A DNA stretch of 64,000 nt from Firmicutes bacterium ADurb.Bin080. GTDB lineage: Bacteria > Bacillota > Clostridia > Christensenellales > DTU072. Below the pieces are notes generated by a model. The model saw nothing but the letters and a program-made list of their open reading frames with translations. It searched no databases and had not been told where the DNA came from. The stretch spans positions 6,349 through 70,348 of the forward strand of contig MWEH01000095.1 of NCBI GenBank assembly GCA_002070965.1, given 5' to 3'. This document shows positions 1 through 64,000 of the stretch, one piece after another (position 1 is the first letter of the stretch; each line of letters opens with the position of its first letter). A program made the translations under genes and the position numbers.

Positions 1-362
1 GCGAAAACAATCCTGAACTTCAACAAATAGCTATAATCGGACTTGAACTATACTTTACCGCCATATTATTTATGGGATTCAATACCATCACCTCAACTTT
101 CTTTACCTCAATTGAAAGACCCATCCCTGCACAAATTATATCTGTATTGAAAGGACTTGTAATAATTATCCCCATGGCTATTTTGATGTCTTCCCTGCTA
201 GGAATTACAGGGGTCTGGTTGTCTTTCCCTGCAAGCGAAGGAATCGTCGCGATAGTTTCCTTAATTCTTATTCTCATATCAAGAAAGGCTTGGGGGAAAC
301 ATAATTCTGACAATCTCTTGCCCATTACTCCTGTCTTAATAGACCCTTCTAGAAAGAACTAA
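1..362 (+). CDS. MATE-type efflux transporter, C-terminal fragment (5' end outside window)
   Basis: The frame is open from the window edge to the stop at 360-362. The product is a run of hydrophobic helices (..FMGFNTITSTFFTSIERPIPAQIISVLKGLVIIIPMAILMSSLLGITGVWLSFPASEGIV..) like the last TM helices of MATE exporters. Confidence 0.55.
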   Translation, partial: ENNPELQQIAIIGLELYFTAILFMGFNTITSTFFTSIERPIPAQIISVLKGLVIIIPMAILMSSLLGITGVWLSFPASEGIVAIVSLILILISRKAWGKHNSDNLLPITPVLIDPSRKN

Positions 363-505
363 ATTTAAAAAAATAGACTAGTTTTCTCACAATACTTAGT
401 AATTACTTTTTGAACTCAATCCTCTATATTAAAAAAATAGGGGTTACATTTTAGTTAAAAGTAATGTATATTATTAAGAGTTATATTTTGGAGGGACCTT
501 TTTCA

Positions 506-2056
506 ATGAACAGTAAACTCAGTAATATTGGTCATAAAATTTTTGGAACAAAGCCAAATGACGGTGATATTCAGCCAATTGAGGGAGTTGCCTTTGGCAT
601 AGCTGGTTTTGGACAAAATCTCATTTGTACAATAATAGGCTCCTACTTAACAATATTTATGACAGATGCCATCGGATTTCCTGCGCTATCGGTGGCTTTT
701 TTAATGTTATTTACCCGTCTTTTCGATGCCCTCAACGACCCAATTATGGGAAGTATAGTAGACAGAACAAGAACCAAATGGGGAAAATGCCGTCCATTCC
801 TTCTATGGATGCCCATTCCAATTGCGGTAATGACAATCCTATGCTTTCTTCCAATATATCCTAACAACCCCGGCGGTTTCGCAGCAATATCGGTTGTATA
901 TGTTGTATGGAGCGTTGTATACACAATAGCTGATGTACCCTACTGGGGATTATCTACAGCGATGACATCAAATACTGTAAAAAGAGCTAATATGCTTACT
1001 GTAGCGAGGCTACTTTGTACAGCCGGCGCTGGATTAGTCACAGTAATCGTGCCTTTAATCACTGGGCCTATCTCTGTTCAATATGGCACTGATGCCGGCC
1101 CCCGTCTAGCAAATGTATATTTTATAGTGGCAATAATTCTTTGTGTTGTTGCATTTCCAATGTTTCTTTTTGGATTCTACAAAACTCGCGAGAGAATGAT
1201 GTCCACTGATGCACCACCCTCTCTTAAACACAATCTGAAGCTCCTGGTAAAAAATAAACCCCTTTTACTCATAGTTATTTCAGGAATTCTAGGCTCAGCA
1301 AAGATGGCTTACACATATACTGGCGGTTTGTATTTTGCAAAATATGTTTTAGCCGATGTTTTCTTCTTAGGGATGAGAGGAGAACAACTTTACACAATTA
1401 TTACTATGGCTGCAGTCCCAGGAGGCTTGGTCGCTTCCTTAATGGTACCCTGGTTTGCCCAAAGATTTGGGAAAAGGAATACTTACATCTATTCCCACAT
1501 AGTAGGATCATTAATGATGTTCGTTTTATTCTTTGTAGGAATTGCTAATAAATCCTCCCTATATACCGACCCCACTACCCTTATAGTTGGACTAATTAGT
1601 CTTGTTATTATTGGTATTCCGATGGGCTTTGGTAATATCATAACCTATGCAATGATAGGAGATACAGTAGAATATTTGGAGCTAAAAACTGGAGAACGCG
1701 CTGAAGGGATTTGTTTTGCCATGCAAACTTTTATAAACAAAATAGGTATGGCAGTTGGTGCCTTTATTGGAGTCTTAGCCTACTATATGGCTGATGTCAC
1801 CCCAAATAATCCAGGAGCCCTTGATCCAAAAGGAAAGGATATTATGTGGATTATGCTTGTGCTTCTTGGGGCGATAAGCCTTGTAGGGACAGCCATCCCA
1901 TTATTCTTTTACAAATTTAATGAGAAGAACCAAAAAGCTGCTATTGACATTATAATGGAGAGAAGAAAGCTTGCCGAAGAAACAGGCAAGACTGTTCAAC
2001 AAATAATTGCAGAAGAAACAACTGATAGGGTCTCTGAAATACTTACAAAGAAATAA
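506..2056 (+). CDS. glycoside-pentoside-hexuronide (GPH) family sugar:cation symporter
   Basis: 12-TM protein with MelB/YicJ-like motifs (GFGQNLI.., FTRLFDALNDPIMGSIVDRT..GKCRPFLLW). Start moved to the ATG at 506, which follows GGAGGG. Confidence 0.8.
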   Translation: MNSKLSNIGHKIFGTKPNDGDIQPIEGVAFGIAGFGQNLICTIIGSYLTIFMTDAIGFPALSVAFLMLFTRLFDALNDPIMGSIVDRTRTKWGKCRPFLLWMPIPIAVMTILCFLPIYPNNPGGFAAISVVYVVWSVVYTIADVPYWGLSTAMTSNTVKRANMLTVARLLCTAGAGLVTVIVPLITGPISVQYGTDAGPRLANVYFIVAIILCVVAFPMFLFGFYKTRERMMSTDAPPSLKHNLKLLVKNKPLLLIVISGILGSAKMAYTYTGGLYFAKYVLADVFFLGMRGEQLYTIITMAAVPGGLVASLMVPWFAQRFGKRNTYIYSHIVGSLMMFVLFFVGIANKSSLYTDPTTLIVGLISLVIIGIPMGFGNIITYAMIGDTVEYLELKTGERAEGICFAMQTFINKIGMAVGAFIGVLAYYMADVTPNNPGALDPKGKDIMWIMLVLLGAISLVGTAIPLFFYKFNEKNQKAAIDIIMERRKLAEETGKTVQQIIAEETTDRVSEILTKK

Positions 2057-2077
2057 TCCTTTATCCCTCATCTATAC

Positions 2078-2108
2078 AAAAGGACCGGAATAACCGGTCC
2101 TTTTTTTT
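2078..2108 (+). terminator. rho-independent terminator after the GPH transporter gene
   Basis: GGACCGG / CCGGTCC stem (2082-2088 / 2094-2100) followed by T8 (2101-2108). The A-run upstream makes it potentially bidirectional. Confidence 0.8.
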
Positions 2109-2125
2109 ACCTTTAAGATATAATT

Positions 2126-2298
2126 GGTCCGAGGTTCCTCTAAATATCATCCGGCAAAACATCACCTCTGTCCTTTGTGATTTGTCAGAGATTCCTCTAA
2201 ATGTCATCGGATATAATATCATCTCTGTCCTTTTTTCATTGGCCCGAGATTGCACTAAATGTCCCCCGATAAAATATCATCTCTGTCCTTTTTGTATT
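2126..2298. repeat. three tandem copies (57-58 bp period) spanning the stop codon of the SDR gene
   Basis: On the minus strand the units read KKDRDDILSGDI-TAG (the real gene end, stop 2255-2257), KKDRDDIISDDI-TAG (stop 2197-2199) and TKDRGDVLPDDI-TAG (stop 2140-2142). Confidence 0.9.
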
Positions 2299-3055
2299 CT
2301 TTGAATTTTTTCTTTTCTAAAGCCAAATAGATTTTTTTAATCAAAGGGCATATAGACATTAAAGCTTTTGAAAAAACAAAAATCGGTGATGGACGAACTT
2401 TCTTACACCCCCTCTCAACACCTCTTACAAATTTTTCAGCAACCGGTTTAACATCTTGCACTGGGAAAGGCTTTTTATATGGGATTGGACAAGATGTCTT
2501 AAAAAAATTAGTGTCTGTTGCTATAGGATACAAACAAGTAATCTGAATATTTTCTGGCTTTTCCATCATTATGGATTGTCTAACACCATTTAGGGCATAC
2601 TTCGTTGCTGAATATAAGGCAAATCCAGGCATAGCCATTTCCCCAATAGCAGACACTGTCATTCCAAATATTCCTTTTTTACCATCCAAATATTGCCTAT
2701 ATTTCTGATAGGAATAAATGGGTGATATTACGTTAGTATTAAATATATCTCTGATTCTTTCCCAACTAGCATAATTCATTTCTTCATAATATGCGTAACC
2801 TGCATTAGCAAAAAAGAAATCTATCCCTCCCATTTTATCTATAGCATAGCTGAACAAATCATCAACAGCCTTTTCGCTACTTACATCAACACTATATGGA
2901 ATGACCTTATCCGATTTAATTACTTCAAGCTGATCAGTTTCCTTATCTGCAGCCACAATCAAATTCCCTTCTTTTTTCATCAGTATCTTCATGACTGCAA
3001 GTCCAATTCCACTGTTAGCCCCAGTAACAATAATTTTCATGTTTTCAATTTTCAT
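2255..3055 (-). CDS. SDR family oxidoreductase
   Basis: N-terminal TGANSGIG Rossmann motif and YSATK catalytic motif. Start set at the ATG at 3055 (MKIENMKIIVTG), preceded by GAGGTG. Confidence 0.8.
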   Translation of the reverse strand: MKIENMKIIVTGANSGIGLAVMKILMKKEGNLIVAADKETDQLEVIKSDKVIPYSVDVSSEKAVDDLFSYAIDKMGGIDFFFANAGYAYYEEMNYASWERIRDIFNTNVISPIYSYQKYRQYLDGKKGIFGMTVSAIGEMAMPGFALYSATKYALNGVRQSIMMEKPENIQITCLYPIATDTNFFKTSCPIPYKKPFPVQDVKPVAEKFVRGVERGCKKVRPSPIFVFSKALMSICPLIKKIYLALEKKKFKEYKKDRDDILSGDI

Positions 3056-3080
3056 ATTCACCTCAATAATATTTCCATTA

Positions 3081-3106
3081 AAAAAAAGCGAGTAAAACCT
3101 ACTCGC
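3081..3106 (-). terminator. terminator after the lipase-like gene
   Basis: GCGAGTA / TACTCGC stem (3088-3094 / 3100-3106), followed on the minus strand by a T7 run (complement of 3081-3087). Confidence 0.65.
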
Positions 3107-3122
3107 TTCCTTTCTTTTAGAA

Positions 3123-4556
3123 TTAAGCTCTTGCTGGATACCATAATTTTTCAAGGGCATTGAAGCTATTTAGAACGGCTTCATCAAGGACCTCATATGA
3201 AATGGCTTCTGCAACATTCTCATAATCATAAAGAATTGCGTAATGGTCATGCCCCTCAAAATACTGGGTGTTTTCTGGGTCGAAATCTCCAACTGTTGCC
3301 GAAACTGAAAGTACAACGCCATCTCCCTTCAATGAATCTTCCATATGATCTAAAATTACATCACCAGTCATCGGATTTGTTACATAGTATATTTTATATC
3401 CACCAGCCTTTCCAGAACCGTTAATATATGTTGTGTCTACAAGTTTAGTAGAGAATATCTTGCTCCCATCCTTTTGAGTAACATACATTGCATCCCTTGA
3501 TTCAAGCCACTGTTCCATCGGAGGTCTTAAATCTCCCCCTTCTAATTTTGCCCAAGGCCTGGTGCAATAGAACTCCCAAAGTTCTTGTTGGCTTTCAAAG
3601 TCCATTCTTTCCCCATCTAGATATATTCCCGCAAGTTCCCCTTGAAATTCAGTATTGAAAACCTCATACGACGGTAATAATTGGTATGGAGTCCACATAT
3701 TTACAAGAGAAAGAAATTGGTTTGTAAATACTGAATCAATATTATTGGATAGTCCTTCTAAGGCGGAAATTCCCAATCCGCTAATCGCATCCTTAACCCC
3801 TGCAATCATCCCATTTACATTTTCAAGTATAGAAATACCCGCAACAGAGCCCAGAAGGGGAGAATGATAACTCACGAACTTAGATACTTTCTTCCTGTTC
3901 TTTTCGCTTTTTGCTAAGTAGGTTGCGACCACCGGCCCACCATTACTGTGAGCAGCCAATATTACCTCGGTGTATTTCATTTCATCTATATACTCTTCAA
4001 GCTTATCGGCATTATATCTGGTGTCTTTTCTAAAGTCATAGTTAAATATCTGAACATCATATACATCCCCATATCTATTATACAAGGATTCCCACATATC
4101 TTTTTGCGCATTAATAACCCCGTATCTCCATCTGCTCTGATCCGACCACGGAACCCTTTCAATAGTGGGAATTGTAGATGTACCATCCGGATTCATGGCT
4201 ATCATATTTAATAAACTATCCGGCTCTCCTACTCCTCCGTTAGCCATTATCTTTCCCAACTCTTCTTGGACCACTTTGTTTCTAATTAACCCTAAAACCC
4301 CTGCCAAATTAATACCATCTGCATTCATAACCGTAGAAAAAGAAACATTCTCTAGCCCTTCAAAATTATCCCAGATATAATCTCCAGTCTCAGTATCGTA
4401 CAAACCGCTTCCAAAAAGACCAGGTAAAATAATTAAAGCTCTTTTCTGATATGCGTAAGTCAAGTATGAGCCGCCAAAGAGTCCACCCAGCCCAAGCACA
4501 ACCGCTATAACCGCCGAAAGCACTATTAAAATTATCTTCTTTTTCCCAAATCCCAT
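3123..4556 (-). CDS. membrane-anchored alpha/beta hydrolase, LCAT/lipase-like
   Basis: N-terminal TM anchor (KKIILIVLSAVIAVVLGLGGLFGG), LILPGLFGSGLYD segment and nucleophile elbow AHSNGG (GxSxG type). RBS AAGGAG lies upstream of the ATG. Confidence 0.6.
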   Translation of the reverse strand: MGFGKKKIILIVLSAVIAVVLGLGGLFGGSYLTYAYQKRALIILPGLFGSGLYDTETGDYIWDNFEGLENVSFSTVMNADGINLAGVLGLIRNKVVQEELGKIMANGGVGEPDSLLNMIAMNPDGTSTIPTIERVPWSDQSRWRYGVINAQKDMWESLYNRYGDVYDVQIFNYDFRKDTRYNADKLEEYIDEMKYTEVILAAHSNGGPVVATYLAKSEKNRKKVSKFVSYHSPLLGSVAGISILENVNGMIAGVKDAISGLGISALEGLSNNIDSVFTNQFLSLVNMWTPYQLLPSYEVFNTEFQGELAGIYLDGERMDFESQQELWEFYCTRPWAKLEGGDLRPPMEQWLESRDAMYVTQKDGSKIFSTKLVDTTYINGSGKAGGYKIYYVTNPMTGDVILDHMEDSLKGDGVVLSVSATVGDFDPENTQYFEGHDHYAILYDYENVAEAISYEVLDEAVLNSFNALEKLWYPARA

Positions 4557-4753
4557 ATCAAATCTCCTTAGCCATATATGTAAATATGATATACTATATG
4601 TTAGTCTAAATCAACATTTTTTATTTCAACCAAATTAAAAAATCAAGGCTGTTAATCTTTGGGTATTAAAAATATAGGGATACCATACTTGCATTTATGG
4701 AACCCCTATTCTTCATTATCAAACTTTTTTATTTACTACATAACCAGTAATTG

Positions 4754-6409
4754 TTAAAACAATCCTTCAATGATTCCTTCATCACTGATCGACATTTTTA
4801 TTGCTCCGGGAGTTTTTGACAAGCCCGGCATCAGCAACATTGAACCTGCAAGTGCTACAATAAACTCGGCACCCGTACGAACCTCTATATCTCTAACATG
4901 AAAAGTAAATCCCTCGGGAGCACCAAGTATCCCCGAATCATCGGTAAGAGAGTATTGAGTTTTGGCTATGCAAACTGGATAATTCTCATACCCCGATCCT
5001 TTAAGCATATCAATTTTTATCATCGCTTCATCAGTGTATTCCACATCTTTTGCCCCATAGATTTCTTTGGCAATCTTTTCAATTTTTCCCTTAATGCTGT
5101 CCTCTAAGTTATATACATACCTTATATCGGACTTTTTTTCCGCCAATTTTACTACCTTTCGGGCTAGTTTTATAGACCCTTCACCACCCTTTGAAAATGC
5201 TTCTGATATTTCAAATTCAGCTCCCCTTTGCTCACAATAATCCCTTATAAATTGAATTTCCTTATCGGTATCTGACGCAAATCTGTTTAAAGCTACAATT
5301 ACGGGTAATCCTATTTTTTTAGAAAGGTTATCAATGTGTTTCCCTAAATTCACTATTCCCTTTTCTAGAAACTCCAGATTTTCTATACTTAAATTTTCTT
5401 TGATTCCTGACCCGTTATATTTCAGTGCTTTCACGCTGGCAACTATCACAGCTACTTTGGGGAACATTCCAAGAGCCCGGCACTTGATATCTATAAATTT
5501 TTCTGCTCCCAGATCTGCTCCGAAACCTGCCTCCGTCACTACATAATCAGCAATCGTAAGGGCAGTTTTTGTAGCTATAACGCTATTACATCCGTGTGCA
5601 ATATTTGCAAAAGGACCTCCATGTATTATTGCCGGGGTTCCCTCCAGAGTCTGAACTAAATTTGGTTTTAACGCCTCTTTTACCAATATAGTAACAGCTT
5701 CTTCAATTTTTAAATCCCCGCAAGTAACCGGCTGATTATCAATATTTCTTCCGATACAGCTGTTTTTCACCCTTCTTTTAAAGTCTTTTAGGTCTTTAGC
5801 TAAGCAGAAAATTGCCATCATTTGACTTGCTGCGGTAATATTGAATCCATCCCTTCTGGGAATTCCGTTTGGGCCCCCTCCTTCAGCAACAGAAACACTT
5901 CTGAGGGCTCGATCATTTAAATCAATACACCTCTTCCAGGTAATTTTCTCAGGATCAATTCTAAGTTCATTTCCCTGGGTCAAATGATTATCAATTATTG
6001 ATGAAACCAGATTGTTTGCGGTAGTAATGGCATGAAAATCCCCTGTAAAATGAAGGTTTATCTCCTCCATTGGGACCACTTGGGAGTATCCTCCGCCCGC
6101 AGCTCCTCCTTTTATTCCGAAAACCGGGCCTAAAGAGGGCTCTCTTAACGCAAGACAGGATTTTTTTCCAATTTTTCTAAGCCCATCGGCGAGACCTATT
6201 GCAATAGTAGTCTTTCCTTCCCCTTGAGCAGTGGGATTAATAGCAGTTACTAAAATTAGATTATCTGATTTTGGTTCGGCCTTTATATTCAGCTTTGCCT
6301 TATTTCTACCATATAAGTCAAAATCTTCTTCTTTCAAACCAAGCGAAAGAGCTATTTCGCGAATGGGTTTTACTTCTCTCTCCCGTGCAATTTCTATATC
6401 CGATTTCAT
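4754..6409 (-). CDS. fhs: formate--tetrahydrofolate ligase
   Basis: Full-length 551-aa product with the typical Fhs N-terminus (MKSDIEIA...KPI.EIA..LGL) and P-loop region PTAQGEGKTT. Confidence 0.95.
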   Translation of the reverse strand: MKSDIEIAREREVKPIREIALSLGLKEEDFDLYGRNKAKLNIKAEPKSDNLILVTAINPTAQGEGKTTIAIGLADGLRKIGKKSCLALREPSLGPVFGIKGGAAGGGYSQVVPMEEINLHFTGDFHAITTANNLVSSIIDNHLTQGNELRIDPEKITWKRCIDLNDRALRSVSVAEGGGPNGIPRRDGFNITAASQMMAIFCLAKDLKDFKRRVKNSCIGRNIDNQPVTCGDLKIEEAVTILVKEALKPNLVQTLEGTPAIIHGGPFANIAHGCNSVIATKTALTIADYVVTEAGFGADLGAEKFIDIKCRALGMFPKVAVIVASVKALKYNGSGIKENLSIENLEFLEKGIVNLGKHIDNLSKKIGLPVIVALNRFASDTDKEIQFIRDYCEQRGAEFEISEAFSKGGEGSIKLARKVVKLAEKKSDIRYVYNLEDSIKGKIEKIAKEIYGAKDVEYTDEAMIKIDMLKGSGYENYPVCIAKTQYSLTDDSGILGAPEGFTFHVRDIEVRTGAEFIVALAGSMLLMPGLSKTPGAIKMSISDEGIIEGLF

Positions 6410-6560
6410 TCCCTAACTCTCCTTTTATTATTTCCAACGGTATTATATCACAAATAGCCATTATTATTCCCTTAAGTGCCACTATATAATTATTTTTGAA
6501 TTCTTTCTTTCCCAATAAATCTGCCCCATTTGTAAAACCTCTCAATTATGTAAAAGGCAC

Positions 6561-6585
6561 AAAAAAACCGGCTCATGCCGGTTTT
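6561..6585 (-). terminator. terminator after the P-II-like gene
   Basis: AAACCGGC / GCCGGTTT stem (6565-6572 / 6577-6584), with a T-run on the minus strand (complement of A7 at 6561-6567). Confidence 0.75.
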
Positions 6586-6609
6586 ACTTCAATATAATCC
6601 GAAAGATCA

Positions 6610-6963
6610 CTAGTTATTGGGTTTTATTAAAAATATATCATCAACAGGCATACTGAACATAAAACCTATAGCTCTTTTATTACAGGGTTGAAGAATCTTT
6701 CTAACCTCAGTTACTACCTCTGCAACCTGATCATCTTTCATTACCGTAATAATTGTTTTTGAGTTCTTCTTATCTTCCGGGTCGGACTGACCGTAAAAGG
6801 TGTTATGGTGCATCGCAGCAAACAAATCTGATTTTCTTGTTATTGCAGAAGCCATTCCCTCACTTTCAAGGATTGTTGCTCCTTTAATGTTTTTTTGCAG
6901 AAACATCTCTAAAATCGCTTGTATGTACTGAGTCTCTCTTAAGATGATGAATAATGCTTTCAT
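6610..6963 (-). CDS. P-II-like small signalling protein (DarA/PstA/YaaQ-like)
   Basis: 117 aa. The N-terminus MKALFIIL..(beta-alpha)..KGATILESEGM and C-terminus GFMFSMPVDDIF resemble the YaaQ/DarA pattern (..ATKLATTGGF.. / ..VFVMPVD..). Confidence 0.45.
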   Translation of the reverse strand: MKALFIILRETQYIQAILEMFLQKNIKGATILESEGMASAITRKSDLFAAMHHNTFYGQSDPEDKKNSKTIITVMKDDQVAEVVTEVRKILQPCNKRAIGFMFSMPVDDIFLIKPNN

Positions 6964-7085
6964 TTTTACACCCCATGTTCTTTTATACCTTTATTCTACT
7001 ACAAAACGAAGACGATAAAATACCCCAATCGAAAAATACACAAAAAATTCATTTACCTTGGTATACAGAGAAAAACATTTTATGA

Positions 7086-7373
7086 TTACTTTTTATCAGA
7101 AGAACTTTTTGGTCTTCCAAGTACTCTGACGTATCCTTTGCCGTATTGGACACAGCGGCTAACCCTACTTAAAGTCGCAGAAGAGATATCCGTTTCGGCA
7201 ATAACTTGATTGTATGTTTTGCCTTCTAATAAAAGTTTAGCGGCCTTTACTCTTTGAGCCATCTGCTCGACCTCTTTTTTGGTGCATAAATCATCAAAGA
7301 AGAACTCACAATCCCTAATGTTGTCAATACCAACAATAATCTCATAAAGTTCCCCAAAAACACTCTTTTCCAT
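7086..7373 (-). CDS. TrpR-like YerC/YecD family protein
   Basis: 95 aa with the characteristic ..FFDDLCT..E...MAQR...AKLL..G.TY..I...T..S.ATLSRV.R.. pattern. Confidence 0.75.
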   Translation of the reverse strand: MEKSVFGELYEIIVGIDNIRDCEFFFDDLCTKKEVEQMAQRVKAAKLLLEGKTYNQVIAETDISSATLSRVSRCVQYGKGYVRVLGRPKSSSDKK

Positions 7374-7449
7374 TTACACCCTCCCGAGTAGAGCATGTTT
7401 TAATTATACTTTAATACACTAATTAAGTAAAGACTCAACTATCAGAAAT

Positions 7450-7535
7450 GAGCTAAAGAAATATCAAAAATTTAATCTGCTATCATAAGTGAGCTCACAC
7501 CAAATATGAAAAGTTTAATCCGCCATACTATCTTT
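7450..7535. repeat. two tandem copies (about 43 bp period) spanning the stop codon of the methyltransferase gene
   Basis: gagctaaagaaatatcaaaaatttaatctgctatcataagt versus gagctcacaccaaatatgaaaagtttaatccgccatactatc. Real stop at 7515-7517, copy stop triplet at 7472-7474. Confidence 0.75.
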
Positions 7536-8678
7536 TAGAATTGTTTTTTTGGGGGCAGCACCAAAGTACTGAAAAAGATTACACTCTATTTCTGAGTTAT
7601 ATAACTTTCTTTTTTTATCTGCTCTTTTTCCAAAGCTTTTTTCTGTATCCTTAAACGAGGAAAGAATATATGCGCTCCATGAATCAAGAGATTCATACAT
7701 TTTGAAAAAATCTCTATATAACAAACCTATATCTCCTTCGTTCAGTCTCTCTCCATACGGGGGATTCGTAATTATGATCCCGTGTGAAAAACGCGAAGAA
7801 AAAGACCTCATATCTGCCTTTTGAAAATGAATATACTTTGACACCCCTGCTCCTTCGGCATGTTTCACAGCTAAACCAATGGCCTTTGGATCAATATCAT
7901 ATCCATATATCCTAAGTTGTTTGTCTTTAATTAAACTCTTGGCTTCCTCTATGGTATTTTCGAATATCTCCTTTCCTCCGGGGAAGGACTCATACGCAAA
8001 ATGACGATTTATACCCGGAGCAATCTCATTCCCTATCAGCGCAGCCTCAATAGGTATGGTTCCGGAGCCAGTGAAAGGGTCAAGAAGTACCCTGTCATCC
8101 TTCCAATACGATAAAAGGATAATTCCCGCAGCGAGTGTTTCTCTTAGGGGAGCTCTTCCAACATATGTTCTATATCCCCTTTTGTGAAGGGACTCTCCCG
8201 ATGTATCCAAAAACACTGTGACTATATCTGAATTAATAGAAATCTCTACAACTAGGTTGTTTTCAGTTTCTGGAAGGCGTGTTAAATTTTTCCTTTTCAT
8301 AATACGTGCCGCAATAGCTTTTTTTGTAATGCTTTGAACACTGGAAGGAGCCATCAAAGTGCTTTTCAACACCTTTGCTAGGACCGTTATTCCCTGCCCA
8401 TTTGGGATAATATCCTCCCAAGGAATCACAGAAATCTCCTCATATAGCGTATCAAAAGTATCAGCTTTGAAAGATGCCAGAATGATGAATACTCTACTTG
8501 CCGTTCTTAGGAACATATTTGCTCTGGCTACATCCTTAAGGGTTCCTTGGAAAGGGATCCTCCCGTTTATTGCCCCCTCGCAAAAAAGACCATTAGCTGT
8601 CATCTCTCTTTTAAGGACAGCCTCCAGTCCGCTTTGTACGCTTGCGCATAATTTCAAATTTGCAGAATAATAATCCAT
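7515..8678 (-). CDS. THUMP-domain class I SAM-dependent RNA methyltransferase (RlmL/YpsC-like)
   Basis: SAM-binding DPFTGSGTI and catalytic NPPYGERL motifs. The N-terminal region is THUMP-like. Confidence 0.8.
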   Translation of the reverse strand: MDYYSANLKLCASVQSGLEAVLKREMTANGLFCEGAINGRIPFQGTLKDVARANMFLRTASRVFIILASFKADTFDTLYEEISVIPWEDIIPNGQGITVLAKVLKSTLMAPSSVQSITKKAIAARIMKRKNLTRLPETENNLVVEISINSDIVTVFLDTSGESLHKRGYRTYVGRAPLRETLAAGIILLSYWKDDRVLLDPFTGSGTIPIEAALIGNEIAPGINRHFAYESFPGGKEIFENTIEEAKSLIKDKQLRIYGYDIDPKAIGLAVKHAEGAGVSKYIHFQKADMRSFSSRFSHGIIITNPPYGERLNEGDIGLLYRDFFKMYESLDSWSAYILSSFKDTEKSFGKRADKKRKLYNSEIECNLFQYFGAAPKKTILKDSMAD

Positions 8679-8830
8679 AACAGAATGATTATATCACATA
8701 GCTGTCCCAGTTAATAACAACATACACTATCAAATATTTCGCATATTTATTTTTCCACAAGCATTTAATTCATCTTTTATATATTCCTCATGTTAATTTT
8801 TAGCCCCCTTTTGATTCATCCTCGGTTTAA

Positions 8831-8925
8831 GTATCAAGCACTGGGAGGCATTCCTTTCTTTACTCATTTGATTTATCTTATTTTTATGTATCAGCATTGT
8901 AAGGGCTGCCTTTCTTTACTCATTT
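8831..8925. repeat. two degenerate direct copies (about 57 bp period) in a divergent intergenic region
   Basis: gtatcaagcactgggaggcattcctttctttactcattt (8831-8869) versus gtatcagcattgtaagggctgcctttctttactcattt (8888-8925). Confidence 0.7.
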
Positions 8926-8984
8926 CCTTTTTGGTGATAATATTGTAACTGTTAAACAAAAAAATACTCTTAACCAGGAAAAAT

Positions 8985-10151
8985 ATGCTAAAACTCTTTA
9001 AAAAAGTCTTTATTAAGGATTATCAAAATACAACAAGTTCAAAGGTTCGTTACTCTTACGGTGTATCAGCTGGTCTTTTTGGCGTTATATCTAACATTCT
9101 GATGGCAATTGGAAAAGCTGTTGCCGGAATTCTGAGTGGTAGTATAGCGATCATTGGGGATGCCGTAAATAATCTATCAGACACAGCTTCCTCCGTTACT
9201 ACTGTAATAGGATTTAAGATTGCTGCAAAACCGGCAGATAAAGATCATCCTTATGGCCACGCTAGATTTGAATATGTTACCGGATTAATAATAGCAACCG
9301 TTATGATAATCGTTGGAATAACCGTTGGTAAGTCAGCCATAGATAAAATTATTGCCCCAACAGACATCAGTATCTCAGCTCTCACTTACGGGATTCTTTC
9401 GGTTTCAGTCCTATTTAAGTTGTTTCAAATGTTTCTGTATAAAGACTTTGGGAAAAGTATAAAAAGCGAGGCCTTGATAGCTGCGGGACAAGACAGCAGG
9501 AATGATATTATATCGACTTTGGCAGTAATCGCAAGCTCAATAGTAATTAACACTACCGGAATAAATATTAACGGGTATATGGGGATTGCCGTATCTCTAT
9601 TCATCATAGTATCCTCTGTTATGCTTCTAAAAGATTCCATTAACCCTCTGCTTGGAGAAAAACCCGATAAGGCTCTGGTCAAATCTATCCGCAACAAACT
9701 GCTATCCTACGATTCAGTCAGAGGAATCCACGATTTAATGATTCATGATTATGGGGTCAACACTTGTTTTGCCATTGTTCATGTGGAAATTGACTGCAGG
9801 GAGGACATGCTTAAGGCACACGACCTGATTGATAATATCGAAAAGGACTTCTTAAACGAAATGGGAATTCACCTGGTAATTCACATGGACCCTGTTGATA
9901 CCGAAAATGAAGAGACCAACTTTCATCTGAAAAAGTGTACTGCTCTGCTTAATTCTCTGGACCCCTCAATATCCCTTCATGATTTCAGAATGGTTCCAGG
10001 ACATACTCACACCAATATTATTTTTGATGTGGAAGTACCCTTTGAAAGCAAGGAAACCTCGCTAACCATAAAGGAATATTTCGAGAATGCCTACCGCAAT
10101 GAATCTCAAAAATACTTCTTTGTCATCGAATTCGATAGACCACAGTCATAG
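8985..10151 (+). CDS. cation diffusion facilitator (CDF) family metal transporter
   Basis: Six TM helices with AIIGDAVNNLSD and DKDHPYGHARFE motifs typical of CzcD/FieF-type CDF proteins, plus a cytoplasmic C-terminal domain. Confidence 0.85.
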   Translation: MLKLFKKVFIKDYQNTTSSKVRYSYGVSAGLFGVISNILMAIGKAVAGILSGSIAIIGDAVNNLSDTASSVTTVIGFKIAAKPADKDHPYGHARFEYVTGLIIATVMIIVGITVGKSAIDKIIAPTDISISALTYGILSVSVLFKLFQMFLYKDFGKSIKSEALIAAGQDSRNDIISTLAVIASSIVINTTGININGYMGIAVSLFIIVSSVMLLKDSINPLLGEKPDKALVKSIRNKLLSYDSVRGIHDLMIHDYGVNTCFAIVHVEIDCREDMLKAHDLIDNIEKDFLNEMGIHLVIHMDPVDTENEETNFHLKKCTALLNSLDPSISLHDFRMVPGHTHTNIIFDVEVPFESKETSLTIKEYFENAYRNESQKYFFVIEFDRPQS

Positions 10152-10269
10152 CAACTACTAACCAAGACAATAATCAATAATTATCTTTATTGAATACTCA
10201 CTAACCAAAAAAATACTGATAATTCGGACTAATATATAAAATCTATTTCCCAGACTCAGGAGGACAAAA

Positions 10270-11667
10270 ATGACATTACTCATAAGAACTCTGCTATTTA
10301 AAAGCAAAAAAGAAGAACCTATAGTTCTTGAACCCATAGAATTCGACCGTGAAAAAGCTACTAAGGATCTAAAAGAACTTATTAAATGCAAAACTATCTC
10401 ATACACGGACAATTCTTTGGAAGATAATGCTGAGTTTATTAAACTTGAAGAGTATACGAAAAAAGCGTTTCCCCTTGTGTATAAAACAACTGAGTTTACA
10501 AAAGTTGGGACAAGGGGCTTGTTATTTAAATGGTCCGGTCTATCTTCTGAAAGTCCTGCTGTATTAATGGCGCACTATGACGTTGTTCCTGTTGAAGAAA
10601 GCGGGTGGAAGCTACCCCCCTTTTCCGGGGAAATTATTGATGGCGAATTATGGGGAAGAGGAACTTTAGATACCAAGTGTACATTCAATGCTGTTCTCCA
10701 GGCAGCCGAGAAACTTATTGAAGATGGTTTCACCCCTAAAAATGACATCTACATGGCTTTTGCCGGGGATGAAGAAACCGCGGGCTCACACGCTTCATCC
10801 ATAGTAAATATTCTTAAAGAAAAAGGAGTAGTCCCAAAAATAGTAGTCGACGAAGGCGGTGCCGTAGTAGACAATGTTTTCCCGGGAGTAAAGAAAAGAA
10901 GTGCTTTAATAGGGATAGCCGAAAAAGGATTTGCAGATATTAAATATACAGTAAAAGGAAGCGGAGGCCACTCCTCTACACCCCCTAGGCAGACCCCCAT
11001 TTCCATCCTTTCTAAAGCTTGCTTAAAAGTAAACAACACTCCATTTAAGATGCGTCTAACAAAACCCGCTTTGGAAATGTTTGACACCTTGGGTAGAGAA
11101 AGCAAAAGCTTTCCAATAAAACTAATCTTCGCTAATCTCTGGTTATTTAAAGGATTGCTAGGAAAAATGGCTTCCATGCTAGGAGGGGAAATGAACGCTC
11201 TGGTTCGCACCTCGACTGTTTTCACTCAGATGAAAGGTAGTGATGCAATGAATGTCATTCCTCCCGAAGCATCCATGCTTTCAAATCACCGAATAATCCA
11301 CGGCGAAACTGTCCAAAGCACCCTGGAATTTTTAAAGAAGACCGTTAATGATAAGAGAGTCGAACTTGAAGTAGTTTATGGAAACGATCCTTCCAGGATA
11401 TCTGAAACAAAAGGAACCGAAGGATATGAGATACTAAGAAATACAATCCGTGAAGTATGGAATGATGTAATTGTATCCCCTTATCTTATGCTTGCAGCAA
11501 GTGACAGCAGACACTACGGATTAATTTCAGATAGGGTATACAGGTTTTCTCCTCTAAATCTTACAAAAGATCAACGCAAACTTATCCACAGCAATGACGA
11601 AAGGATAAAGATTTCTGAAATTGAAAAGTCGGTTGAGTTTTATATTAGACTGGTCACCAAACTATAA
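10270..11667 (+). CDS. M20/M25/M40 family metallopeptidase
   Basis: MAHYDVVPV, GRGTLDTKC and GDEE(T) metal-ligand motifs. AGGAGG RBS lies upstream of the ATG. Confidence 0.8.
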   Translation: MTLLIRTLLFKSKKEEPIVLEPIEFDREKATKDLKELIKCKTISYTDNSLEDNAEFIKLEEYTKKAFPLVYKTTEFTKVGTRGLLFKWSGLSSESPAVLMAHYDVVPVEESGWKLPPFSGEIIDGELWGRGTLDTKCTFNAVLQAAEKLIEDGFTPKNDIYMAFAGDEETAGSHASSIVNILKEKGVVPKIVVDEGGAVVDNVFPGVKKRSALIGIAEKGFADIKYTVKGSGGHSSTPPRQTPISILSKACLKVNNTPFKMRLTKPALEMFDTLGRESKSFPIKLIFANLWLFKGLLGKMASMLGGEMNALVRTSTVFTQMKGSDAMNVIPPEASMLSNHRIIHGETVQSTLEFLKKTVNDKRVELEVVYGNDPSRISETKGTEGYEILRNTIREVWNDVIVSPYLMLAASDSRHYGLISDRVYRFSPLNLTKDQRKLIHSNDERIKISEIEKSVEFYIRLVTKL

Positions 11668-11796
11668 TTATCTACACATCACAATAATATCCTTGCTCAA
11701 GAAAACATAGTCTAAATGCCTAAAACGCCATAATCTGGTGTGTCTTTTTCCTAGCCAAAACCAACCTTCCTTGCCTCACTTCTAACGATTCTTCCT

Positions 11797-12024
11797 TTAT
11801 CCATTAACCTCAAAGTTTACGCTTAATTTACTTATATTCAATCCTTTCATCTCCAATTCTACACAATTTTCAAGCATCTTTTCTTTTTCTCTTTGTGCGC
11901 TAATTTCCTTGTTTTCTGTATCAATGGATACTAATTTCATAAAGTTTTCCACCTGCTCCATATACTGAAACAAGTGTTCGCAATCGAACCCCTCCCTAAT
12001 TCTTCCTGTGCCAAACAGAATCAA
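11797..12024 (-). CDS. hypothetical small protein (uncertain)
   Basis: 75-codon ORF with a TTG start and no recognisable motif. It is isolated between convergent and divergent neighbours. Confidence 0.2.
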   Translation of the reverse strand: MILFGTGRIREGFDCEHLFQYMEQVENFMKLVSIDTENKEISAQREKEKMLENCVELEMKGLNISKLSVNFEVNG

Positions 12025-12150
12025 TCCTCTAAAGCTAATATAACGAAACGTTACAAGAAACAGTTGTCAATTGACAAAGAGTTAATATAAATATAATATA
12101 TAAGTTACGCTACGCAACGCGTATTTTACCGTGCGAAAGGGGAATAGACA

Positions 12151-14298
12151 TTGGCAAAAAAGAATGACAATATAATGAATTCTGACAATCCTAACGAGTC
12201 CAAGAATGACAATATCTTAAATCCCAGTGTTTCAGACCCCGAGTCAGAAAGTCCAATTTTGGATAATCTTCCATCCGAGACCCAAACAGATATTTCTATT
12301 CAAGACACAAGCGAGGAACCCAATGTTCTCTCTGATGTCATTTCTAACGAACCTGCTGAGTCCGCTGAAGAAAGCGTTGATTCTGACACCGAAATACCTC
12401 CTCTTCTGGCAAAACCTGAAGAGCCTGCTGAGACTATTGAAGAAAGCGTTGATTCTGACTCCGAAATACCTCCTCTTCCGGCAAGACCTGAAGAGCCTGA
12501 GGTTTTTGTTGAGGGCAACTCTGAAGATGAATCATCCGAAATCTCTGAAATTGAAGGTGAGGCCCTTTCTGAAATTGAGCAGATAGAATATGAGCTTGAA
12601 AAACTTGAAAAAGAGATTGTACAGTCCGAAATAGATTCGGAAGGCGATTTCATTCCTGAGACAGAGGAAGAAAAACAAACAATGGCTGAAATTGAGCTTC
12701 TGGAAGTTGCTGCCAAAAAACAAACTAAAGAAGCAGATAAACTAACCAAGGAAATAATTCCTGCTCCAGAAGATGCAGATATGGTTGAAACTTACGTTCC
12801 AGAGTTTCAGAGAGAGCCTGGGACTCCTGAAAAACCCGCGGACGATGATGAGGAAGATCCTACACCAAAACCAGTAGAAGAAGAAAGTGAGGATTTACAA
12901 GCAGAGCTTGAAAGAATCTACGAAACTGGAGTTGGGACTGGGCTGGATGAATGGGATAGAGAAATTCTTCTCCCCGTTTTTGAGAACAGACTCAGAATGA
13001 CAAAAAATTCTACAAAGCTTTCTTACTCAAAACTAAAAAATCAAATTTTATCATTTAAGGGAATCTCCGCATCTTTCCAAGGACCCATCGAAAATTTCAG
13101 ATACAATAAAAAAATTGTTTTCAGATTCGCGATTAAAGATGATTCGGTTCAACTTTATTGTGCCCTTGACCCAGAGTCCATAGACAACAATGTATATCCG
13201 CACAAAAAGGCTAAAGGCGAGCACGCAAAGGCGACAGCGACAATACTTACTATAAACGATGAAAATTCTCTTAGAAATGCTGGGGAAATCATCACATTAG
13301 TTGCTGCAAAAATCGGAACTGCTGAAAAAGAACATCATGTTCCTGTAGCCTTCGCTGAAAGATACCCTATTAATCCCAACGGAGTCCTTTTTGGACAAGA
13401 AAGCAAACCACCCATCGATGGACAATATGATAACGATGATGACTATGCTCCGATATCCGGGGAAATAATAAACGGGATTATCGAAGCTAAGTTCGGAAAA
13501 TCCAAACTTCAGGAAAGGAAGGAGTTAAAGGGCAAGGAAGTTCTTGACGATTTGAGACAAACGGCAAACACAATTAAAGCTGCAGTAGCGCTCACAGAGC
13601 CCGTAGTATACTTCTTTGACGCGGCTTTAAACAAAGAAAGTTCTATTGAATATTTAAACATCCAACAGCTCTTGAACGATAAGTTTTTGGGGAAAATTGT
13701 TCCTCAGGTTTTCTTTGCAGTTGCTGAAGGAAGTGACAGAATTGAAAAATTTAATTTCCTATCTCTGGAATTTGCAGTAGAACAAGCTAATGCTTATCCA
13801 AGTACCCGATTTGTACTTGCATTAAGCTGCAGATTACTTATCAGGGATGAAGTCTTTGAAAGGCTGCTAAGAAACGCAAAAACCCTTAATGACAATTTGG
13901 TACTTGCGTTTGATTGTGCTCTTTTAGAATCACTTGGGGATATGGGTCTACAAAAAATTCGTAGGCTCAGAAACGAAGCAGGTGTTATGATTATGATAGA
14001 TAATTCAGAAAATGCAGGAATGCGTGTCTTGACAGAATATGATTTTGAATATATCAGATTTGACAGCAGATTCTACGCCGGAGACAATGCGAAACAACGG
14101 TCCCATCTTGAGATGATGACTGGATATGCAAGATCCCAAAATATCAAGACTACTTCCATCAACGTTCTTACTTTAAAAGAGGCCCAAATAATGGTTGAAA
14201 GAGGGGTCGATGTAATTCAAGGACCAGCCGCTTCAGAGCCAAAAAGAATAGCTACGCTGGCAATGAAAGGTGTTAAAAAACTTCCTCTTGGGAGGTAA
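12151..14298 (+). CDS. acidic-repeat protein with C-terminal degenerate EAL-like domain
   Basis: TTG start after AAAGGGG. The N-terminal ~260 aa are D/E/S/P-rich with a 24-aa tandem repeat. The C-terminal ~240 aa follow the EAL-domain motif order (EYL.., P..FF.VAE.., IMIDNSENAG for DDFGTGYS, IRFDSRFY for LKIDRSF, ..GVDVIQGPAASEP for G.D..QGY.F..P), but most catalytic residues are replaced. Confidence 0.6.
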   Translation: MAKKNDNIMNSDNPNESKNDNILNPSVSDPESESPILDNLPSETQTDISIQDTSEEPNVLSDVISNEPAESAEESVDSDTEIPPLLAKPEEPAETIEESVDSDSEIPPLPARPEEPEVFVEGNSEDESSEISEIEGEALSEIEQIEYELEKLEKEIVQSEIDSEGDFIPETEEEKQTMAEIELLEVAAKKQTKEADKLTKEIIPAPEDADMVETYVPEFQREPGTPEKPADDDEEDPTPKPVEEESEDLQAELERIYETGVGTGLDEWDREILLPVFENRLRMTKNSTKLSYSKLKNQILSFKGISASFQGPIENFRYNKKIVFRFAIKDDSVQLYCALDPESIDNNVYPHKKAKGEHAKATATILTINDENSLRNAGEIITLVAAKIGTAEKEHHVPVAFAERYPINPNGVLFGQESKPPIDGQYDNDDDYAPISGEIINGIIEAKFGKSKLQERKELKGKEVLDDLRQTANTIKAAVALTEPVVYFFDAALNKESSIEYLNIQQLLNDKFLGKIVPQVFFAVAEGSDRIEKFNFLSLEFAVEQANAYPSTRFVLALSCRLLIRDEVFERLLRNAKTLNDNLVLAFDCALLESLGDMGLQKIRRLRNEAGVMIMIDNSENAGMRVLTEYDFEYIRFDSRFYAGDNAKQRSHLEMMTGYARSQNIKTTSINVLTLKEAQIMVERGVDVIQGPAASEPKRIATLAMKGVKKLPLGR
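12352..12495 (+). repeat. in-frame 72-bp coding tandem repeat (2 copies)
   Basis: PAESAEESVDSDTEIPPLLAKPEE / PAETIEESVDSDSEIPPLPARPEE. The nucleotide copies at 12352-12423 and 12424-12495 are nearly identical. Confidence 0.95.
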
Positions 14299-14466
14299 GT
14301 ATTCACCTATCCTTCATGTAAATGCTTTTGTAGATTCGCGTAAAAAGAAGTATAATTATATAAAGGAAAACTGAAAAAATTAACGAACTGAAAGGCGAAA
14401 TAATATTTAGAAAATTACTCTATTTTTACTGAAAATTAACCGTAAAAATAGATAAACGGAGATTAA

Positions 14467-15495
14467 ATGGCAAAAAAAGACAATGTGGATAAAGAGGTAT
14501 TATCACCTCAGGAGCAGATGAAATCACGTCCAGCTCCGGATGCCCCGGTGGATAACAAGGGCACTTTAATCCGCAAAGAAAAACCAAAGAAGATGAAAGC
14601 TCGTGGAAAGAACATGGTGGAAAATACCGATGAACTATCCGGGAAATATGAGTATGTCATAAAGCACAAAAAAGTTGAAAAGGAAACAAAGAATCGTAGG
14701 TTCATAAGAATACTTCTAATCTTCCTTCTTTCCCTTCTAATCCTTGGGGGCGGACTATGGGGTGTCACCGCATTTATTGAGTACAACAATTTCCGTGTTG
14801 TTGTCGATAGACCCGGTCAAAATATTTTTGCAATCAGCCCTGCAAGAAGCCTTCAAAATACAACTGAAATTTATAACATCGATGGCCCAAGATATATGGA
14901 TAACATAACCCTTATGGGAATGGAAGACGTGATACTAGAAATCGAGGATTCTGATGGAGCAACCTCGAGGGACAACTTGATCGCTGCAACTTTTTATCTA
15001 ACAAATATCACCGATGATTCTAGGCGTTATAGAGAGGTTGTAGACATATCTGAAACTTCTCAAGGGCTCGAAGAAGCGATCCGAATTATGCTAATAAAGA
15101 GCACTTATAATGCTGACGGAACAGTCAAAAAACGTGTATGCAATGTATACGCTGCACCTCATTCTTTTGATGAGTTTGGGGTCCCAATACCCGAAGCTGT
15201 GGTTCCCTTGGCAACACCTTCTTATTACACCGGAGATGAGCTCAGACAGCTCGAAGGGCTTGGTCTTTCGGACTCAGAAGACTCGGAAGAATGGATGTCA
15301 ATACCCTTCCTTTCCTCAACTTTAGTCCTCGATCAAAACGGAGATTCTGAGGGCACTCCCGAAGACTACATTATCCCCCCAGGAGGCAAAGTGAAGTATA
15401 CACTTTTAATCTGGCTAGAGGGAAATGACAAGGACTGCATTGACGATAAACTCGGGGGCAGAATGAAACTTTCCTTGACCTTTAGCGAGGGTTAA
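14467..15495 (+). CDS. membrane-anchored TasA/TapA-like protein (paralog of the two downstream fibre-subunit candidates)
   Basis: ~75-aa basic cytoplasmic N-terminus, then a TM segment ending GGGLWGVTAFIEYNN (resembles SipW-type GGGTFAYFxD). The C-terminus YTLLIWLEGNDKDCIDDKLGGRMKLSLTFSEG shares the W-L-E-G...(L/V)xFx motif with ORFs 16616 and 17619. Confidence 0.5.
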   Translation: MAKKDNVDKEVLSPQEQMKSRPAPDAPVDNKGTLIRKEKPKKMKARGKNMVENTDELSGKYEYVIKHKKVEKETKNRRFIRILLIFLLSLLILGGGLWGVTAFIEYNNFRVVVDRPGQNIFAISPARSLQNTTEIYNIDGPRYMDNITLMGMEDVILEIEDSDGATSRDNLIAATFYLTNITDDSRRYREVVDISETSQGLEEAIRIMLIKSTYNADGTVKKRVCNVYAAPHSFDEFGVPIPEAVVPLATPSYYTGDELRQLEGLGLSDSEDSEEWMSIPFLSSTLVLDQNGDSEGTPEDYIIPPGGKVKYTLLIWLEGNDKDCIDDKLGGRMKLSLTFSEG

Positions 15496-15499
15496 AATT

Positions 15500-15600
15500 C
15501 TCAAAAAATCCCATTTTTTAAATTTTTAATATTTTCTGCACATCCACTCAAAAAATCCCATTTTAAATTTTTATATTTTCTGCACATTCACTCAAAAAAT
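15500..15600. repeat. about 2.3 near-identical tandem copies (44-47 bp) just downstream of ORF 14467..15495
   Basis: ctcaaaaaatcccattttttaaatttttaatattttctgcacatcca / ctcaaaaaatcccattttaaatttttatattttctgcacattca / ctcaaaaaatt... Confidence 0.9.
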
Positions 15601-16204
15601 TATTGCCAAACAATCCCAAATTTTTTTATTTCACTCAATAATCTCGGATTGCTTTTTTAACTATCTAAACAACAAATCCTTTTCGGTTTTTTCGCAAGCT
15701 TCTCCTTCATCCCCAATCTCCAATAATATTCTTTTTCCTCTTCCACTTTTACTTTCCCTCTCCCGGACCATAACAATAAAAAAGTAAGCACAATTTGTAT
15801 ATAATGATTTAAAAGAAACTAAAATCTTTTTCAATAGAGTTCAAAATTAGCTTAAGAAAATTTTCTGATCCATCATTCTTAGCCTCTTAAGTTAATACAA
15901 ATTAACAATAGAAACATCCTGCTCAATCAATTCCCGTAGAAACCTTTTTGCTTAGCACATAAGGTCAAGACAGTTAACCGATCCTATTGTTTCCACCCCT
16001 AACAGCCCCTACAAAAATACTTATTTTGGTAATTTGTCGTGAGATAAAAAAATAGTAAATGAACACTCAAGTTTCACAATTTCTTAATTGACTTAATCGC
16101 GCACGTGTATAATAATAAGACAGGAATTGAATTTTTAGCTTGAAATTTGTCACTTTACTCAACTAAACTAAAAAAGCTTAAAAATCAAAAACACGCGTAC
16201 ACTG

Positions 16205-16233
16205 TTGTGTCGAATATGTATACTTGTTATAAT
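16205..16233 (+). promoter_or_regulatory. sigma-70/SigA-type promoter candidate for the fibre-subunit operon
   Basis: TTGTGT (16205-16210), 17-nt spacer, then TATAAT (16228-16233), preceded by TGn (extended -10). It would give a ~375-nt leader before the ATG at 16616. Confidence 0.55.
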
Positions 16234-16410
16234 TACATTATGAAAGGAGCCCTTCACTTACACTCAATTTTTTCGGATGAGGCTCAAAAATCAAAAAATC
16301 TTTCTTACGAAGTGTTGCAAAACCCACACTTTCTTACATTGATTACAATACTTTTTTGTGGGATTCCCTATCAAATACTACTGCTGAGGCAGAGTATAAA
16401 AAATCCATAA

Positions 16411-16551
16411 CGGAGGTTGGCTATGGTAAACAAATCTTTTCGGTTAAGACGGTCAACTAGTAACGTTTCGTTACTGGTTCGGTTCTGTGAGGTAGATAGC
16501 TAGTACCGCACTTACCTAATTGGTAAACGTAACGTACATGGCCAACCACCG
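16411..16551 (+). promoter_or_regulatory. structured 5' leader element (candidate riboswitch or cis-regulatory RNA, class unknown)
   Basis: Closing helix CGG-A-GGTTGGCTATG (16411-16425) pairs with CATGGCCAACC-A-CCG (16537-16551): 14 bp with one G.U and one A.A. It encloses hairpins CTAGTAACG-TTT-CGTTACTGG (16457-16477) and GTGAGGTA..TACCGCAC (16487-16511). Confidence 0.45.
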
Positions 16552-16615
16552 AATATAACCGCGAAACAGATCGCACAAAACAAAATTAAAAAATTCTAAT
16601 TTATAGGAGAAAAAA

Positions 16616-17467
16616 ATGAAAACAAAATCACTTTTTATATCAACAATCGCAATGGTAGTATTGCTAGTTGTTGCTCTCGCCACCGGCACCTTTGCATGGT
16701 ACACCTCACAAAGCACTGCTACTGGTGAGTCTGCAGCTCTTTCAACTGCGGCTTCTACTTCTGCTACAATTGCTCTTGCCTGGTCTCCATCAGGAACAGG
16801 CAGTCAAGTTACTTTCGGTGTCTCCAATGTTGACCCAATGATACCGACTACGGAACTTGCAACTTATGACACGGGAAGTGGGGGAGTTCCTCCTGTGTTC
16901 GAAAGCGGTGTGCTTGGTGTTACTGGTGGGGGACAAGAGTACTTTAGGACAGTCAGCAGCCCTGCCTCTCCTTGGAAACAAAAGGATTCAACTAATGCTT
17001 TCAACACACTTTATCTCAGAAACTTAAACCCTAATGCTGGGGCAAAAATTACTACCTCTGTGACTCTTCCGACCACAGGAAACAGTGGGGAAACCATAGT
17101 TGATAACAATGACATACTTCGTGTCGCTATATACTCTGTCGTGGGAGACGCAACCGAGCATACTCTTATTGGCGTATGGGGCGTTGCTTCTGCTGGAGAC
17201 GCTTACTATGGTGATCTTACAGCATATCCTGGAACTGGCGAGTACACTGACTATTTAGTCGGAACATTCATGAGTGGTGCTTCCACACTCAGTTTAACAG
17301 GTTCCGGAGCCGCCAGTGTTACTTTTGATGTTCCAAAAAGCACGAATGCAGTTATTGAAATATACGCATGGCTTGAAGGAACAGTCCTTGACAACGATAG
17401 ATCTGCTTTAAGCACTACCGGAGATGAAGTAACTTTTAATGTCACTTTCTCTGCTGCAGAAATTTAA
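16616..17467 (+). CDS. secreted TasA-like fibre-subunit candidate with SipW-dependent-type signal peptide
   Basis: N-terminus MKTKSLFISTIAMVVLLVVALATGTFAWYTSQS matches the SipW-cognate pattern (h-region + G-T-F/Y-A-x-F/Y-S/T). S/T/G/A-rich mature part. C-terminal IEIYAWLEGTVLDND...VTFNVTFSA motif. Good RBS (AGGAG). Confidence 0.65.
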   Translation: MKTKSLFISTIAMVVLLVVALATGTFAWYTSQSTATGESAALSTAASTSATIALAWSPSGTGSQVTFGVSNVDPMIPTTELATYDTGSGGVPPVFESGVLGVTGGGQEYFRTVSSPASPWKQKDSTNAFNTLYLRNLNPNAGAKITTSVTLPTTGNSGETIVDNNDILRVAIYSVVGDATEHTLIGVWGVASAGDAYYGDLTAYPGTGEYTDYLVGTFMSGASTLSLTGSGAASVTFDVPKSTNAVIEIYAWLEGTVLDNDRSALSTTGDEVTFNVTFSAAEI

Positions 17468-17507
17468 TTCTACAATCATAGATACTTTCCGTCTTAATTA
17501 ACCGAAC

Positions 17508-17537
17508 CACCCCAGCGGGCAAAAGCCCGCTGGGGTG
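17508..17537 (+). terminator. strong intercistronic hairpin (attenuator or partial terminator) between the two fibre-subunit genes
   Basis: Perfect 13-bp stem CACCCCAGCGGGC / GCCCGCTGGGGTG with an AAAA loop. It is followed by AGAAAAGATTTT, so there is no immediate T-run. Confidence 0.6.
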
Positions 17538-17618
17538 AGAAAAGATTTTCACCGGCTAGAATAAAGTGAAGAGCACACTTCATTGTGGGATAGGGGGAAG
17601 TCAAAGAAGGTAAGATTA

Positions 17619-18470
17619 ATGTCAATAACCAATCCGAAATTTTCATTAAGATCATCGTCTCAGTTGTTTTTCACGACTATAGCGATGATTTTGTTGTTAG
17701 TAGTGGGACTTTCCACTGCTACTTTTGCATGGTTTTCGGCAAATAGCAGAGTGGGATCTGGGTCAATTATTTTTGAAGCTAGAAACACCGCCTCAGCAAG
17801 CATTTATTTGGGCTGGGTTCCAGATTCTGTAGAAAGTAGTATAACTTTCTCTGCCCCAGAGGAAATAGACCCTATGGTGCCCTCTTTTGCACCTATCAAT
17901 ACTACGAGAGTAGATGACTTTACGAATAATTTTTATACTGCTAGCATTAGTCCTGAAGGAGACAATGGTGAACCTTCTGTTTTCAATGAAAATGGATTTA
18001 GGGTCCTGCCGTATAAAGCATACCAAGGCCCCCCAGATTCGGTTGAGACCCAGGATTACTTTTATGTAATAAATGGAAGCGCTGAACCAACTATTGTCGT
18101 AATGCAGGTAACTTTCGAAGGAGATAACGCGGCATTACTTAGAGTTGGGCTGTTTGTGAATGAGACATATGTTGGAACGATAAGACCCTATGATGTAGAC
18201 CCAATGGCAACGACTCATTGCGGACCGATTGTTGAGGGTGGTAACCCATATAGCGATGGCTTTATTGAGATTCCAACAGATATGGCTTTATCATTTGGCT
18301 TGGGAGGAAAAGTTGATGGCTCAACCGATCATTTTGTGAGGGTTGAGGTTGTTTGCTGGTATGATGGAGTTTGGCTTGATGAAGATTTTATGGATGGAAA
18401 TGCGGAAATAGCGTTGGTATTTAGAGGACAAAAGGGTTTTAGTAATCCAAATGTTGTAACTAATCCGTAA
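17619..18470 (+). CDS. second TasA-like protein with SipW-dependent-type signal peptide
   Basis: Start set at the ATG at 17619 (MSITNPKF..). Signal region TTIAMILLLVVGLSTATFAWFSANS. C-terminal VEVVCWYDGVWLDEDFMDGNAEIALVFRG motif is paralogous to ORF 16616. Confidence 0.6.
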   Translation: MSITNPKFSLRSSSQLFFTTIAMILLLVVGLSTATFAWFSANSRVGSGSIIFEARNTASASIYLGWVPDSVESSITFSAPEEIDPMVPSFAPINTTRVDDFTNNFYTASISPEGDNGEPSVFNENGFRVLPYKAYQGPPDSVETQDYFYVINGSAEPTIVVMQVTFEGDNAALLRVGLFVNETYVGTIRPYDVDPMATTHCGPIVEGGNPYSDGFIEIPTDMALSFGLGGKVDGSTDHFVRVEVVCWYDGVWLDEDFMDGNAEIALVFRGQKGFSNPNVVTNP

Positions 18471-18674
18471 AGTTTAGTTTCTTTTTCATAAATAATTTTG
18501 CCTTTTTCCAGTTATTATTATAAAAAAGTTGCTATTTACTTCTTTATTTAGCGCCTGCGCGCGCATAAAGTTAATTTAGTATTGTGTTTTGTTTGTGAAT
18601 ATAGTATATTAATCATATAAATGCATCGCTTACTCTATTGATATTAGCGAATGCTTGTGGAAAGGAGAACTTTA

Positions 18675-19439
18675 ATGGGGATACAAAAAAAAGCTAAAGT
18701 ATCCAAGCTCAATGAAAAGCAGAAAAAGATCCTTAACATCATAATAACTGTTGCTCAAGTAGTTTTGATCCTAGTAGCTGTAGTCGCTTCAATTATCATT
18801 CTTGTCAATCCAACCGGTGCTACAATTAGAGAAAAGGGGATAACTCTGATGCCGGTTCTATCCGACTCAATGGATGGAGATCAAGAAGACAGTTTCAAAG
18901 AGGGAGATCTGTTGATTGTTCATGCTCCTGATGCCAAAAAGTATGACCCTACAAAATTGGTTGTAGGTGATATCATTACTTTTGAGTGGACCGTAGCCGG
19001 ACAAAAGATATATAACACTCACAGAATTGTCGATGTGGATGTTTTTGGAGATTCTGTAGTATATACTGCTAGAGGTGATAATCCTAATATCTTAGCAACT
19101 GATACACAGGTTGTTCCTGCAAACAAAGTACTTGGAATTTGTACTGGAAGCTTGAAAGGGGTTGGAAAAACTATAAGTTTCTTACAAACACCTTTGTATT
19201 TCTTATTGGTTATATTACTCCCCTTAGCTTTGTTGTTCATATATAACATCGTGTTGTTTGTAAAAATGATCATGGAACAAAAGTTGGCAAAAGTTGGTGC
19301 ACTTGGCGGAAGCGAAGAAGATGAAGCCACAAGAAAACAAAGAATAATCGATGAATATCTTGCCTCACAACAAAAGCAGGAAGAAAATAAAGTAGAAGTA
19401 GAAGAGACTGAGGCAGAAGAGCCCGGGGACGAGGAATAA
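18675..19439 (+). CDS. SipW-type (ER/archaeal-type) signal peptidase I
   Basis: S26 boxes LSDSMDG (Ser nucleophile), NTHRIVDV (His) and ARGDNPNILATD. N-terminal and C-terminal TM segments and an acidic tail. Start set at the ATG at 18675 after AAAGGAG. Confidence 0.8.
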   Translation: MGIQKKAKVSKLNEKQKKILNIIITVAQVVLILVAVVASIIILVNPTGATIREKGITLMPVLSDSMDGDQEDSFKEGDLLIVHAPDAKKYDPTKLVVGDIITFEWTVAGQKIYNTHRIVDVDVFGDSVVYTARGDNPNILATDTQVVPANKVLGICTGSLKGVGKTISFLQTPLYFLLVILLPLALLFIYNIVLFVKMIMEQKLAKVGALGGSEEDEATRKQRIIDEYLASQQKQEENKVEVEETEAEEPGDEE

Positions 19440-19470
19440 CAATTAGGTCCGGGCGTACAAAAAGATAATA

Positions 19471-19494
19471 ACGCCCTGTACGCAGGGCGTTTTA
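19471..19494 (+). terminator. rho-independent terminator after the first sipW-like gene
   Basis: ACGCCCTG / CAGGGCGT stem with a TACG loop, followed by TTTT. Confidence 0.75.
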
Positions 19495-19558
19495 TGTTAA
19501 AAGGCTATTTGGCTTTTAACAAAATAATAAAAGCTAATTGTAAGGGAAAAATTATTTC

Positions 19559-21118
19559 ATGTTTGGAAATTTCTTAAAAGACTTTTTAGGTATATTCTTT
19601 GGCGGAATATTAGGAATATTTTGGTCTAGCAAAGCATCTGATAATTATGGGGGAATTTTTGGAGCCCTATTCCAGATGTTTAATTTCCCTGCGTATATAG
19701 AAATATTTAAAAATTATGGGGATAAGTTGTCGGCTGGCCTTTGGGTTGCTGCAGCATTTTGCGTGCTACTGGTTCTTGCTGCATTGGTGGCAATTGTCTG
19801 GGTTGTTCTCTTCTTTGGTAAAAGACTTTGGAAGAAAATTGTTGGAGACAAGGTTTTAAATCAGGACTTAATGGATGAAATTGATAATCTTAAGAGAGAA
19901 TTGATTAAGGTTACCAGAGAAAAAGATAGGATTTTGGGATTGAAAATCGCATATCAGGGATATGATGTGACAGAGGGAGAAGAAGGCGAAAGTACCTCGG
20001 GGGCGAAGAAAGAAGGCGAAAGCAGATTCTATAAATTAACTGAAGTTGATTCTTTCTATTCAGATCCCGAATACGTAGCAAGAGAATATGACATTTCTTG
20101 GAATTTGGAAGAACTCTGCGACAGATTTAGAAATTATGCTGCAAATAATCCGGACAGACCTTGGCGTCATCTATATTATGAGCCAAAAATTATTAGATTA
20201 TTCTTTGCATCACTTGCAACTACTCGTCTGGTTATTCTTCAGGGTATATCTGGTACAGGTAAGACATCCCTCCCTGAATGTATGGGACACTTTTTCAAGA
20301 ATGATACTACGATTGCTTCAGTTCAGCCCTCTTGGCGTGATAGAACAGAGCTATTTGGATACTTTAACGAGTTTACAAAGAGGTTTAACGAAACAGAAGT
20401 TTTGAGAGCATTGTATGAATCAACATATAATGAGGACATTCACTTGGTCGTCTTGGACGAAATGAACATAGCCCGTGTCGAATACTACTTCGCAGAAATG
20501 TTATCCATCTTGGAAATGCCTTCAAGAGATCAGTGGATAGTTGACTTGGTTCCTAGCGGTTGGCCTTCCGACCCTAAACACGTTTTAAAAGGTCGTTTTA
20601 GACTTCCTGAGAATGTTTGGTATTGCGGAACAGCAAACAACGACGACTCCACCTTTGCTATATCAGATAAGGTTTATGATAGAGGTATGCCAATAAATAT
20701 CAACAGTAAAGCTGCAGCGTTTGAAGCTCCACTAACTAGTGGCCTTCCAGTTAATTACAAGTATCTTGAAAGTTTATATAAACTTGCCATGGAAAAACAT
20801 AGAGTTTCGGATGAAAACTTGCAGAAGTTTGAGGAAATGGACAATTATGTTATCGAACATTTCAGATTGGCTTTTGGTAACCGTATTGTTAAGCAGCTGA
20901 GAGAATTCGTTCCCGTTTATGTTGCTTGTGGCGGAACAGAAATTGATGGACTTGATTACGTCCTTTGTAATAAAATCCTACGCAAGTTTGAATCCTTAAA
21001 CTTGGCATACATCCGTGACGAGGTCGATGACTACATCCTTTATTTGGATAATCAATTCGGCGAAGAAAATATGGGTGAATGTAAAGATTATCTCCGCCGC
21101 TTGAAGAAGTTGTTCTAG
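19559..21118 (+). CDS. membrane-anchored McrB-family (AAA_5-like) AAA+ NTPase
   Basis: Hydrophobic N-terminus (FLGIFFGGILGIFW.. and LWVAAAFCVLLVLAALVAIVWVVLFFG), then a short coiled segment. Walker A GISGTGKTS, SVQPSWRDRTELFGYFN, Walker B and McrB-like signature VVLDEMNIARVEYYFAEMLSILE, and GTANNDDSTF. Confidence 0.75.
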   Translation: MFGNFLKDFLGIFFGGILGIFWSSKASDNYGGIFGALFQMFNFPAYIEIFKNYGDKLSAGLWVAAAFCVLLVLAALVAIVWVVLFFGKRLWKKIVGDKVLNQDLMDEIDNLKRELIKVTREKDRILGLKIAYQGYDVTEGEEGESTSGAKKEGESRFYKLTEVDSFYSDPEYVAREYDISWNLEELCDRFRNYAANNPDRPWRHLYYEPKIIRLFFASLATTRLVILQGISGTGKTSLPECMGHFFKNDTTIASVQPSWRDRTELFGYFNEFTKRFNETEVLRALYESTYNEDIHLVVLDEMNIARVEYYFAEMLSILEMPSRDQWIVDLVPSGWPSDPKHVLKGRFRLPENVWYCGTANNDDSTFAISDKVYDRGMPININSKAAAFEAPLTSGLPVNYKYLESLYKLAMEKHRVSDENLQKFEEMDNYVIEHFRLAFGNRIVKQLREFVPVYVACGGTEIDGLDYVLCNKILRKFESLNLAYIRDEVDDYILYLDNQFGEENMGECKDYLRRLKKLF

Positions 21119-21182
21119 TCAAACTGAATATATTTCAGCTGATGTATAAATAAGTGTATTTTGGGAGTTAACGTAGGTATTT

Positions 21183-23168
21183 ATGGCTCAATCACAGTAT
21201 GATGAGATTATTTTCCAGATAAATAATCTCCTTAAACAGGAGAAGATTTATCCATTGTACATGGGGTCAATTGCCGAAGGCAAAAACGACTATAAAATCA
21301 GCCAGGTTTACACAAAAAAGAACTATGATGACAGCTGGATAACTACCCTTGAAGAGTGTATTGTTCCTCTAGACACCATAGTAAGAAACCCCAGAAAGTT
21401 CATTATTATCGAAGAAGATATAGTCGATGTATCTTTAGCTAGATCCATTTCTATTGAATCAGTCAAGCATTTGGCTCAACATACCAACTTGATAGCAGCC
21501 GTTAAGAAAGATGGCTCAATTATCCCTTCAAAAATTCTTAATACCAGCAAGGAAGAGAGCTTTGAGATATATGAAAACCGTTTTATATACACCCTCTTAT
21601 TAAAGGTTAACGAGTTCGTTGAAAGAAGAACCGGGATTGTAAAAAAAGCATTGATGCAAGCTGGGGCACTTGGGGTCGACATCAAGTCAAATTTTAAAAT
21701 TAATGACTTCAGCGTAGACTTCACAATGAGCAATTCAGCAAACTTCCCTTTCGAGGCAGCCTTCAAGAAACAAGGAGACGAACACTCTGACCTTGAAAGA
21801 ATTGCATATATTACTCGTATTTACCAGGACTTCTTGTCCTCTCCATTTGCAAAAGAGCTAAAAAACTGCGCACTTGTTCGTCCCCCTATTACTCGTACTA
21901 ACGTAATTCTAAAGGATCCAAACTTTAAAAAAGCCCTAACTTTATGGCAGTTCGTTGAAAGTGCGGAAAAAATGGACTTCCGAATAGATACAGTAACTGA
22001 GGCGACTGATTTAAACGCCACCCTTACAGAAAAATATCGTGGTATCGTTTTCTTAAATACTGTTCTTCTTCAATCTATTGCCGAAACCAGACAAGAAAAT
22101 GAATCCTTAGAAAAAACGCTTAAACAAGACCAGGTTTTAGCAGATGATTATGTTACGAAAAATATAGATGACTTTGTCCCGGATGATTTCCCGCAGCTTA
22201 AGATGGATCTGAACGAAGTCAGACGAATATATTATCGTGTTCCAGGGCAAAAAACCCTTAGTTTAACAGAAATTGCAAAAGTTAATGCAGCTTTAGACAG
22301 GGTATACAGACAATATAGAATTAACAAAGCCAGAGATGACAGTATCACCAAAAAGAGATTAATTGCTAAACAGCTTGAAGAAGAAGCTCAAGCTAAACGA
22401 CTAGCTCTTAGGGAAGCTAGAGACATAGAAAGAGCAAAGAAACAAGAGGAAGCAAGGAGACGACTTGAACAAAGAAAGCTTGAAGCCGAAAGAAGAGCTG
22501 CACTTGAACGTGCTGAACAAGAGAGATTAGAAGCCGAAAGAAGAGCTGAAGAAGAGAGAATTCTTTTAGAGGCAGAAAAAGTACGTCTTGAGCAAGAAAG
22601 AAAGCGTCAAGAAGAAGAAAAACGAATTGAAATAGAAAAACAAGCTGCCGAAGAAGCGCATAAACTGAAAATTATTGAAGAACAAAAGATGGCCGCGCGT
22701 ATCCAGCAGGAAATGGAAGAATATAAAGCACGTCTTGAATCTGAAGAAAAGAGAATTGAGCTTGAACTGATTGAGAGACAGGAAAACTATTGGAAGAAGC
22801 AAAAAGAACTTCAGTTAAGATTACAAGTTGAAGATGATAAGACAAAGATATTTGAAAAGGAAACCTTCTATTTCTCGAAAGTTAAAAAAGATGAGAAGAA
22901 CAAAATGACAAAGCTTGAAATGCTTCGCAATACCCTCAGAAATGCGATGATCGTGGAGCATTACCAGGAAATTGAGAGCATATTAGAGTCTGCAAAAGAA
23001 CATTATTCCGAAGAACAATTAAAGGAAATCCGCGCCGAAATAAAAGCCACTGAAAAAGCTGAAGAAAAGAAAAGAAAAAAGAAAGAAAATAAAGGGCGCA
23101 AAAACGGACTTCAAAAGCTGACTGGGTTGTTTTCAAAGAAGGATAAAGATATAATAGAGAATAAATAA
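21183..23168 (+). CDS. McrC-N-terminal-like (DUF2357-like) protein fused to a long E/K/R-rich coiled coil; no nuclease domain recognised
   Basis: The N-terminal ~330 aa contain EESFEIYENRFIYTLLLKVNEFVERR (the ENRF-type motif of McrC-like partners). aa ~385-560 are almost pure E/K/R/A/L/Q heptad-like sequence (LEAERRAALERAEQERLEAERRAEEERILLEAEKVRLEQERKRQEEEKR..). Basic K-rich tail. Confidence 0.5.
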   Translation: MAQSQYDEIIFQINNLLKQEKIYPLYMGSIAEGKNDYKISQVYTKKNYDDSWITTLEECIVPLDTIVRNPRKFIIIEEDIVDVSLARSISIESVKHLAQHTNLIAAVKKDGSIIPSKILNTSKEESFEIYENRFIYTLLLKVNEFVERRTGIVKKALMQAGALGVDIKSNFKINDFSVDFTMSNSANFPFEAAFKKQGDEHSDLERIAYITRIYQDFLSSPFAKELKNCALVRPPITRTNVILKDPNFKKALTLWQFVESAEKMDFRIDTVTEATDLNATLTEKYRGIVFLNTVLLQSIAETRQENESLEKTLKQDQVLADDYVTKNIDDFVPDDFPQLKMDLNEVRRIYYRVPGQKTLSLTEIAKVNAALDRVYRQYRINKARDDSITKKRLIAKQLEEEAQAKRLALREARDIERAKKQEEARRRLEQRKLEAERRAALERAEQERLEAERRAEEERILLEAEKVRLEQERKRQEEEKRIEIEKQAAEEAHKLKIIEEQKMAARIQQEMEEYKARLESEEKRIELELIERQENYWKKQKELQLRLQVEDDKTKIFEKETFYFSKVKKDEKNKMTKLEMLRNTLRNAMIVEHYQEIESILESAKEHYSEEQLKEIRAEIKATEKAEEKKRKKKENKGRKNGLQKLTGLFSKKDKDIIENK

Positions 23169-23207
23169 TCTCTTATTATTTCCTGTTCTTTTGGGAGAGA
23201 TCTCTTA

Positions 23208-23948
23208 ATGATTGAATATAAATCGAAAGATTCTATTTCTAAACAAAAAAATCCAAAAAAGGGCGTAAAACTCGCGATAAATATCGCTACTTGGGTAGTG
23301 TTTATCATAATTTTTCTTTTAGTTTTTTCCGTACTTATTCAAAGTATAATGGGAGTTACTCCAAACCTTTTTGGCTACAGGTTTTATTTTGTACTTACTT
23401 CCAGTATGTCTCCCGAACTAAACCCTGGTGATGTTATTTTAAGTAAGTTATATAATGATGAAAAGAATATACCTGAACTAAAAGTCGGGGATGTGGTCAC
23501 TTACATAATTCCGGAGGGACAACCTAGAGCCGGATACCCTAATACTCATAAAATTATTACAGCTCCTTATGAAGACGAAGGGAAAACATATATAGTAACT
23601 AAGGGAGTTAATAACGTTATAGCCGATGCCCCCACTCCAGTAGAAAATGTGGAAGCTGTAATGGTACGCAAGTCTTCTTTTATGTCAGTATTGTATGGCT
23701 GGTTTATCGGAGGGAATACAGTGCTGATTATTCTGTTTATTGTCCCCTTCCTATTCATCATCGGATCTTTGATCTACCGATTGGTAGTTACTCTGAAATC
23801 AAAATCTACTCAACCCGTTCCTCCTGTCGAAGATGAGGATTACAAAAAGAAAGTAATAGAGGATTACTTGAAAAATACTGAATCAAAAAAGAAAGAGGAT
23901 CCGGATAATGAGTTGCCGCCTTTATCAGAGGATGAAAAAGAAGATTAG
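23208..23948 (+). CDS. second SipW-type signal peptidase I
   Basis: S26 boxes LTSSMSPEL, NTHKIITA and TKGVNNVIADAP. N- and C-terminal TM segments and an acidic tail. It lies 39 nt downstream of the coiled-coil gene with no terminator between them. Confidence 0.8.
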   Translation: MIEYKSKDSISKQKNPKKGVKLAINIATWVVFIIIFLLVFSVLIQSIMGVTPNLFGYRFYFVLTSSMSPELNPGDVILSKLYNDEKNIPELKVGDVVTYIIPEGQPRAGYPNTHKIITAPYEDEGKTYIVTKGVNNVIADAPTPVENVEAVMVRKSSFMSVLYGWFIGGNTVLIILFIVPFLFIIGSLIYRLVVTLKSKSTQPVPPVEDEDYKKKVIEDYLKNTESKKKEDPDNELPPLSEDEKED

Positions 23949-24090
23949 TTTTTATTTTTCTCTCGAAAAGACATATTCATAAGCCTAAAAATTGTTCGAA
24001 AAATGATCTTTTATATGGAGTATAAAATGTTTTGTTTTATGCTCCGTTTTTTTGTTATATAATCTATACATAATAAATAGGAGTATTTAT

Positions 24091-25230
24091 ATGAAAGTTG
24101 TTATTGCACCGGATAGTTTTAAAGGAACAATGAAGGCCTCAGAAGTGGCTGATATCATTGAAAAAGGGGTATTAGATGTCTTCCCAAATGCTAATATTTC
24201 AAAGATTCCCTTTTCTGATGGAGGGGAAGGAAGCGCTGAGTGCTTTCACTCCGCTATTGGTGGGGAATTAATTAATGTAAGGGTTAAAGATCCACTTGGG
24301 AGGATAGTTAATGCTCACTACTTGTACAAAGATGGACTTGCTATTATTGAGTCAGCTCAGGCTTGCGGTCTTCCACTACTTAATGAAGACGAGAAGAACC
24401 CTTTAGTAACTACAACTTATGGTGTGGGCGAATTAATATCGTTTGCACTCGACAAGGGAGCCCAGAAGATCGTTCTAACCCTTGGTGGAAGCTCAACTAA
24501 TGATGGCGGAGCTGGAATGGCTGCAGCTCTTGGAGTTAAATTCATTAATAAATCAGGCATTAGCTTTGTCCCCGTTGGAGGAACCTTAAATGAAATAAAC
24601 TCCGTCGATATGACAAGTATTGATAAAAGAATATTTAGAACTGAATTTATAGGTATGTGCGATGTAAAAAACACAGTTTGTGGGGAATTTGGGGCAAGCG
24701 CAGTATATGCCCCGCAAAAAGGTGCTTCTCCAGCAGATGTCGAGGAACTAGAAAATGGATTATGTCATCTTACAGAAATTTTAAATAGCATGAACAATAT
24801 AGACTACTTTTCTTCTGAAGGTGGAGGCGCAGCCGGAGGATTAGGCCTTGCGGTTCTTGCATTTTTAAAAGGAAAACTCGTAAGTGGAATTCAACTAATG
24901 ATGGAAATAGCCGAGTTTGATAGAAAAACTGCTGATGCAAACCTTCTTATTACTGGAGAAGGAAGGCTTGATAGACAAAGCTTTATGGGAAAAGTAATCG
25001 ATGGGATGTCTCAAAAAGCCATTACTCACCAAATCCCACTAATAATTATTGCCGGATCTGTTACTTCAGAAGTTACCCCTGATATATTAAAAGAACATGG
25101 GGTAATTATCGCGGAAAGCACTGATCTTACCGGAAAACCCTTTAAAGAGATTAGACACAGAGCAAAACAAGACCTTGCGCTTGCTTCAGTCAGAGTAATG
25201 CAAAAATACAAAGAAATGATTGAAGAATAA
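24091..25230 (+). CDS. glycerate kinase
   Basis: MKVVIAPDSFKGT.. N-terminus and LLITGEGRLD.QS..GK motif typical of GlxK/GarK. Start at the ATG at 24091 after AGGAG. Confidence 0.9.
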   Translation: MKVVIAPDSFKGTMKASEVADIIEKGVLDVFPNANISKIPFSDGGEGSAECFHSAIGGELINVRVKDPLGRIVNAHYLYKDGLAIIESAQACGLPLLNEDEKNPLVTTTYGVGELISFALDKGAQKIVLTLGGSSTNDGGAGMAAALGVKFINKSGISFVPVGGTLNEINSVDMTSIDKRIFRTEFIGMCDVKNTVCGEFGASAVYAPQKGASPADVEELENGLCHLTEILNSMNNIDYFSSEGGGAAGGLGLAVLAFLKGKLVSGIQLMMEIAEFDRKTADANLLITGEGRLDRQSFMGKVIDGMSQKAITHQIPLIIIAGSVTSEVTPDILKEHGVIIAESTDLTGKPFKEIRHRAKQDLALASVRVMQKYKEMIEE

Positions 25231-25306
25231 AAGAATCTTATTAAGATCACCTAGATATATATATTTCAAATTAAGTCATTGGATTTTTCTTGTAACGTGA
25301 GAAAAA

Positions 25307-26509
25307 TTATATTCTTTTTATTAAAGGAAGAAGACTAACCCCGGATAAGCTATACTTAACTTTTAAAATGTCTGCTATAGTAGCCCCTATATATGAAAAT
25401 GAAGGGATAATCCCAAGAGGGAAATCCTTTTTGATTTTATCTCCAAAAAATAGAAGTGGAACATATTCACGAGAGTGGTCGGTTGAGGGACTTTTGGGGT
25501 CACACCCATGATCAGCAGTTATTATTAGTATATCGTCATTTTCCATTTTACTAATAAATGAACCCAACCAAGTATCAAACTCCGAAAGTGCCCTCGCATA
25601 CCCCTCTACATCATTTCTATGGCCGTAAAGCATATCGAAATCAACTAAGTTAGTAAATACTAATCCAGCAAAGTCTTTTTCTAAATATTGCATAGCATTC
25701 TTCATGCCATCTTGATTCGATATAGTATGAATCGATTTTGTCAGCCCTTGCCCTACAAAAATATCCTCAATTTTCCCTATACCAATAACATCATATCCTG
25801 CTCTCTTGAGGATATCTAAAAGAGTTTCTGAAGGAGGCTTCAAGGAAAAATCCCTTCTTTTTGCAGTTCGAGAAAAATTACCGGGAATTCCAATAAATGG
25901 TCGGGCAATTACTCTCGCTACAGCGTGAGTACCTACAAGAATCTTTCTTGCGATCTCACAGTATCTATATAGTTCTTCAACTGGAATTACATCCTCATGT
26001 GCGGCTATTTGAAAAACACTGTCCGCAGAAGTATATACAATCAAATCTCCCGTCTGCATATGGCATAAACCATACTCCTCAATTACTGCAGTACCTGAAA
26101 ACGGAAGATTGCATAAAACTTTTCTTTCGGTTTGTTTTTCAAATAAATCAATTATGGCTTTGGGAAAGCCTGACGGATAGGTAGGAAAAGGTGTCTCAGA
26201 AATTAGTCCGGTTATTTCCCAATGGCCAGTGGTAGTATCCTTTCCCTTTGATCTCTCAGCAGCTTTTCCATATGCCGCAATCGCCTTATTTTGAGTAGCA
26301 GGAATATTTATGTCTGGAATTTTATAAATTCCCATGTTTATTAGATTAGGTATTCTTAAGTTAACACTTTGGGATAATGATTTTAGGGTATTAGGGTTAA
26401 TATCGTTATAAAAAGAAGCGTCTGGTAATGCGCCAATACCAAGTCCATCAAGAATAATAAGGTGTACTCTTAAATTGGTCTTTTTTCCCTCTTCACTTGC
26501 TTTAACCAT
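25307..26509 (-). CDS. deoB: phosphopentomutase
   Basis: ~400 aa with ..ILDGLGIG.., TTGHWE and ADHGCDP motifs of DeoB. Confidence 0.9.
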   Translation of the reverse strand: MVKASEEGKKTNLRVHLIILDGLGIGALPDASFYNDINPNTLKSLSQSVNLRIPNLINMGIYKIPDINIPATQNKAIAAYGKAAERSKGKDTTTGHWEITGLISETPFPTYPSGFPKAIIDLFEKQTERKVLCNLPFSGTAVIEEYGLCHMQTGDLIVYTSADSVFQIAAHEDVIPVEELYRYCEIARKILVGTHAVARVIARPFIGIPGNFSRTAKRRDFSLKPPSETLLDILKRAGYDVIGIGKIEDIFVGQGLTKSIHTISNQDGMKNAMQYLEKDFAGLVFTNLVDFDMLYGHRNDVEGYARALSEFDTWLGSFISKMENDDILIITADHGCDPKSPSTDHSREYVPLLFFGDKIKKDFPLGIIPSFSYIGATIADILKVKYSLSGVSLLPLIKRI

Positions 26510-26530
26510 TTTTTATTTCCTCATCAATGA

Positions 26531-27241
26531 TTAGTCAGCAGTTCTAAGTGCAACTTCAAACATGGAGGCAAAAGATTTCTCTCTTTCCTCTGCTGTTAAA
26601 TTGGGGGCGTTTTTATCCACCAGGCTATCTGAAGCTGTGCAGATTAACAAAGCGTTCTTATTTGCTTTATATGCGTTCATATAAAGGGCTGCGCCTTCCA
26701 TCTCAACAGCTATAATATTATATTTTATAAAGTAAGGAATTTTTGCTGCTTCCCCATAAAAAACATCTGAAGAGAAAACATTTCCTATTTTAGGAATAAT
26801 GTTTAGAGATTCACAAACTTTATTTGCGCGGTTTAGAAGATATGGGCTAGCTTCTCCAATAAAATCCTTTTCCAACCCAAAGTTTTCAGCAAAACTGGAG
26901 GTTGTATAGGCTTTGTCCCCGATTACCAAATCTCTTACTTTAACTGAGTTATGGGTTGCTCCGCAAGAGCCAACCCTGATTACATTTTTAACGTCATAGA
27001 AGTTAAAGAGTTCATAAGCATATATTCCTATAGACGGCATCCCCATTCCGGAAGCCATTACTGAAATACGCTTACCCTCAAAGAACCCGGTATATCCTTG
27101 TATTCCTCTTACATTGTTTACTAAAACAGCTTTATCTAAATAATTATCGGCAATAAACTTGGATCTTAGTGGATCTCCCGGCATCAAAACAGTATCTGCA
27201 AAATCGCCTATTTTCGCTGTAATGTGTGGAGTCGGTATCAT
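26531..27241 (-). CDS. deoD: purine-nucleoside phosphorylase (DeoD type)
   Basis: The N-terminus TPHI.A..GDFADTVLMPGDPLR.KFIA and the VEMEGAAL motif are DeoD hallmarks. Confidence 0.9.
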   Translation of the reverse strand: MIPTPHITAKIGDFADTVLMPGDPLRSKFIADNYLDKAVLVNNVRGIQGYTGFFEGKRISVMASGMGMPSIGIYAYELFNFYDVKNVIRVGSCGATHNSVKVRDLVIGDKAYTTSSFAENFGLEKDFIGEASPYLLNRANKVCESLNIIPKIGNVFSSDVFYGEAAKIPYFIKYNIIAVEMEGAALYMNAYKANKNALLICTASDSLVDKNAPNLTAEEREKSFASMFEVALRTAD

Positions 27242-27294
27242 AATAATCCTCCATTTGTGGTTTTTCCCAAATATTATAAATAATCAGTAATTAC

Positions 27295-27960
27295 CTATAA
27301 TCCCATAGAGATAGCTTCTTTCACAAGACTACTTGCCCCTATCCTATCGCATCCCATATCTATAAACTCTTTGGCTCTCTCTAAAGAGCGAATCCCACCT
27401 GCGGCCTTTATCTTCAGCTCAGGAAATCTGTTGGATTTGAATATCTCTATATCACTATCCTTTGCGCCTTCTTTCGAGAATCCTGTGGATGTTTTTATAT
27501 AATCTGCCCCTGATGAAGATACTATCTTGGTAATTTCTTGAATTTCAAAAGGGGTTAAAAGACAGGTTTCAACAATAACTTTTAAAACATTGTTTCCTAT
27601 TGCCTTTTTTATTGAAGATATTTCATCAAGTATTTTTTCATAGTTATTTTGTTTTAGGTCGCCAATGTTTATAACCATATCCACTTCATTAGCGCCCTCA
27701 TTTAAAGCATTAACCGATTCTACAATCTTTGTAGCCTTTGTAGAATAACCCAGAGGGAAACCTATTACAGTGCAGATATTAAGAGTTGGTGCTTTTCTCC
27801 TCGCATATGAAACAAATGAAGGAGGGATACAAACACTAGCAGTATTGAATCTAATTGACTCTTCAATTAGTATATCAATATCCTTCTCGGTCGTATCCGG
27901 TCTTAAGCAGGTATGATCGGTGTGTCTTAAAACTTCGTATATTTCCTCTTTCGATAACAT
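27295..27960 (-). CDS. deoC: deoxyribose-phosphate aldolase
   Basis: 221 aa with ..DHT.L.. near the N-terminus and VKVI.ET..L and IKTSTGF (Schiff-base Lys) motifs. Confidence 0.9.
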   Translation of the reverse strand: MLSKEEIYEVLRHTDHTCLRPDTTEKDIDILIEESIRFNTASVCIPPSFVSYARRKAPTLNICTVIGFPLGYSTKATKIVESVNALNEGANEVDMVINIGDLKQNNYEKILDEISSIKKAIGNNVLKVIVETCLLTPFEIQEITKIVSSSGADYIKTSTGFSKEGAKDSDIEIFKSNRFPELKIKAAGGIRSLERAKEFIDMGCDRIGASSLVKEAISMGL

Positions 27961-28000
27961 GAATTCCTCTTCACTAATTTATTCTTGATTGTTCTGAGTA

Positions 28001-28756
28001 TCAATATATACTTTTCATATAAGTTAAACTCTTTCTAATGCTCTTATATGGGTTGGGGGATAAGTCTAATTCTATAACAGCATTTTCTACATTAGCAGCC
28101 TCAGCTTCTCCCATAATATCTTTAAAATCAAGCGTTCCTAATCCTATAGCACGAAAAACGGGTACTCCAAAAATTTTCGAGTAATCCTTAAGGTGAAGGG
28201 TGTTAATTCTGCCTGATAACTTTTTAATATAATCGTTTGGATCGTAACCGCCAACTTTGATCCAAAAGGTGTCCGGAATAAACTGAACTTCTTTTTGGGT
28301 TTCCTCAATCATAACATCGTATATTGTTTTTTCTCCGAGTTTTTTAAACTCAAAATTATGGTTATGGTATGCAATGGTCATCCCATATGGTTTAAGGTTT
28401 TCAGATACAATATTTAATAGCTCAATGAATTTTTTAATACCATCATTACTTCCACGATACTCTCCTGGCATCATTCCTATTCCCATGTTTTTACAGTTGA
28501 AATTTAAATGTTCTTCTGCAAGCCTTGGAAGGTCGTTTTTTATTCTTTCTACCGAGGAATGTGTTATGCATATTGGGAGCTCATTATCTTTTGATATCTT
28601 TCCAAGCTCAACGCTATCAATATCACACATATGAGATATCTGGACAACCTCAGCTCCCATTGATTTTACCTTTTGAAAAACACCCGGAACATCTTCAGGT
28701 TTTTTCAAATAGTCTCTTAGAGAGAACAGTTGGACTCCTACTTTTATTTTTCCCAT
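28001..28756 (-). CDS. sugar phosphate isomerase/epimerase (xylose-isomerase-like TIM barrel)
   Basis: AP-endonuclease-2/TIM barrel family pattern (..YHNH..EF.., LHLKD..). Paired with a Gfo/Idh/MocA gene. Confidence 0.75.
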   Translation of the reverse strand: MGKIKVGVQLFSLRDYLKKPEDVPGVFQKVKSMGAEVVQISHMCDIDSVELGKISKDNELPICITHSSVERIKNDLPRLAEEHLNFNCKNMGIGMMPGEYRGSNDGIKKFIELLNIVSENLKPYGMTIAYHNHNFEFKKLGEKTIYDVMIEETQKEVQFIPDTFWIKVGGYDPNDYIKKLSGRINTLHLKDYSKIFGVPVFRAIGLGTLDFKDIMGEAEAANVENAVIELDLSPNPYKSIRKSLTYMKSIY

Positions 28757-28834
28757 GATATTACCTCAATTCTTTATTTATTATTTATAGAATCTCAAAC
28801 AATTGAATAGACTGAGTTTGAAAAGGTCAGAATA

Positions 28835-30001
28835 CTAGGCCTTCTTATTGTATACTTTTTCCTCTGATTTTCTCTTTTCCAGCTCATTTATGAACTGATC
28901 CTCGTCTATTGGAAGGGTGATTTCCTTTCCTTGCCAACTTGATTGATACACTGCATTTGATAGAGTTAGTCCATTAATCCCGTCAAGACCGGGAGCTATA
29001 AGTTTTTCTCCAAACAGAACAGATTTTGAAAAGTTTCGGATAATATTTATGTGTTGCCCTATTAGTCCCATTCTAACAGCATTTGACAACGTGGATATCC
29101 TCTTTGTTTTCTTTGTATAAGGAATAATAGGCATAAATTTCTTATTATTCTTGTTGAATTCGCTTTCCTTGGTCTTAAGTTTTATAAAAGTAAACTTCTC
29201 AGAGAGCAGTCCTTTCCATTCAACGATAATTTGTCCGCCATCACCGGATATCTCTAATCTGTTGGTTCCAGGAGAATCATGAGTGCTTGTTACAAAGACT
29301 CCGCTTCCCCCGTCTTCGTATTCTGTATAAAATGTTACATCGTTCTCGACATTAATGTTTCTTTCCACTCCGACTTTCGCAAATCCATAAACTTTCTTGG
29401 GCATCCCGGCAAGCCATTGGAAAAGATCCAGTTGGTGAGGGCACTGATTAATTAGGACACCTCCGCCTTCTCCTTCCCATGTTCCTCTCCATCCACCTTG
29501 ATCATAATATGCTTGTGGACGATACCAATTGGTTATAACCCAATTAATTCTCTTTATCTTCCCTAATTGACCGCTTTCAATGATCTTTTTTGCCTCACGG
29601 TACATCGGATCAGTTCTTTGGTTATACATTATTCCAAAGGTAAGATCTTTTTTCTCTTTTGCTAGTTCATTCAGTTCTTTTACGGCTTTCGTAAAAACTC
29701 CTGCTGGTTTTTCTATAAGCACATGCTTACCTGCTTTAAGCGCTTTAATACCATATTCGGGGTGGAAATAGTGAGGGGTCGCTACTATTACTGCATCCAC
29801 ATCAGAACAGGAAATCAAATCATCAGCGTTTGAGAATATTTTTACATTTTTTAAATTCTTCTCTGCCCAACTTCTTCTCTCTTCTGAAATATCAGCAACA
29901 GCTACCAGAACAGAATTTTTATCCATGCCCTTGTTAATTTTCTTTGCATGTGAGTGTCCCATTTTTCCAATACCAATTATACCGTATCTTAATTTTGCCA
30001 T
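28835..30001 (-). CDS. Gfo/Idh/MocA family oxidoreductase
   Basis: N-terminal GIIGIGKMG Rossmann motif, EKP motif (VLIEKPAG), and C-terminal alpha/beta domain. Confidence 0.85.
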   Translation of the reverse strand: MAKLRYGIIGIGKMGHSHAKKINKGMDKNSVLVAVADISEERRSWAEKNLKNVKIFSNADDLISCSDVDAVIVATPHYFHPEYGIKALKAGKHVLIEKPAGVFTKAVKELNELAKEKKDLTFGIMYNQRTDPMYREAKKIIESGQLGKIKRINWVITNWYRPQAYYDQGGWRGTWEGEGGGVLINQCPHQLDLFQWLAGMPKKVYGFAKVGVERNINVENDVTFYTEYEDGGSGVFVTSTHDSPGTNRLEISGDGGQIIVEWKGLLSEKFTFIKLKTKESEFNKNNKKFMPIIPYTKKTKRISTLSNAVRMGLIGQHINIIRNFSKSVLFGEKLIAPGLDGINGLTLSNAVYQSSWQGKEITLPIDEDQFINELEKRKSEEKVYNKKA

Positions 30002-30056
30002 CTTAATCCTCCGTATTATTTGATTAGGGTTAACGATAAAAATATAACCCTGTTAA

Positions 30057-30983
30057 TTAATCCTTGTTCATTCCTACTTTATCCATTAACGCATCCAGCT
30101 GGCTATATTGCCAAACAAAAACATCCTTTCTGGATACTTTTTGCATGCTTTTTATATTCATGGTTTTGTCTACATACTTAAAAACCCTGTAACTATTCTT
30201 GATTGCCAGACTAAAAAGAGGGCAAAGATAAAAAGCCTTCTTCAAAAGTGCATATTTCCAGGTATGGGGTTCCATTGTTAAAAAGCCGTTATATTCCCTT
30301 TCTCTAAGGTCTTTAAGAATGTCTTCAATTCTGCCTTGTCCAAGTCCTAGTGGAACTTCAACTCCATCAAGGCAATCTTTCATATGATAATATACTGTAT
30401 AATCCCTAGTTTTTAAATATGCGTCGTATGGATCCACATTGCATTGTATGTAATTAGAAGCATCATAACATAGCTTTAAATTGGGGTGATTTACACCTTC
30501 ATATATTTCAATTGCCCTTTCAGGGACATCCCCGTAAATTTTCTTTTCATTTTCATGGATAAGAATTACATCTGTCCCCTCAACTTTTTCAAGAAATCCT
30601 TTCATCTTTCTGATAACCTCGGGGGTGTATCCTGCATAATTATCTCTTTGGTCCACAAAGAAAGAAAATACTCGTATATATTTGCATTCCATTGCCTGAG
30701 CAATTTTTACTAATGTTTCCAACTTCTTCAGCTGTTCCTTGTATGCATCTTCATTGTATAACCCAATTTTTCCGATTGGTGAACCTATACTAGAAAACTT
30801 TATTCCCTCTTTGTCAAGCACCGGCTTAACCTTATCCATAAATTCTTCATATGAATAATCCGCTATACTCTTTCCATTCACGCTTCTTGGGCACATATAC
30901 TTCATACCGAGTTCTTTACATATTTCTATTTGTAAAGACAAATCCGAAGAGTACTCATCTGTAAATCCACTAATTCTAACCAT
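30057..30983 (-). CDS. sugar phosphate isomerase/epimerase (TIM barrel)
   Basis: Same family pattern (..IHENE.., YHMKD..). Second member in the operon. Confidence 0.75.
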   Translation of the reverse strand: MVRISGFTDEYSSDLSLQIEICKELGMKYMCPRSVNGKSIADYSYEEFMDKVKPVLDKEGIKFSSIGSPIGKIGLYNEDAYKEQLKKLETLVKIAQAMECKYIRVFSFFVDQRDNYAGYTPEVIRKMKGFLEKVEGTDVILIHENEKKIYGDVPERAIEIYEGVNHPNLKLCYDASNYIQCNVDPYDAYLKTRDYTVYYHMKDCLDGVEVPLGLGQGRIEDILKDLREREYNGFLTMEPHTWKYALLKKAFYLCPLFSLAIKNSYRVFKYVDKTMNIKSMQKVSRKDVFVWQYSQLDALMDKVGMNKD

Positions 30984-30994
30984 TTTTTACCTCC

Positions 30995-32140
30995 TCACTT
31001 TATGCCCAGATAATCCTTCTCCTGAGCAATTTTCTCTTTTAAAATCTTCTCATAATATACGCCATCCACTGGAATTTCTGTTTTTCTATTTTCCCAAGCC
31101 GAGAGATAAATCGCATTGACCATCTCAACAGCCGGCAAACCCTCCCAAAGAGGAGAAATTAATGATTCTGTGCCTTTAATAGTGTTTACAAAATTCCTAA
31201 TAATAGCCGCCTGTTCCCCGAAATCTCTCGCTAATCTTAATGCAAACCTAATATTATATCCACATCGCCTTGTTTTTCTTGTGACAAATCCGTAACCTGA
31301 CTTTGTTTCCGAATTAACTTCACTCTCACATTTTTTAAAGGTGTATACCTTCATTCTGCGATTCTCGATGACAATTCTTCCTTTTTCGCCAGAAATTTCT
31401 AATCTGTTTGCTCCCCTTAACTCATGAGTATTTGCTGAAAATGAACAATACACATCTTCGGGGTATTCAAACAGTGCTATAACGTCATTTTCAACGGTAA
31501 TGTTTCTGCCCTTGGTAAACATCTTTGCTTCAACAGCTTTTGGAAGGCCTACAATCCACTGCAAAAGATCCAACTGATGGACGCATTGATTTATTAATGT
31601 TCCGCCTCCCTCGCCCCAAAGACAAGCTCTCCAACCTCCTTGATTGTAATATGCTTGAGAGCGATACCAATCAGCAACGATATAGTTAATTCTTTTGATC
31701 TTTCCTATCTTACCATCTCTTACCAAATCACGAGCCCTTTTATGAACGGTGTTGGTCCTTTGATTCCACATAACAGCTAGAGTCAACTCAGGATGTTTAT
31801 TTGCTTCTTCTATAACTGATCTGGCTTCCTCAGCAGTAACTGTCATAGGCTTTTCTGAAAGAACATGTTTTCCTTTCCCAATACAGTACTTAACTATATC
31901 CCCATGAAAATAATGCTCGGTAGAGACTATTACCGCATCAATACTTTCGTTATCCAACATTTGTTTGTAATTATCGTATGATGTAATCTTACCGTACTTT
32001 TTAGTAAACTTTGAAATCGCTTCCTCTTTTATGTCGCAAATACAAGCAAGCGTGGCACCTTTTATATGTCCAAGCTTAAGGTTTCTCGCATGGATGGTTC
32101 CCATTCTTCCGACACCAATAACTGCTACTTTTACTTTCAT
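30995..32140 (-). CDS. Gfo/Idh/MocA family oxidoreductase
   Basis: AVIGVGRMG Rossmann motif and VLSEKPM. Paralog of 28835..30001 (shared WYR.QAYY.QGGWR...GEGGG.LINQC.HQLDL.QW). Confidence 0.85.
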   Translation of the reverse strand: MKVKVAVIGVGRMGTIHARNLKLGHIKGATLACICDIKEEAISKFTKKYGKITSYDNYKQMLDNESIDAVIVSTEHYFHGDIVKYCIGKGKHVLSEKPMTVTAEEARSVIEEANKHPELTLAVMWNQRTNTVHKRARDLVRDGKIGKIKRINYIVADWYRSQAYYNQGGWRACLWGEGGGTLINQCVHQLDLLQWIVGLPKAVEAKMFTKGRNITVENDVIALFEYPEDVYCSFSANTHELRGANRLEISGEKGRIVIENRRMKVYTFKKCESEVNSETKSGYGFVTRKTRRCGYNIRFALRLARDFGEQAAIIRNFVNTIKGTESLISPLWEGLPAVEMVNAIYLSAWENRKTEIPVDGVYYEKILKEKIAQEKDYLGIK

Positions 32141-32200
32141 AAAACTCCTATACTAGTATATTTTATCATATATTCGCGTATGCGCACATATACCATGATT

Positions 32201-32312
32201 ATCAAAGACCAAGATTTTTTATTACGTTATTATCAATAATTATTTCTACCCCTGATTTTCAAAGACCAAGATTTTTTAAATAGTCGCTATCTACAATTAA
32301 TTCTACACCCCT
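32201..32312. repeat. two tandem copies (57 bp period) spanning the stop codon of the SDR (uxuB-like) gene
   Basis: tcaaagaccaagatttttta...aattatttctacccctga versus tcaaagaccaagattttttaa...aattaattctacacccctga. Real stop at 32303-32305, copy stop triplet at 32246-32248. Confidence 0.85.
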
Positions 32313-33112
32313 GAGTATGCGCTAAATCCTCCATCTATTGGCACGACAATTCCTGTCACAAAGCCACTTGCATCGTTGTCCGTAAGCCACTCAATCGTTC
32401 CTAAAAGTTCCTCTGGTTCGCCAAATCTTCCCATGGGCGTATTACTGAGAATCTTCTTAGAGCGGTCGGTTAAAGAACCATCTTCTTTGTAAAGCAAAGT
32501 CTTGTTTTGATTTGTAGAGAAAAAACCAGGAGCAATTGCGTTTACCCTCATTCCCACTTTCGCAAAATACACTGCTAACCACTGAGTAAAATTCGAAACT
32601 GCCGACTTTGCTGCAGAGTATGCCGGAATCTTTGTAAGGGGGGTAAATGCATTCATGGAAGAAATATTAATTATGCAACTGCCCTTCTTCTTCGCCATTT
32701 CTTCGGCAAAAACCTGGGTGGTTAAAAATGCACCCATAAAATTAAGATTGAAAACAAAATCAACTCCCGATTGTTCTAGAGCAAAGAAATCCTTTACCCC
32801 ATTTTCGCCATGGAACTCAATATCGGTAGTTGCTTTTGCATTATTTCCTCCAGCTCCGTTAATCAATATATCACAGTTTCCAAAGTCTTTAACAACCTTA
32901 TCCCTAGCTTCAGTAAGGCTCTGTTTTTCCAATACATTTGCCTTGTAGCCTCGGGCTGTATATCCTTTTTCATTAAACTTTTTTGCGAGTGCTTCAACTG
33001 CATCTAAATTAATATCCAGCAGGGCAACTTTATCTTTAAGCTTAGCGAAGTGTTCTGCTATTACTCCACAAAGTACTCCTCCTGCTCCGGTAATAACTAC
33101 AACTCTATTCAT
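32303..33112 (-). CDS. SDR family oxidoreductase, likely fructuronate/D-mannonate oxidoreductase (YjmF/UxuB-like)
   Basis: VITGAGGVLCG Rossmann motif and YSAAK catalytic motif. It lies immediately downstream of uxuA, as with B. subtilis yjmF. Start at the ATG at 33112 after AGGAGG. Confidence 0.7.
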   Translation of the reverse strand: MNRVVVITGAGGVLCGVIAEHFAKLKDKVALLDINLDAVEALAKKFNEKGYTARGYKANVLEKQSLTEARDKVVKDFGNCDILINGAGGNNAKATTDIEFHGENGVKDFFALEQSGVDFVFNLNFMGAFLTTQVFAEEMAKKKGSCIINISSMNAFTPLTKIPAYSAAKSAVSNFTQWLAVYFAKVGMRVNAIAPGFFSTNQNKTLLYKEDGSLTDRSKKILSNTPMGRFGEPEELLGTIEWLTDNDASGFVTGIVVPIDGGFSAYSGV

Positions 33113-33234
33113 ATCATCCTCCTTTTTAGGTTCCCGCATATAATTGTTTGGAACTCTTTATTTATATTATTGAGAAATTCTGACTTATTTGTCTTTATTA
33201 ATCGCTTCCCCGCTAAATCCTTAACGAGCTTAGA

Positions 33235-34281
33235 TTATTGTTTCTTTGAATACTTTTCTACTGCCTCGAAGAGACCTCCAATGTATACTGCGCCAAGAGC
33301 CCTGTCATATAGTCCATAGCCGTATCTTCCCTTTTCACCCCAAATCATTCTCCCATGATCCGGCCTTACATATCCATCAAAGCCAGTTTCATAAAGGGCC
33401 TTAACAATTTCAAAAATATCTATGCTTCCGTATTCTGAGGGATGAGCCGTTTCTTCAAAGTCTCTTTCCCCCGATCTCTTTACATTTCTTATGTGTACGA
33501 AATGTACTCTTCCTTTTGCCATTTTAATTATCTTAATCAAATCGTTTTCGCTAGCAACTCCCAGAGATCCCGTGCAGAGAGTAATCCCGTTGGAGGGACT
33601 ATCCACCACGCTCAAAAATCTCTTGATATTATCGTAGTCTGTAATAATCCTAGGTAAGCCAAATATAGACCATGGAGGATCATCCGGGTGAATAGCCATC
33701 TTCACTCCGCACTCCTCCGCTACGGGAATTATTTCCTTTAAAAATACTGTCAAGTTCTTCCATAGGTCTTCCGGGCCAACATCTTTATATTGGGTCAAAA
33801 GAGCTCTTAGTCCCTCTCTTGAGTAACTACTATCCCACCCCGGCAAACTAAGCTCTGATTTTAAAGGGTCCATGGCTAAAACCTTATCGTGGGAATATGA
33901 TAAAGCATTAGATCCATCTTTTTTCTCCTTTTCTAGATCGCTTCTCAGCCAATCAAAAACAGGCATGAAGTTATAACAGATACATTTGACTCCGTATTTT
34001 GCTAATCTTCTTATATTTTCTTTGTAATTTTCAATGTATTGTTTTGCAGATGGAAGACCTAATTTTATATCCTCATGGACGGGGACGCTCTCAATGACTT
34101 CACATTCCAAGCCCTTTTCATGTGCGCTTTCAACCAGTTCCTTTATACTTTCTTCCTTCCAAACACTTCCGGGGGGCGTGTCGTATACAGCACTTACGAC
34201 CCCTCTGACAAAGGGTATCTGCCTGATCTTATCAAGAGTTACACTATCTCCCTTTCCATACCATCTGAATGTAATCTTCAT
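33235..34281 (-). CDS. uxuA: mannonate dehydratase
   Basis: The MKITFRWYG..D.V.L..IRQIP N-terminus and overall length are typical of UxuA. Confidence 0.9.
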   Translation of the reverse strand: MKITFRWYGKGDSVTLDKIRQIPFVRGVVSAVYDTPPGSVWKEESIKELVESAHEKGLECEVIESVPVHEDIKLGLPSAKQYIENYKENIRRLAKYGVKCICYNFMPVFDWLRSDLEKEKKDGSNALSYSHDKVLAMDPLKSELSLPGWDSSYSREGLRALLTQYKDVGPEDLWKNLTVFLKEIIPVAEECGVKMAIHPDDPPWSIFGLPRIITDYDNIKRFLSVVDSPSNGITLCTGSLGVASENDLIKIIKMAKGRVHFVHIRNVKRSGERDFEETAHPSEYGSIDIFEIVKALYETGFDGYVRPDHGRMIWGEKGRYGYGLYDRALGAVYIGGLFEAVEKYSKKQ

Positions 34282-34365
34282 GTTATTCTCCTTAAACTGT
34301 TTTTCCCTGTATTATTTAATAATTATCCCTAACCCTACTTTTCTTCAGGTAACAAATTTGCAATT

Positions 34366-35757
34366 CTATAGGCCATTTACTTTTTGACTTCTAATTCCCA
34401 TATACTTTTTAACGGACATGCGTTCCCTTTTTTTTAGAAGTTTTTTCGCATTAAGATATGCCAGATTTTTTGCTACTTCCAGGAGTTCAGAGTAGTTGTT
34501 TCCATCATAAAACTGAGAGAGAAAATCACACAATATTTCTCGGAAATAAGTGTGTCTTACATAGCTTAAAAAACTTCTGCTATCTGTTAGCATTCCTATT
34601 AACCCATTAATGTGTCCGAGTTCTGATGCCTTTTCAAGAAACTCGAAAATTCCTCTTTCATGATCATTAAACCACCATGCCATACCAGGAATTACTTCTG
34701 GGAATGAGCCTGCCAAAGTCAATATTTGGTAATACATTGTTGGATTAAGGGTATATACTATTGTCCTTGGAAGTTTTTTCTCTCCAATTCTGTTCAATAC
34801 TGATGATAGTGCCCTTGCAGGGACACATTCTCCTACCGAATCAAAACCAGTATCTCTTCCTAGTTTGTTAAACATTTCCATATTTGGATTACGAAGAGAA
34901 GAAAGATGAAGTTGCATAATAATACCTTTCTCAGCATAAAGCTTCCCTAAGAATACGAAAATATATCCTTGGAGTCTTTCTCTATCTTCCTTTGAAAGGG
35001 CATCTTTATCTAAAAAATCTTTTATTAAAAGGTCAGCCTCCTCTCTCGAAGCAATCTTGGTTGGGAAATCCTCTATACCAATGTCTGAAAACTTACAATC
35101 GTGAGCTATAAAATAATCCATTCTCATTTTAACTGCTTTTTCAAAGGATTCTATTCCCCTCATTTTTATTTTTGTCTTATTTGCAAGAAGACTTATGTAA
35201 GTCACATCCTTAAACTCTAATAACTTATCTGTCCTGAAGGTGGGGGCTACTTTTACCTCGTAGTCTTTTAGTTTTTCATGATACTCCAGGTCATCTAATA
35301 CATCGTCTGTTGTAGCAATATATTCTACTCCAGATTGTTTAATAAGCTTTCTGGGGGAGAGCTCATTTTCCTTAATTATCTGGCTGGTCTTTTCCCAAAT
35401 ATCATCCGCTGTCTTTTCGTTCAAGGGAGTGTCTATGGAAAAATATGTTTTCAATTCCATCTTGACCCACTCTTTTACTGGGTTCCCAAAAGCCCTGGCC
35501 AAAACTCGCGCAAATTCCGTATATTTTTCTTTAGTAGTCGTTTCTTTCCCGGTAATATATTTTTCATCTACCCCCGCACTTCTCATCAATCTCCACTTAT
35601 AGTGGTCGTAGGAAAGCCAGAGATCGCCTATATCAGAAAAAGGTTCGTCAAGATAAATCTCCTTAGGGCTTAAATGACAATGATAGTCAATTATCGGAAG
35701 ATCTTTAATTTCATTAAAGAGTTTTTCTCTGATTTCTTTATTATTTTCTCTTAACAT
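34366..35757 (-). CDS. uxaC: glucuronate isomerase
   Basis: LPIIDYHCHL motif near the N-terminus. 463 aa. Confidence 0.9.
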   Translation of the reverse strand: MLRENNKEIREKLFNEIKDLPIIDYHCHLSPKEIYLDEPFSDIGDLWLSYDHYKWRLMRSAGVDEKYITGKETTTKEKYTEFARVLARAFGNPVKEWVKMELKTYFSIDTPLNEKTADDIWEKTSQIIKENELSPRKLIKQSGVEYIATTDDVLDDLEYHEKLKDYEVKVAPTFRTDKLLEFKDVTYISLLANKTKIKMRGIESFEKAVKMRMDYFIAHDCKFSDIGIEDFPTKIASREEADLLIKDFLDKDALSKEDRERLQGYIFVFLGKLYAEKGIIMQLHLSSLRNPNMEMFNKLGRDTGFDSVGECVPARALSSVLNRIGEKKLPRTIVYTLNPTMYYQILTLAGSFPEVIPGMAWWFNDHERGIFEFLEKASELGHINGLIGMLTDSRSFLSYVRHTYFREILCDFLSQFYDGNNYSELLEVAKNLAYLNAKKLLKKRERMSVKKYMGIRSQKVNGL

Positions 35758-35806
35758 GTATTCCTTTTATATCCTTCTTCGGATTTTTTAAATACTTTAC
35801 TAAAAT

Positions 35807-35935
35807 TTATTTAACCCTTTCTAAACCGAACTCCCTGTATTTCGAATAATTATTTTATATACTAACCCTTCCTAAGCCGAACTCAAGTATGCCGAATAAT
35901 TATTTTATCTACTAACCCTTCCTGATCCTGTCCCT
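35807..35935. repeat. three tandem copies (48-50 bp period) spanning the stop codon of kdgK
   Basis: On the minus strand: GSGRVSR-TAA (real stop 35905-35907), GLGRVSI-TAA (35855-35857) and GLERVK-TAA (35807-35809). Each is followed by aataattattcg..-type sequence. Confidence 0.9.
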
Positions 35936-36927
35936 AAGGCAAGATCTTCAATTTCCTTCAAGGATACCAGGTTAAAATCTCCCTCGATGGTTTGTTTTAA
36001 GGCTGAGGCAGCTACTGCAAATTCGATGGTTTTTTGGTAGGAGAAATCCTTTATCAGCCCGTAAATAATACCAGCAGCAAAGCTATCCCCTCCTCCAATT
36101 CTATCTACTATATTAATGTTGTATTTTTTCGAAGGAAAAGAACCTTCTTCGGTACAGAGAATTCCACTCCAACCGTTTATGGAAGCCGATATGCTTTCTC
36201 TAAGCGAAAATGCAACTGCTTTTACACCGAATTTTTTGATTATTTCCGAGGCTATTTCTGAATACCCTTGTTTTGATAACTCTCCCTTTTCAATACTTGA
36301 TCCTTTTGCTTCGATACCAAACACATCTTTACAATCCTCTTCATTTGAAATCAGAACATCCACATATTGCATAAGAGAAGTCATCACTTTCCCGGCTTTT
36401 TCTCTTGACCAGAGTTTTTTTCTGTAATTCAAATCACAAGATACTTTGATCCCCATCTCTTTTGCCTGTTTCAGCAGAGTTGTGATAAACTTCTCAGTTT
36501 TTTCTGATAACGCGGGAGTTATTCCCGTAAAATGCAACCAATATACATCCGTAAATGTTTTTTCTAAATCAATCTCTTTAACATCAATATCCGAAAAAGA
36601 AGAATACCTCCTGTCGTATACAACCACACTCCCCCTCTGAGCAGCACCCTTCTCACAAAAATATATTCCCAGCCTTTCCCCTCCTCTTGGAATATTAGAA
36701 GTATCCACTCCAAAGGATCTTAAGCTTTTAATGGCTGAATCACCTATAAGATTATCGGGAAGTTTGGATAAAAAGGAAGCATCCAGCCCAAGAGAAGCTA
36801 GTGAAACAGCTACATTTGCTTCCGCACCGCCAAAACAGACGTCAAACTTATCAGCCTGGACTAATCTTTTGTATCCCTCAGGCTGCAATCTCATCATTAT
36901 TTCGCCAACTGTTAATATTTTACTCAT
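35905..36927 (-). CDS. kdgK: 2-dehydro-3-deoxygluconokinase (PfkB family)
   Basis: PfkB motifs (GGAEANVAV.. near the N-terminus, DRIGGGDSF near the C-terminus) and operon context with eda. Start at the ATG at 36927 after GGAGGGAG. Confidence 0.85.
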   Translation of the reverse strand: MSKILTVGEIMMRLQPEGYKRLVQADKFDVCFGGAEANVAVSLASLGLDASFLSKLPDNLIGDSAIKSLRSFGVDTSNIPRGGERLGIYFCEKGAAQRGSVVVYDRRYSSFSDIDVKEIDLEKTFTDVYWLHFTGITPALSEKTEKFITTLLKQAKEMGIKVSCDLNYRKKLWSREKAGKVMTSLMQYVDVLISNEEDCKDVFGIEAKGSSIEKGELSKQGYSEIASEIIKKFGVKAVAFSLRESISASINGWSGILCTEEGSFPSKKYNINIVDRIGGGDSFAAGIIYGLIKDFSYQKTIEFAVAASALKQTIEGDFNLVSLKEIEDLALGTGSGRVSR

Positions 36928-36992
36928 ATCTCCCTCCAATATTTTGAGTCATAATATATTTTCTCAACCAGGTTTTAAAGTAGAGGTAAACC

Positions 36993-37637
36993 TCATGACA
37001 TAAATATTTCCTTAATTCTGTTTACCCACATCTTTGCGTCTTCCCTTACCCCGTTAAAGTCTCCATTTTTTGCTTTTATTGTCAAGTTTGAGCCTGCCCC
37101 GATGGCTGTCGCTCCTGCATCAAACCATTCCTTCATATTTTCGTAGGATACTCCCCCAGTTACCATAAATGATGCATTCGGGAAGGGCCCCCTCAAAGCT
37201 TTTAGCCCTTGAGGTTTCGCAATATCTCCAGGAAATAACTTCAGTACCTGGCATCCCCCTCTCATTGCAGATGCAACTTCTGAAGGAGAAAACACACCGG
37301 GTGTGTATGCAATATTTCCCTTTTTACAATATTCTGACAGATAAGGGTTAAAGTCAGGGCTGACAATATATTCTGCTCCATTTTCCAAAGCTTCCTTAGC
37401 TACTTCAATTTCAAGGACAGTCCCTGCTCCAATATATATGTCCTGGCCATTGTATTTTCTCGATAGAATGTTAATAATTTTTGAAGCGCCTGGTACTGTA
37501 AATGTAATTTCAATAAATTTCACTCCACCCTGAATGCAAGCTTCGGCAGTTTCAATTGCTTCTTCGAGACTTTTTCCTCTCACTACTACTACTAATTTTT
37601 CTTCTTTAAGTTTTTTTAAAAAATCGATGTTTTGCAT
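36993..37637 (-). CDS. eda: 2-dehydro-3-deoxyphosphogluconate (KDPG) aldolase
   Basis: VVVVRG..., IEITF..P, GAGTVL and the LKLFP (Schiff-base Lys region) pattern. Start at the ATG at 37637 after GAGGAA. Confidence 0.85.
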   Translation of the reverse strand: MQNIDFLKKLKEEKLVVVVRGKSLEEAIETAEACIQGGVKFIEITFTVPGASKIINILSRKYNGQDIYIGAGTVLEIEVAKEALENGAEYIVSPDFNPYLSEYCKKGNIAYTPGVFSPSEVASAMRGGCQVLKLFPGDIAKPQGLKALRGPFPNASFMVTGGVSYENMKEWFDAGATAIGAGSNLTIKAKNGDFNGVREDAKMWVNRIKEIFMS

Positions 37638-37656
37638 ATTTTCCTCAACATATATA

Positions 37657-38316
37657 TTATTTTTTAAAGTATTCGGGATATTTATATAATAGTACCGGCA
37701 TTTTCTCGGTACAAAAACCAACATGTGAAAGAAGCTGTGGTTCTATTTCCTCTATTTTCCTTTCTGTTATACTCTTCAAAATATTTTTATGGTGTATATA
37801 TAACAGTTCAAAGTTATTGTCATCTGCCATAGCCAGCCTTCTGTATCGCATATAATGAGCCTCGTACTTTCTTATAATATCCCACCACAGTGATTTCCCT
37901 GCCAAAGAAAACAGTCTTTCGTGAAACTGGTTATCAAGTTCCCAAAATAATTCAATATCTTTATCAGTCAACGCCGTTTCCTGACTCTTTAAACACTCAC
38001 CCAGAGTTTCAATATCTTTTAGAGTTAAATTGAAAATGAGATCCTTTTGAACCTTAGTTTCCAGTTGTATCCTCATTTCTAACATTTGTCTAACTGAGAT
38101 CGGGTCTATTAAAGTAACTTTTGTTCCATGTCTTGGCAAAACTGTCAAATAGCCCTCGGCCTCAAGTCTCTTGAGTATCTCTCTTAGTGGGGTGCGAGAA
38201 ATTTTAAACCTTAGGCTTAAATCATTTTCTTTTATGAACTCGCCCGGTTTAATCTTCAGCTTCACAATCTCCGACAATAGCTCTGAATATATTAACTCTT
38301 TAGTGTTAAGAACCAA
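37657..38316 (-). CDS. GntR family (FadR/FCD subfamily) transcriptional regulator
   Basis: wHTH L.E..LS..F.ISRTPLREILKRLEAEGY plus a C-terminal all-helical FCD-like domain. Start assigned to the TTG at 38316 after GGAGGG; the longer GTG-start ORF to 38388 has no RBS. Confidence 0.75.
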   Translation of the reverse strand: MVLNTKELIYSELLSEIVKLKIKPGEFIKENDLSLRFKISRTPLREILKRLEAEGYLTVLPRHGTKVTLIDPISVRQMLEMRIQLETKVQKDLIFNLTLKDIETLGECLKSQETALTDKDIELFWELDNQFHERLFSLAGKSLWWDIIRKYEAHYMRYRRLAMADDNNFELLYIHHKNILKSITERKIEEIEPQLLSHVGFCTEKMPVLLYKYPEYFKK

Positions 38317-38399
38317 TTTTCCCTCCAAAAGACCAGTATAAATATTGTATCCTTTTCGATATATATAAGTCAATACAGCAAGATTCACTTTTTATACAT

Positions 38400-38411
38400 C
38401 TTGTATACAAG
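38400..38411. promoter_or_regulatory. GntR/FadR-type operator palindrome CTTGTATACAAG
   Basis: Perfect 12-bp palindrome with a TTGTATACAA core. It matches the GT-N-AC architecture of GntR-family operators and lies upstream of the gntR-eda-kdgK-uxaC... operon. Confidence 0.55.
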
Positions 38412-38453
38412 ACATTCGTATTTACCTTAAAATCGAAGTTAATCTTTGGTCAC

Positions 38454-38463
38454 TTGTATACAA
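38454..38463. promoter_or_regulatory. second TTGTATACAA operator palindrome
   Basis: Identical 10-bp core, 53 bp from the first, in the same upstream region. Confidence 0.5.
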
Positions 38464-38491
38464 CAACTGATTATAGTTAAAATGCAGACAT

Positions 38492-38521
38492 AAAAAATAT
38501 CCCTTTTTTTAGGGATATTTT
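38492..38521 (-). terminator. terminator after the surface-protein gene (potentially bidirectional)
   Basis: AATATCCC / GGGATATT stem with a T-rich loop, flanked by an A-run and a T-run. Confidence 0.65.
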
Positions 38522-38564
38522 ATGTGTTCAAATTACTTTTAGCTTTTGATAATAAAGTACTAGA

Positions 38565-40739
38565 TTATTTCTTTCTTATGGGAGCATCCAAAACTTTCTT
38601 TGTAGTCTTTTTCCTTTTAATTATCATATCCTTAAAAGTTTTTTTCTTAATGCCGAACCAGATAATAGAAAATACGCTAGCGCCAAGTACCACTGCACCC
38701 GCTATCGAGATGCCTGCTATTGCTCCTCCCGAAAGCCCTTCATTTTCGCGAATTACATTGTATATATTGTTGTTTGTATTTTCGGTCTCTCCTGGAAGGA
38801 TAGTAGAAGAAGTATATATTGCCTCTGCTTTTACTGAACCAAGAATTGTAATAGAATCCCCTGGTTGGAAAGTAATGCCATTGATTTTCCAGCCTTCAAA
38901 GGTATAGCCCTCTTTTGCCGGGCCTTCCGGAAGAGTAAGCTGATCATTAATATTTAAGGTTTCTGGGTCAAGAAGATTTGTCCCACCCAAGGTAAAACTA
39001 ACTGTGTAATCTACTATTTCGTAATAAACTCCGAGCACCAGGCTCTCATCTGAGGAAATAACTCCACTTTCAAGGTACTCCTTAGAGTGTTGAGTTGCAT
39101 ATCCCGCCAGTTTCTTGTACCCTGGAACAACTGCTAGGGCATATACCGTCGAATCGGTAGTTCCCTCAAGAGTCTCTTCCCTCAATAGGGAATCATCCAG
39201 AGCAAGAATATGTTTAACCTTATATTTGGTATTTGTGTTAGGAGAGAATTTAGCTGTAAGGGTCAAGGTGTCTAATTTTGCACCCCCTTCGTCGGTGGGA
39301 GCTATCATAGTGTATTTATTTGATGTAGAAAAGACCTTTAAATCGTCTCCAGTCTTTGTTTTTCCATCGGTCCAACCCACAAAAAAGTACCCGGGTTTAC
39401 TAATTCCTTCCCCTGTTTGAAGAGAAAATCTTTGCTCAAATTTATATTCAGTACTGTCAACGGGTGCTTCTCCTTGAACAAGGATATCCTCCCCCTTGCT
39501 ATATAAAACACCATAGCTATCCCGGCTATAATACAATTTCAAAATTAAGCTGCCATTTGCTTTAATCGTTCCTGAATAATTATCCTCAGTTTCTGTCTTT
39601 TCCTTGTTGAACGTAAATCCGTCCATTTTCCATAGTCTAGGCTCTTCGGGATCATTTATATCAATAGTAACTGTTGCATCGGTAGTTCCCTCATGTGTCT
39701 GAGTATCGATATCCCTCTTTTGATATGAGTTAGGGTCACTAAGTCCCTGTCTATAATGTTCTATTTTATACTTCGTATCATCTTTTGGATCCCACTGGGC
39801 AATAAAGATGACTTTGGCGACCGGGTCAAGATCAAAAGTCCTGTTATATTCTTCAGGAGCATTTGTCTCATTGGAATATTCCTTTCCACTTGCATCCCCT
39901 TCGATTATAAAGCTTCTGAAATTATATCCTGTGTTGGTAAAAGTATTTACTACAACTGATCCGGAATACTTGTTGGTTTCCGAGGTATAGGTTATTAAAC
40001 TACTTTGCATAGTTACTTGAGAGGCGCCTGCCCCTTTAAAAATTATTTCCGGTTTTGCAAGAACTTCTACGCTAATAGTCTTATCCACAGGGTTGAGATC
40101 TAAAAAGTTATCTTCTGTGCCAGCTGGTGCTGTAAACTTCAATATTACTCCCGCAACAGTCGCAGCAGTTTCAAGCCTCCCACCAAGTGTATATCCTGAT
40201 GGCAGAGTATTAATTGCCCAGCCTAGAGGGAGAATAACCTCCTGAAGGGACATTCCAACAGATGCCCTGTATGTTGATGCCACCGCACTTGCTGGATCAT
40301 TCTTTGAAATAGTATATTCGAAAAAGGTATCTTCCCCTTCTTTTGGGGTATAATCCGTCCTGTCATATATCCTAACTTGTCTTTTGTAAGTTCCCGAAAG
40401 CACAAAATTATTGACTTTCGTATCTAGCTCGGTATACTCTGTGCCATCCGCCTCCTTAAATTGCCACGTGCTTCCATCAGAATACACAAAGTTACTTCCT
40501 TCAATGAGGTTATAACTAGAAGCACCGACTGCATAGGTTGCTGTATAACCGGTAGATAAAGGTTGGGGAAGAGAGGTGTATCTCACTGTAGAACTTGCGG
40601 AGTATCTTATTGTTCCGCTTACTTCAATAGGGGCTGCATATGCTATTTGATCAACTCCCTGCATAAAAACGATAAAAGATAGGATTAATAATGATACAAT
40701 CACTACTCCGATAGATAACTTCTTTGCTAATGTTTTCAT
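38565..40739 (-). CDS. large surface protein with Listeria-Bacteroides (InlB B-repeat/Flg_new) repeats and a C-terminal TM anchor
   Basis: N-terminal signal/TM. Repeats of the type GY.F.GW....(T/K)....F...D.....(L)TA.F/Y (e.g. PGYFFVGWTDGKTKTG..LTAKFSP, EGYTFEGWKINGITFQPGDSI..VKAEAIY). The C-terminus GGAIAGISIAGAVVLGASVFSIIWFGIKKK is followed by a basic tail. No LPxTG. Confidence 0.7.
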   Translation of the reverse strand: MKTLAKKLSIGVVIVSLLILSFIVFMQGVDQIAYAAPIEVSGTIRYSASSTVRYTSLPQPLSTGYTATYAVGASSYNLIEGSNFVYSDGSTWQFKEADGTEYTELDTKVNNFVLSGTYKRQVRIYDRTDYTPKEGEDTFFEYTISKNDPASAVASTYRASVGMSLQEVILPLGWAINTLPSGYTLGGRLETAATVAGVILKFTAPAGTEDNFLDLNPVDKTISVEVLAKPEIIFKGAGASQVTMQSSLITYTSETNKYSGSVVVNTFTNTGYNFRSFIIEGDASGKEYSNETNAPEEYNRTFDLDPVAKVIFIAQWDPKDDTKYKIEHYRQGLSDPNSYQKRDIDTQTHEGTTDATVTIDINDPEEPRLWKMDGFTFNKEKTETEDNYSGTIKANGSLILKLYYSRDSYGVLYSKGEDILVQGEAPVDSTEYKFEQRFSLQTGEGISKPGYFFVGWTDGKTKTGDDLKVFSTSNKYTMIAPTDEGGAKLDTLTLTAKFSPNTNTKYKVKHILALDDSLLREETLEGTTDSTVYALAVVPGYKKLAGYATQHSKEYLESGVISSDESLVLGVYYEIVDYTVSFTLGGTNLLDPETLNINDQLTLPEGPAKEGYTFEGWKINGITFQPGDSITILGSVKAEAIYTSSTILPGETENTNNNIYNVIRENEGLSGGAIAGISIAGAVVLGASVFSIIWFGIKKKTFKDMIIKRKKTTKKVLDAPIRKK

Positions 40740-40832
40740 ATTCCGCCTTTCTGTTCTATGTTTACGCTTCTCGCGCGCATACTAGTAATTATATATTAGG
40801 GTGATATGGGTGTCAAACATATAAAAAAATCA

Positions 40833-40925
40833 TGGAAGTTCCCAATAGAAATGTATGTAAAACTTGCTTTGAAAATTTCCTGGAACTTCCCAATACAAAT
40901 GTATATAAATCCTGCTTTAAGAAAT
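40833..40925. repeat. two direct copies (48 bp period) in the promoter region of the surface-protein gene
   Basis: tggaagttcccaatagaaatgtatgtaaaacttgctttgaaaat (40833-40876) versus tggaacttcccaatacaaatgtatataaatcctgctttaagaaat (40881-40925). Confidence 0.8.
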
Positions 40926-41019
40926 CTATGGTGTTCGTTTTTTTACATAAAGGCTTTGGGTTTTAACCAAGAAAATACTTTAACAAAAGTCAAAATTGGC
41001 TTACAGAAAAATAGCTATA

Positions 41020-41721
41020 TTACAACATAATGTATGTTGCTGCGATGCAACATGCGGGCCCAACAAAAGTGAGTACGTGAAATACTGTATGGGTATATTT
41101 CTTCCCTATTTTATAAAAAATAGCACCTATAAGACAAAAAATTACGCCTGCTAAATACCACATTTTGGCATCAAAAGGGATAAAATCCTTGCTTACCAAA
41201 TAAGCTATTACAAGGAATGCTCCTGCAACGAAGTCGTTTATCAAAGCAACAATTCTAAAAGTTTTAAAATTAACGATACACCCAATATAGTTAACCGCGG
41301 CCAGCCCATAACACAAACCCAAAATTATATAATTAACTGTGCTTGGAGGGGTCGCCATAACCACTGCAGCACCACAGGAAATAACAACTAATATGACACT
41401 TGCGTGATCAAATTTCCTGATTTTTCTTTTCAAATCAGTGTTTTTTATCGCATGATAGGTAGCTGAAGTCGCATAAAGGATTATGAAACCTAAACATATT
41501 AAGATTCCAAGTACTACACCACTTGCAGTAGTTGCTTTAGAAAGAGTAAAAATAAGTGCGATTATCCCAAGAAAAATCCCCGCTCCATGGGTTATTGCAT
41601 TCAGTAATTCCTCAAGCGGAGTATAGTAAACAAGCTCTAGCGAATTATATTCCTCTTTACGTTCCTTAATTTCCTCGTCGCTAGGATTCCAATTAATTTT
41701 TAATTTCTCTGTTTGGTTCAT
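41020..41721 (-). CDS. hemolysin III / PAQR family membrane protein
   Basis: E.LNAITHG.G motif and seven TM helices with conserved His residues (YH..., HVL). Start at the ATG at 41721 after AAGGGAAAG. Confidence 0.85.
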   Translation of the reverse strand: MNQTEKLKINWNPSDEEIKERKEEYNSLELVYYTPLEELLNAITHGAGIFLGIIALIFTLSKATTASGVVLGILICLGFIILYATSATYHAIKNTDLKRKIRKFDHASVILVVISCGAAVVMATPPSTVNYIILGLCYGLAAVNYIGCIVNFKTFRIVALINDFVAGAFLVIAYLVSKDFIPFDAKMWYLAGVIFCLIGAIFYKIGKKYTHTVFHVLTFVGPACCIAATYIML

Positions 41722-41790
41722 CTTTCCCTTATCCAAAATCTATGGTCTAATTATACTTATATAATGGATATATGTAAACCTTATACAGGA

Positions 41791-41829
41791 AAAAGAAAAG
41801 AAAATTGCCCATGGAATTCTTGGGCAATT
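41791..41829 (-). terminator. terminator after the esterase gene
   Basis: AATTGCCCA / TGGGCAATT stem, followed on the minus strand by a T-rich run (complement of aaaagaaaagaaa). Confidence 0.75.
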
Positions 41830-41863
41830 CTAAGATAATGCTTTTAAGTTTGAGATATATGAT

Positions 41864-42898
41864 TTATTTTTTTAGTTGCTTTTTGAACTCTTTATAACTC
41901 AATACCAAATCAAGCTCGGACTTGTCTTTTACCAAGTCTTCCATTAAAAACTTTACGCATTCGAGACACGCCCTATTAGCTCCGTTCATCCAGGGTTTAA
42001 GATGGAAGCAGTGAAAGCTGTTGAGAAAGGTCTTAAAATGACGATAGCGGTATTTGGCTCCCACTTCGTCCAACTTCTTAACTAAATCCTTATTCTGGAA
42101 TTTTGTAAAAAAATCTGTCCTGCCGGTCGCTATCATAATTTCCGGATAATCTTTATCTATATAGTTTGCGGGACTAACTTCCTTTGCGAATTCATAAGCT
42201 GAGTAATCCTTTCTTCTCATAACTCCAGTTAAACTCTTTACCATTGTACTCATTATTGGGAAATAAAAAATCGGTCTGTCAAAATACAAAACTGAAGAAT
42301 GAAGAATTGCCTTATTTATGGTTACTTTTGGCTCGGGAACTGAGAGTTTGTCTCTTAGTTCCTTATTTTGTTGACAAGCAAGTGCCATACCCGAAAGATG
42401 GCCTCCGGCGCTATCTCCGCATACCGATACATTCTCAAGGTCAAGATTGTATTTATCTTTATTTTCGTATATCCACTCTATCGCACGCGACACATTCTGA
42501 ACATTAACTGGGAACTTATATTTTGGGCCAAAACAGTAATTTATGTTCACTACAAAGAATCCTTCGTGAGCAAACATCATGCAATATCCCCTTCTATAAC
42601 TCTTATCCCCTACAATCCACCCACCTCCGTGAATATTCAAGAGAACAGGATACTTTCCCTCAGTAAATCTTCCTTTTTTACTTTCATTAAAAAGTACATC
42701 TAACTGACAATAGTCCGGGTATTTTTCATCATAAATGATATTGTTAATTTCGGTAATTCCCGGATAGGGAAGCATGTTTGATTGCTTGAATTTAATCTGA
42801 TCGTCAAATATGAAAATATTCCCTAAAAATGTTTGGTCTTCGAGAAGCCCTTTCCCTACTGGGATGCCACAATTTTCCTTATTTGCCCAACTTTTCAT
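41864..42898 (-). CDS. alpha/beta hydrolase, hormone-sensitive-lipase-like esterase
   Basis: Oxyanion HGGGW and nucleophile GDSAGG motifs. Start at the ATG at 42898 after AAGGAG. Confidence 0.8.
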   Translation of the reverse strand: MKSWANKENCGIPVGKGLLEDQTFLGNIFIFDDQIKFKQSNMLPYPGITEINNIIYDEKYPDYCQLDVLFNESKKGRFTEGKYPVLLNIHGGGWIVGDKSYRRGYCMMFAHEGFFVVNINYCFGPKYKFPVNVQNVSRAIEWIYENKDKYNLDLENVSVCGDSAGGHLSGMALACQQNKELRDKLSVPEPKVTINKAILHSSVLYFDRPIFYFPIMSTMVKSLTGVMRRKDYSAYEFAKEVSPANYIDKDYPEIMIATGRTDFFTKFQNKDLVKKLDEVGAKYRYRHFKTFLNSFHCFHLKPWMNGANRACLECVKFLMEDLVKDKSELDLVLSYKEFKKQLKK

Positions 42899-42952
42899 TA
42901 CCAATCTCCTTTTTAAAAAATTTTACACCTAACGGAATGAACCACTGGATTA

Positions 42953-43441
42953 TTAGTCACAGAAACAAGTCCCCGCGGAAAGTTTATTTCCTTCAATCAA
43001 TAATAAATACTTCTTCTTATCTACTCCAGATGCATAACCACCAAGACTTCCATCCTTATGAATAGCTCTGTGGCAGGGAATTATTATGGGGAGGGGATTT
43101 TGATTACATGCGTTTCCAACTGCCCTTGCACCCTTCGGAGACCCTATCTCAGATGCGATTTGGGAGTAAGTCTTCGTTTTTCCATATGGAATCTGCAGTA
43201 AAGCGTTCCAAACTTTTTTCTGAAAATCCGTTCCTTTAGCTTCATAAGGGACAGAAAAAGATTTTATCTTTCCATGGACAAAGTCATTTATTTCAAAAGC
43301 AGCTTTATCTGTAAGCTTGCTTCCGTTATTTGTATTAACAACATTGTCAACGTATTCGATCTTAACAATCTTGCTTTCTGTTGCATAAATTGCTATTTTC
43401 CCAATTTCAGTTAAATATGTTTCATTAAATATTTTTTCCAT
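42953..43441 (-). CDS. ogt: methylated-DNA--protein-cysteine methyltransferase
   Basis: Active-site IIIPCHRAI motif and the preceding YG.T.TY..IA pattern. Confidence 0.9.
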   Translation of the reverse strand: MEKIFNETYLTEIGKIAIYATESKIVKIEYVDNVVNTNNGSKLTDKAAFEINDFVHGKIKSFSVPYEAKGTDFQKKVWNALLQIPYGKTKTYSQIASEIGSPKGARAVGNACNQNPLPIIIPCHRAIHKDGSLGGYASGVDKKKYLLLIEGNKLSAGTCFCD

Positions 43442-43569
43442 GTTATCTCTCCATCTCTATCTTTCTATTTTATCACAATTTTTTCCTATTCTCACCACTG
43501 ATTATTAAAAAAGATTCGAATGCTTGGGTTATTCAAATACAACCAAAATATTCTTGTTTTAATTGGTTA

Positions 43570-43619
43570 TCGTCCGTTTATATATATAATTCGGACGATT
43601 ATTGGTCGGTTGTGGACGA
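43570..43619. repeat. three-half-site motif array A (TCGTCCG-N16-GGACGAT-N14-GGACGA)
   Basis: Half-sites at 43570-43576, 43593-43599 and 43614-43619. A TATAAT-like box (43585-43590) sits inside the palindrome. The same array occurs inverted at 44706-44754. Confidence 0.7.
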
Positions 43620-43623
43620 TAAA

Positions 43624-44688
43624 TTACTTTATAGCATCGTATCTGATATAGAAGGTGGCTCTACCTGAGCCTTTTTTAACAATAATTTGTTCTGCACTCA
43701 ATTTTTTGAGAGAATCTAAAATTGCAGTTCGTCCTCCAATCGGGCATGCTCTAATAACCTCGGCGGCAGTAAACTTCCCGATACTGCCAGTCACATATTT
43801 TTTTACTACATCGTATACCGTACTCTTATAACCTTGCTCGTTTATCATACTAACTCTTTCTTCAAACTCCCTATAACAAGCCAGTATTATTTGAAGCATA
43901 TATTTAATAAATGGTGTTGAATCGTTTTCTTCACTGTGCCATCCTTTGTCTGCCTGATGAAGTGTGGCATAATATTCGTCTTTGGTCTTTTCTATCATTT
44001 TTTCAATGCTTATATATTTCCCAACTGAAAACCCGTTTTTGTAAAGCAAAAGTAGAGTCAATAATCTACTTAGTCTTCCATTACCATCATTAAATGGGTG
44101 TATGCACAAGAAGTCACATATAAATGTGGGGATTAGTAGCAATGGATCAACAAGTTCCTGCTCAATAGTTCTGGTATAACTCTCACAAATAGCAATTATT
44201 GCATTTTCAGTTTCATAAGGCTTCAAGGGAGTAAATCTTGTCAAGACAGATCCATCCGGTTTTATTTCGTTAATGTAGTTTTGCGTGTTTTTATATTGCC
44301 CCCCAAAACTCTTGTCGGTATGTTTTAATAAATCCCTATGCATTTGCAGGATATAACTCGGCTTAATTGGAATATACTCGAAGCTTTCATGAATAGTTTT
44401 CAGAACATCTCTATAGCCAATAATCTCTTTCTCATCCCTGGTTAGTGGTGCAACTTTTTCCTCCATTAGTTGTTTGATTCTTGTACTAGTAGTCACAATG
44501 CCCTCTATCCTATTAGAGGCTTCAACACTTTGAATTTTAGCAATAGTAGTAAGTCTTTCTAGTTCAACTGGTTTCTCACGGGAATATAGATCCTCTCTGC
44601 CCTTACACTCATTAATTTTAGCAATATATGAAACTATCTCCCCATCCCATTTTTGCCTAGCAAGCTTGCTGTAATCAAATTCGCGCAT
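43624..44688 (-). CDS. Fic family protein (AMPylase-type; autoinhibitory helix present)
   Basis: Fic core HPFNDGNGRLSR. Upstream inhibitory-type motif S-N-R-I-E-G ((S/T)xxxE(G/N)). C-terminal wHTH-like region. Start assigned to the ATG at 44688 (AAGGAAG RBS); the longer ORF to 44733 lacks an RBS. Confidence 0.8.
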   Translation of the reverse strand: MREFDYSKLARQKWDGEIVSYIAKINECKGREDLYSREKPVELERLTTIAKIQSVEASNRIEGIVTTSTRIKQLMEEKVAPLTRDEKEIIGYRDVLKTIHESFEYIPIKPSYILQMHRDLLKHTDKSFGGQYKNTQNYINEIKPDGSVLTRFTPLKPYETENAIIAICESYTRTIEQELVDPLLLIPTFICDFLCIHPFNDGNGRLSRLLTLLLLYKNGFSVGKYISIEKMIEKTKDEYYATLHQADKGWHSEENDSTPFIKYMLQIILACYREFEERVSMINEQGYKSTVYDVVKKYVTGSIGKFTAAEVIRACPIGGRTAILDSLKKLSAEQIIVKKGSGRATFYIRYDAIK

Positions 44689-44705
44689 TATTATTTCTTC
44701 CTTTT

Positions 44706-44754
44706 TCGTCCATATTTTTCTCTTATCGTCCATATTATACTATAATTCGGACGA
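44706..44754. repeat. three-half-site motif array B, inverted copy of array A, overlapping the Fic promoter region
   Basis: Read on the minus strand: TCGTCCG (44754-44748), N16 containing TATAAT (44739-44734), GGACGA (44731-44726), N14, GGACGA (44711-44706). Confidence 0.7.
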
Positions 44755-44853
44755 AAATAAAAGGGATTATATCATATCCTAAACTTGAGATTCAATATTT
44801 GAGTAAAGCATAGAAACCCTGGTGGACGTTTTTCAAATATATCTTGGAATATT

Positions 44854-44888
44854 GAAAAAATTTACCTCCGAAAAAATTCTTCGGAGGT
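44854..44888 (-). terminator. terminator after the OYE/FadH-like reductase gene
   Basis: ACCTCCG / CGGAGGT stem (44864-44870 / 44882-44888), with a T-rich run following on the minus strand. Confidence 0.7.
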
Positions 44889-44921
44889 ATTTTATTAGGA
44901 AGTATTTTAGGTTATGCGAGG

Positions 44922-47207
44922 TTAAATAGATCTTGCTTTTCTATATGCAGACCTTGTAGCCTCAAATATCTTTGCACCTTTGAAACTATCCCCTACGTTG
45001 TATACTTCGGGCGCTACATTATTTGCTACACAGTCGAAGAATAGTTTGTTTGAACTGCGCACTCCCATGGCCAAAACCACTAGATCGGCGTCCAATTCTC
45101 TTTCAACGCTTTCATCCTTAATTTTTCTCAAAAGATCCATTGGATTTTCGACATTCTCCGGAAGAATTGGGGCCCAGGTATTGTATGGGTTAGGAACGTT
45201 TTTATGCTTATTTTGAGAAACCACAACCTTATTACCCACTATCTTTACTAACTTTGTACAATTTAGCAGCTCAACTCCGGCTTCTTCAAGATAATGTATT
45301 ATGTGTCCTCTGTTAGCTGTGCAGGTATGATTCATTATGTACTTATCCATCTCAACTACTTTAACTTCCTTGTCATACTCAAAGGTAAGCCAGTATGCTG
45401 TCTCTGCACCAACTACTCCCCCTCCAATGACAACAATCTTTTTCTTTCCTTCTGCAAGAGATGGATTTTGAAGGAGGTCAATAGCGGCAACAACATTTTC
45501 CCCATTGATACCCTCAATTGACCCCGGTCTAACTGGGGAAGTACCTGTAGCCGTAATGATTACATCATATCCGCCTTGTTTCAATGTCTCCAAGCTTCCT
45601 TCAGTTCCTAGCAAGAGTTTAAAATTGGAATTCTTTTCTAGCTCTTCTACCGTTTTTTCAAGGAATTTAAGGTAGTTCTTGATCTCGTATTTTATTTTTG
45701 CAATACTGCCTGCAATGAGGTTTCCGCCCAGCCTAGTGCTCTTTTCATATAAATCGACTTTATGTCCCCTTTGGAGTAACACTGAAGCGGCCGTAATTCC
45801 TGCGGGCCCGCCACCAATGACTGCCACCTTCTTGCTCTTATCGGCCTTGGGTATCTCCTGAGAAAACTCATCTTCATATGACGTTCTTGGATTCACTGCG
45901 CACTGTGGATGTCCACCTTCCACAAACTCGTTTATACAGGCTTCCTGACATCCTATACAGGGACGAATATCTTCGACTTTCCCAGCATATGCTTTATTGC
46001 ACCAGTCTGGATCGGCTAAAAGAGGTCTTCCCAGCATAACCATATCGCATTTGTCATCCCTTAAGGCTTTTTCAGCTAAATCGGGGTATCCGAGTTTTCC
46101 TACAGCTACTACAGGAACCTCTAGCCCTTTATTAGTCTTTATGCCATTTGCCGCGAAGTATTTCTTGACTATCTCTGCGATATCCAGATAACATCCTGCT
46201 GGCATTGACGATGGGGGATGTGGTAACCACCAGTTATCATAACATCCAAGGTCGACGTCAAACATATCAACGCCTGCTTCTACAAGGTTTTTCATATATG
46301 TCAAAGTCTCTTCGGGCGTTCTCTCATCTTTGAATTTCTTCAGAGGACTGACCGTCTTCATTTTCTCTTTATACGTAACATTTAGCATTAGGGACAGGTC
46401 AATTCTGTACATAATGGGGTAGTCTTTTCCTACTCTTCTACGTATTTCTTTAATCATATCTATTCCGAATCTTTCATAGTCGGCATACTTACCCATTACC
46501 CTTCTGTTAAACGCGGGATTGGTCATTTGCTCCAAAAGATATCCCTCATGGCCATGTAAATACACTCCATCGAGATTTAACCCTTTTGCATCTGCTGACC
46601 CCTGGCCAACATTTTTGATGATCTTTTTTAAGCTCTTATCTGAAAGTCTCAAGCAAGGAACATCTTTCATATACCAATTGGGATTGAAAGAGGAGCTCCT
46701 TGGAAACTGCAGGGAATTGACTAAACATTGTGGATTTCCCACCCTTCCAAGTCCAGGAGTTAATTGGACAAAAAAGTGTGCACCATGAGCATGTACTTTT
46801 GCTGCAAGATCTCTCCAGCCAGCATATACTGTTCTGCTTCTGTCTATCCTTGGGAAGTAAGATAAATCTCCAAGTTCATATAATGACTTGTCAATACCAA
46901 AGGAAACAGGAATAAGTCCGGAAGTAATCAGTCCAACCCCGCCTTTAGCTCTTTCCTCAAAGTATTTAATCATTTTATCGTTGGGTCTTCCAGTTTCTTC
47001 CGCCATGCAAATGTTTCCCATAGGGGCCATAACCAATCTGTTTTTAACGGTAAGATTGTTAATCCTTATAGGAGAAAACATTTTCTCGTAAGGATATAGG
47101 TTTGCTGTCATCTCCGGGACATCGAAGCCGTGTTTCCACCAATCTCCGAACTGTGAATCCAATTCCTTTAGTTTATCCTCGTAACTCATTACCTTCTTTT
47201 CTTCCAT
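44922..47207 (-). CDS. OYE-like FMN oxidoreductase fused to an FAD/NAD(P)-binding domain (2,4-dienoyl-CoA reductase/enoate reductase family)
   Basis: N-terminal TIM-barrel OYE pattern (..VMAPM.., HGHEGYLL.QM). Cys cluster RPCIGCQEACI..C. Two Rossmann motifs (VIGGGPAG, VIGGGVVG). Start at the ATG at 47207 after AAGGAG. Confidence 0.8.
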   Translation of the reverse strand: MEEKKVMSYEDKLKELDSQFGDWWKHGFDVPEMTANLYPYEKMFSPIRINNLTVKNRLVMAPMGNICMAEETGRPNDKMIKYFEERAKGGVGLITSGLIPVSFGIDKSLYELGDLSYFPRIDRSRTVYAGWRDLAAKVHAHGAHFFVQLTPGLGRVGNPQCLVNSLQFPRSSSFNPNWYMKDVPCLRLSDKSLKKIIKNVGQGSADAKGLNLDGVYLHGHEGYLLEQMTNPAFNRRVMGKYADYERFGIDMIKEIRRRVGKDYPIMYRIDLSLMLNVTYKEKMKTVSPLKKFKDERTPEETLTYMKNLVEAGVDMFDVDLGCYDNWWLPHPPSSMPAGCYLDIAEIVKKYFAANGIKTNKGLEVPVVAVGKLGYPDLAEKALRDDKCDMVMLGRPLLADPDWCNKAYAGKVEDIRPCIGCQEACINEFVEGGHPQCAVNPRTSYEDEFSQEIPKADKSKKVAVIGGGPAGITAASVLLQRGHKVDLYEKSTRLGGNLIAGSIAKIKYEIKNYLKFLEKTVEELEKNSNFKLLLGTEGSLETLKQGGYDVIITATGTSPVRPGSIEGINGENVVAAIDLLQNPSLAEGKKKIVVIGGGVVGAETAYWLTFEYDKEVKVVEMDKYIMNHTCTANRGHIIHYLEEAGVELLNCTKLVKIVGNKVVVSQNKHKNVPNPYNTWAPILPENVENPMDLLRKIKDESVERELDADLVVLAMGVRSSNKLFFDCVANNVAPEVYNVGDSFKGAKIFEATRSAYRKARSI

Positions 47208-47284
47208 TTCTTTCTCCTTATTCAAATACATACTTCAAATAATTGTTTTTATTTTCCCCGATAATCGGGGTAAATATGTGTAAC

Positions 47285-47731
47285 TTAAAAAACTTCTACA
47301 GTTCCATCCTTGTGAATAGAAATCTTCATTCCATTCTGGACATAATCTAAAAATTCATCTCCAAGTTTATCTATTACAGGCATTGGAGTGTCTGTCCAAA
47401 CATCGTTTAATATGATACCTGCAGCGGATACTGGATCTACTTCCTTTGAATACAACATACAGGCCGGGAGTCTTCCCATATCACCTACGCAATAAATAAT
47501 CATTCCACCCGTTGTCGAGCCTATTGTTAGAGGGAGACAAAGTGCTTTTCCAGCCATCTTGACACCATAAATGTTTTCATTATTCTGGTCATCACAGGGA
47601 GCTTCCTTTCCTGAAGGCAAGGGAAGAAGTGCTTTTTTGAAACTTGCAAGGCAATTAAAACCTTGCTTTGAAACCACAGCTTCAGCTGTTAGTTCTCCGG
47701 GGACTACAACACGTCCTTTGAATTGTTTCAT
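47285..47731 (-). CDS. aconitase X swivel-domain protein (DUF126, AcnX small subunit)
   Basis: 148 aa. MKQFKGRVVVPGE..AEAVVS...F N-terminus is typical of DUF126. The start overlaps the stop region of the upstream DUF521 gene. Confidence 0.7.
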   Translation of the reverse strand: MKQFKGRVVVPGELTAEAVVSKQGFNCLASFKKALLPLPSGKEAPCDDQNNENIYGVKMAGKALCLPLTIGSTTGGMIIYCVGDMGRLPACMLYSKEVDPVSAAGIILNDVWTDTPMPVIDKLGDEFLDYVQNGMKISIHKDGTVEVF

Positions 47732-47732
47732 A

Positions 47733-49004
47733 TTACTTTACCTCCTTAGTGATGTAATCTGCTATCTCTTCATCAGTATAATATCTTGCAGTAGAATATG
47801 TTCTAAACTTGTTGCTGTTAGTAATAACAGGTACTTTACTGGATCCTGGGCTTGCAGAATATGTTAACGGGCATATGAAACTGACAACTACTCCTGTCTT
47901 CTTTAACCTCTCAGCATACTCTGTTTTGTCAAACTCCTTTTTTACAGCCGTAGGAGTAGTAAAAACTGTGGGTATCGTCACTTTCTTAGTCCCATTCTTT
48001 TTTAAATTTTCTTCTATTCTTTCAGTCCATTCAATCAACTGCACTAGCGAAAGATGTGGACAGCCAATAAAACATAGTTTAGGAACAGCATTTGGGTCCT
48101 CCCAAATTACAGGGTAGCTTGCCTTTACTCTCTCGAGCTCGGCATCATCTATCACATATGTCTTTGCACCTTCTTTTATTATCTTTTCTCCCAATTCAAC
48201 AGCTTCTGGTGTTAAATTCTCTATGTGGTAAAGTCCTACTGCTCCGTTACTTGCGGTTGCAGCCCCAAAATCCTTAAGATAGCTTGTCGTTTTTTCATCA
48301 AGTATATTTCCGATAAACTTATCAAGACCTTTTACGAATGGGACCTGATCAACAACCTTCATCCCAATTGCACTCCCGAGAATTTGTGCTTCCGGCTTCT
48401 TGGTTGTCTTGACCTCCACTATCCAGTCGGCTTTTCTATTATCATCTAAAATAAAACCAAACGCGGGGACTAACCCAAGAACAGAACCAAAGAGCTCTAA
48501 AATTCCTGAGTTTCTGTTGCATCTTGCACCGAGAACTGAATTTGCATAAACTACCGCGGATGACTCAGCCCATGAAAGAACATCTCCTTTTTTGGGAATA
48601 TTTCCCACTTCTTTCTGGTAACAGGTACATGTATGAGCGTCCTCATCCTTCTTCCCTAATTGCCAAAGTTGCTTTTCATATCTCTTTTGTTGAGAATAAA
48701 CAATTTTAAAAATGAGCTTTTCAAGAGGTGAACATGGTACATTCTTGTCATAAGGTCTGGGGTCAAGTGTAAATTTCTCTTTGGGAAGAGCCCCGTCATC
48801 TATTAGTCTCTGCATAAGATTAAACGCAGCCTTCCAGGAAATAACTCCCGCATTCGTAACTAGGTGTCCATATTCTTGGGTTACGGGAACCATTTTTTCC
48901 GCACCATACAATTCGCCATACTTAATCAGCGTTTTCATTATCTTGGCTTTTGTTTCCCCTTGTTTTCCATCCAGAATAGATTGTTGTTCTTCGGTCAAAA
49001 ACAT
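47733..49004 (-). CDS. aconitase X catalytic-domain protein (DUF521, AcnX large subunit)
   Basis: LTEEQQSILDG..GE..AK.M..L..YGE.. N-terminus and conserved Cys-containing segments. Adjacent to the DUF126 partner. Start at the ATG at 49004 after GAGGGAGGG. Confidence 0.7.
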   Translation of the reverse strand: MFLTEEQQSILDGKQGETKAKIMKTLIKYGELYGAEKMVPVTQEYGHLVTNAGVISWKAAFNLMQRLIDDGALPKEKFTLDPRPYDKNVPCSPLEKLIFKIVYSQQKRYEKQLWQLGKKDEDAHTCTCYQKEVGNIPKKGDVLSWAESSAVVYANSVLGARCNRNSGILELFGSVLGLVPAFGFILDDNRKADWIVEVKTTKKPEAQILGSAIGMKVVDQVPFVKGLDKFIGNILDEKTTSYLKDFGAATASNGAVGLYHIENLTPEAVELGEKIIKEGAKTYVIDDAELERVKASYPVIWEDPNAVPKLCFIGCPHLSLVQLIEWTERIEENLKKNGTKKVTIPTVFTTPTAVKKEFDKTEYAERLKKTGVVVSFICPLTYSASPGSSKVPVITNSNKFRTYSTARYYTDEEIADYITKEVK

Positions 49005-49268
49005 ATATATACCCTCCCTCAATGCGCTTAAGAAGCGTTATCTCTCAATAAAACAATTGTTAGCCACTGTTTTATATCATACCAAATTTAATCGTGAGAT
49101 TAAAGACCGATTTTATAAAAAACCGTATATTTTTATAGGTTTTCGCTCTTGATAACTTTCAATCGGTCTTTTTAGAAAAGATACCTTCCGAATATAATAT
49201 TATACTGAAATCTGGAAGAAATCGGGATCTATGCCAGTCTATTATTTAAAAATATCATTCAATAACTT

Positions 49269-50453
49269 TTAAGGTCTAAATACTGGGATAAGTGTTTTTG
49301 CGGTAGTAAGAAGCTTGTTAAATCCTCTTTGTTTTGTATCGAGTTTAGAATACACTAATGCTGCTGTTCTCACTACACCAATTACACCCTTATTCTTGGG
49401 GTCTATTTTTGTGCATAACGCCGTTGCCGTACGAAGGGCAATGCCGACCCCAAATTTAACCGGATTAGTCGTGGGGTACAAAGCGATTACTGTCCTAAGT
49501 GCCCCCCTTAAGTCATTATACCCCAGTCTATTAGCACTGGAGGTAGCAACAGTTTTTCCTTTATTAATTTCTTTAATAGGTCTTCTTAAAAGTTTTCTTT
49601 TAAAAACCCTCTTCATTACTTTTTTCCCAGGAAAAATCCGGAATACTACTCCGTTATTCTTTGTGAAGACTTCAACCTTGGGAGCATAGTCAAGGGAAAG
49701 TAAAGCGCAGTATACATGTGAAGCACAAATACCTATATCTATATTAGGATATGCCCATTTGAAAGGTTTAAAATCACCTGGAAGTCCAATTAGAATACTT
49801 TCAAAATTATCATCGAAAGAGAATCTCCAGGGTTGCATATTTACTGCTGAGGGAGAGCGCATTCCCATATCCAAAGCGAACATTATATCTTGGGGTATTT
49901 TGGGTTCAGCTGATGGCTCTTCAAGCAATTCTGAAAGCACCTTTCTATTCAAAGAAAAAACTGTCTTAACTAACCTGTCATAAAACCTTAGCCCCTTTTC
50001 TTCAAAGTAACCTACAGGACAGCAACAAACAGTTGCTCGGCTCATTACCGAAGGGTCACTAATTCCAGGATTGTCAACTCCCACCAACGCTTCCGGAGAA
50101 ACAGAAAGAAGCTCCGATTTTTTAAAGGTTCCTATCCAACAAGTAGAAAGGCCCAGTGAAGTTGCCTTAAGAACTGAAAGTTCGCCGATGAATCCCGTTT
50201 TCCCTAAAGAAATGGGGTCTAGATCAGATATAAAAGCCATGTTGTCTTCCGGGGCACGGATTGTGTAATATAGTTCCTTCGTGGGCTGACTCTTAAAAAA
50301 CTTTATCTCCGTATTATGTTGAAAAGGAAATGGAAAGGTCTTGATAAACTTCGAAAGTTCTGCCATCGCCTCCCCTTCAATGGGATCGCTTTTAAAACTT
50401 CTAACCGATCTTCTGTTTTCAATAGCAGTTTTTGCATCAAATAACCCGTTCAT
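49269..50453 (-). CDS. nitroreductase-family protein with a ~110-aa basic C-terminal extension
   Basis: The N-terminus ..AIENRRSVRSF.. is the nitroreductase hallmark. The C-terminal part (KRKLLRRPIKEINKGK...GVGIALRTATALCTKIDPKNKGVIGVVRTAALVYSKLDTKQRGF..) has no motif I recognise. Confidence 0.55.
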   Translation of the reverse strand: MNGLFDAKTAIENRRSVRSFKSDPIEGEAMAELSKFIKTFPFPFQHNTEIKFFKSQPTKELYYTIRAPEDNMAFISDLDPISLGKTGFIGELSVLKATSLGLSTCWIGTFKKSELLSVSPEALVGVDNPGISDPSVMSRATVCCCPVGYFEEKGLRFYDRLVKTVFSLNRKVLSELLEEPSAEPKIPQDIMFALDMGMRSPSAVNMQPWRFSFDDNFESILIGLPGDFKPFKWAYPNIDIGICASHVYCALLSLDYAPKVEVFTKNNGVVFRIFPGKKVMKRVFKRKLLRRPIKEINKGKTVATSSANRLGYNDLRGALRTVIALYPTTNPVKFGVGIALRTATALCTKIDPKNKGVIGVVRTAALVYSKLDTKQRGFNKLLTTAKTLIPVFRP

Positions 50454-50605
50454 TCTTTCTCCTTTAATATTACTCACATATCAAAGTACATAAAATAATT
50501 TGGATGGTAATGAAATTTTTCGCGGATATCCTAACTTGAAGTCATCAACTTTCTTTATTCGGAGCACATTCGATAATTGTAGAAAGAAACATTATCCTTG
50601 ATTAG

Positions 50606-53600
50606 TTAGTCTTCGTTGTTTTGGGGGTCTTCTACTATATTGCCACCTGTATTTTCTTCTGCCCAGTTTTCATTTAGTGGAAAAGGACTGTCTTCTACTC
50701 TTTCATCTAATTCCCTTCCATACTCCTCTACTGTCCCATAAATAAGAGGCGTTTCAAGAGACTTGAGAGTGTTTTCCTCGCCTATGTATTTTCGAGTTGT
50801 TTTCTTTTTATTCCACTCTCTTATTGGGGGAATAATCCTAATTTGCTTCCCTTCTATTACTCCCCTTATTTGATTGGTGAAGAAATGGTCGGTCTCATCG
50901 AATATGTTGTCCTCATCAATCTTATCAATATTTGCATCCTTCAAAGCCTTGAATTCTTCGGGAATCTTATACTTCCTATTAATTATATCATAAGCGATAG
51001 GGACTACATAAAGGGTAACAAATGTCGCATAACCTAACCCTCCAACCATAGCTATTGCTATTGGAGCGAGTAGCAGACCATAATCGGTCCGATTTGTAGC
51101 CATAATAATCATAGCTGAAATAGTTGTTAAAGCAGTCAAGAGAATTGGTCTAAGCCTATCCACGCCTGTTTTCAGCAATGCTTCTCGCTTATCTATTCCA
51201 GACTCAATAACCTTGTCGGTGTAATCAACGAAAACAATCCCGTTATTAACCACAACCCCCATGAGAATTATAATCCCAATAAGGGACATTATGTTAATTG
51301 AAGTACCGGTAAGAAGCATCAATGCAAAAGACCCAGTAAACGCTAATGGAACGGTAAACATTACTATGAAAGGTTTTTTCCAGCTTTGGAATTGAGCAAC
51401 CATTATAAGGAAAATCAATATAATTGCAGCTCCCAAAATCAAGTAAAGATTATTGAAGACCTCATCCATTATTCCAATCGCTTCTTTAGTATCAACCGAA
51501 ATAGTTGAAGGTTTACTTTCATTATATACCCCCACTATATCATTAATATCGTTAACAGCATCACTTTCCGAGTAAGCACCGTCATATTCGACAGTTAAAG
51601 TGATGATCTTTCTTCCCTCAGAGTGTTTAATCCCCGTGTATCCGGAGGTCTTTACAAAAGATGCCGGAATATCCTCCGAAAATCCAGAACGGTATAAAAC
51701 ATTCCCTGAATTATCTTTTGAAAAACAATCTTCTGTAAGAAGCTTGTATAAAGGAACGGATTTAGTGGTAGCTCCTGTCCCAAGAACATCACTTCCCTCA
51801 ATATTAAGGGTCATGAGGTCAATCTCATCCCTTTTTATCGAATAGAATTGGGTCATCTGTTCTACGGTTATCCCTTGTGTTGAGTACGTTATATCGTGTA
51901 GTCCCGTATCCTCGTTCTCGGTTACCACGGCATAATCATATGAGAAAGCCCCATCTTCAAAACTTACCGGTATCATTTGATTCGTCCCTATTACCTCGAC
52001 GAATCCCGAGTCTTTTACAAATAAAGTGTTTCCGCTTGTATTTTTTACAAAATATTGGTTCTCTTCCCCACCGTAGTCATAGTTGTTATTGACAAAGATC
52101 TTTATCGGGGTTCCATTTCTCTCCCCTAACAACCAACTTGTGTTTTCGTATATTTCAGAATAAATCATTACATCGTAATCGGTTTTCACTGAGTTAGTAT
52201 CATCCGCATACAGTCTTAAAGTGTGGGAAGAGGATACTGATTTTAATGCATCCGAAATTTGCAAGTATACCTGGCCAGTTGTAAGCCCGTATTTTGAAGC
52301 TTCATCTTTATCTACTATTAGCTTATATTCTTCTGCGGCTGTGTCCACATTCTTTTTAACTGATACTATCTTTTCAGAAGCACTTATCGCTAAAGCAAGT
52401 TTATCTGCTTCTTCAATCATTTGGTCATAATCATTTCCGAAAACATAAATGCTATATTCTGTGTCCACAAAGGACCCGGAAAAGGACATTATTGAACTAA
52501 CTGAAACGGAGGTAGTAAATAATTTTCCCCCAACGGCATCTAGAGATTTTTCTATTTCTTCACATAAATCAAAAGGATCCATCGTTCTTTCTTTTTCCGT
52601 TACTAAGGAAAGAGAGGCCGAAAGTGCGCCACCTCCTATTGAAAAACCACCTACACTCATCCCTGTATCTGAATATATTGCCGCCGCTTCAATATCTGGA
52701 TAGTTATTAAAAATATCTAATGCTTTTGTAACTATCTCAGCCTCTATATCCTCAGTGGTTAAATATCCTTCATCCATAACCGATAAACCAAAGTTTCTCT
52801 CATCAATCGCATCTTTGTTTATGTCAAAGCTAACACTCACCGATCCCATATATGTTTTCGGAAAGACTTCTGTTTTGGACACAAAAAAGCCGGAAAGAGT
52901 CATTCCAACAAATAAGATTAAAGTTATCGACAAGACAATCCATTTATTGTTTAGCGAGAAATTCAATGATCTAATATATGCCTTCTTCACAGACTTAATA
53001 AACCTTGAGTCATTCTTGGGGAGTTCTTTAATAATGTATGCTGTAGAAATGGGAATAACCGTTAGAGCTACAAATAAGGATGCCAAGAGTGAAAAACATA
53101 CGGTTAAAGCCATATCAGTAAGAATTTCTCTTACTAATCCACTAATAAATACTATCGGAAGAAAAACAACTATTGTAGTCATAGTGGAGGCAAAAATCGC
53201 TCCTGTCATTTGCTTCGCACCTTGAATAGCGGACTCGAATCGGGTTTTTCCTTGTAATCTCAACCTTTGAATGTTTTCTAAGACAACGATTGAATTGTCC
53301 ACCAACATCCCAACTCCAAGAGTTAATCCACCCATAGACACTATGTTAAGGGTAATTCCTGCAAAGTACATTAGAACAAAAGTGAATACCACGGAAAAGA
53401 CAATGGATATAGAAACCGCTATTGTGGGTTTAATCCTCTTAAAGAAAATCAAAAGAACTGCAGCTGCAAGCACTGCTCCCCAAAGCAAACTTTCAAGAAC
53501 AGAGTTCATCATAAACCCTATCATACGACCATCATCCGAAATCACGTTAAAAGTAAAACTTTCTCTTTCTGCTTTGATATTTTCTAATAATGCTTTGATT

Positions 53601-56302
53601 TGGTCTGAAACAACAGTGGTGGAAGCATCGGCCTCTTTCTCTATTGTCAAAACAACAGAAGGACTAGAACTAAAATTCCCATTTCCATCGTTAACTAACA
53701 ACCTTGTTATCAATTTTGAGGAATCGTTCAAGAATATCATGTCCGCTATATCCCCGATTTTTAAATCAATCGTAAGATCGTCTGTAGCTTCTCTCATAGT
53801 TTCTTTTATAATGTTTACATCAATAGCGTAACTGTTTTCTCCAGTATCCTCATCTGTAGTAACAACAACTGCACCCTCTCCACCGTAATCTTGAAGTACC
53901 TCAAGCACGGCTTCTATTGTATTCCTAATATCTTCAGCGTTTCTTCCTGAAAGCATGCTAATATAATTATCGTAATTTTCTTCGCCCACTGACTCTCTAA
54001 TTGAGTTAACCCTACTTTCATAAGCTCCAAATTGAACTATATTCGTATCAATGGCAGTCGCAAAGGTATCTTTATACGCCGACCATATCCTAGCTGCAGT
54101 GATAGTAGTTCCTACTGGGATTACGGATGGGGAAGATGCATTAGTATCCATGAAATCCAATATTAAGTACTGCCAGTTATCGGTTGTATTGATACCCGAG
54201 GTAACAGCTTGAAAAGCTACGTCCTCCTGAAGGGATAGACTCCAAGCATCTACAAAAGATGTGCTTAAATAAAATTCAGTATTTGGAGTCCTGTTAGCAA
54301 TCAGATTAATCGCCCAGTCGGCATAACCCTCCGTATCTGTGGGTTTACCCACATTCAATGCAGTTAGTGTCGCATTTAACGAGTTATCATAATAGGCGGT
54401 ATATCCGGCATTCCACCCTGTTGAGGGATAAATATTGTTATCAGTAACATAACCTAAAACATATTTTTGCCAATGAGTTCCAGAAACAAGAGCTAGAAGA
54501 TTATTACCAAGAGTCAAATCGGAAGTTATAACATTTCTCCACTCATTCACCTGCTCGGGAGTCAATGCATAACTAAAAACCGAGTAATTATTTGCAATAT
54601 TTATTATGTAATCAGCAGACTGTTCCAAAAAAGCTTCTTTATAATCCTCATCTGTTGAATAGCCCGATCTCAAAACCCTTCCATCTGCCGTATCTTCAAG
54701 CTCTTCGGTGATTCTGCTAGTATAATGTTCGGTATACTCTGAATTCCAAATCAAGGGGTCGGCTATAACAGAATCAGAAGAAAGATAAATTTCTGAATCT
54801 CTAATCAATTCAAAAACTTGAGTTCTCCATTCAAGAGGCAAATCCCCCTCATATTCTTCCATTAATTCTATGAAGTCAGGGTTATTGTCTATAATTTCTT
54901 TCCAATCATCTTGGGCCGCTTCAGACATGTATAAATTTGAAAATGTAAAGTCGCTTACGACATTATCTATTACCCACTGTGAGTAATCATTAACTTCTTC
55001 TGCAGTCCTGGCCAATTCTTCAGAAATAAAGGCTATGTCATCATCGGTTATTGTGTATATCCCGTCTTCGGCAGTATAGGACATTATTGTCAGTATAGTT
55101 TCGATTTGGACTATATATTCTTCTACAATATTACCTATGTCTATACTAACTGCAGCCGTCTCCATAAACTCTTCTCTTGAATTTACGTTATTGCCTATCT
55201 TCACCACAAAACTTGTGGCCCCCTGAGTGATATTACCAGCCGGCATATCAAAATCCTGTGCCATAATAATGGAGGATAAAATCTCAGAATTAATTGCTGA
55301 AAGCATACTTCTTGTGTAACCATATGCCATATTTATAAGGCCTGAATAAAAAATCTCGTCTATTGTATCTCCGAATATCTTTTTGTTTTCTTCCCCATCT
55401 TCAAGCATAAACTTGTTTTCTAAAACCAAATCAATCATATCTATAGTTACTGCTCTAAATTCAGAATCGGGGTTTCTAAGTTCGGGTAAAAGAATGCTCG
55501 TAATTAAGTTCTCTTCACTTGTCCCCTCCCCTTGAGTATCCTCGAGCTCTTCCACGAGTCTATCTAAAACTTTTTCGGGATCTATTTCCCCACCTGTCGA
55601 AAGGGTCTCATCATCTTCAGCATCTTCTACTATTTCTTGTAAACTAGTTCGTATAGTTTCCTTTTGACCTTCGGAAATTTTTAAAGTAATTCCAAAATCC
55701 CCCGCTGTTCCAGAAACAAAAGTCTCCGCTGTTTTCTGGCTGTTCAGATTCATAAGGACCAAATTGGAAACTAACCCATTTGCTGAAACTGCAGCAACTC
55801 CATCTATAGCTGCTATCTGGCTAACTACTCCTTCCAAATAATCGGAAACATTCTCAATGGTCTCATTTGCAACCCCAATACTTACAGTCATCATAGGTAA
55901 GAGCGCTGCACTTATTTCAATTATTATTGGATCCTGTCTTAAGGGGTCACTAGGTAAACTTATTAATTTTAGACCTGATTCAATATCTTGTTTTACCTCA
56001 GAGGAGTCCGCCTCGTTAGACAATTCTAGAGTAATCATTGAATAGTGTTCCGCAGAAGTAGAAGTCATCTTTTTAATGCCTGATATCTTTGCTACAACCG
56101 ATTCAATAGGAGTAGTAACATCCTTTTCGACGACATCAGGGACAGCACCTGGAAACACCGTGACAACAACAATATAGGGAAGATCCATTTCGGGTAACAA
56201 ATCAACAGAAGTGTTCAAATATGAAACAACCCCTAATGCAATGACAATAATGACTACTACAATAATCAACAGGGGTTTCTTAACACTTAGTTTTGCGAGC
56301 AT
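50606..56302 (-). CDS. RND-superfamily (AcrB/SwrC-like) permease with greatly expanded extracytoplasmic loops
   Basis: AcrB-like N-terminus (..LLPEMDLPYIVVVTVFPGA.PDVVEKDVT.PIE..) and TM-bundle motif GVGMLVDNSIVVLENI. 12-TM layout, but 1898 aa. Loop 1 spans roughly aa 30-935 and loop 2 roughly aa 1155-1620. Acidic ~130-aa C-terminal tail. Confidence 0.8.
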   Translation of the reverse strand: MLAKLSVKKPLLIIVVVIIVIALGVVSYLNTSVDLLPEMDLPYIVVVTVFPGAVPDVVEKDVTTPIESVVAKISGIKKMTSTSAEHYSMITLELSNEADSSEVKQDIESGLKLISLPSDPLRQDPIIIEISAALLPMMTVSIGVANETIENVSDYLEGVVSQIAAIDGVAAVSANGLVSNLVLMNLNSQKTAETFVSGTAGDFGITLKISEGQKETIRTSLQEIVEDAEDDETLSTGGEIDPEKVLDRLVEELEDTQGEGTSEENLITSILLPELRNPDSEFRAVTIDMIDLVLENKFMLEDGEENKKIFGDTIDEIFYSGLINMAYGYTRSMLSAINSEILSSIIMAQDFDMPAGNITQGATSFVVKIGNNVNSREEFMETAAVSIDIGNIVEEYIVQIETILTIMSYTAEDGIYTITDDDIAFISEELARTAEEVNDYSQWVIDNVVSDFTFSNLYMSEAAQDDWKEIIDNNPDFIELMEEYEGDLPLEWRTQVFELIRDSEIYLSSDSVIADPLIWNSEYTEHYTSRITEELEDTADGRVLRSGYSTDEDYKEAFLEQSADYIINIANNYSVFSYALTPEQVNEWRNVITSDLTLGNNLLALVSGTHWQKYVLGYVTDNNIYPSTGWNAGYTAYYDNSLNATLTALNVGKPTDTEGYADWAINLIANRTPNTEFYLSTSFVDAWSLSLQEDVAFQAVTSGINTTDNWQYLILDFMDTNASSPSVIPVGTTITAARIWSAYKDTFATAIDTNIVQFGAYESRVNSIRESVGEENYDNYISMLSGRNAEDIRNTIEAVLEVLQDYGGEGAVVVTTDEDTGENSYAIDVNIIKETMREATDDLTIDLKIGDIADMIFLNDSSKLITRLLVNDGNGNFSSSPSVVLTIEKEADASTTVVSDQIKALLENIKAERESFTFNVISDDGRMIGFMMNSVLESLLWGAVLAAAVLLIFFKRIKPTIAVSISIVFSVVFTFVLMYFAGITLNIVSMGGLTLGVGMLVDNSIVVLENIQRLRLQGKTRFESAIQGAKQMTGAIFASTMTTIVVFLPIVFISGLVREILTDMALTVCFSLLASLFVALTVIPISTAYIIKELPKNDSRFIKSVKKAYIRSLNFSLNNKWIVLSITLILFVGMTLSGFFVSKTEVFPKTYMGSVSVSFDINKDAIDERNFGLSVMDEGYLTTEDIEAEIVTKALDIFNNYPDIEAAAIYSDTGMSVGGFSIGGGALSASLSLVTEKERTMDPFDLCEEIEKSLDAVGGKLFTTSVSVSSIMSFSGSFVDTEYSIYVFGNDYDQMIEEADKLALAISASEKIVSVKKNVDTAAEEYKLIVDKDEASKYGLTTGQVYLQISDALKSVSSSHTLRLYADDTNSVKTDYDVMIYSEIYENTSWLLGERNGTPIKIFVNNNYDYGGEENQYFVKNTSGNTLFVKDSGFVEVIGTNQMIPVSFEDGAFSYDYAVVTENEDTGLHDITYSTQGITVEQMTQFYSIKRDEIDLMTLNIEGSDVLGTGATTKSVPLYKLLTEDCFSKDNSGNVLYRSGFSEDIPASFVKTSGYTGIKHSEGRKIITLTVEYDGAYSESDAVNDINDIVGVYNESKPSTISVDTKEAIGIMDEVFNNLYLILGAAIILIFLIMVAQFQSWKKPFIVMFTVPLAFTGSFALMLLTGTSINIMSLIGIIILMGVVVNNGIVFVDYTDKVIESGIDKREALLKTGVDRLRPILLTALTTISAMIIMATNRTDYGLLLAPIAIAMVGGLGYATFVTLYVVPIAYDIINRKYKIPEEFKALKDANIDKIDEDNIFDETDHFFTNQIRGVIEGKQIRIIPPIREWNKKKTTRKYIGEENTLKSLETPLIYGTVEEYGRELDERVEDSPFPLNENWAEENTGGNIVEDPQNNED

Positions 56303-56389
56303 ATTACTCCAGAATAACGGTCTTTTCTCCCCGGACCGTTTCGGGAAAAATTAGGATATGTTTAAGGCCTCATTACCTCGGCCCGATTG

Positions 56390-57619
56390 TTAATCAAAAT
56401 CGCCACCATATGGGTTCCAGTTAAAATCATCTTCTTCGGCCTCTCTTTCTCTTCTAAAAACCGTTCTCCCTTCAAGATTTTCTGAAGCAGGGGTAAAAAT
56501 ATCACTGCTCAAATCTATAATAGGATTGTAGTCAAAAGTTTCCTGAATATTCAAAATGAAATTAATCTCAAAAACATCCTTGACCCCATCAGTTGAAGTA
56601 ACGAAAGTATGAAGTAAACTCAATATGCTATTTACCTCGCTCTCGCTAGCTATCTCCAGTTCAGATGCAATTAGCTTAATGTCTGCATCTGGAACTCTTA
56701 TCGTAATCTTGCTCTCATATCCTGAAGAGAGGAGATAACCTTCTGCATTTGCACTTCCTGTGTATACAGTATCCCCAATTGTAATCCAGCCTTTTGCCAT
56801 TTCGTAATATGATGAATAAACATTTTGAACAAATTCCAGCATCTCTTCATCATCTAGATTAAGAATATACTCCCCATAAACTTCATTTACTTCAGCTAGA
56901 ATCATATCGAGCAAACTTCCCCCGGGAATAGTATATTGAAAGTTAAACTCTCCAGTCCCTATGTTAATTTCATCTCCCAAAGAATTAGTTAATACTGAAA
57001 AGTCAACCGTGGGAACTATAGGTTTCATAACTGTTTCTAAAATGTCTATTTCTTTAATATAATTAAAATCATTACTCTCCTGCTCAGCCAAAATATCGTA
57101 AAAGCCAGCTCCAATAAACAGACTGTATTCAGTCTCATCCAAGGTATATTTGTAATCAGGAACAACTCCATCCGCGCATACATCTGCTCTTCCGTTTATG
57201 TTCCCGTTTGAATAGCCAATTTCAAAAACACCTTTAACCTCGCCTTTAATATATTTACCGAAGTCTTCCGGAGCGCGGGTCAATGCCATATCTACAATTG
57301 CTTTTAATGCAGTTGATAACTTAAATTCGGAGGTGCCAATTGTCCCTTTTATGAGTATATCGCCTTCCTTTTGGACCCTTTCCATCGCGATTTCTTGGGT
57401 TATCCTCATAGGGTTACCTTGGACATCATATATGACTACAGATAGTCCTACAGTGCTATTTATTTTCTTGTCCTGGGTCTGTTCAGCCTTTGTAATAGCA
57501 GCAGCAAGCGACACATTTTCAATTACTTCCTCGGGGGTGCACCCAGGGAGAAAAACACTCCCAACTATAACCATTGCGACTAACAAAAATATACCAATTA
57601 ATCTATAAAATTTTGTCAT
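56390..57619 (-). CDS. putative lipoprotein, co-oriented immediately upstream of the giant RND gene
   Basis: Signal peptide ending in a lipobox-like FLPGC. Acidic mature protein without recognisable motifs. Confidence 0.55.
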   Translation of the reverse strand: MTKFYRLIGIFLLVAMVIVGSVFLPGCTPEEVIENVSLAAAITKAEQTQDKKINSTVGLSVVIYDVQGNPMRITQEIAMERVQKEGDILIKGTIGTSEFKLSTALKAIVDMALTRAPEDFGKYIKGEVKGVFEIGYSNGNINGRADVCADGVVPDYKYTLDETEYSLFIGAGFYDILAEQESNDFNYIKEIDILETVMKPIVPTVDFSVLTNSLGDEINIGTGEFNFQYTIPGGSLLDMILAEVNEVYGEYILNLDDEEMLEFVQNVYSSYYEMAKGWITIGDTVYTGSANAEGYLLSSGYESKITIRVPDADIKLIASELEIASESEVNSILSLLHTFVTSTDGVKDVFEINFILNIQETFDYNPIIDLSSDIFTPASENLEGRTVFRREREAEEDDFNWNPYGGDFD

Positions 57620-57893
57620 AATTCTCCGTTAAGAATATAAAAAATATAAAAAATTGAAATAATCACCCATTATATATATATAAGTAATTTTTAGTCTAAC
57701 ATAGAGAGTATATCAAATCAATATATACAAATAAAATTTTTTCAGCTAAAAACCAATAGAAGAAAACTCTCCCATTTCTTGAATGAAATTTTCCATTTTT
57801 TCTATGTAACTATGGGGGAAGTCCTTCAATTTGCCGTCAAAAAAAAGTTTCTTAGCTCTCGAAAATAGATAAATTTTTAGTAGAAAATCCAGT

Positions 57894-58589
57894 CTATCTC
57901 TTTATTAACTCACCTTTATGAGAGCGAAGAGCCTGCGCGAAATCACTTTCGGTATCGATTCTTACCTCGTCATGGAAATACATGCCGCATCCAATATCAT
58001 TTTTTTGGTGAAAATCACTTCCTGAGGTTTTAATGAGCTTAAACCGTTCTGCCATTTCCTCTGCTTTTTCATTGTGATTGTCGTGACGTGGATTTCCGTT
58101 AAATACCTCTAATCCATGCAAAAGAGAAAAATCAAGGGGAACTACATTCCCTCTGAATGGGTGAGACTGAACAATAATCCAACCTTTTTTCTCGGCGAGT
58201 TCGAAAAGACTTTTTTGGCTTTGATTTATAAGACTCAATCCGTATTCTAAAACCTGTTCAGGAGATATACCATAAAGAAGAATTTCGGAATACTGTGGTC
58301 TGCGGAAACGCTTTTCCTGTCCATTAAGGGATAGTTCTAATCCCATCAGAACCTTGATACCATAAACCGCACAAAAACTCTTCAGACGTTTGAACTCATT
58401 TACATATCTTTTTACCCAGTTGTTCTTCTTGCAGGGATACTCATTCTCAAAACAAGCGAGGTTGAAATGATTTGTGTATATTATCCCTTTGTAGTCCGCT
58501 TTAGAATATATCTTTGCTATTTTTCGAGCAGACACTTTTCCGCAGCCGCTACCCCTGATTGTATGAAGATGAGTTTCCCATTTTTGCAT
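57894..58589 (-). CDS. PHP-domain metal-dependent phosphoesterase
   Basis: ETHLHT near the N-terminus and SGSDFH near the C-terminus (PHP His motifs). Start at the ATG at 58589 after GAGGT. Confidence 0.7.
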   Translation of the reverse strand: MQKWETHLHTIRGSGCGKVSARKIAKIYSKADYKGIIYTNHFNLACFENEYPCKKNNWVKRYVNEFKRLKSFCAVYGIKVLMGLELSLNGQEKRFRRPQYSEILLYGISPEQVLEYGLSLINQSQKSLFELAEKKGWIIVQSHPFRGNVVPLDFSLLHGLEVFNGNPRHDNHNEKAEEMAERFKLIKTSGSDFHQKNDIGCGMYFHDEVRIDTESDFAQALRSHKGELIKR

Positions 58590-58610
58590 ATTTAGTAACC
58601 TCAAAGTAAG

Positions 58611-59930
58611 TTATTTGTATTCTGGCAGATATCCATCTTTTCTATGCTTCTTGTATAAAGCACGGGTCATTTTTTCAATAGCTTCAAGAGTCAATACTGC
58701 CCCGGTATGTGGATCCATCGCAACAGCGTGTACAATATCTTGAAGTTTACCCGTTTTTGCTGCTTTCAAGGTAAGCAGCTGAGGAGTGATATTTGAACAG
58801 TTTATAGCTGCACATTGTTCTGGTAGTGGTTTGCATGTCTGAGGATGAAAACCTTCCTTGTCACAAATAATTGGAACCTCTACGCATGCTTCTCTTGGAA
58901 GATTGGGGATAAGACCCGCACTATTTAAAACACTGCCGTGAAAGTTATATGGTTTATTTGTCCATATGCCCGTAATAATCCGAGACCCATATTCACTGCT
59001 TAATTTGTGATCCATTATTTTCCCTTTCTTAATTTTTCTCGCAGTTATATTCCACCTCAGTATTTGCACACGGCAACGGCGAGGGTATTCATTTAAGGGA
59101 ATTAAGTATTTTGCCCAATATAAAAAGTTTATCCTCTTAATAAACCATGGAACATATTCAGATGTGTGTTCACTGCTTTCGGTAATGTAATAACCAAAAG
59201 TATCCATCATCTTCAACCGCACTTTATCGGCCAAAGCAAGTAATGTCGGATTACGTCCTTTTGCATTCTTTTTTATTTCCGGATAAATATCGTTTCCATC
59301 CTTGTCGTTTACTGAAAGAAGCCAAGCTTGATGGTTTATTCCATATATATCCCACTTTGTCGTTTCTGGGTCAATATCTATTTTCAGCTCTTTCAAAAGT
59401 CTTGGAACACATGATTGAACACTATGGCACAACCCCACTGCCTTTACTTTTGTGTTTGAAAGCAAATATCCGGTTAGCATCGCCATGGGATTAGAGTAAT
59501 TCAAAAAGAAGGCATCAGGACAAACTTCTTCGATGTCTTTTGCAAACTCCTGCAAAACCGGGAAGGTCCGGAGGGCTCGCATAATTCCCCCGACACCCAA
59601 GGTATCTCCAATAGTCTGTTGCAACCCGTATCTTCTGGGAATGCGAAAATCTGTCACTGTACAAGGTCTATAGCCTCCCACTTGAATTGCATTAATAATG
59701 AAATTCGCACCCTTCAAAGCGTCTCTTCTATCAAGAAACTTAAGTACCGTAGCTTTCCCTTTGTACTTCTCGTTCAATTTTGAAATCACCTTATATGATT
59801 CCTCTAATCGCTTTTCATTAATATCGTGTAGAGCAATTTCAAACTCTCCTAGTTCCGGAGTCAGGATACAGTCACCCATCACATTTTTTGCAAATACTGT
59901 ACTTCCCGCACCTAAAAAACAAATCCTCAT
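58611..59930 (-). CDS. glycoside hydrolase family 4 (alpha-glucosidase/alpha-galactosidase/alpha-galacturonidase type)
   Basis: N-terminal NAD-binding ICFLGAGST.F and GH4 Cys-His region GLCHS. Start at the ATG at 59930 after AGGAG. Confidence 0.85.
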   Translation of the reverse strand: MRICFLGAGSTVFAKNVMGDCILTPELGEFEIALHDINEKRLEESYKVISKLNEKYKGKATVLKFLDRRDALKGANFIINAIQVGGYRPCTVTDFRIPRRYGLQQTIGDTLGVGGIMRALRTFPVLQEFAKDIEEVCPDAFFLNYSNPMAMLTGYLLSNTKVKAVGLCHSVQSCVPRLLKELKIDIDPETTKWDIYGINHQAWLLSVNDKDGNDIYPEIKKNAKGRNPTLLALADKVRLKMMDTFGYYITESSEHTSEYVPWFIKRINFLYWAKYLIPLNEYPRRCRVQILRWNITARKIKKGKIMDHKLSSEYGSRIITGIWTNKPYNFHGSVLNSAGLIPNLPREACVEVPIICDKEGFHPQTCKPLPEQCAAINCSNITPQLLTLKAAKTGKLQDIVHAVAMDPHTGAVLTLEAIEKMTRALYKKHRKDGYLPEYK

Positions 59931-59955
59931 ACTACATCTCCTTGATAATAATTTT

Positions 59956-60075
59956 TTAACCAAGAACAATTTTCAAAACCATTGCCCGTTGTACTAATCC
60001 TTTTTTATCCGAAACAATTTACTAACAAGAAAAGTTTTCATAAACCATTGCCTGTTGTCTTAAAACTTTTTATAC
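59956..60075. repeat. two tandem copies (about 66 bp period) spanning the stop codon of fucI
   Basis: On the minus strand: YKKF-TAA (real stop 60060-60062) and IKKD-TAG (59994-59996). Each is followed by ..acaac(a/g)ggcaatggttt..gaaaa..tt(c)ttg(g)tta.. Confidence 0.8.
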
Positions 60076-61859
60076 ATCGCTCCGTATGCTTTGCATGCAC
60101 GATAGTCCTGCCCTTCTTTATCCATGCCAAACGCATTCCAGCATGCCGGACGGAAAATGTTTCCTTCGTCTACATTGTGCATACATACGGGAATTCTTAA
60201 CATTGAGCACATTGTGATTAAGTCTGCCCCTATGTGTCCGTATGAGATTGCCCCATGATTTGCGCCCCAATTATTCATTACATCATATGCTGTTTTGAAG
60301 GCACCTTCTCCTGTAACCCTAGGTGCAAACCAAGTGCATGGCCATGTATAGTCTGTTCTCTTCCAAAGCTTGTCTGTCACTTCATCGGGTAATTTTATAG
60401 TCCAGCCCTCAGCAATTTGCATTACAGGGCCCAAGCCTTTGATAATATTTAACCGGATCATAGTGCAAGGCATTTCCGCTTTGGTCACAAACCGGCTGGA
60501 GTACCCGCCACCGCGGAAATATCCCAAGTCAGCATAAGGCCAAGAGGTTGCTTTCATGCATGCATCTATGTCCTTATCTGTCATTTCCCACCACTTTTTC
60601 ATAATTGCGTTGCCGCCTGAATCTTTTACTTCGCCGCAAGCATCCACACATGCAGCCCCGCTATTAATCAAGTGAATAAATCCGTCCGATTCTTTTGCTT
60701 TTCCCTTCAGAACATGGCCGGTTACCCTCTTAACTGCATCCCCCGACCAATATGTTCTGACATCGGCAAAGATTTGAGCTCTTGAAGTAAGAAGCTTTCC
60801 AAATAGCATACATAATCCATTTAAGCTATCATTTTCCGTGGCAAGGATATACGGCTCCCTTGCCCCATTCCAATCAAACGAGGAATTAAGTATGCTTTCA
60901 GGAAAATCACAGTTAGGGTAAAAGTCTGTCCATTGTCTTTGACCCTGGAAGCCCGCGGCAATTGCGTTATGTCCTACTGCTTCTTCCTCGGCTCCTACAG
61001 GGAGATTCATGTTTCCGTTCATCAGATCCTTAATGATACATGCCATCTTTGCAGTGAACTCCCAGTCTTTTTCCTTTTCCTCTTTACTTTTTTGCATCTT
61101 AGCAGGATTCTTATCAATGTCCGGCTTGCATTTTGTTTTTATCCAATTAAGTGCCTTATTATATTCCTTTTCGTCATAAATACCTTTTTCCATTCTTCTT
61201 ATTACTTCGACTTCATCAACGCTTTCCACCCTCATCCCGAGATAATCTTCAAATAAAGCCGAGTCAACAATAGAACCAGCTATGCCCATACAAATGGAAC
61301 CTATTTGTAGATATGATTTTCCACGCATGGTAGCAACCGCAACTGCACTGCGCGCAAACCTTAGAATCTTTTCTGATACATCGTTTGGAATTGTGGTGTC
61401 GTCCAAATCCTGAACATCTCGTCCATAAATGCCGAAAGCTGGCAAACCTTTCTGAGCATGGCCAGCGAGAACTGCTGCCAAATATACCGCTCCTGGACGT
61501 TCAGTGCCATTAAACCCCCACACGGCTTTTATTGTGTTTGGGTCCATATCCATGGTTTCTGATCCATAACACCAACAAGGAGTAACCGTCAAAGTAATAG
61601 CTACCCCAGCTTTTTTGAATTTATCTTCGCATGCTGCAGCTTCAGCAACTCTCCCTATTGTCGTATCGGCAATTATTACCTTAACTTTTTCTCCGTTAGA
61701 ATAAAAAACGTTATTTTCTATGAGTTTAGCCGCATTTTTAGCCATGTTCATGGTCTGTACTTCCAAGCTTTCTCTCACCTTCAGGGGACCACGTCTCCCA
61801 TCTATAGTGGGTCTTATGCCTATTAAAGGATAATCACCAATCAATCTATTCTCTGCCAT
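60060..61859 (-). CDS. fucI: L-fucose isomerase
   Basis: 599 aa. The N-terminus ..[23 protein letters not shown] and the overall length match FucI. Confidence 0.9.
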
Positions 61860-61901
61860 ATTAGTATCTCCTCATTATATTTTCTAAACACTGTTTAATA
61901 C

Positions 61902-62023
61902 TTATTAAAAAACTCCTTCCAGGGACTTTAAATTCCAAAGTTTAGCACAAGGCATTTAATAATTTATTTTAAGACTCCCTCGAGAGGGGTTAAATTCCAT
62001 AGTTTTGCAAGACCTTTAATGAT
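61902..62023. repeat. two tandem copies (62 bp period): the last ~20 codons plus stop of rhaD are duplicated immediately downstream
   Basis: ttattttaagactccctcgagaggggttaaattccatagttttgcaagacctttaatgat (gene end) versus ttattaaaaaactccttccagggactttaaattccaaagtttagcacaaggcatttaataat. Both begin with the TAA complement. Confidence 0.85.
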
Positions 62024-62773
62024 ATCATCCGGAATAATGTTTATTGCTTTCCCAAGTGTCAACATATATATTTGTGCTGTTTTTTCCACTGTTTCAATCA
62101 GTCCAAAAGCCTCATCCATCGTTGCACCTGTTCCGTATATCCCGTGATTTGTCCACACTACCAGGCGGAATTTTTTTATTTTCTCAGCAGTTGCTATCCC
62201 TATTTCATTTGTTCCGCATATCATACAGGGTAATATTCCTACACCATCCGGGAATACTATTACTGCTTCTGTGTTTGACTGCCAAAGCTTGTGTGTGAAA
62301 TCTTTTTCATCCAGAGGGCATACTGTATTCATAGCTATTGTATAGGTGGGGTGGGTATGCATCACAATACGATGTTTTTTATCAACTTCCAGCCTGGAAA
62401 TATGACTCATCATATGTGTTGGAAACTCGGAAGTAAATTTTCCTCCATCCTTGAAACCCCATAATAGTTCGGCAGTGGTTCCGTCAGTCCCTATACGAAC
62501 AATGCCGAGATTTGTCTCTGGATCCTTTTCCACATTTTTAAAATATTTTCCGGTACCTGTTACTATGAAGATTCTTCCAATGAGCTTCTCTGCAGAAAAG
62601 CTGGTAGGAATTTTGCGTAATACCCTTTTCAAGTCGAGATATTCGCTAACTTCTTTTTCCTCAAGCAGATAACTAATATTACCGCCATTTCGCTCATCCC
62701 ATCCAAGCCGATACATATTCGCAGTTGCTTCGCACATTTCCCGCACAAAGGGTGCATTGATAATATCTTTCAT
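61964..62773 (-). CDS. rhaD: rhamnulose-1-phosphate aldolase (class II aldolase)
   Basis: The N-terminal ..LGWDERNGGNIS.. segment is nearly identical in pattern to E. coli RhaD (KGWDERNGGNLT). 269 aa. Confidence 0.85.
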   Translation of the reverse strand: MKDIINAPFVREMCEATANMYRLGWDERNGGNISYLLEEKEVSEYLDLKRVLRKIPTSFSAEKLIGRIFIVTGTGKYFKNVEKDPETNLGIVRIGTDGTTAELLWGFKDGGKFTSEFPTHMMSHISRLEVDKKHRIVMHTHPTYTIAMNTVCPLDEKDFTHKLWQSNTEAVIVFPDGVGILPCMICGTNEIGIATAEKIKKFRLVVWTNHGIYGTGATMDEAFGLIETVEKTAQIYMLTLGKAINIIPDDIIKGLAKLWNLTPLEGVLK

Positions 62774-62823
62774 TTGTTATTTCTCCCAGTTTTTACTTGT
62801 GTTATTATTTTACTTCTATTAGG

Positions 62824-62941
62824 TTATTATCGCAAACATCCAATATTAACCATTTATCGAACCAATCATACTTCCTTTAGTTTATTCCCGCAAACTTTCT
62901 AAACTAACCATTGTTTGAACCAATCATACTTCCTTAATGTC
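62824..62941. repeat. two tandem copies (58 bp period) spanning the stop codon of rhaB
   Basis: ..taaccatttatcgaaccaatcatacttccttta versus ..taaccattgtttgaaccaatcatacttccttaatg. KEV-TGA is present in both (real stop 62924-62926, copy 62866-62868). Confidence 0.85.
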
Positions 62942-64000
62942 AAAAGATTTTTTTATGAGTTTTCTACCTTCTTTTACGGAGAGACACTCTCCTGCCGACA
63001 TCATCTGCACCAGTAGATTGCCTATTGCCGTACATTCTGCTGGCCCAGCAATCACTTTTCGCCCTGTCTTTTGTTTAGTCAGCTCGTTTAACAAGCTGTT
63101 TTGACTTCCACCGCCGATAATGTTCAAAGTTTTATATTGTTTTCCCAACACTTTTTCCAAATCATTTAATGAACGTGCATAATACCGAGCTAAATTATTA
63201 TATATTACATACGCAGTTTCACCAACACTCAATCTTTTCCCGACAGCCGAAAATATTTCTTCAGTCATGCTGTCAGGTGACAGAAAACGCAAATCATTAA
63301 CGTCTATTTCATAGTCCACCGGACTAAGCCTTGCCAAGTTAGTAAGGCCCTCAAAATCATATTTATCATTCAATTCTTTTCGAACACGCTGTATCATCCA
63401 AAGTCCCATTATGTTTTTTTGGAAGCGAAAGGTACCATCGAGCCCTCCCTCGTTAGAATAATCTGCCTCTCGTGACAATTTGTCCGTTCGTGCCTTATCT
63501 TGCTCAACCCCAAGAAGAGACCAAGTGCCACTTGATATATATGGGGTGTTGGAATCAAGCGGAGCAGCAATTACGGCACTTGCAGTGTCATGTGTCGCGG
63601 GCAAAACCACTAAAGCCTTATATCCAACAACCTTTGAAATCTCTTCAGTGAACTCTCCTAGAAGAGTTTTAGGCTGACTGATCCCTTTGAACAATGCTTT
63701 TTTATATCCCAGCCTGTCCAAAATCTCATCATCCCAAGTATGTGTATTAACGTTAATCATACCCGTTGTAGTTGCATGGGTGTATTCCTGCCTCTTGACA
63801 CCTGTTAGACGAAAATGAAAATAGCTGGGTAGCATAAGCATGCTTTCAGCCTTTTCCATCCGTCCTTTGATTAAGTCATCCCAGAGCTGATAAATTGTAT
63901 TAAATGTTGCAAACTGTATTCCGGTTTTTGCATACAGCTCCGCAAATGGGATTTTTTCATGCACCTCTGCAGTAGTTTTTTCAGTACGCGAATCCCTATA
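62924..64000 (-). CDS. rhaB: rhamnulokinase (FGGY family), N-terminus outside window
   Basis: FGGY C-terminal domain pattern (..LNIIGGGSQN.LLN.L.....G..V.AGP.E.TAIGN..). The frame stays open to the window edge. Adjacent to rhaD. Confidence 0.8.
   Translation of the reverse strand, partial: YRDSRTEKTTAEVHEKIPFAELYAKTGIQFATFNTIYQLWDDLIKGRMEKAESMLMLPSYFHFRLTGVKRQEYTHATTTGMINVNTHTWDDEILDRLGYKKALFKGISQPKTLLGEFTEEISKVVGYKALVVLPATHDTASAVIAAPLDSNTPYISSGTWSLLGVEQDKARTDKLSREADYSNEGGLDGTFRFQKNIMGLWMIQRVRKELNDKYDFEGLTNLARLSPVDYEIDVNDLRFLSPDSMTEEIFSAVGKRLSVGETAYVIYNNLARYYARSLNDLEKVLGKQYKTLNIIGGGSQNSLLNELTKQKTGRKVIAGPAECTAIGNLLVQMMSAGECLSVKEGRKLIKKSFDIKEV

Follow-up and report, generated by a model that had tools for sequence, protein, structure and literature searches.

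What would a pair of genes resembling the McrBC restriction system be doing among genes for secreted surface-fibre proteins, as is found in related clusters of gut Clostridia and in the window analysed here (the whole stretch of 64,000 nucleotides from Firmicutes bacterium ADurb.Bin080, contig MWEH01000095.1)? We consider it rather probable that the locus is of the CoCoPALM type, i.e., an McrBC-derived NTPase module paired with a SipW-dependent surface-fibre (pilus-like) cluster, and not a restriction enzyme. Within it, the McrBC-like pair most likely serves SipW-dependent fibre assembly, either as its cytoplasmic NTPase engine or as a regulator, by a mechanism that we infer below.

The McrB-like AAA+ protein and its predicted membrane anchor

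The first gene of the pair and its main features are as follows.

19559..21118, forward strand: McrB-like AAA+ NTPase, 519 aa (motifs, McrB structure match, hydropathy, AlphaFold/Foldseek)
19733..19819, forward strand: predicted transmembrane (TM) helix, residues ~59-87, then KRLWKK (hydropathy, charge)
20243..20269, forward strand: Walker A, GISGTGKTS (invariant in 46 homologues; aligned to E. coli McrB GPPGVGKT)
20444..20467, forward strand: Walker B, LVVLDEMN, McrB-type DExN (D300, E301 and N303 invariant; aligned to McrB IIDEINRAN)
20636..20647, forward strand: signature motif N360-N-D-D363, the NxD(D/E) variant of McrB NxxD (invariant in the family)

Judged from its sequence, this protein is of the McrB type, with its nucleotide-binding motifs intact. 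Indeed, all four McrB/AAA_5 signatures quoted in the earlier note were found, namely GISGTGKTS (residues 229-237), SVQPSWRDRTELFGYFN (254-270), VVLDEMNIARVEYYFAEMLSILE (297-319) and GTANNDDS (357-364), and the best solved-structure match by sequence was E. coli McrB (6hz4, E=2e-4, residues 212-400), while Pfam AAA_5 scored slightly under its cut-off. The AlphaFold model (pLDDT 76.7) retrieved AAA+ structures with Foldseek (MCM, RavA, BrxL, dynein, McrB 6ut3 and NorQ). In addition, the N-N-D-D motif aligned without gaps both with GTANHDETT, as found in CoCoNuT-like CnuB proteins, and with the GLMNTADRS of E. coli McrB, and the GTPase domain displayed 33-37% identity to the GTPase-domain proteins encoded by CoCoNuT-like loci on plasmids versus 23% to E. 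coli McrB.

From its N-terminus, the protein consists of aromatic and Gly-rich helices (residues 1-57), the TM helix (~59-87), a heptad-patterned helix read as a coiled coil (102-132), an acidic disordered linker (133-155) and the AAA+ module (158-519). The TM helix and the coiled coil occupy the place of a DNA-binding N-domain, which is absent as previously claimed. Several hydrophobic, Gly-rich TM segments had also been proposed, of which one robust helix stands: residues ~59-87 reached a Kyte-Doolittle 19-residue score of 3.2 and a summed Hessa scale of -5.35 (-4.5 to -8 in 46/46 homologues), but the Gly/Phe-rich residues 2-24 are only marginal (Kyte-Doolittle 1.2-1.3; Hessa sum +0.1 to +9), being more suggestive of an interfacial helix than of a TM one. 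The C-terminal flank of the TM helix carries a net charge of +4, and the KRLWKK that follows it predicts that the N-terminus lies outside and the ATPase in the cytoplasm. The AAA+ protein is therefore predicted to be held by a single TM helix with a cytoplasmic ATPase.

The McrC-like partner

The second gene was found in all 37 of the related loci that have 5 kb or more to either side (hereafter fully flanked loci), with a median gap of 41 nt behind the AAA+ gene.

21183..23168, forward strand: McrC-like partner, 661 aa, without TM helix and with no nuclease detected (DUF2357, homologue alignment)
21342..21983, forward strand: DUF2357-type conserved core, residues 54-267 (Pfam, hhalign, invariant columns)
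22350..22862, forward strand: E/K/R-rich helical stalk, residues 390-560 (composition, heptad analysis)
23031..23168, forward strand: Lys/Arg-rich C-terminal end (sequence reading)

The proposed McrC/DUF2357-like N-terminal region was borne out, since the first 300 residues matched Pfam DUF2357 with 25.0 bits, above the gathering score of 23.3 (residues 63-153, including EIYENRF); DUF2357 was also matched by 13 of 20 homologues (best E=2e-14). The core contains the invariant motifs Q-H-T, EES, YENR and TN...K...F...LW, and hhalign related it to a CoCoNuT-like CnuC (97.5%, E=6.5e-12, 208 columns). Note that the full-length partner gave no Pfam match, putatively because the HMMER bias filter acts on its charged tail, and that similarity to E. 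coli McrC (PF10117) was not detected.

No PD-(D/E)xK motif or family match was found in the partner, nor any nuclease with Pfam or PADLOC, in agreement with the earlier reading. Moreover, the family alignment holds no invariant acidic residue past E131, and the tail that follows the core is variable or absent. The AlphaFold model of the partner had a low confidence (pLDDT 65.5) and found no counterpart in the PDB; that a relic nuclease fold is absent is therefore argued here from sequence conservation, by which the partner has no detectable nuclease. The stalk differs in length and sequence among homologues and is missing from the Bacilli versions. As for the coiled-coil C-terminal half that had been described, the charged tail is real, but its heptad pattern is weak at residues 390-490, which rather resemble an ER/K single helix, and more coiled-coil-like at 490-545. 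The stalk also contains a 19-nt direct repeat (22482-22500 and 22530-22548, peptide EAERRA) for which the chance expectation is none; its previously quoted positions were off by one base. Overall, the architectural reading of a membrane-tethered McrB-type engine whose DUF2357 partner carries a helical stalk and no detectable nuclease is supported.

The SipW-dependent cluster and its conservation

The pair is embedded between two signal peptidase genes, downstream of genes for candidate fibre proteins.

12151..14298, forward strand: 715-aa protein, acidic repeat-rich N-terminal half and divergent C-terminal EAL domain (Pfam EAL, E=1e-15 to 1e-16)
14467..15495, forward strand: bitopic membrane protein, 342 aa, candidate fibre anchor or base subunit (hydropathy, synteny)
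16616..17467, forward strand: secreted pilin-like, TasA-class candidate subunit 1, signal anchor ending ...ATGTFAWYTS (TIGR04088)
17583..18470, forward strand: secreted pilin-like candidate subunit 2, signal anchor ending ...STATFAWFSA (sequence, motif, BLAST cluster)
18651..19439, forward strand: SipW-type (archaeal/ER-type) signal peptidase I, copy 1 (NCBIfam, hydropathy)
19470..19491, forward strand: GC-rich hairpin in the gap between sipW1 and the AAA+ gene, possibly a partial terminator or mRNA-processing signal (pattern scan only)
23208..23948, forward strand: SipW-type signal peptidase I, copy 2 (TIGR02228, 68.3 bits, cut-off 51.85)
24015..24047, forward strand: terminator-like hairpin and T-run after sipW2, likely the operon end (pattern scan only)

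Both peptidases have two TM helices and a cytoplasmic tail. Copy 1 scored under the respective cut-off with NCBIfam SipW (E=2e-16) as well as with TIGR02228 (E=3e-12), and its acidic tail contains RKQRIIDEYLASQ; that of copy 2 contains KKKVIEDYLKN. This tail motif (approximately EE-x-K-x-K-A-I-E-E-Y-L-A-x-Q) is conserved in the family, being present in 38 of 83 tails versus 0.29 in shuffles. The secreted proteins of the cluster share a conserved (S/T)TAT(F/Y)AWF(S/T) SipW-type signal, and one to three ORFs per locus carry T(F/Y)AWF(S/T) in 56 related loci. The N-terminus of subunit 1 scored 19.0 bits with TIGR04088 (SipW-dependent-type signal peptide), exactly its cut-off, and one of its homologues was named ‘SipW-like signal peptide’ by JGI; subunit 2 is its paralogue (one BLAST cluster). 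Beyond the signal peptide, the candidate subunits gave no sequence match to TasA, Peptidase_M73 or camelysin. By hydropathy, the 342-aa protein comprises a cytoplasmic N-tail of ~80 aa, a TM helix (82-100) and an external domain of ~240 aa, and it has in common with the pilin-like family a C-terminal W-x-EG-x-D-x-DC...G...L-x-F motif (hhalign 92%, E=6e-7). In the 715-aa protein the EAL catalytic motifs are gone when read by eye (DDFG replaced by IDNSENAG, EGVE lost), so that it is probably non-catalytic; it is a candidate c-di-GMP input.

This arrangement proved strongly conserved. Co-occurrence with sipW/TasA-like genes, a check suggested beforehand, was very strong, since SipW adjoins the pair in 37/37 fully flanked loci (a second copy in 19/37), together with the 342-aa membrane protein (35/37), pilin-like proteins (30/37) and, upstream of the pair, EAL homologues (27/37). 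Both genes are embedded in the same cluster type across several orders of Bacillota, and relatives occur in at least 588 species-representative genomes. ATPase identity ranges from 53 to 99% among the relatives listed, and identity to the query drops roughly stepwise, from ~60-83% in Christensenellales to ~54-59% in Oscillospirales and ~53-54% in Bacilli, with the groups taken from the record titles. The secreted subunits are hypervariable and fast-evolving; by contrast, the ATPase is strongly conserved and under strong purifying selection. Full-length AAA+ copies were sought on plasmids and phages and none was found, nor was a conserved nuclease, HEPN, pore-forming or NAD-degrading effector found in the cluster, and the flanks in the window are housekeeping genes and not a defence island.

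Possible mechanism, rival explanations and related systems

We infer the connection between the AAA+ protein and fibre assembly from gene neighbourhood. The AAA+ protein may form an McrB-like hexameric ring beneath the membrane, which the DUF2357 core of the partner would enter to stimulate GTP (or ATP) hydrolysis as McrC does, with the charged helix acting as a spacer or stalk; the hexamer, the ring-plug binding and the nucleotide preference are extrapolated from E. coli and Thermococcus McrBC. The energy would go not to DNA but to the machinery for subunit processing or polymerisation, by way of the coiled coil, the TM helix and the short N-terminal segment outside the membrane; the engine would thus power or gate the assembly of the fibre or its extrusion across the cell wall. 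Alternatively, it could act on the SipW tails, whose motif, being conserved and cytoplasmic, is a candidate binding target for a cytoplasmic engine; the degenerate EAL protein would be a possible c-di-GMP input. Note that no NTPase takes part in the extracellular assembly of Bacillus TasA-type fibres (tapA-sipW-tasA), so the need for a motor is not obvious.

One may ask whether the pair is a regulatory switch and not a motor, binding or unfolding the SipW tails or the N-tail of the 342-aa protein, so that signal-peptide cleavage and fibre production are toggled by c-di-GMP via the EAL protein. We hold this to be unlikely, although it agrees with the conserved tail motif and the EAL-domain gene conserved upstream; AAA+ rings often remodel or thread protein tails, and the C-terminal tail of B. 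subtilis SipW reportedly regulates independently of peptidase activity. However, the EAL protein is absent from 10/37 fully flanked loci and McrC acts as a plug in McrB-type rings (6hz4, 6ut6), for which threading of polypeptides is not known. Clearly less probable still is a conventional McrBC-type restriction system lying by chance beside sipW genes, to which we give hardly any credence: the tandem of McrB-like motifs and a DUF2357 partner would suit it, but the TM helix and coiled coil stand instead of a DNA-binding N-domain, the partner lacks a detected PD-(D/E)xK motif or family match and any detected similarity to E. coli McrC, and the linkage to SipW is fixed in every fully flanked locus.

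Between these two in probability, and quite improbable, is a membrane-associated anti-phage module that would detect infection at the cell envelope (e.g., through phage bound to the fibres) and respond by abortive infection or exclusion; the fibre genes would then adjoin the pair because fibres are the phage receptor. Among the candidate-defence models of PADLOC, PDC-M26A does match the AAA+ domain (E=3.7e-38), the pilin-like genes show the hypervariability expected of phage receptors, and the nearest relatives outside the class are plasmid CoCoNuT-like systems, predicted to be defensive (PMC11090510). Nevertheless, the new defence module of the earlier note is disfavoured by a gene order fixed across orders with roughly stepwise ATPase identity, an ATPase conservation unusual for a defence gene, the housekeeping flanks, and the lack of a conserved effector, of a PADLOC match for the partner and of full-length plasmid or phage copies among those sought.

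Returning to the fibre-associated engine or regulator, the known fibre operons offer a first comparison. Bacillus tapA-sipW-tasA, B. cereus sipW-calY and the archaeal bundling pili likewise combine a SipW-type peptidase with secreted proteins whose signals close with a motif of the T-(F/W)-A-x-F-(S/N) kind, and by analogy with them an extracellular fibre is implied at our locus. We know of no NTPase in TasA operons, whereas the window contains two peptidases with long cytoplasmic tails and the McrBC-like pair, and subunits without a Peptidase_M73/TasA match. For TasA, a donor-strand mechanism of assembly is known (PMC9674648, PMC9245690). With E. coli McrBC (6hz4, 6ut6, 7vsr), the locus shares Walker A, the DExN Walker B, the signature Asn/Asp motif, a conserved Arg and a two-gene layout with the activator downstream, but neither the DNA-binding N-domain nor the PD-(D/E)xK nuclease. 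The closest sequence relatives found are CoCoNuT CnuB/CnuC (e.g., Deinococcus sp. AJ005 p96k and Polaromonas pPNAP01), which have the same N-x-D-(D/E) motif, DUF2357 core and coiled-coil extensions. However, CoCoNuT loci encode a UPF1-like helicase, which the window locus lacks; according to PMC11090510, they also encode predicted nucleases and lie on mobile elements, of which the plasmids just named are examples. Our locus has neither nucleases nor a mobile element, and instead a TM anchor, signal peptidases and secreted proteins.

The use of the McrBC chassis had been thought new, yet the same architecture already appears in Bell et al. 2024 (eLife, PMC11090510, section 7), where the CoCoPALM class was named in one paragraph, without functional data and with its treatment deferred to a later paper, for McrB GTPases that have an NxD motif and, as a fusion, an FtsB-like TM and coiled-coil domain. 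Our locus is a further member of that class and the pair itself is no novelty: its McrB-type GTPase belongs to the NxD branch and bears a TM helix and coiled coil at the N-terminus where a DNA reader would be, the adjoining McrC (DUF2357) homologue is extended by a long helical part, signal-peptidase-family genes lie nearby, and nothing contradicts membership. The FtsB homology of the N-domain claimed there was not reproduced with Pfam, and FtsB has the reverse of the topology predicted for the window protein, whose coiled coil would be cytoplasmic. To the published description, our analysis adds the predicted single-TM, N-out topology of the GTPase, the conserved (S/T)TAT(F/Y)AWF(S/T) signal that the secreted neighbours carry, the conservation of the EAL protein and of the 342-aa membrane protein, the SipW cytoplasmic tail motif and the loss of the partner tail in Bacilli.

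The eight-gene cluster and its conservation

The AAA+ gene and its partner lie within eight genes on one strand (12151-23948 in the window), which are followed by a terminator-like hairpin:

12151-14298: EAL protein, 715 aa, EAL domain C-terminal (Pfam, E=1e-15)
14467-15495: membrane protein, 342 aa, single TM
16616-18470: two paralogous secreted (pilin-like) proteins, ORFs 16616-17467 and 17583-18470, ~290 aa each, N-terminal signal anchors ending TFAWY(T)/TFAWF(S)
18651-19439: sipW1, SipW-like signal peptidase (TIGR02228, 46.7 bits, below cut-off)
19559-21118: AAA+ protein, 519 aa
21183-23168: McrC-like partner, 661 aa
23208-23948: sipW2, SipW-like signal peptidase (TIGR02228, 68.3 bits, above cut-off)
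24015-24047: terminator-like hairpin after the eight genes

The genes bordering the cluster are housekeeping or metabolic, with formate-THF ligase, RlmL, a cation-efflux protein and an M20 peptidase on one side, and glycerate kinase, a metalloenzyme-superfamily protein (probably phosphopentomutase), a PNP-family phosphorylase and DeoC on the other. Note that 1.1 kb without a long ORF and without an obvious element (15496-16615) precedes the first pilin-like gene, perhaps as a long leader or as a regulatory region; an Rfam scan of 11000-24500 (E up to 1), which covers it, returned no c-di-GMP or other riboswitch. The sipW1/AAA+ intergenic region holds, at 19470-19491, a perfect 9-bp GC-rich hairpin, AACGCCCTG-TACG-CAGGGCGTT, which is terminator-like on both strands.

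Relatives were scanned in one genome per GTDB species, giving at least 588 confirmed cases, the best 80 of which were used for locus analysis, with neighbours counted on the 37 loci having at least 5 kb on both sides. According to record naming, the carriers among these best 80 of at least 588 belong to Christensenellales, Oscillospirales (Acutalibacteraceae, Ruminococcus, Oscillospiraceae) and uncultured Bacilli, and ATPase identity among the relatives listed ranges from 53 to 99%. All 37 fully flanked loci contain both a SipW-like peptidase (two or more copies in 19/37) and an McrC-like partner, while the 342-aa membrane protein family is found in 35/37, BLAST-clusterable pilin-like proteins in 30/37 and the EAL protein in 27/37. 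The AAA+ and partner genes are separated by 64 nt in the window and by a median of 41 nt across loci. The pair is obligately linked to SipW peptidases and to proteins with a putative SipW-type signal.

The AAA+ protein and its McrC-like partner

The earlier note read the AAA+ protein as McrB-like, and all the motifs that it quoted were found in ORF 19559-21118. E. coli McrB (6hz4) is the only significant solved-structure relative by sequence (E=2e-4, residues 212-400), in an alignment that spans Walker A, the DExN Walker B and the signature motif, and the Pfam AAA_5 score lies slightly below threshold. The AlphaFold model (46 homologues as input, pLDDT 76.7) places helices at residues 2-21, 33-40 and 43-54, a long one at 59-94 and another at 102-132, then a disordered acidic linker (133-155) and the AAA+ module from residue 158; its Foldseek neighbours are MCM, RavA, BrxL, dynein, McrB (6ut3) and NorQ. 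The hydrophobic TM segments proposed earlier reduce to one, since by hydropathy and Hessa-scale sums a single TM helix (~60-87) stands and the rest would be interfacial helices. This helix is unambiguous by hydropathy (KD score 3.2), and its simple Hessa-scale sum is -4.5 to -8 in 46/46 homologues. The Gly/Phe-rich residues 2-24 give sums of +0.1 to +9, unfavourable for an independent TM helix, so that a second one there is unlikely. Because a KRLWKK cluster sits on the C-terminal side of the TM helix, the predicted topology has the N-terminus (~57 residues) outside, with the coiled coil and the ATPase in the cytoplasm; helix 102-132 shows a heptad occupancy of 0.64-0.67. Pfam detected no DNA-binding domain in residues 1-157, which comprise hydrophobic helices, TM, coiled coil and acidic linker. 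Judged from its sequence, the protein is thus a membrane-tethered McrB-type NTPase with intact catalytic motifs.

The partner sequence is deposited, in identical form, as a hypothetical protein ('Firmicutes bacterium ADurb.Bin080'). The full-length sequence drew a false negative in both Pfam and PADLOC. Once the tail was removed, residues 1-300 matched DUF2357 in Pfam (25.0 bits against a cut-off of 23.3, match at residues 63-153), and we tentatively put the missed Pfam match down to the effect of the charged tail on HMMER's bias filter; the trimmed protein still had no PADLOC match. DUF2357 was also matched in 13 of 20 diverse partner homologues, with a best E=2e-14. Comparison of 36 homologues delimits a conserved core at residues ~45-260, with the invariants W52, E57, Q99-H100-T101, P115, E124-E125-S126, Y130-E131-N132-R133, R206, P235, T239-N240, K244, F248 and L254. 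Since no invariant Asp/Glu occurs past E131 across the homologues, and since the sole invariant Lys (K244) is located in I-L-K, the PD-(D/E)xK catalytic triad is, at the level of conserved residues, absent. In addition, neither the partner nor the 20 homologues matched PF04411, PF10117 or other nuclease families, the partner profile did not match E. coli McrC (hhalign), and the N-terminal profile retrieved nothing relevant among PDB sequences (best EF-Tu, E=0.41).

The partner may yet contain a relic, inactivated nuclease fold, because the AlphaFold model of residues 1-400 is weak (pLDDT 65.5) and Foldseek returned only noise for it against the PDB (best E=0.27). The most conserved stretch (73-127) is modelled below 50, as might be expected of a segment that folds only inside the ring of another protein. 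Past residue ~260 the homologues diverge into a variable E/K/R/A-rich helix, and the total length of complete partner ORFs varies across loci between 142 and 1246 aa (median 725). In the window, the charged helical tail covers residues 390-560; its part 390-490 has a weak heptad pattern and looks more like an ER/K single α-helix than a coiled coil, and 490-545 is, by its residue pattern, more coiled-coil-like. The 19-nt repeat reported earlier in the partner gene is present, at 22482 and 22530. In uncultured Bacilli the partners are ~370 aa long with the charged tail essentially missing (related loci L047:11559-12668, L048 and L080:10095-11225), so that the class can do without the stalk. Altogether, the observation of the earlier note holds with minor corrections (one TM helix, and part of the tail more ER/K-like), and its architectural interpretation was right, namely a tethered McrB-type NTPase with a DUF2357 partner that lacks a catalytic nuclease motif.

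Relation to CoCoNuT systems and the CoCoPALM class

A tblastn search of plasmids with the AAA+ protein gave partial matches only, confined to the GTPase domain and at most 40% identical. The best two, Deinococcus sp. AJ005 p96k and Polaromonas pPNAP01, each have four genes on one strand that end in an AAA ATPase of ~800 aa; Pfam identifies the first p96k gene product as a UPF1-like helicase and the last as a DUF2357 protein, and the last gene of pPNAP01 is annotated only as hypothetical. This gene order is the CoCoNuT arrangement of Bell et al. (PMC11090510). The window GTPase domain is 33-37% identical to these CoCoNuT-like proteins compared with 23% for E. coli McrB, and the PADLOC candidate model PDC-M26A matches the window and Deinococcus GTPases alike. 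Moreover, the Deinococcus DUF2357 protein (CnuC-like) matches the partner profile over 208 columns (hhalign, 97.5%, E=6.5e-12), including the YENR and TN..K..P.F..A..LW motifs. However, the HEPN or other nuclease or CnuH helicase of CoCoNuTs is absent from 12151-23948 and is not conserved in 80 loci; the UPF1-like helicase of the Deinococcus locus likewise has no counterpart in the window cluster.

The signature motif of the AAA+ protein, N360-N-D362-D363, is invariant in 46 homologues. Because GTANNDDST aligns without gaps to the CoCoNuT-like GTANHDETT, the protein bears, on this alignment, the N-x-D-(D/E) hallmark of the 'NxD' branch. The E. coli McrB sequence GLMNTADRS also aligns gap-free, which sets D363 against the Asp of E. 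coli N-T-A-D, and calling NxD 'a deletion' is an interpretation.

Bell et al. described CoCoPALM GTPases as fused to an FtsB-homologous domain with transmembrane and coiled-coil helices, and named the class while deferring it to 'a separate, forthcoming publication' (PMC11090510). As far as can be read from the gene and protein sequences, the window locus has every stated CoCoPALM feature ('FtsB-like' by architecture only): the NxD signature usually followed by D/E, a GTPase with an N-terminal TM helix (~60-87) and coiled-coil helix (102-132), an adjacent DUF2357 McrC homologue, usually bearing a coiled coil and here a charged helical tail (390-560), and signal-peptidase-family genes, here two of SipW type flanking the pair. 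No FtsB/DivIC homology of the N-domain was detected by Pfam at E up to 10, so only the architecture of the 'FtsB-like' domain is confirmed; the orientation of FtsB is opposite to that predicted for the N-domain. The locus is thus a CoCoPALM member, and the suggestion that it might be new as a kind gives way to a class already named though uncharacterised. Our literature search found no later paper using the CoCoPALM name, and where one paper mentioned SipW and McrB together, this was in the genotype of an E. coli strain; the supplements of Bell et al. added no CoCoPALM detail. What is added here is the membrane topology, the signal motif, the SipW tail motif and the accessory genes, which make the class directly testable.

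Secreted proteins and a possible role in fibre assembly

ORF 16616 scored 19.0 bits against TIGR04088 (SipW-dependent-type signal peptide), exactly at the cut-off; one of its homologues reached 17.2 bits, the remainder missed, and one carries a JGI name corresponding to this signal type. A signal-anchor end (S/T)TAT(F/Y)AWF(S/T) was found in 1-3 ORFs per locus in 56 loci. By analogy with the signals of TasA (GTWA↓AFND) and CalY (GTFA↓YFSD), cleavage would occur after T-F-A. At sequence level the pilin-like ORFs are not recognisable as Peptidase_M73/TasA subunits, as neither they nor a 24-member profile matched Peptidase_M73/TasA or camelysin in Pfam and PDB sequence searches. Identity is only 30-45% already among their closest database relatives. 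The pilin-like proteins (16616-18470; homologues P0241-P0357) are hypervariable, and many relatives lie on ~1-kb contigs, which suggests that assemblies break at these genes, while the adjoining ATPase keeps 75-99% identity, a pattern that would fit a surface structure under diversifying selection.

Both SipW paralogues have cytoplasmic C-terminal tails of 40-100 residues (window 19300-19439 and 23800-23948; tail peptide EEIKRKAIEEYLASQ). Of 83 tails compared (SipW homologues of L003-L080), 38 carry a motif of the type EE(I/Q)K(R/K)KAIEEYLASQ, in some cases twice, whereas shuffled sequences would give 0.29; in the window it reads RKQRIIDEYLASQ and KKKVIEDYLKN. It could be a docking site for a cytoplasmic partner. 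On a 99%-identical contig from another metagenome (L085:1185-1959, corresponding to window 18651-19439), sipW1 appears as two overlapping ORFs of 135 and 134 aa, which reflects either a variant with a frameshift or faulty assembly.

The 342-aa protein and the pilin-like family have in common only the last ~40 residues, W-x-EG-x-D-x-DC...G...L-x-F (hhalign 92%, E=6e-7), and because of this motif together with its ~80-residue basic cytoplasmic N-tail, the former is a candidate for a membrane-embedded base subunit. The N-terminal half of the EAL protein is extremely acidic, with near-tandem repeats ESVDSD(T/S)EIPPL..(K/R)PEEP, and its EAL region had no PDB match at 1e-3 (phmmer). Since most catalytic residues appear lost by eye (DDFG replaced by IDNSENAG, EGVE missing), it may act as a receptor for c-di-GMP and not as a phosphodiesterase. 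In Oscillospirales clusters (L026, L027, L035, L037, L039, L045, L051-L055), the second sipW is separated from the McrC-like gene by inserted genes for three or four extra T(F/Y)(A/S)W-motif proteins and for secreted Ser/Thr-rich proteins of 1000-2650 aa, all of them candidates for minor subunits and adhesins.

McrBC is known from textbooks as a restriction engine driven by GTP. A conventional restriction system would find here the AAA+ GTPase core with Walker A, Walker B and signature motif, yet the N-terminal DNA-binding/modification-reading domain is absent from the AAA+ protein and the PD-(D/E)xK nuclease domain, by sequence, from the partner; we regard this reading as highly improbable. 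An envelope-linked defence module, the other role considered in the earlier note, would agree with the CoCoNuT kinship, but no nuclease, helicase, methyltransferase or mobile-element family is conserved among the 80 related loci, and no full-length AAA+ copy was found in the plasmid or phage collections searched; defence is therefore unlikely. A pure regulatory switch working on the SipW tails, for which the tail motif speaks, seems to us a minor possibility, if a less distant one. We favour, as probable, an engine or gate of fibre assembly, and within it a true motor is a tentative choice.

As an engine or gate of fibre assembly, the AAA+ protein would form a hexameric ring plugged asymmetrically by the partner core, which would stimulate hydrolysis as in the E. 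coli and Thermococcus McrBC structures, and the output would be mechanical or regulatory work on the fibre system, not on DNA. Coupling could take place through the conserved ~57-residue external or interfacial N-segment of the GTPase, predicted to share its side of the membrane with the active sites of the peptidases and the signal anchors of the subunits, and through the conserved motif in the cytoplasmic tails of both SipW paralogues. One may go further, and with some hesitation we do: the GTPase ring and plug may be the cytoplasmic motor of an unrecognised class of Gram-positive surface-fibre machine, in which the energy of hydrolysis would reach across the membrane and power cleavage-coupled polymerisation or extrusion of SipW-processed subunits, with the SipW tail motif as dock and the degenerate EAL protein as c-di-GMP input. 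Such a machine would differ in kind from sortase pili, type IV pili and motor-less TasA fibres, and would occur widely in uncultured gut Clostridia and Bacilli. A preprint reports that in C. perfringens the passage of a SipW-dependent matrix protein through the cell wall depends on proteins of type IV pili (PMC11580942), so that energised export of SipW-dependent proteins has a precedent in Clostridia.

This McrBC branch lacks a DNA reader and a nuclease, and has gained a membrane anchor and become fixed in a conserved operon for putative secreted fibre proteins. If confirmed, a defence motor would have been exapted for building cell-surface structures, or the reverse, and, should the motor reading be true, this would be the first McrBC-family engine shown acting on something besides nucleic acid, a role that would surprise specialists. 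To our knowledge, the adhesion and biofilm structures of Christensenellales, Oscillospirales and uncultured Bacilli, which are abundant gut and digester lineages, are essentially unknown, and the cluster therefore offers a concrete handle on their fibre building.

Beyond the cluster, on the minus strand at 28001-32140, GFO_IDH_MocA oxidoreductase genes alternate with AP_endonuc_2 (xylose-isomerase-like TIM barrel) genes and adjoin those for DeoC, the PNP-family phosphorylase and the probable phosphopentomutase; this resembles a catabolic cluster of sugar or inositol type and has no connection with the AAA+/partner pair.
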